The position numbers and the translations under genes are program-made. This document shows, piece after piece, positions 1-64,000 of a stretch of DNA of 64,000 nt (position 1 is its first letter; each line of letters opens with the position of its first letter). The stretch is taken from contig CAXHJY010001743.1 in assembly GCA_964016885.1 (NCBI GenBank), positions 86,809 through 150,808 on the forward strand, in the 5' to 3' direction. Under the pieces are notes generated by a model. It made no database searches, was not told the origin of the DNA, and was given only the letters and a program-made list of their open reading frames with translations. This DNA is from Eledone cirrhosa. Lineage: Eukaryota.

Positions 1-3000
1 CACTAACATACATAACACTAACACTACCATACACCACACCAACACTACCATACACCACACTAACACTACCACACACCACACCAACACTACCATACACCAC
101 ACCAACACTGCCATACAGAAAAATAACACTACCATACACCACACCAACACTACCATACACCACACCAACACTACCATACACTACACCAAAACTACCATAC
201 ACCACACCAACACTATTATACACCGCACCAACACTACCATATCATACACCACATCAACACTACCATACAACACACCAATAGTATCATACACCACACCCAC
301 ACTACCATTCACCGCACCACACCAAAACTACCATACACCACACCAACACTATTATACACCACACCAACACTACCATACACCACACCAAAACTACCATACA
401 CCACACACACCAATAGTATCATACACCATACAACACACCAATAGTATCATACACCACACCCACACTACCATACGCCGCACCACACCAAAACTACCATACA
501 CCACAAAAACACTACCATACACCATACCAACACTACCATACACCACACCAACACTACCACACACCACACCAACACTACCATACATCACACTAACACTACC
601 ATACACCACGCCAACACTACCATACACCACGCCAACACTACCATATACCATTTCATCACTACCATACACCACACCAACACTACCATACACCACACCAACA
701 CTACCATACATCACACTAACACTACTACACACCACACCAACACTACCATACACCACACCAACACTACCATACACCACACAAACACTATCATACACCACAC
801 CAACACTACCATACACCACACCAATACTATCATACACCACACCAACACCACCATACACCACACCAACACTACCAGACACCACACCAACTCTACCATATAC
901 CACACCAACACTACCATACACCACACCAACACTACCATACACAACACCAACACTACCATACACCACACCACACCAATACTATCTTACACCACACCAACAC
1001 CACCATACACCACACCAACACTACCATACACCACGCCAACACTACCATACACCACACCAACACAACCATATACCACTTCATCACTACCATACACCACACC
1101 AATATTACCACACATCACACCAACACTACGACACACCACACCAACACTACCATACATCTCACCAAGACTACCATACACCACACCATCACTACCATACACC
1201 ACACCATCACTACCATACACCTCACCAAGACTACCATACACCACACCACACCAATACTATCATTCACCACACCAACACCACCATGCACCACACCAACACT
1301 ACCATATACCACTTCATCACTACCATACACCACACCAACAATACCATACACCACACCAACACTACCATACACCACACTAACACTACCATACATCACACTA
1401 ACATTACCATACACCACACCAACACTGCCATACATCACACCAACACTACCATACACCACACCAACACTACCATACACCACACCAACACTACCATACACCA
1501 CACTAACACTACCATACATCACACTAACATTACCATACACCACACCAACACTGTCATACACCACACTAACATTACCATACACCACACCAACACTACCATA
1601 CATTACCACACCAACACTAACATAGACAACACCAACACTGCCATACACGACACCAACACTACCATACACCACACCAACACTACCATACACCACACCAACA
1701 CTACGTTACACCACACCAACACTAGCATACACCACACCAACACTACCATACAGCACGCCAAACAAATAGTCCCAGACACGACACCAACACTACCACACAC
1801 CACACCAACACTACCACACACCACACCAACACTAACATACATAACACTAACACTACCATACACCACACCAACACTACCATACACCACACTAACACTACCA
1901 CACACCACACCAACACTACCATACACCACACCAACACTGCCATACAGAAAAAAAAACACTACCATACACCACACCAACACTACCATACACCACACCAACA
2001 CTACCATACACTACACCAAAACTACCATACACCACACCAACACTATTATACACCGCACCAACACTACCATATCATACACCACATCAACACTACCATACAA
2101 CACACCAATAGTATCATACACCACACCCACACTACCATTCACCGCACCACACCAAAACTACCATACACCACACCAACACTATTATACACCACACCAACAC
2201 TACCATACACCACACCAAAACTACCATACACCACACACACCAATAGTATCATACACCATACAACACACCAATAGTATCATACACCACACCCACACTACCA
2301 TACGCCGCACCACACCAAAACTACCATACACCACACCAACACTATTATACACCACACCAACACTACCATACACCACACCAAAACTACCATACACCACTCC
2401 AACCCTACCACACACACACCAACACTACCATACGCAAACACCAACACTACCATACACCACAGCAATACTACCATACACCACACCAACACTATCATACACC
2501 ACACCAACACTACCATACACCACACCAACACTACCATACAGCACCCCAAACTACCATACACCACACCAACACTACTATACACCACACCAACACTACCATA
2601 CACCACACCAACACTACGATACACCACACCAACACTACCATACACCACACCAACACTACTATACACCAAACACCACACCAACACAACCATACACCACACC
2701 AACACTACCATACACCACACCAACACTACTATACACCACACCAACACTACCATACACCACACCAACACTACCATACACCACACAACACCAATACTACCAT
2801 ACACCACACCAACACTACCAGAGATCACAACAAACAAAAAGTATCAGACACGACAGCAACACTACCACACACCACACCAACACTACCATACCACACCAAC
2901 ACTACAATACGCCACACCAACACTGCCATACACCACACCAACTCTACCATACACCACACCAACACTACCATACACCACACCAACACTACCATACAGCACA

Positions 3001-5685
3001 CCACACCAATACTACCATAAAACCTTGCCAACACTAACACACACCACACTAACACTACCATACACCACACCAACACTACCATACACCACACCATACCAAT
3101 ACTACCATACACCACACCAACACTACTATACACAACACCAACACTACCATACACCACACCATACCAACACTACCATACACCACACCAACACTACCAGACA
3201 CCACACCAACACTACCAGACACAACACCAACACTACCAGACACCACACCAACACTACCATACACCATACCAACTCTACCATATACCACACCAATCCTACC
3301 ATACACCACACCAACACTACCACACACCACGCCAACACTACCACACACCACACCAACACTACCACACACCACACCAACACTACCATACATCACACTAACA
3401 CTACCATACACCACGCCAACACTACCATACACCACGCCAACACTACCATATACCACTTCATCACTACCATACACCACACCAACACTACCATACGCCACAC
3501 CAACACTACCATACACCACACAAACACTATCATACACCACACCAACACTACCATACACCACACCAACACTATCATACACCACACCAACACTACCACACAC
3601 CACACCAACACTACCATACACCACACCAACACTACCATACACCACACCAACACTACCATACACCACACCAACACTGCCATTCACCACACCAACACTACCA
3701 TACACCACGCCAACACTACCATACACCACGCCAACACTACCATACACCAGACCAACACTCCCACACACCACACCAACACTACCATACACCACACCAACAC
3801 TACCATACACCACACCAACACTGCCATACACCACACCAGTACTACCACACACCACATCAACACTACCATACACCGCACCATACCAGTACTACCACACACC
3901 ACATCAACACTACCATACACCACACCATACCAGTACTACCATACAGCACATCAACACTACTATACACCACATCAATACTACCACACACCACACCAACACT
4001 ACCATACGCCACACCAACACTACAACACACCACACCAGACAAATAGTACGAGACACCACATTAACACTACCATACATCACACCAACACTACCATACACCA
4101 CACCAACGCTACCATAGACCACACCAACACTGCTTTACACCACACCAACACCAACATACACCACACCAACACTACGATACACCACACCAATAATGCCATA
4201 CAGCACACCAACACTACCATACAGCACACCAGACAAATAGTACCAGACACCACACTAACACTACCATACATCACATCAACACTACCACACACCACACCAA
4301 CACTACCATACACCACACTAACACTAACATACACCACACCAACACTACCATACACCACACCAACACTACCATACACCACACCAACACTACGATACACCAT
4401 ACCAACACTACCATACACCACACCAACACTACCATACACCACACCAACACTACGATACACCACACCAACACTACCATACACCACACCAACACTACCATAC
4501 ATCACACCAACACTACCATACACCACACCAACACTGCCATACACCACACCAGTACTACCACACACCACATCAACACTACCATACACCACAGCATACCAGT
4601 ACTACCACACACCACATCAACAATACTATACACCACATCAATACTACCACACACCACACCAACACTATCATACACCACAACAACACTATCATACACCACA
4701 ACAACACGAACAGACACCACACCAACACTACCATACACCACACCAACACTACCATACACCACACCAACACTACCATACACTACACCAACACTACCACACA
4801 CCACACCAACACTACCATACACCACACCAACACTACCATACACCACACCAACACTACCATACATCACACCAGACAAATAGTACCAGACACCACAGTAACA
4901 CTACCATACATCACACCAACACTACCATACGCCACACCAACACTACCATACACCACACCAACACTACCATACACCACACCAACACTGCCATACACCACAC
5001 TAACACTACCATACACCACACCAACAGTACCATACATCACACCAACACTACCATCACCACACAAACACTCCCATACACCACACCAACACTACCATACAGC
5101 ACACCAACACAACCATACACCACACCAGCACTACCATACACCACACCAATACTACCATACACGAGACCAATTTTACCATATACCACACCAATACTACCAC
5201 ACACCACACCCATACTACCATACACCACACCAACACTACCATACACCACACCAATACTACCATACATCACACCAACACTACCATACACGACACCAATTCT
5301 ACCATATACCACACCAATACTACCACACACCACACCAATACTACCATACACCACACCAACACTACAACACACCACACCAACACTACCACACACCACACCA
5401 ACACTACCATATACCACACCAATACTACCAGACACCACACCAACACTACCATACACCACACCAACACTACAACACACCACACCAACACTAACATATACCA
5501 CACCAACACTACCATATACCACACCAATACTACCACACACCACACCAACACTACCACACACCACACCAACACTACAACACACCACACCAACACTACCACA
5601 CACCACACCAACACTACCAAACACCACACCACACCAATACTACCATACACCTCACCACACTAACACTACCCTACACGATGCCAAC
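1..5685. repeat. 21-bp minisatellite (CACCACACCAACACTACCATA)n, running off the left edge of the window
   Basis: Continuous degenerate tandem copies. The 7-aa periodic ORFs (HHTNTTI / PTLPYTT / VVYGSVG) in all frames are translations of this unit. Confidence 0.97.
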
Positions 5686-5959
5686 TAATCAATACTTCAC
5701 TTTATCAAAATTATCCGGCTAAATGTTTGTCGAACGCTTTTGCTTTCTTGATCAAAGGCAGAGATCAATGATCGATCAATGCTATTGATTTTAATGGGAG
5801 TTGGGATTAAGTTTGTAATGATACTAAATTTTCTCCGGTCATTAGATACATCAATTGAATATAACCACAGCAACAACAACAACGACATCTAGGAAAAGAA
5901 CCTCCTTGTTGTTTAATCAAGGAAGAAGATGGGATTTTAAAATGACAAAGGCTTATCCA

Positions 5960-6325
5960 TTTAGCGAGGAAAAAGGAAAGTGTTTATTCTTTTAGCGAGG
6001 AAAAAGTCATACCCTGTTCTTTTAGCGATGAAAAAAGCCAGGTTTTATACTTTTATCAAGAAAAAAAGAAAGGTTTTATTCTTTTAGCGAGGAAAAGAGC
6101 CAGGTTTTATTCTTTTAGCAAGGAAAAAAGAAAGGATTCATTCTTTTAGCGAGGAAAAAAGCCAGGTTTTATTCTTTTAGCAAGGAAAAAAATAAAAAAT
6201 GTATTCTTTTAGCGAGGAAAAAAAGGTAGGGTTTATTCTTTTTGCGGGGAAAAAGGACGAGGTCTATTCTTTTAGCGAGGAAAAGAGAAAGGGTTTATTC
6301 TTTTAGGAGGAAAAAACCCGAAGTT
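5960..6325. repeat. ~31-bp degenerate tandem repeat (TTATTCTTTTAGCGAGGAAAAAAAGCCAGGTT-like), about 12 copies
   Basis: TCTTTTAGCGAGGAAAAA recurs at ~30-31 bp spacing. Confidence 0.85.
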
Positions 6326-6384
6326 TATTATTATTTCCTCTACCACGTTAAACTGATAGTTAACACCCAAATATCCTGTCCAGC

Positions 6385-6500
6385 AAATTTCACTCACTAT
6401 GTGTGCATAGACCCGAGGCTATGGTTGAAGACATTTACTCAAAATACCTCGCCGTTGGACCGAACTCGAAACCACATGATTGCATATCTAACTACTTACC
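6385..6500 (-). mobile_element. Degraded tRNA-derived SINE fragment (third family, similar to 57830-57955)
   Basis: GACCCGAGGCTATGGTTGAAGACATTTACTCAA...GGACCGAACTCGAAACCACATGATTGC resembles the reverse complement of a tRNA-like head; a related copy lies at 57.8-57.95 kb. Confidence 0.5.
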
Positions 6501-6804
6501 CCCATCGACCATCCATGGGCCTATCTTGTATTGTCTTGTCACGAGATTATTACTATTGACAGCATCACTCACCATCAACTTAGATATACCTTTTAATATA
6601 CGAATGCAAATTCGGTTATTGATTTTTTATGTAACAATTCTACGTTTACATTTCCTCTAGCCATATTTATATTCCTTATTCTATTAGAAACTACTGTATT
6701 TCAAACTATTTCGCTTCAATAATAGAATGAATAATAATAATAATAATAATACAACAGTATATAACTTCATATGGAATAAAACTGTCTCCTTATCTACACC
6801 TGCT

Positions 6805-7215
<411 letters not shown>

Positions 7216-7407
7216 TATATATATATATACACACACACATATATATATAACAGTAATGATAATAATAATATAACACTAATATTAATACTACTAAGCTCTT
7301 TTTTCTCACTCCGCATTTTTTTTATCTATAAATCATAAGATGATAACAGAAGAAACTTTTCAAATGTTTTACACAATTGCCAATGGACCAGCTTTGCTAC
7401 ATTATCG

Positions 7408-7520
<113 letters not shown>

Positions 7521-8416
7521 TGGGCCTATATATACATATATGGGCCTATATATATATATATACTGTGTTCACTTGGATCAAGATCTAATAATGTTTTCCT
7601 TTGTTACTTGCTCGACTTTCTATAGCCTACAGAACAGTTAGAGTTATTTTATCAGCTTCTTTCTTTCTTTCTTTCTTCTTCTTCTTTTTTTTTTTTTAGC
7701 TATTTTTGCTATTGTATTCATAGTAGAGTTGGTTGTGAGACGCCATAATTGTTTCCTCTGTGTTCCAGTAGAGATTATATTCTTAAGACAAACACATGGT
7801 CTGTAATTCCTTAAATACCATGGGATATTCTCACTGAAGAAGCGCTTTCAATATATATTTTGTTTCGTTTTGTTTTGTTTTTGTTTTTTGTGGTGTTTTG
7901 TGTGTGTGTGTATCGGGGGGGGGGGGGTTCTATTTGTTTATTTTTATTTCGTTTTTATTTCTTTTTTTTCTTCTTTCGTCCGTCTAGCCTTTGTCATTGT
8001 TCATGTTCTAGCTGTTGTTGTTGTTGTTATTATTTTGTTATTGATGTTGTTGTTGTTGGTGTTGTTGTTGTTGTTGCTTCTGCTGCTGTTATTGCTGTTG
8101 CTTCTTGTTTTCGTTATTACCTTTGTTGTTATTGCTGTTAACGTTGCTGCTTTTATCGTTTTTGTGCTGTTGCTGTTGTTGTTACTATTATCGACGTTTT
8201 AAGTTTTTTTTGTTGTTTTTTTTTTTTGTTTTTATGAACATCCTTCGTCAAGAAATCATTTCTCAGCGATTGTATAAATGTTTTTGTTATTGTTGTTGTT
8301 TACACTTTTACTCTTTACCTGTTCCAGCCATCCGGCTGAGGCCATGTTGGGGCACCACCCTTGTTTGTTCATAAAAAAGTGTTAATATTTCTATCATCTT
8401 CCAATCTACCATTTAT

Positions 8417-8560
8417 CCTATTTCTAGAAGTAACCTTAACATTTCCCTATTTCTAGAAGTCGCCCTATTTCTAGAAGTAACCTTAATATATTCCCTATTT
8501 CTAGAAGTCGTCCTATTTCTAGAAGCAAACTTAATATATTCCCTATTTCTAGAAGTAACC
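8417..8560. repeat. Six copies of CCTATTTCTAGAAG in alternating ~30-bp and 18-bp units
   Basis: Long units continue TAACCTTAAYAT..TTC and short units continue TCGY. Confidence 0.85.
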
Positions 8561-8815
8561 AGGAAAACTTTAAACGGCCACTCGCCTTTCTAGAAACAGC
8601 AATCAAATATCCCACAAAATAAAACCAACTGTTTTATATTAGACAATATAACACCTGGTTTTAAAAGAAGAACGGAGCTCATTGCAAAACTACGTCTGAT
8701 CATAAATATGCTGGATCAAAGTTGGGTTAGGGTTGGAGTATGGTGTTGAACAACAGCAAATCGGTGTATTTTTTGCTTTTTCCGTGGTTGGGGGAGTTCT
8801 GACCTTGCATATGCG

Positions 8816-8894
<79 letters not shown>

Positions 8895-8992
8895 GTGTGT
8901 GTGTGTGTGTATGTATATATATATATATGTTAGGTAATTCCGAAGGAAAAGCAAAGGAAAATAGAGTGTTCTATGTATAGAACAGAGCTATT

Positions 8993-9180
8993 TAATTAGA
9001 AGGTGAACAACACAAAATATAACTACTCCATTACCAAAGGTTTCTGGATCACAGATGATAATAATATAATATATGTCTGGATCTGTCGTCAGACAGCTGA
9101 CGATCGATATTTTATTATTATCGTCTGTGATCCAGAAACCTTTGGTAATGGAGTAGTTATATTTTGTGTTGTTCACCTTC

Positions 9181-9186
<6 letters not shown>
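8993..9186. mobile_element. Fold-back (inverted-repeat) element beside (TA)n with back-to-back hammerhead-like cores; Penelope-like pLTR derivative
   Basis: TAATTAGAAGGTGAACAACAC...GATAATAATA is mirrored by TATTATTATC...GTGTTGTTCACCTTCTAATTA; the centre reads TCGTCAG-ACAG-CTGACGA. Confidence 0.75.
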
Positions 9187-9250
<64 letters not shown>

Positions 9251-9511
9251 TATATATATATGTGTATATAAGTAACCATTTCTTTTTCTTTCTATCTTTC
9301 CCCCCACCCACTCTCCTCTTGTCTTGTATCATACTCGTTGCTCCCACTCTCACTTCCGCTTTCTGCCACTTCCGCTGCCCTATGTGTAACTGTCAATGTG
9401 AATTGGAGTAAACTCATATTGATAACTGTTCGGTATATTGAATATTGATCTGTTGGTATATGAACTGTTTAGTCTCCGTTCAGTTTAGTATAACTAACAT
9501 GACTTATACAC

Positions 9512-9574
<63 letters not shown>

Positions 9575-10324
9575 TACATACACACATATATAAATAAATA
9601 AATGAATATATATATATATACGTGTATGTATGTACATACCTGTGTTTGTGTGTGTTTGTGTGAGTGTGCGAGCGTGTATGTGTACATATCTGTGTGTGCG
9701 TGTCTCTCTCTCTATATATATATATACATATGTGTGTGTGTGCGTGTGTGTGTGTCAGAAAGCAGAAAGGCACCAAATAAAACTGCACTGGTGTTCAGCT
9801 GTTTGGTGTTATTAGTTTTAATGTTGATGTTATCCAACCTTGTGATGCTGCCAATCCCCTGAAATATGTTATACATCCAATATAGGACCGAAGAGACGAA
9901 GAAGAGGAGGAGGTGGAGGAGGTGAAGGAGGGGGAAGTGGTGGTGGTGGGGGGAGATAATCATCCCTTGTTTTACCGATCACAGTTATAAGGGGACAAGA
10001 GAAAGAAACGGGGCCAAAGCTGAGAGTTATATCTCTGTGTGAAATACCGAATCCATTAATACATAGGATCACATTTCCAATGTTTGATGTCCCCTAAACG
10101 TGCTGCTACTACCGATGAAGCATATAGCAGGGAAGGGAGAGGTGCATTTGAGAGAGAGAGAGAGTGTGTGAGAGAGAATGAGAGAGAGAGAGGGGGATAT
10201 GAGAGAGAGGGGGAGGTTGGAGCACGGGTAGCGGTGAGAGAGAAAGATAAGGAGATAAAACAAGGGTTTTGGAGAGGGAGGTGTAAGGGAGAGATGAAGG
10301 AGAGGGAGAGAGGGATATTAGAGA

Positions 10325-10390
<66 letters not shown>

Positions 10391-10676
10391 AACTGACAGG
10401 GAGAGAGAGAGAGAGAGACGTAGGAGAGAGGAGATGGTGGAAATATGTAAAAGCGAAGCGGTAAAAAGAGAATGAGTTACCCACATACCTACTGAACCAA
10501 CTATCTCAGCTTGCTAGGTAACTAGCTAGGTAAACTATTTAGCTGGCTAGCTAGGTTGTTAGTTGGCTGGTTGATAAGTCAATTGGCTGGTTGATTGGAT
10601 GATTGCTTGGTTGGTTAGTTGGTTAGTAAATTAGTCAATCAAATAGGTAGTTAGATAGATAGATAAATATATATAT

Positions 10677-10748
<72 letters not shown>

Positions 10749-10840
10749 AGAGAGAGAGGGAGAGGGCGGTGCTGCAGCATGGCCTCAGTCGGATGGCTGG
10801 AATATGTAAAAGAATAAAAGAGCATATATATATATATAGA

Positions 10841-10880
<40 letters not shown>

Positions 10881-11088
10881 CGTGGTGGCTGTGGAGGATG
10901 ATGGTGGTTCTGATAGTGTTGTTGTTGGTGGTGATGTTCCTGGTGGAGATGTGTACTATTGCATATGTGTGTATGTGTGCGCGTCTATGTAACTATATGT
11001 GTTTCACTGTGTGTATCAGTGTGTGTGTAATTGTATATATGTATATATATATATATATTTACACACACACATACACAAACACACATAC

Positions 11089-11180
<92 letters not shown>

Positions 11181-11269
11181 CAGGGCCAGCCAGTCTCCGC
11201 TGAACAACTGCTGTTTGGCACACAACCTATATGTCATGACTGTGAAATACTCCATAATGGCGCTCAGCT

Positions 11270-11845
11270 CCTCCACCGTCACCATGACCACCACCATAAC
11301 CACCACCACCGTCATTACCACCACCACTAACATCATTACCGCCACCACCACCATCATTACCACCATCATCACCACCACCACCATCACTACCACCACCGCC
11401 GTCATTACCACCATCACCACCAACACCACCACTACCATCATTACGACTACCACCACCATCACCACCACCACCACCACCACCATCATTACCACCACCACCA
11501 TCATTACCACTACCACCACCACCATCATTAGCACCACCATCACCACCAACACCACCATTATTACCACCACCACTACCATCATTACCACCACCCCACTACC
11601 ACCATCATTACCAACACCACTACCAGCATTACCACCACCAACAAAAACGCCACCACCACCACCACCACCAATACCACCATAATTCCCATCATTACCACCA
11701 CCACCATCACCACCACCACCTTCACCATTACCACCATCACCACCACCATCATTAGCACCATCACCACCACCAGCATTACCACCATCACCACCACCACCAC
11801 CACTAGCATCATCAGCATCATCATCACTCATCATCATCACCACAA
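11270..11845. repeat. Degenerate (ACC/ATC)n trinucleotide low-complexity tract
   Basis: Read directly; it explains the poly-T/V/G ORFs. Confidence 0.9.
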
Positions 11846-12074
11846 CTATCAACATCGTCATTATATCCATATAAGGGTGTTTGAGCTTAGTTGAACGCTG
11901 TCAAAGGAAATATGAAGTGACATTGAAAAGCTATTTGGATCGAGCTTATGCTTCTGTCTCCTTGTTTTCCTTTTATTTAGAGATGACCTGTACTCCTTTC
12001 TTCTTCTTCTTCTTCTTCTTCTTCTTCTTCTTCTTCTTCTTCTTCTTCTTCTTCTTCTTCTTCTTCTTCTTCTT

Positions 12075-12172
12075 TTGCCTTTCATCCTTCCGGGGTCGAT
12101 AAAATAAAGTACCAGTAATGCACTGGATATGTTGCTGGCCTTATGCCAAAAGTAGAAACAATTATTATTATT
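12075..12172 (+). mobile_element. 3' part of tRNA-derived SINE family A with (TTA)n tail
   Basis: TTGCCTTTCATCCTTCCGGGGTCGATAAAATAAAGTACCAG...AGTAGAAACAATTATTATTA matches the full copies at 27316 and 38937. Confidence 0.85.
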
Positions 12173-13141
12173 AGTCTTGGGTCAAGCGAAGACCGAGAGG
12201 GAGCGCTTGGAGACTGGAATGTCTTCAGGCGCTCACAGCCCTCGACCAATCGGGCAATGTGATCGGTGGAAACTCCACCTTGGCGTTCTATAGAGGATTA
12301 GTGGAGGGGAAGAGCGACGACGTACTTGGAGAAACTCTAGGCGTCGACGAAAATCAACTAGCCAATCTCTTCGGAAGGACTTTCGAGCCGGGGCCTATGG
12401 ACAACTTCCAGAAATCCCTGGCCTGGCAGTGCTACTGAGGAGTTTTGCCAGTTCAGGATAAACTCTACAGGCATGGAGGTGCCGTCAGCCGGGCATGTCC
12501 GAAATGCACGCAGGGCGACGAAAAATCGTCCTGCACGCACTCGTCCAGTGTCTGAGCATTGCTGACTTGTGGGTTTATGTCGAACACCTGCTGTCACGTG
12601 TAGGACGGATCCAGCTATCAGCTGAGTCCATTGTGAGGTTTGCCCCGCCCTCTTCCTTTAGCCGGGAAGGGCAGACAGTTTTTATCTGTCTGGTGACCAT
12701 GGCGAAAGAGATAGTATGGTGGACATGTTTGAAAGGGCTGAAGACGAGCACTTACCTCTTCGGTGATGCCTTGATTAACTTTTTCAAATTTCATTTGAAA
12801 AGGAAAATCAGGGTAGAGAGGGAAGTGCTCTCTTCCCAGCATTTTGTCGAAAGATGGGTGAGAGAAGCAAGTATGGCCCGAGTGAATACTCTGAGTATAT
12901 GTCTGTAAATTAAAGGTGGAAAACTGGGAGAGGGCACTTGCCCTGGTGGTCAAGGTCACTGTGGCCTTTTAATGGGCTTCCTCCACAAATATCCCTCGGA
13001 AGTCTCCCCCCTATTGGGGAATTTTTTCATTGTTCTTTTATTACATCCTCTGTTTCTTGTTTTTTAAACGCAGAAATGCCTTTTTATACCGCCCTGTATT
13101 GTCCTGTACTGTCCTTAATGTCTACTTTATGTAAACCCTTG
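12173..13141 (+). mobile_element. 5'-truncated Tx1-like LINE copy (3' end of ORF2 plus 3'UTR), pseudogenised
   Basis: Closely matches 19901-20888. It has an in-frame stop (TAC TGA versus TAC CGA), a frameshift near 12520 and small deletions. Confidence 0.95.
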
Positions 13142-13161
13142 CATTATTATTATTATTATTA

Positions 13162-14838
13162 TTGTTATTGTTATTCCTTGAATCTCAGTCATTGATGTTG
13201 GTTAACTGGAAAGTCCGTTGGATTGAATATCAAGCCACTACCTGCAGCCTCAGATATTCAGGACGTATCGGAGGGTTCTTGCCGTTCCAAGCAAGCATGC
13301 CTTTTGAAGCGTTCCAAAAAGCGTGAAGGGGCCGATTTTCTTTAACCATCCCTGGAAACCTTTGGAGATAGTCCCCAGTGCGCCTATGACAATCGGGATC
13401 ACTTTGACTTCATGGCAGTTCCAAATCCTTTTCACCTCCCACTTTAGGTCCTGGTATCGGTTAATTTTCTCCCTCTCCTTCTCTTGCACTCTCGTGTCGA
13501 ACGGGCAGGCCACATCCACAATCAGGCACGATCTTTTTTCTTTGTCCACAACCACCAGGTCAGGTCTATTGTGTTCCAGTTTTTTGTCCGTCTGTATCCT
13601 AAAATCCCACAGCACCTTCACCTGACTGTTCTCCATCACCGCCTCTGGCCTATGCTCATACCATTTCTCAAAATGTGGTAGATTGTTTACTTTGCACAGG
13701 TGCCAGTGGATCACCCTGCCCATCACATCGTGTCTCCAGCCCTTATAGTGGGTCTGGGCTAGGTGTTTACACTCGGACACAATGTGAGCCACAGTCTCCT
13801 CTCTCTCTCCACAGATCCTGCACAGTGGGCTAGCCTCCTCCTTGTAGATATGGTGCTTCAACCACTTCGTTTTGAGGGCCTGCTCCTGCGCAGCCATTAG
13901 CATTCCTTCTGTAGCCTTTTTGAGGTCTCCTCTTCTCAACCAGTTCCATGTCTGTGGATCTCTAAATTCAGTTTTCTCAAAGAAGGTACTATGAAGGGAT
14001 TTTCCCTTAAGGCTGCTCTTCCTCCTTGATGTTATTTCCTCCTTGGGTATCCCCTGGCCTACTGTCCCCTCCTTCAGTACAGCTCTGAGCATTGGCTCCT
14101 TACTATAGGTCACGTATTTGTATAGGTTGTTTTTCTCCATCTGAACACAGTCCTCTATGCTGATAAGACCTCTTCCACCCTCAGATCTCCTTAGGTAGAG
14201 TCTATCGACATCACTCCTCTTGTGGAACATGTTGTAGATAGTCAATAGCTTCCTAGTCTTCCTATCCATTTCTTTTTGTTCGGCAACATTCCATCTCAGG
14301 ATTCCCGCACTGTACCTAATAATAGACACAGCTCGGGAATTTACTGCGCTTATGGCATTTCTGCTGTTCAGATGTGACTTCAATACGCTCCTTACTCTCC
14401 GAATGTATTCAGTTCTTAACAATTCCTTCATTTTTTTGTTCTTTATGCCATCAGCCTCCAGAACGCCCAAATACTTGTATCCTTCCTCAGAGTCAATTTC
14501 CTTTATCATCTCACCTGTTGGTATCTGGATCCCGTTACTTCTGCTCAACCTACCCCTCCTCATCACAATGACTCCACATTTACCAATACCAAACTGCATA
14601 CATATATCACTGCTGAAAATACGGACAGTGTCAACAAGCACATCCAACTCCTTCTCACTTTTCCCGAAGAGCTTAAGATCGTCCATGAAGAGGAGGTGAT
14701 TGATGGTAAGCTCTCCCCTTCCCAACTTGTATCCTGCTCTCACTTTTCGCAGCATAATGGTCAAGGGCATCAGGGCAAGGACAAACAACAGAGGCGACAG
14801 GCTATCTCCCTGGAAGATACCTCTCTTGATCTTCACGC

Positions 14839-14840
<2 letters not shown>
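13162..14840 (-). mobile_element. 5'-truncated Dong/R4-like REL LINE (copy 1)
   Basis: ORF 13250-14836 (528 aa) is nearly identical to the C-terminal half of 21012-24404; both ends abut (TTA)n. Confidence 0.95.
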
Positions 14841-14874
<34 letters not shown>

Positions 14875-15089
14875 GAATGCCATGGTTGACGGAGGCTCGG
14901 CTCTGTAAGGTATAGTAATTTTTAACCGTTAAAACAATTGTAAATTGTTTAAAACTTGAACCAAATTGTTGATAAAGACACCCTCCTCCTCGTGAGAGGG
15001 GTCTTTCTGTCCGTTATTTGGCCCTTCGGGGTTAAATAACCAGTTATTGGGGTTTTGTACCCAAAATTTCATTTTAAACAAAAAACAAC

Positions 15090-17185
15090 ATGGCTACAAA
15101 AAAGAAATTTCATACGTCACTCCCACTCATTCCGTCTTCTTCTTCCTCAATCATCACTACAGCAGAGAGAAGATTGTCTCTCTCCCTCCCTTCTTTAAAT
15201 GTGTCTCTCTCCCTCCCTTCTCTTTCGCAAGTGACGAAAGAAAAGAAAAGTCTCGTGCAAAGCGTGCAAGGTTTCTCCACGACGACGACGACAGCGACGA
15301 AACAGGTGTGCGGGAAATACGAAAACCCAGTTCATTCGTCTGACGTCAGGAATAATAGCAGTAGCAGCCGTAATAACAACAGCAACAGTGACAATGAAAA
15401 CAACAGTAGCAGCCGCAACAGCATCACCAGCAGCATAAACAACAACAGCATTAGCAGCAGCAACACCAACAACAACCACAGCAACAGCGGCGGAGGCAGT
15501 AGTCGTAGTACCTGCAGCAACAACAAAAGTACCAGCAGCTCTGACGACAACAACAACAGCAGAGAAAAACCAATCTCATTTGCAGGTATTGCGAAAAACT
15601 TGGAAACAATCCTCATAACAAATGAGGAATTAGAGGAAGCGAAGAAGATGGTGACAAAGAACGGACACCGAGCAATCTGCAAGGCAGCGGAAAAATTTTT
15701 CGAAACCCAAGAGCACTGTACGGTCACGTACCGTACAGTAAGTACAAAATCCCGTAGGGTGGAAAGAGTCACAGAGGCCCAAATACAAAAAGCCTTGGGG
15801 TCTGTGTGGCAGCGGAAAACGCACATCACCCGAGGCAAAAAATATGCCACCGTAGACGTACTTTTTGCCACACCCCAGGAGGCAAAGGCCCAATCAGTAG
15901 TGACCCTAAGGAGCGAGGAAATGGTGTTGGTGCCCTCCTACTGCGGGCAAAAAATTGTGAGGGTCAAACTGACCCACGTCCCCCCCGGAATGACCCCTTC
16001 TTGGCTGGCCGCGTCTGTCCTCGTCGGAATCGAGGACAAAACAACTGTACTGCAAGTACAGAAAAAAGTAAGAGAAGATTGGGTCGGCACCTCCATTGAG
16101 ATGCTAATCCAAACCAACCAGGAGTGCATCGAAGCTATCCCGGATGTGATAGACTTCGATAACGGCACTCAACTGCCCATAAGTGTTGAGGGCAAACGCC
16201 CGAAATGCTTTCGCTGTGGATCGAAGACTCACCTCAGGGCCTTCTGCAACGAGAAGACCCTGAGAAAGGAGAAAACCCCCCTCCTTCCGAATCCGGCTCC
16301 ACGGCTACCAGCAACAGGACAAGCGGCAACCAGGAACGATAGGTCCGTGGCACCCATACCCACCCCACGGAAATCAAAAACAGCAGCAGCAGTGGAAATA
16401 TTAACAACAACAACAGCAATACCAAATGCAGCTGCAACAGAGACTCCAGTGCAAACATCACCAACAACAACAAGTGAAAGAGTGGAGCTGGTACCCCTCC
16501 CCGACCTCACAGAATCAGACATGGAGTGTGAGGTGGGAGAGGATGGCAAAAGGTCGCAAGAAGGCACAAACGCAGAAGCAGCGCATCGTCGCCTTTGAAA
16601 AGGGAGGAAAGAAATGAGAAAAGGGTAAAGTCTACTGCAAAGAGACCCACAGCAGCAACACCACCAACACCATCACCACCCACACCAGCACCACCATCAC
16701 CACCGGCGACAACCCCACCGCCAACAACACCTTCAACACCATCACCACAAGCACCAACATCGCAAACACATCAACAAAACACACACACCCAGCAACAACG
16801 ACAAGAAAATAGCAGAACCACACCTCACCCCCAGAAAAACAAATGCACGGCAATAAACACACACAACAAGAAACTAATGACTTACATAATTGAACACACA
16901 GACATTTCACAACAGGACTACATAATACCAGCACCAATCAAAACGCCAACTAACATAAGACTGCTAAAAATAGCACAGAAACAATACACAAACATTAAAA
17001 CGAAATTCCCCAACGCAGTTGGTGATTTCAGGGACCTAGGAGGAACCATCAATCGAAGAGTATATTCAGACATTCTCTTAGAAGAGCCGACGACCAGCCG
17101 AAGGGACGATTCAACGGTCCCTTCACCAGACGATCAAGTGAAAAGGGATGTAAAAACCATCCCTCCTCTACCAAAAGTACGGTAA
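15090..17185 (+). CDS. Tx1-like ORF1p (gag-like, zinc knuckle), interrupted by an apparent 1-nt deletion near 16540
   Basis: CFRCGSKTHLRAFC is a CX2CX4HX4C knuckle. The frame of the 16595-17185 ORF is open from 16532 (GWQKVARRHKRRSSASSP...) and joins MECEVGE if one G is restored, giving ~698 aa. Confidence 0.75.
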
Positions 17186-17220
17186 GTGGTCTTTCCCATC
17201 TTTTCCACTCTATTTTAAAC

Positions 17221-20200
17221 ATGACCTCACTCAGAATAGGCAGCATAAATGCGCGTGGCTTGGGGTCGTCATGGAAGCAGGGTCACCTGCTCAACGACCT
17301 CAGGTCACTAAACATAGATGTAGTGGCCATCAGCGAGACCAGAATCTCCGAAGCACGGGCCTTCGCACCGATCTTCGGCGGCTACGATGTGTACGCATCT
17401 CCCAGCCGTCCTGGATCGGGTGGAGGAGTTGCTGTGCTTTTTCGGAGAGGTTTGGATCTCGCCATACGGGCCATCTTCCTGGACCCAGAGGGTAAGCTGG
17501 TGGTGCTGGACGTGACCAGCGGAGACGGGCAAGCTTTCAGGCTAGTGGCCGTCTATGCCCCGACAGGAGCAGGGCGGCCTGATTTCTTCCGGCGTCTGGA
17601 GACCTTTCTTGGAACGTCCCGCTCTTTAGTGTTAGTGGGCGACTGGAACGGGATCTTAGATGCACGCTGGGACTGTGTGGGATTAGCGGATAGGGGTGGA
17701 GGGTGCAAGAGCCTCACCAACCTGCTCAGGCGTTTTGAACTGTCTGACAGGTACCGATTGGATTTCCCGAATGTGCCAATGTGGACTTGGACAAACCGCA
17801 TAGGGTCATCCAGATCATATCTAGATAGAGTATTTTGTAGGGAAATAGATAGGTCTAGCATAGGCTGTCCACAATTCAAGATAGTCAGCTACACGGACCA
17901 CAAATTCGTGACCTGTGTGCTTGACTTAGATAGGCTTCATAGACGAGGACCCGGCTACTGGAAGCTAAACGCGTCCTTACCAGCGCGCAAGGCCTACAGA
18001 GACCGGATTAGCGAACTAGTTAAGCGGGCGTTGACGGGGGCCATCGTCAACAACAAGTGGTGGTTTGCTCTGAAAAGAGCGATTAGAATAGAATCGATTA
18101 GGTTTAGTAAGGCTTTAGCAATAGAGAAAAATAGAGCAGAGGGAGAACTAGTTACAAAATTAGACGAGGCGCTTAGCAAAGGCATTGCGACCGACGTGCT
18201 TGCGGCGAAATTGGCCCTTGACCAATTCTTCAATGCAAAGCACGAAGGCTGCGTTGTCAGAGCTAGGGTGCGTGCTCTCAGACACGAGGGGACGAAAGCC
18301 GTTCAATGGGCCCGAGTGGCGGAGGCGCGTCGTGGCAACAAAGCCACGATCCGGTCTTTGGTGGACCACGACGGGCGCATGCTACTCGATCCCGGGCAAA
18401 TGTGTGAAGCTTTTCAGCGACACTTCGCTCAGCTGTTCGGGGGCAGCGGGGGGCCGGGTAGAGGGATGGACTTTAGTGTCTACCTCGACGGACTGCCGCG
18501 GCTCTCGGCCACTGAGGCGAAGTGTTGCGAAAAGCCGATAACAGCCGCTGAAGTACGGGAGGCAATGACTGGCTGCACAAGGGGTAAATCGCCTGGTTTG
18601 GATGGTCTGCCCTATGAACTTTACGTACAGATGCCAGACTTGTTCGGAGGCCTCTTGGCGGACGTCTACTGCAACTGGCAACAGAACGGGAGAATTCCCA
18701 GTTCTGTGAGCCGAGGAGCGGTGGCACTGCTGAGAAAGGATCCGAACAAGGGGGATAACATAGAAAATTTCCGGCCCATAACTCTGCTAAACACAGAGTT
18801 TAAGATTTTGGCCAAGGTGCTAGCAAAGAGGTTGGCGCTTGTCGTTGGTGGTCTGGTGGGAGAGGCGCAGACATGCGCCATTCCCGACAGATCCATCCAC
18901 GACAACCTCCACCTCATGCGATACATCGTAGAGAGGGTAGCTAGGGAACCTGGCACGGGTGGGTCCTTGATCAATTTAGATCAGTCGAAAGCTTTCGATA
19001 GGGTCGACCATCGTTACCTAGCGGCAGTCCTGAGGGCGGCTGGCTTTGGGCCCGTCTTCAGAGGCTGGATCGCTGCCATGCACAGCGACATCTGCTCTGT
19101 GGTGAGAGTGAACGGTCACCTGTCGGAACCGTTCAACATCATGCGCTCGGTCCGCCAAGGATGTCCCCTCTCGTCCCTCTTGTACGTATTGACTCTCGAG
19201 CCATTACTGCACAAACTGGAGACGTTGAGGGGAGTCCCGCGCGAACTAGGATGCGGAAGATCCGTGTCAGCATATGCGGACGATGTCACCGTAGTGGTGT
19301 CGAACGCCAAACACATCGAGGCGATCGGCACTACACTAAGAGAATACGAAGCGGTGACAGGAGCAATGATCAACCAGGAAAAGTCAGTGGGCCTGCAGCT
19401 CGGCACCTGGAGAGGCAGGTCCATGCCGTCCAACAGCGTCGTCGGGCGCTGGACGGACGGACCGGTTAAATTGCTAGGGGTCTGGTTCGGTCCGGACCTC
19501 CAGACGGACAAAAACTGGGACGAGGTGACGAGCAGGGTGGCTTCTCTCACCCAGAAATGGGCGGAGAGGAAGCTATCCCTGAAAGGTCGAGCGGAGGTGG
19601 CTAACGCGTACATCGCGTCTGTCATCTGCTACCGCCTAACCGTCGTACCTTGTCCTAAGCCTCGCCTGACTGCGCTGGAGCGTTTGCTCTTTCGCTTTTT
19701 GTGGAAGGGACGTGCTCCGATGGTCAGGCGGTCCATCTGTTGTCAACACCCGCTACGTGGAGGGCTGGGCATGCCGTGGCTGATGATGCGCAGGCACGCG
19801 CTCAGGCTACGACATCTCCACCTCTTCCTCGACCGTGATCAGGTGTGGTCGCCGTTTGCTAGACGCGTTTTTCCCCAGCTCGTTTCCTTGACGGAGCTGC
19901 AGTCCTGGGTCAAGCGAAGACCGAGAGGGAGCGCCTGGAGACTGGAATGTCTTCAGGCGCTCACAGCCCTCGACCAATCGGGCAATGTGATCGGTGGAAA
20001 CTCCACCTCGGCGTTCTATAGAGGATTAGTGGAGGGGAAGAGCGACGACGTACTTGGGGAAACTCTAGGCGTCGACGAAAATCAACTAGCCAATCTCTTC
20101 GGAAGAACTTTCGGGCCAGGGCCTATGGACAACTTCCAGAAATCTCTGGCCTGGCAGTGCTACCGAGGAGCCTTGCCAGTTCGGGATAAACTCTACAGGC

Positions 20201-20640
20201 ATGGAGGTGCCGTCAGCCGGGCATGTCCGAGATGCGCGCAGGGCGACGAAACCGTCCTGCACGCACTCGTCGAGTGTCCGAAAATTGCTGACTTGTGGGT
20301 TTATGTCGAACACCTGCTGTCGCGTTTAGGACGGATCCAGCTATCATCTGAGTCTATCGTGAGGATTGCCCCGCCCTCCTCCTTTAGCCGGGAAGGGCAG
20401 GCAGTTTTTATCTGTCTGGTGGCCATGGCGAAAGAGATAGTATGGTGGACACGTTTGAAAGGGCTGAAGACGAGCACTTACCTCTTCGGTGATGCTCTGA
20501 TTGACTTTTTCAAATTTCATTTGAAAAGGAAAATCAGAGTAGAGAAGGAAGTGCTCTCTTCCCAGCAGTTTGTTGAAAGATGGGTGAGAGAAGCAAGAAT
20601 GGCCCGAGTGAATGGGCCGATTCTGAGTATATATCTGTAA
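17221..20640 (+). CDS. Tx1-like ORF2p: apurinic-type endonuclease + reverse transcriptase + C-terminal CCHC (1139 aa, intact)
   Basis: APE motifs GSINARGL, ISET, VYAP, GDWN, YLDR, TDH and GYWKLN. RT motifs KSPGLDGLPYE, FRPITLLNTEFKILAKVLA, LDQSKAFDRVDH, VRQGCPLS and YADD. Also GGLG and CPRC...ETVLHALVEC. Confidence 0.96.
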   Translation: MTSLRIGSINARGLGSSWKQGHLLNDLRSLNIDVVAISETRISEARAFAPIFGGYDVYASPSRPGSGGGVAVLFRRGLDLAIRAIFLDPEGKLVVLDVTSGDGQAFRLVAVYAPTGAGRPDFFRRLETFLGTSRSLVLVGDWNGILDARWDCVGLADRGGGCKSLTNLLRRFELSDRYRLDFPNVPMWTWTNRIGSSRSYLDRVFCREIDRSSIGCPQFKIVSYTDHKFVTCVLDLDRLHRRGPGYWKLNASLPARKAYRDRISELVKRALTGAIVNNKWWFALKRAIRIESIRFSKALAIEKNRAEGELVTKLDEALSKGIATDVLAAKLALDQFFNAKHEGCVVRARVRALRHEGTKAVQWARVAEARRGNKATIRSLVDHDGRMLLDPGQMCEAFQRHFAQLFGGSGGPGRGMDFSVYLDGLPRLSATEAKCCEKPITAAEVREAMTGCTRGKSPGLDGLPYELYVQMPDLFGGLLADVYCNWQQNGRIPSSVSRGAVALLRKDPNKGDNIENFRPITLLNTEFKILAKVLAKRLALVVGGLVGEAQTCAIPDRSIHDNLHLMRYIVERVAREPGTGGSLINLDQSKAFDRVDHRYLAAVLRAAGFGPVFRGWIAAMHSDICSVVRVNGHLSEPFNIMRSVRQGCPLSSLLYVLTLEPLLHKLETLRGVPRELGCGRSVSAYADDVTVVVSNAKHIEAIGTTLREYEAVTGAMINQEKSVGLQLGTWRGRSMPSNSVVGRWTDGPVKLLGVWFGPDLQTDKNWDEVTSRVASLTQKWAERKLSLKGRAEVANAYIASVICYRLTVVPCPKPRLTALERLLFRFLWKGRAPMVRRSICCQHPLRGGLGMPWLMMRRHALRLRHLHLFLDRDQVWSPFARRVFPQLVSLTELQSWVKRRPRGSAWRLECLQALTALDQSGNVIGGNSTSAFYRGLVEGKSDDVLGETLGVDENQLANLFGRTFGPGPMDNFQKSLAWQCYRGALPVRDKLYRHGGAVSRACPRCAQGDETVLHALVECPKIADLWVYVEHLLSRLGRIQLSSESIVRIAPPSSFSREGQAVFICLVAMAKEIVWWTRLKGLKTSTYLFGDALIDFFKFHLKRKIRVEKEVLSSQQFVERWVREARMARVNGPILSIYL

Positions 20641-20923
20641 ACTAAAGGTGGAAAACTGGGAGAGGGCACTTGCCTTGGTGGTCAGGGTCATTGTGGCTTT
20701 TTACTGGGCTTTCTCCACAAATGTCCCTCCGAAGTCTCCCCCCTATTGGGGAATTTTTCATTGTTATTTTCATTGTTATTTTTGTTACATCCTCTGTTTT
20801 TTTTTTTTTTTACACGCAGAAATGCCCATTTGTACCGTCCTGCATTGTCCTGCACTGTCCTTAATGTCTACTTTATGTAAACCCTTGTGGTTAATAAAGA
20901 AATCATTATTATTATTATTATTA

Positions 20924-23900
20924 TTGTTATTGTTATTCCTTGAATCTCAGTCATTGATGTTGGTTAACTGGAAAGTCCGTTGGATTGAATATCAAGCCAC
21001 TACCTGCAGCCTCAGATATTCAGGACGTATCGGAGGGTTCTTGCCGTTCCAAGCAAGCATGCCTTTTGAAGCGTTCCAAAAAGCGTGAAGGGGCCGATTT
21101 TCTTTAACCATCCCTGGAAACCTTTGGAGATAGTCCCCAGTGCGCCTATGACAATCGGGATCACTTTGACTTCATGGCAGTTCCAAATCCTTTTCACCTC
21201 CCACTTTAGGTCCTGGTATCGGTTAATTTTCTCCCTCTCCTTCTCTTGCACTCTCGTGTCGAACGGGCAGGCCACATCCACAATCAGGCACGATCTTTTT
21301 TCTTTGTCCACAACCACCAGGTCAGGTCTATTGTGTTCCAGTTTTTTGTCCGTCTGTATCCTAAAATCCCACAGCACCTTCACCTGACTGTTCTCCATCA
21401 CCGCCTCTGGCCTATGCTCATACCATTTCTCAGAATGTGGTAGATTGTTTACTTTGCACAGGTGCCAGTGGATCACCCTGCCCATCACATCGTGTCTCCA
21501 GCCCTTATAGTGGGTCTGGGCTAGGTGTTTACACTCGGACACAATGTGAGCCACAGTCTCCTCTCTCTCTCCACAGATCCTGCACAGTGGGCTAGCCTCC
21601 TCCTTGTAGATATGGTGCTTCAACCACTTCGTTTTGAGGGCCTGCTCCTGCGCAGCCATTAGCATTCCTTCTGTAGCCTTTTTGAGGTCTCCTCTTCTCA
21701 ACCAGTTCCATGTCTGTGGATCTCTAAATTCAGTTTTCTCAAAGAAGGTACTATGAAGGGATTTTCCCTTAAGGCTGCTCTTCCTCCTTGATGTTATTTC
21801 CTCCTTGGGTATCCCCTGGCCTACTCTCCCCTCCTTCAGTACAGCTCTGAGCATTGGCTCCTTACTATAGGTCACGTATTTGTATAGGTTGTTTTTCTCC
21901 ATCTGAACACAGTCCTCTATGCTGATAAGACCTCTTCCACCCTCAGATCTCCTTAGGTAGAGTCTATCGACATCACTCCTCTTGTGGAACATGTTGTAGA
22001 TAGTCAATAGCTTCCTAGTCTTGCTATCCATTTCTTTTTGTTCAGCAACATTCCATCTCAGAATTCCCGCACTGTACCTAATAATAGACACAGCTCGGGA
22101 ATTTACTGCGCTTATGGCATTTCTGCTGTTCAGATGTGACTTCAATACGCTCCTTACTCTCCGAATGTATTCAGTTCTTAACAATTCCTTCATTTTTTTG
22201 TTCTTTATGCCATCAGCCTCCAGAACGCCCAAATACTTGTATCCTTCCTCAGAGTCAATTTCCTTTATCATCTCACCTGTTGGTATCTGGATCCCGTTAC
22301 TTCTGCTCAACCTACCCCTCCTCATCACAATGACTCCACATTTACCAATACCAAACTGCATACATATATCACTGCTGAAAATACGGACAGTGTCAACAAG
22401 CACATCCAACTCCTTCTCACTTTTCCCGAAGAGCTTAAGATCGTCCATGAAGAGGAGGTGATTGATGGTAAGCTCTCCCCTTCCCAACTTGTATCCTGCT
22501 CTCACTTTTCGCAGCACAATGGTCAAGGGCATCAGGGCAAGGACAAACAACAGAGGGGACAGGCTATCTCCCTGGAAGATACCTCTCTTGATCTTCACGC
22601 TTCCCAAGGATACTCCAGTTGATGTCAACTCTGTCTCCCAGGACCCCATACTCCTGCCCAGCAACTCTCTGATGTTATCTGCCACCCTGAAGATCTCCAG
22701 GCTTTTGGTGATCCAGGAATGAGGCACCATGTCAAATGCCTTTCTGTAGTCTATCCATCCCATGGCAAGATCAGTGTGTCTCCTCCTGCAATTCCCCATT
22801 ACCATCTTATCAATAAGCAACTGGTCCTTTGTACCACGTGACTTCTTTCGGCATCCTTTCTGTTCGTCCGGCAACAAGTTGTTTGTGTGGAGGTGATGGT
22901 AGATTTCCTCAGACACAATGCTCGTCAACAGTTTCCACATTACGGGCAGACATGTGATAGGTCTATAGTTGGTAACATCATTACCCTTGATTCGGTCTTT
23001 CATTATCAGAACTGTGGTACCTTTTGTCAACCACTCTGGCACCTCACCCGACACCAAGCAGTCATTGAACATGGCCGTCAGCTTCGGGTGGAGGGATGTT
23101 AAATGTTTAATCCAATACCCCTGCACACCATCTGGGCCTGGTGATTTCCAGTTGGTTAGTTTTTTGGCTTGCCCCTTAAGAGTTTCAACTGTGATACTCA
23201 AATCAGTCTGTTGCTGTGCCTGCTCACCGATCTCCCTCTGTACTGTCTCAATCCACCCTGCCTGGGCATTGTGTCTAACATCCTGCTCCCATATTCCTCT
23301 CCAGAATGTTTTAGCTTGTTCCGCCCCAGGGATCAAGTCGGTGCCTCTTTCTTTCCCCTCAAGCTGTCCAAACAGCATCTTCTGGTTGTTGTCGAACATG
23401 CGGTTCTGTTTATACTGACTGACTCTGTTCTCGTATCGCCTGATTTTGGCACTCTTTGCTACAATGCGTTGCTTCAATTCCTCTATGATAATATTTAGCT
23501 TTTTACTCCTAGTTTTGTATTTTATTTCCAGTCTATTTTTAGTGCCTATGTTTTTTAGTGTCCCATTCAGTAGTGACTCAAGCTTTCCTATGTCATTTCT
23601 CATTTCCCCGATTTGCCCACTCAGTCGCTTCTTCCACCACGGCTCTGCTCTTTCTTGTCTGTTGTTTCCTCTCGCTTTTATACCAAGTAGTTTCCTCACC
23701 GTATTTGCTGTTGCTTTGAGGATATTGTTGCACTGGTGAAGACTCCTCGCCTCAAGGTATGGGATGACTTTGTTTACCTTAGCTGTTGTTTCTTTTAACT
23801 TTTTCCTGTCTACAAATCTTAGGTTCATAGGTCTCCCACTATCATTGTTCAACTCATCTACCACTAAATTTAGGATGTCAACCGAATCTTGTCCTAGCCC

Positions 23901-25448
23901 GTCAGCATTCATCTCCTCAGTGGCCGTATCTCTGTTCCAGGTATTATTTATCTCAGTATTCAGATCATTGTCTGCTTCGGGTGGTTCCTCCGCTCTCAGG
24001 ACCTCCTCACCTTCATTTCCCGCCGGCTCGCTTGTCTGGCATACTACACCCGCCATCTCCAAGCCATTCTCTCTGCTCAGTTCCTCCAGTTCCAGCTCGC
24101 TTATCCACCCATTAGTTCTTATTACCCGAGCCTGCCCGGCCAATTTTTGTTCATCTAATTTAAATAAACCAATCTCGTTCCAGATGTTATGCATCCGTCT
24201 CCTGTAGCCCCTCTCCTTGGGGTTACTTTTCAGGTAGCATTGCATAACAGTTCTATTCAATTCTTTCGTCCAGTTGGTTCTGGCCCCTTTCCTTCTTCTT
24301 CTTCCTCCAACATCAGCAGTATTTCGTTGACAGTCAGGTTCCTGCTGCTGAGCCAGGGGGCACCTGTTGGGTGAGAGTCTGTCACATGACGTTCTAGTCT
24401 CCATTTCACCGTTATTCGAACTGTTTATGTTCGATATTTAAACACTCTTATCGAGGATTGGCGAATGTATGTTTACATAGCCATCTGTGGATCCGCCATC
24501 CCACTTGGCCCTTGTGTGGCATTATCACCACGCTGTATACGGACACACATAAACAAACAAACACACGGGCAGAAAGGGCCCCAAAAATGAATAAGCATAA
24601 GTTTCATTGTAATGTAGTATTCGAATGTCTGACTTAGTTTTTGTTTTTTAAGTTTTACTTTTTCCCCCCTCTTCTCTGTCCGTCCGCCTGCCTCTCTCTT
24701 CATTCTTATTTTCTTTACGTTTTGGGGTTTTCTTTTTTTGTTTTTGTTTTTCTCTGTTTTTCTCGTTTTTTACTGTTGTTGCTGTGCTGCTTTTGTTGTT
24801 TATTTTTTCTTTTTTCTTTTGAGTCTATCTATATATTTTGATGCCTTCCTCTTTTTTAGCAGTAGGGATTCTATAATGTGGTGGCAGCAGCCAGCTAAAA
24901 GAAGAAGTGGGAGACTGGCGGTGGTAGCGATACTGAGACAGTGGTGGTGGTGATGTCGATACCGAGACAGTGGTGGCGGTGATGTGACCGTATTACTGTA
25001 GCGATGGTGCTGTAGCGGTGGCAGCAGTGAAGGAGTGAAGGGGTGGTGGCGGCGGTGATGGGATAATGGTTGTAATGATGGCCGTAGTGATCGGTGGTGG
25101 TTTAGTGTACACAGGTGATAGGGTGGGTGGTGTATCTAGTTTCTGGTGTTGGTGAGTTTGGCTGTTCTATATAGTGTATACAGAGGAGGAGGGGGGGGGG
25201 GGGGTTCTTCTTCCATTTATAGCCATTTTCTTTTTTGGATATACAGTGTACAATACAAAGTTGAATATTTGAATATTTGAGCCTTATAACAATATATTTT
25301 GGGTCCGAATTTTTTGGGGCTCAAGCCGGGTGCTTTACGTAGCATTTGTACTAAGAGTTGTTATTTCACAAATGGTTTAAATATGTTAAAAATTCAAAAC
25401 TTACGGGAGCGATTTCATGACCTCCGTCACCTCGTGCGTCTTCTTCCC

Positions 25449-25449
<1 letters not shown>
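20924..25449 (-). mobile_element. Full-length Dong/R4-clade non-LTR retrotransposon (copy 2), ~4.5 kb, with ~1 kb putative 5'UTR
   Basis: A single RT+REL ORF and a short 3'UTR running into (TAA)n. The upstream sequence ends exactly at the next (TTA)n tract, so the 5' boundary is inferred. Confidence 0.88.
21012..24404 (-). CDS. R4/Dong-type single ORF: N-terminal Myb-like region, reverse transcriptase, CCHC finger, restriction-like PD-(D/E)xK endonuclease (1130 aa, intact)
   Basis: N-terminus WTKELN...GYRRRM...EQKLAGQAR. RT motifs KSPGPDG, YRPITCL, WIDYRKAFD, GIFQGDSLSP and HLLFMDD. Also CRICGEREETVAHIVSEC, RHD, RPDLVV, DVACP, EKINRY and PIVIGALG. Confidence 0.96.
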   Translation of the reverse strand: METRTSCDRLSPNRCPLAQQQEPDCQRNTADVGGRRRRKGARTNWTKELNRTVMQCYLKSNPKERGYRRRMHNIWNEIGLFKLDEQKLAGQARVIRTNGWISELELEELSRENGLEMAGVVCQTSEPAGNEGEEVLRAEEPPEADNDLNTEINNTWNRDTATEEMNADGLGQDSVDILNLVVDELNNDSGRPMNLRFVDRKKLKETTAKVNKVIPYLEARSLHQCNNILKATANTVRKLLGIKARGNNRQERAEPWWKKRLSGQIGEMRNDIGKLESLLNGTLKNIGTKNRLEIKYKTRSKKLNIIIEELKQRIVAKSAKIRRYENRVSQYKQNRMFDNNQKMLFGQLEGKERGTDLIPGAEQAKTFWRGIWEQDVRHNAQAGWIETVQREIGEQAQQQTDLSITVETLKGQAKKLTNWKSPGPDGVQGYWIKHLTSLHPKLTAMFNDCLVSGEVPEWLTKGTTVLIMKDRIKGNDVTNYRPITCLPVMWKLLTSIVSEEIYHHLHTNNLLPDEQKGCRKKSRGTKDQLLIDKMVMGNCRRRHTDLAMGWIDYRKAFDMVPHSWITKSLEIFRVADNIRELLGRSMGSWETELTSTGVSLGSVKIKRGIFQGDSLSPLLFVLALMPLTIVLRKVRAGYKLGRGELTINHLLFMDDLKLFGKSEKELDVLVDTVRIFSSDICMQFGIGKCGVIVMRRGRLSRSNGIQIPTGEMIKEIDSEEGYKYLGVLEADGIKNKKMKELLRTEYIRRVRSVLKSHLNSRNAISAVNSRAVSIIRYSAGILRWNVAEQKEMDSKTRKLLTIYNMFHKRSDVDRLYLRRSEGGRGLISIEDCVQMEKNNLYKYVTYSKEPMLRAVLKEGRVGQGIPKEEITSRRKSSLKGKSLHSTFFEKTEFRDPQTWNWLRRGDLKKATEGMLMAAQEQALKTKWLKHHIYKEEASPLCRICGEREETVAHIVSECKHLAQTHYKGWRHDVMGRVIHWHLCKVNNLPHSEKWYEHRPEAVMENSQVKVLWDFRIQTDKKLEHNRPDLVVVDKEKRSCLIVDVACPFDTRVQEKEREKINRYQDLKWEVKRIWNCHEVKVIPIVIGALGTISKGFQGWLKKIGPFTLFGTLQKACLLGTARTLRYVLNI

Positions 25450-25496
<47 letters not shown>

Positions 25497-25498
<2 letters not shown>

Positions 25499-27115
25499 GT
25501 TGTTATTCCTTGAATCTCAGTCATTGATGTTGGTTAACTGGAAAGTCCGTTGGATTGAATATCAAGCCACTACCTGCAGCCTCAGATATTCAGGACGTAT
25601 CGGAGGGTTCTTGCTGTTCCAAGCAAGCATGCCTTTTGAAGCGTTCCAAAAAGCGTGAAGGGGCCGATTTTCTTTAACCATCCCTGGAAACTTTTGGAGA
25701 TAGTCCCCAGTGCGCCTATGACAATCGGGATCACTTTGACTTCATGGCAGTTCCAAATCCTTTTCACCTCCCACTTTAGGTCCTGGTATCGGTTAATTTT
25801 CTCCCTCTCCTTCTCATGCACTCTCGTGTCGAACGGGCAGGCCGCATCCACAATCAGACACGATCTTTTTTCTTTGTCCACAACCACCAGGTCAGGTCTA
25901 TTGTGTTCCAGTTTTTTGTCCGTCTGTATCCTAAAATCCCACAGCACCTTCACCTGATTGTTCTCCATCACCGCCTCTGGCCTATGCTCATACCATTTCT
26001 CAGAATGTGGTAAATTGTTTACTTTGCACAGGTGCCAGTGGATCACCCTGCCCATCACATCGTGTCTCCAGCCCTTATAGTGGGTCTGGGCTAGGTGTTT
26101 ACACTCGGACACAATGTGAGACACAGTCTCCTCTCTCTCTCTACAGATCCTGCACAGTGGGCTAGCCTCCTCCTTGCAGATATGGTGCTTCAACCACTTC
26201 GTTTTGAGGGCCTGCTCCTGCGCAGCCATTAGCATTCCTTCTGTAGCCTTTTTGAGGTCTCCTCTTCTCAACCAGTTCCATGTCTGTGGATCTCTAAATT
26301 CAGTTTTCTCAAAGAAGGTACTATGAAGGGATTTTCCCTTAAGGCTGCTCTTCCTCCTTGATGTTATTTCCTCCTTGGACATCCCCTGGCCTACTGTCCC
26401 CTCCTTCAGTACAGTTCTGAGCATTGGCTCCTTACTATAGGTCACGTATTTGTATAGGTTGTTTTTCTCCATCTGAACACAGTCCTCTATGCTGATAAGA
26501 CCTCTTCCACCCTCAGATCTCCTTAGGTAGAGTCTATCGACATCACTCCTCTTGTGGAACATGTTGTAGATAGTCAATAGCTTCCTAGTCTTGCTATCCA
26601 TTTCTTTTTGTTCAGCAACATTCCATCTCAGAATTCCCGCACTGTACCTAATAATAGACACAGCTCGGGAATTTACTGCGCTTATGGCATTTCTGCTGTT
26701 CAGATGTGACTTCAATACGCTCCTTACTCTCCGAATGTATTCAGTTCTTAACAATTCCTTCATTTTTTTGTTCTTTATGCCATCAGCCTCCAGAACGCCC
26801 AAATACTTGTATCCTTCCTCAGAGTCAATTTCCTTTATCATCTCACCTGTTGGTATCTGGATCCCATTACTTCTGCTCAACCTACCCCTCTTCATCACAA
26901 TGACTCCACATTTACCAATACCAAACTGCATACATATATCACTGATGAAAATACGGACAGTGTCAACAAGCACATCCAACTCCTTCTCACTTTTCCCGAA
27001 GAGCTTAAGATCGTCCATGAAGAGGAGGTGATTGATGGTAAGCTCTCCCCTTCCCAACTTGTATCCTGCTCTCACTTTTCGCAGCATAATGGTCAAGGGC
27101 ATCAGGGCAAGGACA

Positions 27116-27116
<1 letters not shown>
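25497..27116 (-). mobile_element. 5'-truncated Dong/R4-like LINE (copy 3)
   Basis: ORF 25582-27102 is near-identical to copy 2; (TTA)n on both sides. Confidence 0.95.
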
Positions 27117-27202
<86 letters not shown>

Positions 27203-27204
<2 letters not shown>

Positions 27205-27300
27205 CCTTACGGGGTCGATAAAATAAAGTACCAGTAATGCACTGGGTATTTGCTGGCCTTGTGCCTAAAGTAGAAACAATTATTATTATTATTATTATTA
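27203..27300 (+). mobile_element. 3' half of SINE family A
   Basis: ATCCTTACGGGGTCGATAAAATAAAGTACCAG...GAAACAATTATT. Confidence 0.85.
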
Positions 27301-27314
27301 TTTTTCTCCTCCTT

Positions 27315-27505
27315 AAGGGCGGTGGATTGGCAGTATCGGTAGAGGGTCGGACGCCATGCTTTCCAGCATAGTTACATCCCTTTACGATCTGAGTTCAAAT
27401 CCCGCCGAGGTTGACTTTGCCTTTCATCCTTACGGGGTCGATAAAATAAAGTACCAGTAATGCACTGGGTGATTGCTGGCCTTGTGCCATAAGTAGAAAC
27501 AATTA
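27315..27505 (+). mobile_element. Full-length tRNA-derived SINE family A with target-site duplication
   Basis: A-box-like TGGCAGTATCGGTAGA and B-box-like GAGTTCAAATCCC, with central GCCTTTCATCC..GGGGTCGATAAA. ATTATTTTTCTCCTCCTT is duplicated at 27297-27314 and 27502-27519. Confidence 0.9.
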
Positions 27506-27689
27506 TTTTTCTCCTCCTTCTTCTTCTTCTTCTTCTCCACCTCCTCTTCCTCCTCCTCCCGCCCCCTCCTCCTCCTCATCCTCATCCTCCTCCTTCTTCT
27601 TCTTCTTCTCCTCATCCTCCTCCTCCTCCCTCTCCTCCTCCTCCTCCTCCTCATTCTTCTTCTGCTTCTTCTTCTTCTTATCATTATTA

Positions 27690-27719
<30 letters not shown>

Positions 27720-27721
<2 letters not shown>

Positions 27722-28052
27722 GTTGTTATTCCTTGAATCTCAGTCATTGATGTTGGTTAACTGGAAAGTCCGTTGGAATGAATATCAAGCCACTACCTGC
27801 AGCCTCAGATATTCAGGACGTATCGGAGGGTTCTTGCTGTTCCAAGCAAGCATGCCTTTTGAAGCGTTTCAAAAAGCGTGAAGGGGCCGATTTTCTTTAA
27901 CCATCCCTGGAAACTTTTGGAGATAGTCCCCAGTGCGCCTATGACAATCGGGATCACTTTGACTTCATGGCAGTTCCAAATCCTTTTCACCTCCCACTTT
28001 AGGTCCTGGTATCGGTTAATTTTCTCCCTCTCCTTCTCTTGCACTCTCGTGT
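27720..28052 (-). mobile_element. Short 3' fragment of Dong/R4-like LINE (copy 4)
   Basis: TRVQEKEREKINRY...LRYVLNI plus 3'UTR; (TTA)n on both sides. Confidence 0.93.
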
Positions 28053-28097
28053 TATTATTATTATCATTATTAATATTATTATTATTATTATTATTAT

Positions 28098-29870
28098 TCA
28101 CCCATTCATTCCTGAGATGGTCATGGTAGGGAGAGTCCTCAAACACTCCTTCCAGCAGGTCCTGTCAGAAGAAATCATTTCCAACTGCTCCAGCTGGATC
28201 CTAAGTGTGACCAGCCAAGTGTGACCAGCCCCCAAGTTTGACCAGTCAAGCTCATTGATGTTATCCAACCATATTGCTCGGAATTCCCAAGTTTGACGAG
28301 CCAAGCTCATTGATGTTATCCAACCATATTGCTCGGAATTCCCAAGTTTGACGAGCCAAGCTCATGGATTTTATCCAACCATATTGCTCGGAATCCCCAA
28401 GTTTGACGAGCCAAGCTCATGGATTTTATCCAACCATATTGCTCGGAATCACCAAGTTTGACCAGCCAAGCTCATGGATTTTATCCAACCATATTGCTCG
28501 GAATCCCCAAGTTTGACCAGCCAAGCTCATGGATTTTATCCAACCATATTGCTCGGAATCCCCAAGTTTGACCAGCCAAGCTCATGGATTTTATCCAACC
28601 ATATTGCTCGGAATCCCCAAGTTTGACCAGCCAAGCTCATGGATTTTATCCAACCATATTGCTCGGAATCCCCAAGTTTGACCAGCCAAGCTCATGGATT
28701 TTATCCAACCATATTGCTCGGAATCCCCAAGTTTGACCAGCCAAGCTCATTGATGTTATCCAACCATATTGCTCGGAATTCCCAAGTTTGACGAGCCAAG
28801 CTCATTGATGTTATCCAACCATATTGCTCGGAATCCCCAAGTTTGACCAGCCAAGCTCATGGATTTTATCCAACCATATTGCTCGGAATCCCCAAGTTTG
28901 ACGAGCCAAGCTCATGGATTTTATCCAACCATATTGCTCGGAATTCCCAAGTTTGACCAGCCAAGCTCATGGATTTTATCCAACCATATTGCTCGGAATC
29001 CCCAAGTTTGACCAGCCAAGCTCATGGATTTTATCCAACCATATTGCTCGGAATCCCCAAGTTTGACCAGCCAAGCTCATGGATTTTATCCAACCATATT
29101 GCTCGGAATCCCCAAGTTTGACCAGCCAAGCTCATTGATGTTATCCAACCATATTGCTCGGAATCCCCAAGTTTGACCAGCCAAGCTCATGGATTTTATC
29201 CAACCATATTGCTCGGAATCCCCAAGTTTGACCAGCCAAGCTCATGGATGTTATCCAACCATATTGCTCGGAATCCCCAAGTTTGACCAGCCAAGCTCAT
29301 GGATTTTATCCAACCATATTGCTCGGAATCCCCAAGTTTGACCAGCCAAGCTCATGGATGTTATCCAACCATATTGCTCGGAATCCCCAAGTTTGACCAG
29401 CCAAGCTCATGGATTTTATCCAACCATATTGCTCGGAATCCCCAAGTTTGACCAGCCAAGCTCATGGATGTTATCCAACCATATTGCTCAGAGTATATAC
29501 CTGAGTCTCCTACCGTTTGGTTTTTACCCGTAAAATTAATCCAGTGATTTTATCCCGAGACATTCTACCCACATGCCCATAGTATCGGAGCTATGATCTA
29601 TCAATTCGGAGAAGTCGCAGATCTACCTGGAGTGACTCTCTGATCTCTGACCTACGCACTTCATCGAGTAACGTTACTCCAAAGACCCTTTGAAGGAACC
29701 ACATTTAAGTCGCTTGTATTCACAATCGTATTTTTTCGATCATTACCCAAGATTCACGACCATAGGTAAGGGTTGACACGAATACCAATTGAAGATAGCG
29801 AGTTTAACTTTTACACCTACCTCCAAAGACCCTTCCGAACTCATTTCGACAGCTTGTATTCCACCGTTGA
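28098..29870 (-). pseudogene. Degraded RTE-clade LINE 3' region (Expander/Rex3-like C-terminus) containing a tandem array
   Basis: Minus-strand translation gives LTYGRESWVM..IQAT*MWFLQRVFGVTLLDEVRRSEIRESLQVDLRLLRIDRS*LRYYGHVGRM, then WLDNINELDWSNLG...DRTCWKECLRTLP. Confidence 0.8.
28231..29490. repeat. 55-bp minisatellite, ~23 copies
   Basis: Unit CCCAAGTTTGACCAGCCAAGCTCATGGATTTTATCCAACCATATTGCTCGGAATC; period checked at 28561 and 28616. Confidence 0.97.
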
Positions 29871-30831
29871 TGTGGAAATTGTGTATTGTGTAGTAGTATT
29901 CTGGTTTACTCATCAATGTCCTAGACCGCATCTTGTGTCCTTTCCAGTATCCCGAGGCAGGGGGTGGCTTACACAAAGTTGACAATACACACTTCAAACA
30001 CGACCTTGTATTGAGTACATTTTATGTTTTATAACCACAAAGTAAGCATGAAGCATATATGTGCATTCATGAGAGCACATGTATTTATATACGCATGTAA
30101 TTATGTACGATTGCATGTTTATATGTATGTATGTTTGTATGTATGTATATATGTATGTATGTATGTATTCATTTTTGTTTGTATGTATATACGTATGTAT
30201 ATATGTATGTAATTATGTATGTATGTGCGTGTATGTATGTGCAAGTCTATGTATGTGTGAGTGCATACATGCGTGAGTGTATGTATGTGTGAGTGTATCT
30301 TTGTACGTGTGTGTATGTGTCTTGCCACGTGTAAGGTAAATACAAATTACGCGCCCGGATCACAATTTCCTTAAGCGGCCATGTTGTCCTCTGCAAATGT
30401 CAGCAGGTTGGAACGAAGTGAATGTTAACGGTGTAAATTAATGAAGTCCGCTACCATGTTTCACTGTGGCAGGAAGAGGGGGATCGCTCTGTAAAATTTC
30501 CCGAGATATAATTTTAGCATGTGTCGGCAACTTGAAATTGATTCACTTCTGTTATGTAAGATTGTGATAGGGTAGATATTGGTATGCTCATTAAGTTAGA
30601 GGTGGCAGTACCTTGAACCTTTCCTAAACACATTGTTACGTTATCTAACGCTACCCATGTAGTATTGGTAGTCTCCTTCGTCTCTTCACTTCCAAATATA
30701 CCTTCAAAGGAATAATATGATAATATGGACGATGAGGGAGTGTAAACAATGTCTTTCTTGCAAATAACTTGTCGTATACGCCGTGTCGTTTAAAACACCA
30801 TTGTATATGTATATATACATATATATATTAC

Positions 30832-31043
30832 AAAGAGTCAGGATCCGGCGACTGAGCTCTTGCTGTTTCAACAGTTAATCCGTCGTGTCCAGACTCTTTA
30901 TATTTTAGCCATACTCTCTACAAATCCAAGTATCGAGTACTCTGTGGAGTAATGGTCTAACTGGCTTTAAACTGGTTCTATCCTGTTATCTGGAACTAGC
31001 TATTGAAACGGCAAGAGCTCAGCCGTCGGCGTTTCGACTCTTT
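30832..31043. repeat. Imperfect inverted repeat (~55-bp arms) next to (TA)n
   Basis: AAAGAGTC..CGGCGACTGAGCTCTTGCTGTTTCAA versus TTGAAACGGCAAGAGCTCAGCCGTCGG..GACTCTTT. Confidence 0.7.
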
Positions 31044-31469
31044 CATATTATCACACCATACTACCCTAAGTAGTAGGTACAATCAAATCTGTAACTTGAA
31101 ACCTTTGTTCCGTCTGCGCCTAAAGGCATAACTTGTCTCTACCTTTTTTGTTATATCCCAATGTGCACTGGAATGAATAGTATCGACCTTCATGAGATCG
31201 AAATCGAAGTGATTTCCAGAGTTTGACTGTTTTATTCCATTGTCTTTGTCCTGTGCGCCCCCTATTTTGAATTCATATCTCAAGACCTGGGCATGGGAGC
31301 TTTTTTTAAAAAAACTCTGTATATGTGTTTGTGTGTGTGTGAAGGTGTTTCTCTCCATCTTTAAATATTCACATGTCTGTCTTTACATTTACCTATCTGT
31401 CCATATATGTATTTATCTAAATAGCTGCAAGTTATTTATCAGCCTACATACTTATCTAAATATCTACCT

Positions 31470-31847
<378 letters not shown>

Positions 31848-32005
31848 ACACGGGTGTGTATGATTGTGTATAGAAGATTATATTAATAAAAGGAATTCCA
31901 ACTTTGTCCGATTTACTCGTTTTATTTACAATCCTTTAAAATTTATAATGGTATTAGAATGAAATAGTATGGTAGAATATTAAATGTTAAGTGTTAATTG
32001 TTAAT

Positions 32006-32044
32006 TGAACAAGTACTTTCATGCTTTTGCAATCTTCAGGTTCA
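32006..32044 (-). ncRNA. Minimal type I hammerhead ribozyme motif with intact core
   Basis: UGAAC-CUGAAGA-U-UGC-AAAA-GCA-U-GAA-AGUACU-U-GUUCA: stem I UGAAC/GUUCA, short stem II and palindromic stem III. Confidence 0.75.
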
Positions 32045-32303
32045 TACTCTGTCGTGACAGTCAAGTTTGCAATTTTCAACTGTAACGAGATGGATAAATT
32101 ATGTGCCTTATATACAGTGAAAAGTGGCTACAGAATGCTAAATCTTGCAAACTGTATTTCGACCAATCGGTGTGTAGTTTCACTGGATTACTAAAGCTGA
32201 TTTGTTTAGGCATGTTGTAGCCACTTTTCACTGTATATAAGGCACAAAATTTACCCATCTCATTACAGTTGAAAATTGCAAACTTGACTGTCACCACAGA
32301 GTA

Positions 32304-32342
32304 TGAACCTGAAGATTGCGAAAGCATGAAAATACTTGTTCA
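32304..32342 (+). ncRNA. Minimal type I hammerhead ribozyme motif (mirror copy, one stem III change)
   Basis: UGAAC-CUGAAGA-U-UGC-GAAA-GCA-U-GAA-AAUACU-U-GUUCA. Confidence 0.7.
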
Positions 32343-32461
32343 ATTAACAATTAACACTTAACATTTAATATTCTACCATACTATTTCATTCTAATACCAT
32401 TATAAATTTTAAAGGATTGTAAATAAAACGAGTAAATCAGACAAAGTTGGAATTCCTTTTA

Positions 32462-32532
<71 letters not shown>

Positions 32533-32838
32533 AGAAGAAGTTTATGAAATGGAAATGCGGGTATACATAATTTATTAGGTAACAATTGTTTCTATAGTGT
32601 ATGGGTTACCTATACCTCGCTATTTGAATAATATAAAAATATTATCATAAACCGAAGGTACACTGTAAGCAAACACACCATGTCGTCAGACCTTTGTATT
32701 GGAATGATATGAACATATTTTATACATCCAATGCAACTACTTAGTAACATTGGAATACAAATTTACTAATTATATATATATATATATATTTATATATACA
32801 GACACATATGCATGTGTGTGTGTGTATATATATGTGTG

Positions 32839-33357
32839 TAATAAATATAATCTGAGTCTTTCGAATATTAATAATAACATTCGATTCGTTTGCAATTATG
32901 CAAACAAGCCTCGTTTTTATAGCCATGTCAGTAGAATGAACACTTCATTCTTGCTCTTGTGTTAGCATGTAAACAGAACTGCAGACACTAATGTTTCTGA
33001 GTATCACCCTTCATCAATACGGCAAATCTAGCTGATCAGTGGATCTGCTAATATGCAGATCTGACTGATCAGCCAGTCTGCCAATATGCAAATCAGGCCG
33101 ATCAGTTACTGTATATTTTAGAAAATATCATATATTTTCATTAGCTTTGACAGTTTGGCAGGTGAACAGTGAGCTGTACTGACGAAGGGTGATACCCAGA
33201 AACATTAGTGTGTTCAGTTCTGTTTACATGCCAATACAATAGCAAGAATGAAGTGTTTATTCTACTGACATGGCTATAAAGACGAGGCTTGTTTTTATAA
33301 TTGCAAATGAATCGAATATTATTATTAATATTCGAAAAACTCAGATAACATTTATTG
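32839..33357. mobile_element. Second fold-back element with ~180-bp diverged inverted arms and hammerhead motifs at 32976-33023 (-) and 33171-33220 (+)
   Basis: The arms are mirrored (TCTGAGTCTTTCGAATATTAATAATAA / TTATTATTAATATTCGAAAAACTCAGA). Consensus GCTGTA-CTGAYGA-AGGGTGATACCCA-GAAAC-ATTAGT-GTC-TGCAG. Confidence 0.82.
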
Positions 33358-34357
33358 TATTCAGCCATGTAGAGCGAATATTTTCTTTATATATATATAT
33401 GTGTGTGTGTGTGTCTGTGTGTGTGTGTGTGTATATATTCTCATGTTAGGTCTCTGCATGTTACTAGTATCATGTAGCCCAGTACAACCTGTTTCATGGT
33501 CGTGTGATCTGCGACTAAACCGGCTCTCCGCACCGGACTCTGGTCTGGTGTGATTTAATTGACTGTCCCCTCCTAAATTGCTGGCCTTGTTCCTATATCA
33601 GAAATCGTATTAGTCTTGTTGGAGTAGCTGTTCTTATAGTTGTTGTTGTACTCGTTGTAGTAAGAGTTGCTGTAGTTGTTGGTTTTATAGTAGTAGTTTT
33701 TGTAGTTGTTGATTTTATAGCCATTGTTGTTTTGTTGTTGTTGTAGTTGTTGTAATTGTTGGTTTTATAGTAGTAGTTGTTGTAGTTGTAGCTGTAAGGT
33801 TTTTATGTGTTATTGAAGTGTGAACAAATTGTTTTTCTAAAATGTCTGTTGTATCCGTCTTACACGCTAACTTCTCTCATCTCCCGCCTTTCAACAACTC
33901 TTCCGCATTCTAGTATACAACACATTTTCTCTACCTTAAATCAATAAGACATATCGATTTTTTTCACTCAACTACATTCGACACTTATATGACTTGCCTT
34001 TGCTCTTCCTTCTTTTTATCACGTCCTTCTTCTTTTGTTCTTCTTCTTGTACTTGCGTTTGTTCTTCTCTACTCCCCTCTTCCACCTCCCCCTCCTCGTT
34101 TTCCTTCTTGTTTTTCATTTCGTTTTATGCTTTCGTCTTTTTGACATCAGGACTAGTCTCTCTCTTATTTCTCATGTATTGCTGATGTTGTTTAATATTT
34201 TTGTTACTATTGTAGCTGTTGTTGTTGTTGTTATTGTTGTTATTTTGTTAATATTTATTTTATTTTATTTTATATTTTATTTTATATTTTTGGTGCTTTT
34301 TTTTCTTTTCTCCTTTTCTTTTTTATTCTTTCTCTAAATTGAGTGAATAAGACAAAC

Positions 34358-34441
34358 AAGAAGAAGAAGAAGAAGAAGAAGAAGAAGAAGAAGAAGAAGA
34401 AGAAGAAGAAGAAGAAGAAGAAGAAGAAGAAGAAGAAGAAG
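34358..34441. repeat. (AAG)n microsatellite
   Basis: Read directly. Confidence 0.95.
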
Positions 34442-34879
34442 ACAGTGGTGGTGGTTGTGATGACGTTAAAGATGGTGGTGGTGGGGTGATGGTGGGAAGT
34501 TATAATAAAGGTGTACCGAAAAAATCAAGGACTGTACATAACGATACAGTTTGATTTTATGTGACATCTTGTAAAAAGAGAGGGAGAGAGAGAGAGAAAG
34601 AAGTAAGGAAAACAAAAACAAATGCGGTAACAATAAAAATTCAAACAAAGAAAGCACCCCAGTGTGATGGCGGCAGCGACGGCGGCGGTTGTGGTGTTGG
34701 TGGTGGTGGTGGTGGTGGTTGTCGTCGTCGTCGTGTGGTCGTGGTCGTTTTGTGGTGGTGGTGGTGGTGGTGGATGTCGTGGTTGTCGTCGTTTTGATGT
34801 TGGTGGAGGAAAAACCAACAAACGGCTATGGTCACCAAAACGACTGAAACAAGTTCCTTTTCCCAGTTCTCCTACTTCA

Positions 34880-35690
34880 ATCTACAGGGATATAGTCAGA
34901 CCAGGTCTGTTCACTTGGACCATGTACGACACTCTCATCCACCTTTCAATAAATTTGAAGCACGTTCTTCTCCACCTCAATTTCCTTTTCAAGTGAAACT
35001 TAAAAAATGTCTATGAGAGATTCGCCAAAGAGGAAAGTGTCTGTCTTCAGCCTTGTTCAATCTTGTCTGCCGCACAACCTATTTGGCCATGATCACATGA
35101 CATAAAATCTAACTGCCCTGCCCAACCAAAGAAAACTTCACAGCTGACTGATAACCAGAGCCAATGAATACGTAATAGAAGCTGTTCCATATGACTTCAC
35201 GAATCAGCCATGTTCGAGAACTGGACTTTTTAATCCCTCATATTTTCTTTCATAGGCTCTAAACCAAAAGACCTGAGTCTCCCAGAGAACGTTGTCATTG
35301 ACCGCCAAAGTGAAGTATCAATCGATCGTATTGCCTGACTGGTAGATGACCGTGTGCGCGTGACCCCCTCTCAGTCTTTAATTGACCCATGACAGTAGAT
35401 ATATTAAAGGGATGAGCTAAAGAAAATCGCATCTGACAAACGACGAGCACAATCTGTTCATCGTCAAGGAAACGCTGGAGATGTTGCATCACCAGGCCAG
35501 GTCTGCACATCAACACCCACGGTATGCCTAGTCCTCCGTTCTATGGGTATTGTTAGCAGATGGATCACCTTTCCTGAGCATTTGACACTGGTGTGGGAAA
35601 GAAAAAGAGGGTAATCTTAAACTAAGAACCTGGTCCCTGTTAATTCTACACAATGGCAAGGAAGTGGTGTTAAACTGTGTGGGGAATGAC
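34880..35690 (-). pseudogene. Old, diverged relative of the Tx1-like ORF2 3' region
   Basis: Minus strand gives FFKFHLKRKLR...FIERWMRVSYMVQVNRPGLTISL* (compare FFKFHLKRKIR...FVERWVREARMARVNGPILSIYL*) and GGLGIPWV..QHLQRFLD (compare GGLGMPWL..HLHLFLD). Many frameshifts. Confidence 0.8.
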
Positions 35691-37007
35691 GTTTCAGCCA
35701 AGTAAGTTACATCGGGATTTCAACTCAGAAACACAAAAAAAAAACGAAACAAATACCACTTGGCATCACGCCCGATGCTCTGATAATTTGGCCAATCCCC
35801 CACCCTAGAGTAGTACTTTATTCTATGTAACCTCCCTCCCGCCACATTCCGGAAGGATGAAACGCAAAGTTGACTACAGGAAGACATGAACTGAAAGCAC
35901 AACGGGCCGGAACAATTATCGCTGAGTTGACCTAAATCAGAGGCCGCACTCGGATTGTTAAAAATCTTTGCTGTATGCAGTGGCAACACTGGAATTTATG
36001 GGTGATTTACAAGACCTCATTTCAGTTCCCTCCGAGTCAGAAGAGCAACGGCCATTCTGTCTGAATTGAGAATTATTTATCTTCGATCTACTTAACGACA
36101 ATAAAGTGTCAGACATATTCGCGCCATATATTCTTGTGGTTTGGAAGAAGATTTAGTTTGTCATAAAACGCAACAAATCTATATAGCGATCTATATATTC
36201 GTCTTTCAACATATTTATACAGTTAAATACAGAACTTTGTGAGGAATTACTTCTTGTTTACCATTTCCTTCATGTTATACATTTTGATCTTTAAATTTCT
36301 TGGCGTATATGAATATTCTAGAGAATTTCAATTAGAATAAATTTTGTTTGAGGTATTTTTAATTATAGATTTCATCAAATACATTTACTGAGAAAAAAAA
36401 GCTGATAGTCTTATTTTCAAATATTAATTTTAATTTATCTGATATATGAAAAGTAATGATTATATTTCAAGCTTTTCGAATATTAATTTGGAAATGCACA
36501 TTAAAATTCATAAATTTATATAATAATATCTTGTGGTGCTAAAATATTTTAATTTCATAATAATGCCAATATCCAGATGAAAATCTATGTAAATATAGAT
36601 AAAGGCGTTCATTTTAAATATAGTTAGGAGTTAGGTGGGAGAGGAGAATTTATCATCCTACTATATATATATAATTTTAATTTGTATTACATTGAGTACC
36701 AATAATATGAAGAATCGCGGCATATTCAGCACAATATAAAATATGTGGCAATGCAAAGCATCTGTTCTACATTATGTAATATATCGTCTAGATCAATGAT
36801 TCTCAAATGGGGGGGGGGGGGTATTTGGTTCCCGATGGGGGGGGGGGGGCATTGAGAGAAAGGTAAATCAGGATAGAAATAGAAACTGAGAAACTATAGT
36901 GTGTATATATAGTCAATCGACTTTCGTCAAATGGAGCCGAGGAAACAATGTTTCCGTTGGTCTTACTAATTGGTAATACTATCTATCGGTTGCATCTCCA
37001 GGTAGAA

Positions 37008-37122
37008 GGAACAACGTGAAATAAAGTGTCTTGCTCAAGGACATAACGCATCACCCGGTCCAGGAATCGAACTCACAACCGCACGATTGTGAATCAAATT
37101 TTCTTACCATTAAGCCATGCAT
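37008..37122 (-). mobile_element. tRNA-derived CORE-like SINE family B, head and central part
   Basis: AACGTGAAATAAAGTGTCTTGCTCAAGGAC...GGAATCGAACTC...TAAGCCATGC. The reverse complement gives a tRNA-like B box plus a CCTTGAGCAAGACACTTTA core. Confidence 0.75.
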
Positions 37123-37339
37123 GTCTAGAGTGTGTATTGTGTATACATATTAAATGAAATACCTAAATACACAACGATAGTGCATATTGTAACATATTTT
37201 AATAAGAACACTAAAAGCAATAACAATAATATCAGCAACAACAATAACAAGCATAACAGCTCCAGCAAAAATAACAACAACTACTATAAAAATAACATCA
37301 ACTATAGTAACAACAACAGCAACAACTACAATATATGTT

Positions 37340-37546
37340 TCAACATTTGGCACAAGGCCAGCAATTTGAAGGAGAGGGGTATATTCTATTAAATCAACCC
37401 CAGTGCGTTACTGGTACTTTATTCTATCGTAATGATGAAAGAGAAAGCTAACTTCAACAGGAATTGAACTCAGAATGTAAAGGGACGTAACTATATGCCG
37501 CAAACCTTTTGTCCGACGCTCTACCGATACTGCCAACCCACCACCG
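37340..37546 (-). mobile_element. SINE family A
   Basis: TTGGCACAAGGCCAGCAA...CTGGTACTTTAT...GAACTCAG...CTCTACCGATACTGCCAA. Confidence 0.8.
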
Positions 37547-37625
37547 TAACAATTACAAGAATATTAACAACAAAGAACAACAAAAACAACAAAAGTCGTT
37601 ACAACAACAACTTTAATCATTGGTC

Positions 37626-37820
37626 TATGATAGGTTTGTAGTTGAGTCTGTGGCAGTGAAGAGTCCCGGAGCTCTTCTCCCCCGGACCAGATTCTTGCTC
37701 ACTGTTATCGGGGTGGAGTTAGCTACCCACTAATGTAAGATGAGTGGCTGTTCCTATGCGTCTCCATCGCCATTCTCCAAGACAATGTCGTCTGCATCCA
37801 GCCGGTCGGGACCTAAGAGG
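37626..37820 (+). pseudogene. CRE-like REL LINE C-terminal fragment
   Basis: YDRFVVESVAVKSPGA...LLTVIGVELA...EWLFLCVSIAILQDNV; homologous to 58078-58260. Confidence 0.6.
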
Positions 37821-38299
37821 CACGTGCAGCAGTAGTTTTTAGAGGTGACTTAATATTGTTTCATTTGATGCAGGGCGTTACCGCGCGCTTTAAAGCATTA
37901 ACTGGTCCTTGGTTGTATTTAACAGAGTCCGCCCTATTGTAATCATTCAAAAATAGTTTCTAATTATGAGAATAGGTATTTAACATGTACCGAAACTTGT
38001 GTGCACCATGCCCCATCTCAGCAATAATGAACTACAAAGAGTAAACACATTGGTGTATAGGAGGTGCCAAATGCACAATAATGTGTGTGGAGGAGGTGAG
38101 ACAGGAGTTACGACAGTAATGTGTATTAAAGTTGCCTTGGTGTAAAAGTAATGAGATAAAACCTGAAGTTTTTTCTCATTAACATCATTTTCGAATGACA
38201 CCTCGCTTTAAATTTTTAAATTGCCCCTCTGTGGGGCATGTCTTCAAATCCCCACCCCAACCACCACGTTGGGAATCACTGATATACAGCTACATCTTT

Positions 38300-38590
38300 T
38301 AGGCCTTCGGCAGTTCCGGCGACGATTGTTCCAGTAGATTCAGACAACAAATTAACCTACATGTGAAATTAAGGTGCAAAATGGCTGTGCATAAAATGGA
38401 CATCTGTACCCTTAAACTAATTCTCAGGGAGATTCAGTGTGACATATTGTGTGATATGGTTGTCTCTTTGAATTACATGTACAACTCATTTTTGTTTCAG
38501 CTGAGTGGACTGGTGCAACGTGAATAGTGTTTTTTTCAAGTTCGGGATCGAACTCAGGATCTTATGATCCATTCAACCACGTGCCTCCAC
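38300..38590 (-). mobile_element. Degraded SINE family B
   Basis: GCTGAGTGGACTGGTGCAACGTGAATAGTG...GGGATCGAACTC...AACCACGTGCCTCC. Confidence 0.6.
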
Positions 38591-38936
38591 AGCACCTACA
38601 TACAACTATAGTAATACACAAATTATTGTGGAGTTGTTTCTCCTTTTCATCTCTTTGAAATTATTACAACTTAATTAAGATACCACAGCGAGATATATAC
38701 GTTTATTATACATAAACATATCCTATATATTCCCATATAAGTCTATAGCATGAATCACGCTATGTTAATTGCTACTTAATTTTTATAGTAATATACAAAT
38801 TGTTGTTTCTTTCTCCTTTTCCTGGCCACTCTCCAGTGACGGAGATGCTAGTAGGGGGTCAGGATTATTACCCTTTCTCCCCAATTAAACCATTAAACCG
38901 AAGAAGTGTCCGCTTTAAGAACCTATTATTTCAAGA

Positions 38937-39130
38937 GAAGGGTGGTGGATTGGCAGTATTGGTAGAGGGTCGGACGCCATGCTTTCCAACACAGAGTTAC
39001 GTCCCTTTACGGACTGAGTTCAAATCCCGCCGAGTTTAACTTTGCCTTTCATCCTTACAGGGTCGATAAAATAAAGTACCAGTAATGCACTGGGGAATTG
39101 CTGGCCTTGTGCCAAAAGTAGAAACAATTA
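38937..39130 (+). mobile_element. Full-length SINE family A with target-site duplication TTATTTCAAGA
   Basis: Near-identical to 27315-27505; TTATTTCAAGA occurs on both sides. Confidence 0.9.
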
Positions 39131-39682
39131 TTTCAAGACAATGTCAGATAACTTATTAGAATTCTCTGTATTTTACTAAATAGCCACTAAGTTCTCTTAT
39201 TACAGCACACATACACACATACACGCGCACACACACCCGCATCCACACACACACACACATATATATATACATACATAAAAGCACACACTCATATCTATGT
39301 TTTTATAATCACACACATATACACATATGTACGTATGTACAGTCATATACAATACACACGGAAACCATATAAATATATATATATATACATATACACATAC
39401 ACTTCGTTTTCCCCCCTACACACACATATATAGACCTCATATTCCCTCCTACACACACACACGCACACACACACACATACACACACATACATACAGACAC
39501 ACACAGACACAGCAGACCAGTTTCAGATGACACGATTTCGTTTAATCTATGAGCTATGAATTATCCTCTCAAACAACCAACATGTCTACCATATGTTCTG
39601 TAGGAGGTTAAGCTGCATAATTCAGCCAATACACTATGTATGGTGTAAGACATATACTGGTCACTCATAAGGTCAAGTTAGT

Positions 39683-39699
39683 TCTCTCTCTCTCTCACA

Positions 39700-39744
<45 letters not shown>

Positions 39745-39907
39745 TCTCTCTCTTTCGCCTTTCTCTCTTTCCCTCTCTCCCTCTCTCCCTTCCTCTCTCT
39801 CCCTCTCTCTACCTATCTCTCTCGCCCTCTCTCTCCCTCCCTCTCTCGGTCTCCTTCCCTCTCCCCCTCTCTTTCACTCTCTCCCTATCTCGCACCCCCC
39901 CTCTCCC

Positions 39908-40001
<94 letters not shown>

Positions 40002-40012
40002 TCTCTCTCTCA
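39683..40012. repeat. (TC)n / pyrimidine-rich tract
   Basis: Read directly. Confidence 0.9.
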
Positions 40013-40377
40013 GTCCCTCCCCCTACACACACACAGAGCATATAGTATAAGTGGTGGCGAAATTTGAACACGAAGCCTTTGAAAAAAGAAAATAAAAAGA
40101 AAGCCAGCCACGCCGTTATATTTATATAAACTGAAGGTGATAATCACTGTAAATGTTGAAACATATATCAGTATTTAACGTTGTTTTAGCCTACTTAACT
40201 GGCGATGGTTGTAAAAATATTCCTTTAAAATATGTCAAGAGTCGATAAAGCTACTTAAACGGATTCGATGACTCTTAAACAGAACATTAGGTCATAATTT
40301 CCTCCCAACTAATTTTCGCCAATAAGCGAACGAAATAGGAATAGCGTGTTAGCACGTAAAACAATAATAATAAATAA

Positions 40378-40563
40378 AATAATTGTTTCTACTTTTGGCC
40401 CAAGGCCAACATACCCAGTGCATTACTGGTACTTTATTTTATCTACCCCGAAAGGATGAAAGGCAAAGTTAACCTCGGCGGGATTTGAACTCAGAATGGC
40501 AAGGACCGTAACTCTATGCGTCAAAGCAAGGCGTCCGACCCTCTACCGATAGTGCCAATCCAC
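40378..40563 (-). mobile_element. SINE family A
   Basis: Reverse complement of the 27315 copy. Confidence 0.85.
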
Positions 40564-40579
40564 AAAATAATGACGATAA

Positions 40580-41045
40580 TATGATGATGATGGTGGTGGT
40601 GGTTGTCAGTGGTGGGGGTGGGGGTCGTCGTGGTGGTAGTGGTGGTGGTGGTGGTGGTTGTGGTGGTGGTGGTTGCGGTGGTGGTGATGGTCGTGGTGGT
40701 GGTCGTGGTGGTGGTGGTCGCGGTCGTGGTCGTGTTCGTGGTGGTGGTCGTGGTGGTTGTGGTGGTGGTCGTAGTGGTCGTGGTCGTGGTGGTCGTGGTC
40801 GTGGTCGTGGTGGTGGTCGTGGTGGTGGATGTGGTTGTGGTGGTGGTCGTCGTCGTCGTGGTCGTCGTCGTGGTGGTGGTCATTGTCGGCGTGGTCACGG
40901 CGATCGTGGCGGTGGTGGTGGTGGTTTTCGTAGTCGTGTTTGTGGTGGTGGTGGTGGTCGGTGTTGGTCGTGGTAGTCGTGGTGGTCATGGTTTTGATGA
41001 TCGTCGTCATGTTTGTGGTGGTTGTGGTGGTGGTTGTGATGGTTG
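40580..41045. repeat. Degenerate (GGT/CGT)n tract
   Basis: Read directly. Confidence 0.9.
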
Positions 41046-41906
41046 CAGACGCTTACTTTAATAATCAGATATTTGTTTAGTTGTTGATTGACACCAAGGC
41101 TCCTTCGTCACACGTTCTGTGACATCTTCAGTGATTAGTTTTGTTGTTATTTTGTGTTTCTCCTTTTTTCAGTCTTACAACATCTTGTTAATACACAACG
41201 TTCTTGATAGAGCATACGATGCACGGAGGAACAGTGAGGGAATAGGAACACGACATAAATATGTGAGATGAACCGTAGCGTAGGAGAAAGGATAAAAGAA
41301 CACTGGTGAGAACTCCAAGACGAGAAAAACTCATCAGTACTCCAGCAACATGCCAGAATGGAAGATGGAGGATCCCTAGGGAACAACGAGATAAAAATTA
41401 TATACACACACAGAACAAACACAATGGTTCGACAGATTACTGAAGTGACACACATAAACAAACTCTGGCCAAAACTAAATAGAAAGCACGAGTGGAATAA
41501 CAACAACCTCACAACTAAGGACTATATAAAGATAAATAGAGACATACAAGAACTAAAATAAACTAAAATAAACCAGATACACAGATAGAACAAGCAGCCC
41601 CCTAGTGACTAGAATATATATTAAGTAAATGAGCGATACGTTTTTTTTTAAAGCCGGTACAATGCCGTAGAAAATGCGATAGCCAAATGATGTTAAATGA
41701 AAGAAAACAATACTGTGCTTTGTTTCGTTCCCTCAGAGGCAATCCGCCATGCAATTACCTCGGAGTCAAACACAAAAAACCCCACGTATTTTTAATTTTC
41801 GTTTCTTCTTTCTCTGTTTCTTTGTAACTATTATGCAATTATACACCTGATGATGTCACCGGATTCATACGTAATCTGGCCAGTGATGTGTGCATAGGGT
41901 TTGCAG

Positions 41907-41974
<68 letters not shown>

Positions 41975-42857
41975 CACACACAGAGTTAACCTGAGAAGAC
42001 TTTGCATTTCTGCATCTCTGTGTTCGACTTGTTTATTCTTAAATCCTTTATATATATATGTGTGTGTGTGATGTGTGTGTGTGTGTGTCTGTGTGTGTGT
42101 GTGTCTGTTTGTCTGTGTGTGTCTGTGTGTGTCTGTATGTGCGTCTGTGTGTGTGTCTGTGTGTGTGTGTGTGGCATAGAGGGAACAGTGACTGCAGAAA
42201 TGAGTATGCTGACATATGAACAGACCAATTATACTTATTTTACTGTTAATTTATATTGATAGATATCTTGAATAGAATTTCGACTCTTTTGGGAATTCTC
42301 ATAAAAAAATATGTATATGAGCTAAACAGCCGCAATGAAATACGTAATTATTGTGTATATATCACAACCAGCTCACCACAGCAAGTATGAAACCTGCGCT
42401 TAACTATATGTTATTCGTGCAGAAGACACTGTTGGTAGATTTTCCGATTTCGTTTCCTCCTATATTACCAGTAGGGTATAATAACGACCTGTCAACTCTC
42501 CCCGTCGGACGAGGAGATCTCTCACCCACTTTGGGTGGGTGAGAGATGTCTTCTCTTATGAAAACGGGTATATAGCTTTCATTGTCTAAAATCTCCCCAT
42601 TTTGCCTAATTTCTCCCTGTTTTGGGGACACTTTCTTTCATGGTACTCCACGTTTAGGCTTTTAGAGGTTGCAAGGTCCAACAATATCACCCCCGGAGTG
42701 TTGGATTTCTCGATAATGGCGGCGGACGACATAATGGCAAAGACATAGATTAGGAATGAAATCTACGTAAGTCTTCATCCTAAAATAAACTTAGGATTAA
42801 TTGTACGTCCAGTATCATATATATGGATGTATATATGTATGTATATATGTATGTATG

Positions 42858-43141
42858 TTTTCTCTTTCTCTTAATTTCGAGTATATTTTTTTGACCGGCC
42901 ACCTTCCTGGTGGCAAGGTTGTAAAAGAAAAGAAATTGTCATCCCTTGAATCGCAAGAATGTTTTGCATATTTTGAAGGTGCCAGCTATCGCAGCCATTT
43001 GTAGACTATGAATTAGGGAGCTGCGCTTTTTGTCCGCAAATCCAAGTTCGGTCATACTTTGGTCCAAGCGGGTTGGTATATAACCCGTAGCACCAATAAT
43101 GATGGGTATGAAGCTAAAGGTGTATCTTGGATACTGGATTT
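42858..43141 (-). mobile_element. 3' fragment of a second REL-type LINE family embedded in (TACA)n
   Basis: YPRYTFSFIPIIIGATGYIP...LQMAAIAGTFKICKTFLRFKG* parallels PIVIGALGTI...LQKACLLGTARTLRYVLNI* of the Dong ORF; ~80-nt 3'UTR, then (ACAT)n. Confidence 0.78.
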
Positions 43142-43150
43142 GTATGTATG

Positions 43151-43184
<34 letters not shown>

Positions 43185-43910
43185 TGTATGTATGTATGTA
43201 TGTATGTATGTATGTATGTATGTATGTATGTATGTATGTATGTATGTTTGTATGTTTGTATGTATGTATATATGTATGTATGTTTGTATGTTTGTATGTA
43301 TGTATGTATGTTTGTATGTGTGTATGTATGTATATATGTATGTATATGTGTATATATGTATGTTTGTATGTTTGTATGTTTGTATGTATGTATGTATGTT
43401 TGTATGTTTGTATGTATGTATGTATGTATGTATGTATGTATGTATGTATGTGTGTTTGTATGTATGTATGTATGTTTGTATGTTTGTATGTTTGTATGTT
43501 TGTATGTTTGCATGTATGTATGTTTGTATGTATGTATATATGTATGTAAGTTTGTATGTTTGTATGTATGTATGTAAGTTTGTATTTTTGTATGTATGTA
43601 TGTATGTTTTTATGTTTGTATGTTTATATGTATGTATGTTTGTATGTATGTATGTTTGTATGTATGTATATATGTATGTAAGTTTGTATGTTTGTATGTA
43701 TGTATGTAAGTTTGTATGTTTGTATGTATGTATGTATGTATGTTTGTATGTATGTATGTATGTATGTTTGTATGTATGTATGTAAGTTTGTATGTTTGTA
43801 TGTATGTATGTAAGTTTGTATGTTTGTATGTATGTATGTATGTAAGTTTGTATGTATGTATGTATGTATGTATGTATGTATGTATGTATGTTTGTATGTA
43901 TGTATGTACA
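43141..43910. repeat. (TATG)n microsatellite with TTTG/TAAG variants
   Basis: Read directly. Confidence 0.95.
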
Positions 43911-44304
43911 TGTATACATACAGGCTTGCTGCTGAATCTCTACCTCATTTATACATAATATATATATATATATACTTACACGTGTATATATATATATGTG
44001 TGTATGTTTATATATATGTATGCATATTTGCATATACATATATACACATGTGTATGTGGTGTGTGTTTGGTGCGTGTGTGTACGTATCTGTTTGTGTATC
44101 TGTGTGTATGTGCGTGCGTGTGGATGTTGCAAAGGCTCAACAACCAAAACAATAAATTTAGCAATTAGGGTTTTGTAATGCAAGATCTTAGTCTGTGAAA
44201 TAGCTTCCATTTTTCATATTTCTGTCATTATCGAACGATCCAACAAAACTTGTTTCAGAACAGAGCGAAAGTTATTGACGAGACGAAACTTGTTCGTGTC
44301 TCCC

Positions 44305-44348
<44 letters not shown>

Positions 44349-45168
44349 ATTTGCCCCCACCCTCCGCTGATGAGTATTAAAAAAAAATCAAAACAGATAT
44401 TAATTTAGTTTTAATAGGCTGAAAGCAGACAAAAGGATGATAATGTATTTCACTCTAAGCAGAGGTCTGGCACCGTCATATCTTTAATAAACTATCATCC
44501 GTTGGCATTTTACCAAATATTCTTCACTTGGCTACCAACAGTTTTTTCTTTTCTTTTTCTCTGCTTTAAATGATACAATGGACAAAGGCATTGCTATGTA
44601 GTTAAGAAATTATATTCGTAACCAGAATGTTCCATGTTCGTTCCCACTGCACTGCAGGTTGATACAGATGACTCGGGTGGACCAATACTCTTAGAGTGTC
44701 GGTAGAATTTGGTAGACAGAAGCTGTTGAAATCTACCATATATAAATAAATAAGGTACAAAAAGTTTTGACCTTTGCAAACCTGGAATTTCTCCTGTGCA
44801 TTCACAGGATCGTCAGACAAGTCGGTTTAGTATGACGTTCCTGTGTATACACAAGAACAATTCTAGGATAACAAGACAAGCTTGGCTTTAATAAAGAATA
44901 TATCAATTTCTATTATGGTATTGAATACAGACATATACATACGTGCTTTTTCTCAAAATAATAAAATTCTGTTTCTTCCCCATCTCACTCTCCTCTATTT
45001 TTCTCTTTCTTCTTTTATTTTTCATTCTATTTTCTGATCAAGAACTAACATCTTAAAAGTTAAGACTCTTTTCCCACTATAACAAGCGTTAAACTAATAT
45101 ATTTTTTCATTGTACTTTATTGTTTGTTTTGTTGTTTTACGTTTACTTTTCGCACATATCCCCAAACA

Positions 45169-45224
<56 letters not shown>

Positions 45225-45380
45225 ATATATATATATATCATAAAACATGTCTATAGAATCACCAGATAAAATATATACCATTTCCTCTCCCAATTAGCAT
45301 AATTAACTATATAAAAAATCGAATAGACCAGGCTATAAGAATAAGGCTTCCATGAAGAAATCTCCAACAAATAACCGAAA

Positions 45381-45648
<268 letters not shown>

Positions 45649-46854
45649 TATATTCAGGGTTTGTGTTGGGGGAGAGGTATACAATACGTGTCTCCGTAGT
45701 TTCCGTCAATCAAATTAAACCTACACTACGTTTTGAATTTGAACCCGATTCTTCTCATTCCAAATTAGCTGATCCTTTTATCGGATTCATTCATTATATC
45801 TAAGACTTTCAGCAGCTCAATGTTGAATACCTATGTGATCCAAGTACCAGTGAATCCTTCGTCATCATGGAGAGGAGTAAATTACTTTTCGAGGATGCTA
45901 AACGCCTACAGTTTCGGTTCATTTCTATATTTTCGAACTCATTTTTTTTTACTCTTAGTTTGCGCCACTCTGCTTCAGCCTCCGTTCGTGCCACGTTATT
46001 TCAAGTTTGATGAGATAATACTACTTTGAGGGGATATTCGCTGCCCATGTCATCGATCCTGTCTGTCACTGAAGGCCGGACAATTGATCCTGTCATCCCC
46101 GGAACCTCAACTTTGCTTGGTGCCTTGAAAACATCACCTATTTTTATTGTTGTTGTTTCTACGTCGGCTGTTATTCATTACTTTAATTCTTCGTTCACTC
46201 TTCCAGTTCCTCAGTTCAGAAATCCCTAAAGTGTTTGTCACAGCCATGTGTAACCACTTCGCTTTCTGTCATATTACCACTTTAATGGCTTTTTTCTACA
46301 TTCACGATGAGAGCTGGTCTTCATATGTAATCATGTTTTGCACACACATGCCGGCCCACATCACGTTTCCTTTTTAGCCACCTCGTTGTTCGCAATCTGA
46401 CCTTAATACGCAATTGTTATTACGAGCCAAGCGTTAGTCCCCAAACCCATGTCTCTGGTTATGACCTTTCATTTTAACCACCACAGTGGCATATGCTTGT
46501 GACGACGGTTGGTGTGGTAGACCAAGATAGCGACCAGTTCAGTCCCCTTGTCTTCGCTCTAGAAAACGACGCACATTATTCAATATGTCCTACCCTACTC
46601 TATAGAAGAGCCACTGCCTCGAATGCCGGCTAGGGTTGCTTTCAATTGTTCTCTTGTGGGCACATAGAAGACGCCCCCATCTAGGCAAGACAATTGTATG
46701 TTAATCTCTTACTTGCCAATCTATCATTATATTTCGAAAGCAAAGAGCCACAGTCCCTCATAAGATACCTCTCCTGTGAACATTGCTTTTCCGTGCGTCG
46801 ACTAAAATCGAGAAGTTTCTTTTGGCTAAACACAATAACGAAACTTTTGCTATC

Positions 46855-47010
46855 ATTCATGCTTTCCAGCATAGTTACGTCCCTTTACGGTCTGAGTTCA
46901 AATTCCGTCGAGGTTAACTTTGCCTTTCATCCTTACGGGGTCGATAAAATAAAGTACCAGTAATGCACTGGGTAATTGCTGGCCTTGTACCAAATGTAGA
47001 AACAATTATT
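46855..47010 (+). mobile_element. 5'-truncated SINE family A
   Basis: CATGCTTTCCAGCATAGTTACGTCCC...GAAACAATTATT. Confidence 0.85.
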
Positions 47011-47567
47011 ACCCTTTTCCACAACATTTGCGTTATAATTATCCTAGACTCTGGTGCGTATAGAAATGTCTATATTTTATGTATATTTTGTTAAAATATG
47101 TTTGTTTTGTACTGTGATGATAGTATAAATGCTTAAAGTTGTATATAGCTATCTTAGTACCACAATATCTTTGGTCACCTATTCTAGCTCCCTCGGAGGT
47201 AGAAAAGACCTTTACAAGATATGAAATATTGAAATGTCAGTGTATTTGAGCAAGTGTGAAATGGAGTCTCCCATTGGATTTCTGTTTGCCTTTTGCACAC
47301 ACACACACATACACACGCGTCTATGTGTGTGTATGTGTGGGGTGGATGGGTGGGTGCAAAAGGCAAACAGACATAACAAAGGAAACCACCCAGTACAATG
47401 AAGAAATAAATTATTAGTTTTATACTTGATATAGAGTTTTCATCAGAAGAAAGAATGAGAAATTAAAGAATAACTAGAAAGTTTGAGGAGGCGGGCAAGG
47501 CGGAAACAGAGAAAAAATAACAGGTACATTGATGTCACAATCTCTTGGGAATATATTTATATATATA

Positions 47568-50023
47568 TAATATATTTAGCTCTGGACATAGCTATCCACC
47601 AGTTAATTTTATTGCTCATTTTTTGTCGATTCTATTGAGTGATGAATAGCTTTTGTTTTATTTTAACATGTCTATTGAGCACTCTAATTCGATATGTGTA
47701 TTTCCACATTCACTCGAATTGTTTTCGCGGATATAGGGGTCATCTCCCTTGTCTAATGCCATGTGCGTTTTTCACCGCTAGTTGACTCCTCTGCCGCCAG
47801 GAAAAAACTCGTTGACAACGTAAACTCCGTTCCACTTATTCTAGTAGGCTTTTATATTTATATGTGAGCTGATAGAGTACAGTCTAAGGATTTACAGAAA
47901 CCCATGAAGCTAGATTTAACACCTTTCTAGTGGGTCCGGGTATGATTTTACATTCATTTAAATTATTGACGTATTGTTTTATTGATATTTTTTATCTGTT
48001 TGGCCCGAATCTTCCTTTATCGATTTTAAATCGTATGGTTGATTGTAGACTTGTTCTATATGTGACGGTATTTTAACGATAGTTATAGCTCTGATTCATC
48101 TGAATTATTGAGCCCTCTGCCGCTCATATCGAATTTCGTTTTTCGTGAACTCGTGCGCCGATTTTTCGATACTCGATCTTTCTAATATATTTAGCTCTGG
48201 ACATAGCTATCCACCAGTTAATTTTATTGCTCATTTTTTGTCGATTCTATTGAGTGATGAATAGCTTTTGTTTTATTTTAACATGTCTATTGAGCACTCT
48301 AATTCGATATGTGTATTTCCACATTCACTCGAATTGTTTTCGCGGATATAGGGGTCATCTCCCTTGTCTAATGCCATGTGCGTTTTTCACCGCTAGTTGA
48401 CTCCTCTGCCGCCAGGAAAAAACTCGTTGACAACGTAAACTCCGTTCCACTTATTCTAGTAGGCTTTTATATTTATATGTGAGCTGATAGAGTACAGTCT
48501 AAGGATTTACAGAAACCCATGAAGCTAGATTTAACACCTTTCTAGTGGGTCCGGGTATGATTTTACATTCATTTAAATTATTGACGTATTGTTTTATTGA
48601 TATTTTTTATCTGTTTGGCCCGAATCTTCCTTTATCGATTTTAAATCGTATGGTTGATTGTAGACTTGTTCTATATGTGACGGTATTTTAACGATAGTTA
48701 TAGCTCTGATTCATCTGAATTATTGAGCCCTCTGCCGCTCATATCGAATTTCGTTTTTCGTGAACTCGTGCGCCGATTTTTCGATACTCGATCTTTCTAA
48801 TATATTTAGCTCTGGACATAGCTATCCACCAGTTAATTTTATTGCTCATTTTTTGTCGATTCTATTGAGTGATGAATAGCTTTTGTTTTATTTTAACATG
48901 TCTATTGAGCACTCTAATTCGATATGTGTATTTCCACATTCACTCGAATTGTTTTCGCGGATATAGGGGTCATCTCCCTTGTCTAATGCCATGTGCGTTT
49001 TTCACCGCTAGTTGACTCCTCTGCCGCCAGGAAAAAACTCGTTGACAACGTAAACTCCGTTCCACTTATTCTAGTAGGCTTTTATATTTATATGTGAGCT
49101 GATAGAGTACAGTCTAAGGATTTACAGAAACCCATGAAGCTAGATTTAACACCTTTCTAGTGGGTCCGGGTATGATTTTACATTCATTTAAATTATTGAC
49201 GTATTGTTTTATTGATATTTTTTATCTGTTTGGCCCGAATCTTCCTTTATCGATTTTAAATCGTATGGTTGATTGTAGACTTGTTCTATATGTGACGGTA
49301 TTTTAACGATAGTTATAGCTCTGATTCATCTGAATTATTGAGCCCTCTGCCGCTCATATCGAATTTCGTTTTTCGTGAACTCGTGCGCCGATTTTTCGAT
49401 ACTCGATCTTTCTAATATATTTAGCTCTGGACATAGCTATCCACCAGTTAATTTTATTGCTCATTTTTTGTCGATTCTATTGAGTGATGAATAGCTTTTG
49501 TTTTATTTTAACATGTCTATTGAGCACTCTAATTCGATATGTGTATTTCCACATTCACTCGAATTGTTTTCGCGGATATAGGGGTCATCTCCCTTGTCTA
49601 ATGCCATGTGCGTTTTTCACCGCTAGTTGACTCCTCTGCCGCCAGGAAAAAACTCGTTGACAACGTAAACTCCGTTCCACTTATTCTAGTAGGCTTTTAT
49701 ATTTATATGTGAGCTGATAGAGTACAGTCTAAGGATTTACAGAAACCCATGAAGCTAGATTTAACACCTTTCTAGTGGGTCCGGGTATGATTTTACATTC
49801 ATTTAAATTATTGACGTATTGTTTTATTGATATTTTTTATCTGTTTGGCCCGAATCTTCCTTTATCGATTTTAAATCGTATGGTTGATTGTAGACTTGTT
49901 CTATATGTGACGGTATTTTAACGATAGTTATAGCTCTGATTCATCTGAATTATTGAGCCCTCTGCCGCTCATATCGAATTTCGTTTTTCGTGAACTCGTG
50001 CGCCGATTTTTCGATACTCGATC

Positions 50024-50027
<4 letters not shown>
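47568..50027. repeat. Exactly four head-to-tail copies of a 615-bp non-coding unit between TA-rich flanks
   Basis: TAATATATTTAGCTCTGGAC starts at 47568, 48183, 48798 and 49413; the array ends at ...GATCTTTC|TAATATATA. The copies look identical by eye. Confidence 0.97.
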
Positions 50028-50100
<73 letters not shown>

Positions 50101-50142
50101 AGTGTGTGTGTGTCCTTGGTCTTTGTGTCAATTTTGTGTATA

Positions 50143-50302
50143 TAATTGTTTGGCACAAGGCCAGCAATTATCCCAGTGCATTACTGGTACTTTATTTTAT
50201 CGACCACTTAAGGATGAAAGGCAAAGTTAACCTCGGTGGTAAAGGCCCGTAACTCCATGCTGAAAAGCATGGCGTCCGACCTTCTAACGATACTGCCAAT
50301 CC
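50143..50302 (-). mobile_element. SINE family A (internally deleted)
   Basis: TAATTGTTTGGCACAAGGCCAGC...GATACTGCCAATCC. Confidence 0.8.
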
Positions 50303-50731
50303 GAAATCCCTTTAGCTATGAATTTCGGAAGCTGACTGCTAGCGCAATCTAACGGATTCCAGCAGAAGCAGTAGAGGATAACTGTCGACGCGTTTCTCGC
50401 TTATCGCCGTTATCAAGATAGTACTTATATGTATACAACTATGCCGGAGCGACAACAACGGTAATAACAGCAGCAACAACAACAATGATAACAACAATAA
50501 CAACAACGATGAAAGCAACAACAACAGCAACAACAATCATAAAAGTTTCTACTTTAGACACAAGGGATGCAATTTTTTAGGTAGGAGTGTTTGAGTAACT
50601 CAATTAAAACTTCCTCGGTACTTGGCATATAGTTTACTTTAAAGACCTCTGAATGGTTGGAAGGATTTCAACTCAGAACATAGAGTCGTAGCAATATACC
50701 ACAAAAAGGTATTTTGTTCGACTGTGTAGTG

Positions 50732-50870
50732 CAGTCATGGGCAAACTGTTTGGCTTTCTGAATGGTACACCTAAATTTAAAATTGCCTCAGATATTTTAA
50801 TTGTGCGGCCCGCCTTATGATGAACTACATCATGCGCGGCCCACTGCTCGAAAAAGGTTGGCCATGTCTA
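50732..50870. mobile_element. Short hAT-like MITE
   Basis: Imperfect TIRs CAGTCATGGGCAAACT / AGGTTGGCCATGTCTA and two internal GCGGCCC motifs typical of hAT MITEs. Confidence 0.55.
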
Positions 50871-50889
50871 GTACGTTAAGAGAATTAAA

Positions 50890-51165
50890 GCCTGTCCCAA
50901 GCGTGGAAGCTCACCATGCGGGTGCTTATCCTCGTTTCCGTGGAGTTAAACGACTGAGAGTACGAGATTTATCCCTGGACATGCTGCTTGTCTATCGCAG
51001 GGTTAAATCCCAACTATTGCTGACACTAATTTTCAATTGAATATACTGGAGCAACAGGAATTGAAGTGTTTTGTTAAAGAACACAACACACAAACCAGTC
51101 TAGGAATCGAACCCAAGAAATTATGATTGTAAATCCAACGGCCCTAACCATTAAGCCTTGTGCCT
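50890..51165 (-). mobile_element. SINE family B
   Basis: CTGGAGCAACAGGAATTGAAGTGTTTTG...GGAATCGAACCC...CCTAACCATTAAGCC. Confidence 0.65.

Positions 51166-64000: not shown

What the first reader, a model, noticed from the sequence alone, without database searches (positions are those of the whole stretch)
12075..28100. Two mechanistically unrelated retrotransposons (APE-type Tx1 and REL-type Dong) share one (TTA/TAA)n target and form an alternating, opposite-strand nest
Seen: the order is SINE tail(TTA)n > Tx1 truncated(+) > (TTA)n > Dong truncated(-) > (TTA)n > Tx1 full(+) > (TTA)n > Dong full(-) > (TTA)n > Dong truncated(-) > (TTA)n > SINEs > Dong fragment(-) > (TTA)n. Every junction of all six LINE copies lies in TTA repeats. 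All four Dong copies face one way and both Tx1 copies face the other. Established: Dong (R4 clade) targets (TAA)n, and Tx1-group elements Kibi and Koshi target (TC)n and (TTC)n. Inference: this Tx1 family is (TTA)n-specific, the two endonuclease types nick opposite strands of the same microsatellite, and each insertion regenerates target for the other. I do not know of a described Tx1/R4 pair co-targeting one microsatellite.
Basis: partly seen in the sequence, partly recalled or inferred. Interest (0 to 1): 0.85.

Follow-up and report, generated by a model that had tools for sequence, protein, structure and literature searches.

The report
Two retrotransposons share one TTA repeat
In this octopus-like genome thousands of copies of two unrelated jumping genes sit in the same simple TTA repeat facing opposite ways, likely because their different cutting enzymes start on opposite strands, and a close sister family sits in TATC repeats instead, which would allow a direct test of how such enzymes choose their target.

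Summary
The window holds two copies of an APE-type Tx1-like LINE (+) and four of an R4/Dong-like LINE (-), with all 12 junctions in (TTA)n; the order is not strictly alternating. In the 3.0 Gb genome, 1630 of 1687 exact Tx1 5' ends follow TTATTATTATT (background 0.04%). Adjacent Tx1/Dong pairs are opposite in 70 of 72. Dong-tail-to-Tx1-head junctions number 0, against 239 Tx1-tail-to-Tx1-head. Against a simple picture, only 13 of 32 5'-truncated Tx1 keep TTA at the 5' junction, against 38 of 47 for Dong. A sister Tx1-like family (APE 59% identical) sits in (TATC)n in 26 of 30 copies and in TTA in none. Opposite-strand nicking is inferred, not shown. Each ingredient has precedent: Kibi/Koshi, Dong, Keno/Utopia, TRAS/SART. 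A TTA-seeking Tx1-like family sharing a microsatellite with an R4 element was not found in the papers searched; Repbase could not be searched. The scan had noted other microsatellite-seeking Tx1 elements in other genomes, none in TTA. Verdict: new variant of a known kind.

The parts
12074..12160 (+). 3' part of a SINE; its (TTA)4 tail at 12161-12173 is the 5' flank of the truncated Tx1
12173..13141 (+). Tx1-like LINE, 5'-truncated (element positions 5027-6013), 91.8% to the full copy, lacks the last ~16 nt
13143..13165 (.). (TTA)n tract shared by Tx1 tail and Dong tail
13166..14839 (-). Dong/R4-like LINE, 5'-truncated, 99.6% to the full copy
14840..14874 (.). (TTA)n tract between Dong 5' truncation and Tx1 5' end
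14875..20906 (+). Full-length Tx1-like LINE, about 6.03 kb
15090..17185 (+). ORF1 with a CX2CX4HX4C knuckle; frameshifted near 16540 in this copy (502 aa here, about 697 aa in other young copies)
17221..20640 (+). ORF2, 1139 aa: APE endonuclease, RT (YADD), zf-RVT; catalytic motifs present
20907..20927 (.). (TTA)n tract, tail-to-tail junction
20928..25448 (-). Full-length Dong/R4-like LINE; single ORF 24404-21012 (1130 aa): RT (FMDD), CCHC, PD..D..K restriction-like endonuclease
25449..25497 (.). (TTA)n tract
25498..27115 (-). Dong/R4-like LINE, 5'-truncated, 98.8%
27116..27202 (.). (TTA)29 tract
27203..27302 (+). SINE 3' fragment with (TTA)8 tail
27303..27502 (+). SINE with an 18-nt target duplication that starts ATTATT (5' copy of the duplication included)
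27678..27720 (.). (TTA)n tract after a CT-rich tract
27721..28051 (-). Dong/R4-like 3' fragment, 98.3%
28052..28098 (.). (TTA)n tract at the 5' truncation of the last Dong

Best explanation
Two unrelated, recently amplified LINE families sit in the same (TTA/TAA)n tracts in fixed opposite orientations, likely because the Tx1-like APE endonuclease first nicks the TAA strand and the Dong-like restriction-type endonuclease first nicks the TTA strand. Shown: fixed orientation and phase, nesting in each other's flanks, and target duplications of 9-26 nt that begin ATTA in a co-oriented SINE and in two truncated Tx1 copies. Inferred from target-primed reverse transcription: the freed 3' end (..AATAAT for Tx1, ..TTATT for Dong) pairs with the matching RNA tail and primes cDNA; tail plus duplication leave repeat on both sides, so every insertion leaves two tracts usable by either family, and nests grow. 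Inferred, weaker: full-length Tx1 RNA likely carries or pairs with about six upstream UUA units, as R2 does with upstream 28S sequence, which would explain the exact ATT|G junction and 18-nt floor in full-length copies and the sloppy junctions of truncated ones.
For: 1630 of 1687 exact 5' ends follow TTATTATTATT; the 5 exceptions fetched all still end in ATT or TTA; background 0.04%. 40 of 41 full-length and 13 of 32 truncated Tx1 have a TTA-strand 9-mer at the 5' junction, and 44 of 54 Dong have a TAA-strand one (38 of 47 truncated); background for that rule is 0.37%. Tx1/Dong neighbours are opposite in 70 of 72; Tx1/SINE are same-strand in 21 of 23. Genome-wide within a 32-nt gap: 218 tail-to-tail junctions, 239 Tx1-tail-to-Tx1-head, 0 Dong-tail-to-Tx1-head. 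The sister family is in TATC in 26 of 30 and in TTA in 0 of 30, and TTA- and TATC-tailed copies split with 100/100 support, so TTA is not a general sink for Tx1-like LINEs. SINE duplications are 9 nt or longer in 21 of 34 informative copies, 6% in mismatched pairs. APE and REL motifs are intact; 7 of 22 full-length copies have both ORFs open.
Against: 18 of 32 truncated Tx1 lack a TTA 9-mer at the 5' junction and 1 has TAA. By my reading of those 18: 3 internal rearrangements, 2 in (TTC)n, 1 in (CTA)n, 4 at a short ATTAT-like site or SINE tail, 5 fused directly to a Dong, 2 fused to another LINE, 1 in unique DNA. Two Tx1/Dong pairs face the same way (L047, L131). The SINE inserts at short ATTAT sites outside long tracts (12 of 15 control copies have no TTA tract upstream), so the nick may need only 5-6 nt. 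No HDV-like ribozyme was found at either 5' end. No RNA data. Sampled copies are the first matches along one contig, and several share arrays.
Confidence: 0.7

Rival explanations
1. The Tx1 endonuclease is only loosely specific. The target is chosen at priming, because only nicks that expose a TAA-strand end can pair with the RNA's (AUU)n tail. Orientation and co-targeting would look the same, but the APE domain would not be the determinant.
For: All informative duplications start at ATTA, where the tail would pair. Insertions in (CTA)n and (TTC)n occur. The TATC sister has a TATC tail as well as a TATC 5' flank, so tail and enzyme co-vary.
Against: Tx1 3' ends can run into non-TTA sequence after only 3-4 nt (L043, L092, L116), which leaves little to pair. 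In TRAS1/SART1, swapping the EN domain swaps specificity (PMC7265360, passages), so the enzyme decides in a comparable APE system.
Confidence: 0.17
2. The TTA is brought by the element itself at both ends (leader and tail), and insertion is nearly random. Nests then come from insertion into short ATTAT sites in earlier tails.
For: Fixed ATT|G phase; 99 of the 100 listed Tx1-tail/Tx1-head junctions have 6 or more units and none has 1-4; young full-length copies have at least 18 nt upstream, apart from one duplicated pair with an interrupted tract; truncated copies keep TTA in only 13 of 32.
Against: Truncated copies, which cannot carry a leader, are still about 110-fold over background (41% against 0.37%). 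34 of 73 Tx1 copies have an opposite-facing Dong directly beside them. Zero Dong-tail-to-Tx1-head junctions against 239 same-family ones needs a pre-existing, strand-read target. One older copy has only ATTATT upstream (L193).
Confidence: 0.08
3. Passive pile-up: LINEs survive in repeat-rich neutral regions, or arrays are expanded by recombination or mis-assembly.
For: Tandem arrays of near-identical copies at about 6.05 kb spacing exist, and one 286-nt duplicated flank was seen (L019/L020).
Against: This cannot give base-exact phase, strand asymmetry or family-specific repeats. Neighbours differ by 1-23% from the reference copies, which points to separate insertions over time.
Confidence: 0.03

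Closest known systems
Kibi (TC)n, Koshi (TTC)n and crocodilian Tx1 families in (TTCC)n/(TTTC)n (Kojima 2015, PMC4494074: passages and section 15; PMC3812793: passages)
   Same: APE-type L1-group LINE inserted in a microsatellite
   Different: Target is (TTA)n, with a sister in (TATC)n; host is a cephalopod; more than 6000 exact 3' ends; tract shared with an R4-type element. Kinship to Kibi/Koshi was not tested.
Dong, DongAg, DongBg: (TAA)n-specific (PMC3812793, passages); a Dong element in Octopus bimaculoides (PMC9115989, passages); Dong-R4 and L1-Tx1 both recently active in O. vulgaris (PMC13282606, parts 1 and 2 of 3)
   Same: Single-ORF RT+CCHC+REL element in TAA tracts, in a mollusc
   Different: In the text I saw, the octopus papers give no target analysis and no co-nesting with Tx1. 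The HDV-like ribozyme of silkworm Dong (PMC3774820, passages) was not found here.
Keno (Tx1, APE) and Utopia (REL) at the same U2 snRNA site (PMC4640811, passages); R1 and R2 in 28S rDNA (recalled)
   Same: An APE element and a REL element converge on one target
   Different: Those targets are RNA genes that an insertion destroys. Here the target is a microsatellite that each insertion leaves on both sides, and the two face opposite ways.
TRAS1 and SART1 in (TTAGG)n (PMC7265360, passages)
   Same: Two LINEs in one tandem repeat in opposite directions
   Different: Both are APE-type R1-clade elements (clade recalled) at telomeres; here the enzymes are unrelated and the tracts are dispersed.
R2 elements whose RNA keeps 9-36 nt of upstream 28S sequence (PMC3774820, abstract and passages)
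   Same: Uniform 5' junctions in full-length copies
   Different: No ribozyme was found and no RNA was seen here, so the leader is only inferred.

Membership tests
Tx1 clade (L1 group) | ORF2 with N-terminal APE, RT and C-terminal CCHC, closer to L1 than to R2 | tested here: met
   Pfam PF03372, PF00078, PF13966; best solved relative is L1 ORF2p, E 3e-53, against R2 2e-21; motifs
Tx1 clade (L1 group) | Separate ORF1 with a zinc knuckle (feature recalled) | tested here: met
   CFRCGSKTHLRAFC at aa 373; no Pfam hit for ORF1
Tx1 clade (L1 group) | RT tree groups it with named Tx1 elements (Tx1L, Keno, Kibi, Koshi) | not testable with these tools
   No named Tx1 reference came back; supplements of PMC4494074 could not be read
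Target-specific Tx1 family (Kojima 2015 rule: one sequence type in more than 20% of flanks) | Flank share above 20% | tested here: met
   1630 of 1687 full-length 5' ends; 13 of 32 truncated; rule
Kibi / Koshi | Target (TC)n or (TTC)n | tested here: not met
   Target is TTA; only 2 of 32 truncated copies sit at (TTC)n
R4 clade / Dong | Single ORF, RT then CCHC then PD..D..K restriction-like endonuclease, no APE | tested here: met
   best solved relatives are R2 proteins, E 6e-30
R4 clade / Dong | Insertion in (TAA)n | tested here: met
   44 of 54 5' junctions and 53 of 54 3' flanks
R4 clade / Dong | RT tree groups it with named R4/Dong | not testable with these tools
   The 120 listed homologs carry no element names
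R4 clade / Dong | HDV-like ribozyme at the 5' end (as in silkworm Dong) | tested here: inconclusive
   No Rfam hit, no match to my strict descriptor, fold z +0.6; a divergent ribozyme could be missed

The most novel reading that the evidence does not exclude
The two elements can act on one tract in a single event: the TTA-strand end left by Tx1's second cut is exactly the primer Dong RNA needs, so both are copied from opposite ends of one break and joined head to head (twin priming with two different retrotransposons). 7 of 38 head-to-head Tx1/Dong pairs are fused with no repeat between them, the partners look of similar age in 4 of 6 tested, and Tx1 shows an ordinary twin-priming-type inversion (L230). 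Deletion during or after insertion explains the same joints.
Probability: 0.1. Interest if true: 0.8.

Novelty: new variant of a known kind. Interest (0 to 1): 0.5.

Why it matters
It adds TTA and TATC to the known targets of Tx1-like elements and shows an APE and a REL element building shared nests across a 3 Gb genome (6107 and 4071 exact 3' ends). How APE endonucleases recognise microsatellites is described as not well understood (PMC3812793, passage). Here two sister families in one genome, 59% identical in the APE domain, have different repeats, which makes a domain swap a direct test. The nests also bear on cephalopod repeat annotation, on the origin of their trinucleotide tracts, and on the use of AAT microsatellites as markers.

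Tried and rejected
DNA-similarity searches of the genome with the two 3' ends found nothing because common words are skipped; exact patterns were used instead. HDV-like ribozyme at the 5' ends: nothing in Rfam or with my descriptor; the Tx1 5' UTR folds better than shuffles (z -3.1) but as plain hairpins. Expression and RNA 5' end: no RNA holder listed; the laid runs were contigs only, which is no evidence either way. Naming the clade by database labels failed. My first anchor for the TATC family was an internal position (3 of 30), because the L200 copy is truncated; the true junctions were scored. A fixed long target duplication for full-length Tx1 could not be measured, because pure repeats hide it. 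The SINE 3' end resembles Tx1 3' ends only weakly (shuffle P 0.06 and 0.02), so partnership rests on orientation and duplication start. Two-element twin priming is not required by the data. Literature searches listed no TTA-targeting Tx1 or Tx1/R4 microsatellite pair. The library lacks most subscription papers, the primary Tx1L paper was not held, and Repbase reports, where octopus Tx1 families may be described, were not searchable. Earlier scan notes held nothing on this genome or sequence.
Full report
Observation. The window is part of a 3.0 Gb assembly. Protein hits to Argonauta (73%) and to an Octopus fragment (64%) point to an octopod. Self-BLAST confirms two Tx1-like copies on + (12173-13141 truncated; 14875-20904 full) and four Dong-like copies on - (13166-14839, 20928-25448, 25498-27115, 27721-28051), with SINEs at 12074, 27203 and 27303. 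All 12 LINE junctions are in TTA-strand repeats. The series alternates only in its first half.

Anatomy. Tx1 ORF2 (1139 aa) has APE, RT and zf-RVT domains, is closest to L1 ORF2p among solved structures and keeps the catalytic motifs. ORF1 has a zinc knuckle and is frameshifted near 16540 in this copy; 7 of 22 sampled full-length copies have both ORFs open. The Dong ORF (1130 aa) has RT, CCHC and a PD..D..K motif, no APE, and is closest to R2 proteins. Clade names rest on this layout; no tree with named references was possible.

Genome-wide counts by exact pattern. Tx1 3' end 6107, Dong 3' end 4071, Tx1 5' end 1687, of which 1630 follow TTATTATTATT. Five of the 57 exceptions were fetched, and all still end in ATT or TTA. 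In 15 arbitrarily chosen 10-kb stretches the background is 0.04% per position. With a gap of up to 32 nt there are 218 Tx1-tail/Dong-tail junctions, 239 Tx1-tail/Tx1-head junctions and 0 Dong-tail/Tx1-head junctions.

Sampled copies. I examined 73 of the first 100 listed Tx1 3' ends and 54 of the first 100 Dong 3' ends, all on contig C1. Four Tx1 places were dropped as duplicates or same-array fragments, the last 23 Tx1 and 46 Dong places were not fetched, and some loci share arrays. A TTA-strand 9-mer lies at the 5' junction in 40 of 41 full-length and 13 of 32 truncated Tx1; a TAA-strand one in 6 of 7 full-length and 38 of 47 truncated Dong; background is 0.37%. Of the 60 long Tx1 regions, 24 first stopped near position 2263; 23 of them continue into a different 5' half, and a third 5' type exists; the full-length copies of both start after TTA. 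Among distinct adjacent pairs, Tx1/Dong are opposite in 70 of 72 and Tx1/SINE same-strand in 21 of 23. An opposite-facing Dong adjoins 34 of 73 Tx1 copies, and a Tx1 adjoins 17 of 54 Dong copies.

Mutual reuse. In 20 short tail-to-tail pairs, Dong is closer to its reference than Tx1 is in 19; this sample was picked with a young-Dong pattern and so leans that way. The reverse also occurs: Tx1 at 97.6-99.1% beside Dong at 77-96% (L091, L137, L138, L140, L149). Identity to the window copy is only a proxy for age.

Control family. An arbitrarily chosen stretch (L200) held a sister Tx1-like family, 59% identical in APE and 68% over ORF2. Its 5' junctions lie in TATC-strand repeats in 26 of 30 copies, in GATA in 0 and in TTA in 0, with background 1%. 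In a tree of 30 C-terminal fragments (all 18 copies under 88% identity, 6 of 62 closer ones, 6 database proteins) TTA- and TATC-tailed copies separate with 100/100 support. The repeat is therefore family-specific.

Mechanism. In target-primed reverse transcription the first nick falls on the strand complementary to the RNA (established knowledge). Fixed opposite orientation then implies a first nick on the TAA strand for Tx1 and the SINE, and on the TTA strand for Dong (inference). SINE copies show duplications of 9-26 nt starting at ATTA in 21 of 34 informative cases (6% in mismatched pairs), and two truncated Tx1 copies show 11 and 16-17 nt ones. Tail plus duplication leave repeat on both sides of each insertion. 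Full-length Tx1 are stricter than truncated copies or SINEs: 99 of 100 listed tandem junctions have at least 6 units and the phase ATT|G is fixed. This resembles R2 elements whose RNA keeps upstream target sequence and pairs with it at the 5' join (PMC3774820, abstract and passages). No ribozyme was found and no RNA run was listed, so this step is open.

Evidence against. 19 of 32 truncated Tx1 fail the strict rule. Five are fused straight to a Dong 5' truncation and two to other LINEs; three sit in (TTC)n or (CTA)n. Deletion at or after insertion explains the fusions. A two-element twin-priming event is not excluded (7 of 38 head-to-head pairs fused; similar nearest-neighbour identities in 4 of 6; an ordinary 5' inversion in L230), and I give it 0.1. 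Whether the enzyme or RNA-DNA pairing picks the repeat cannot be told from sequence.

Comparison. Microsatellite-seeking Tx1 (Kibi, Koshi, crocodilian families), TAA-seeking Dong in insects and a snail, APE/REL convergence on U2 snRNA (Keno/Utopia) and opposite-facing LINEs in one repeat (TRAS/SART) are all described. Octopus papers list Dong-R4 and L1-Tx1 as recently active without target analysis in the text I saw: parts 1-2 of PMC13282606, passages of PMC9115989 and PMC8967140. Passages of PMC8869645 added nothing on this point. Their supplements were not opened. Ten searches listed no TTA-targeting Tx1; Repbase and the 2004 Kojima and Fujiwara paper were not seen.

Verdict. The feature is real and genome-wide. 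It is a new variant of known microsatellite-targeting LINE biology, with a useful built-in comparison between sister families. Interest 0.5.

Noticed in passing
L200:2130-8000; L231-L260: Sister Tx1-like families in (TATC)n tracts, in tandem nests of their own; about 1400 first-look candidates for one of them.
   Followed up: yes
L107, L094 and others; L124:1520, L061: The same ORF2 and 3' end occur behind at least two different 5' UTR/ORF1 halves that switch near element position 2263 (ORF1 about 50% identical), and a third 5' type exists; all start after TTA.
   Followed up: partly
L176:242-4040: A second, intact R4-like family (1216-aa open frame, 36% identical to the Dong) with an (AAT)n tail; its 3' end recurs opposite many Tx1 tails, so at least two REL families share the tracts.
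   Followed up: partly
L093, L129, L142, L147, L150, L082, L177, L214: Tx1 and Dong 5' truncations fused head to head with no repeat between them and little or no microhomology where examined.
   Followed up: partly
window 27303-27502 and the SINE copies at about 38940, 46860, 58340, 58540: The SINE inserts at short ATTAT(T) sites with 9-26 nt duplications and faces the same way as Tx1; it is likely mobilised by it, though 3' similarity is weak.
   Followed up: partly
L230:1037-1980: Tx1 copy with a 5' inversion of the twin-priming type.
   Followed up: no
L158; L019/L020: Long duplicated flanks (50 nt or more around a Dong; 286 nt before two tandem Tx1), either large target duplications or later tandem duplication.
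   Followed up: no
window 28230-29489; 1-5662; 5953-6316: Tandem arrays with 55-nt, 21-nt and 31-nt units.
   Followed up: no
window 34850-35131; 53722-54913; 42939-43100: An older Tx1-like fragment on the minus strand (71%), and degraded fragments that look like a CR1-type LINE and an R4-type 3' end (from the translations; labels recalled).
   Followed up: no
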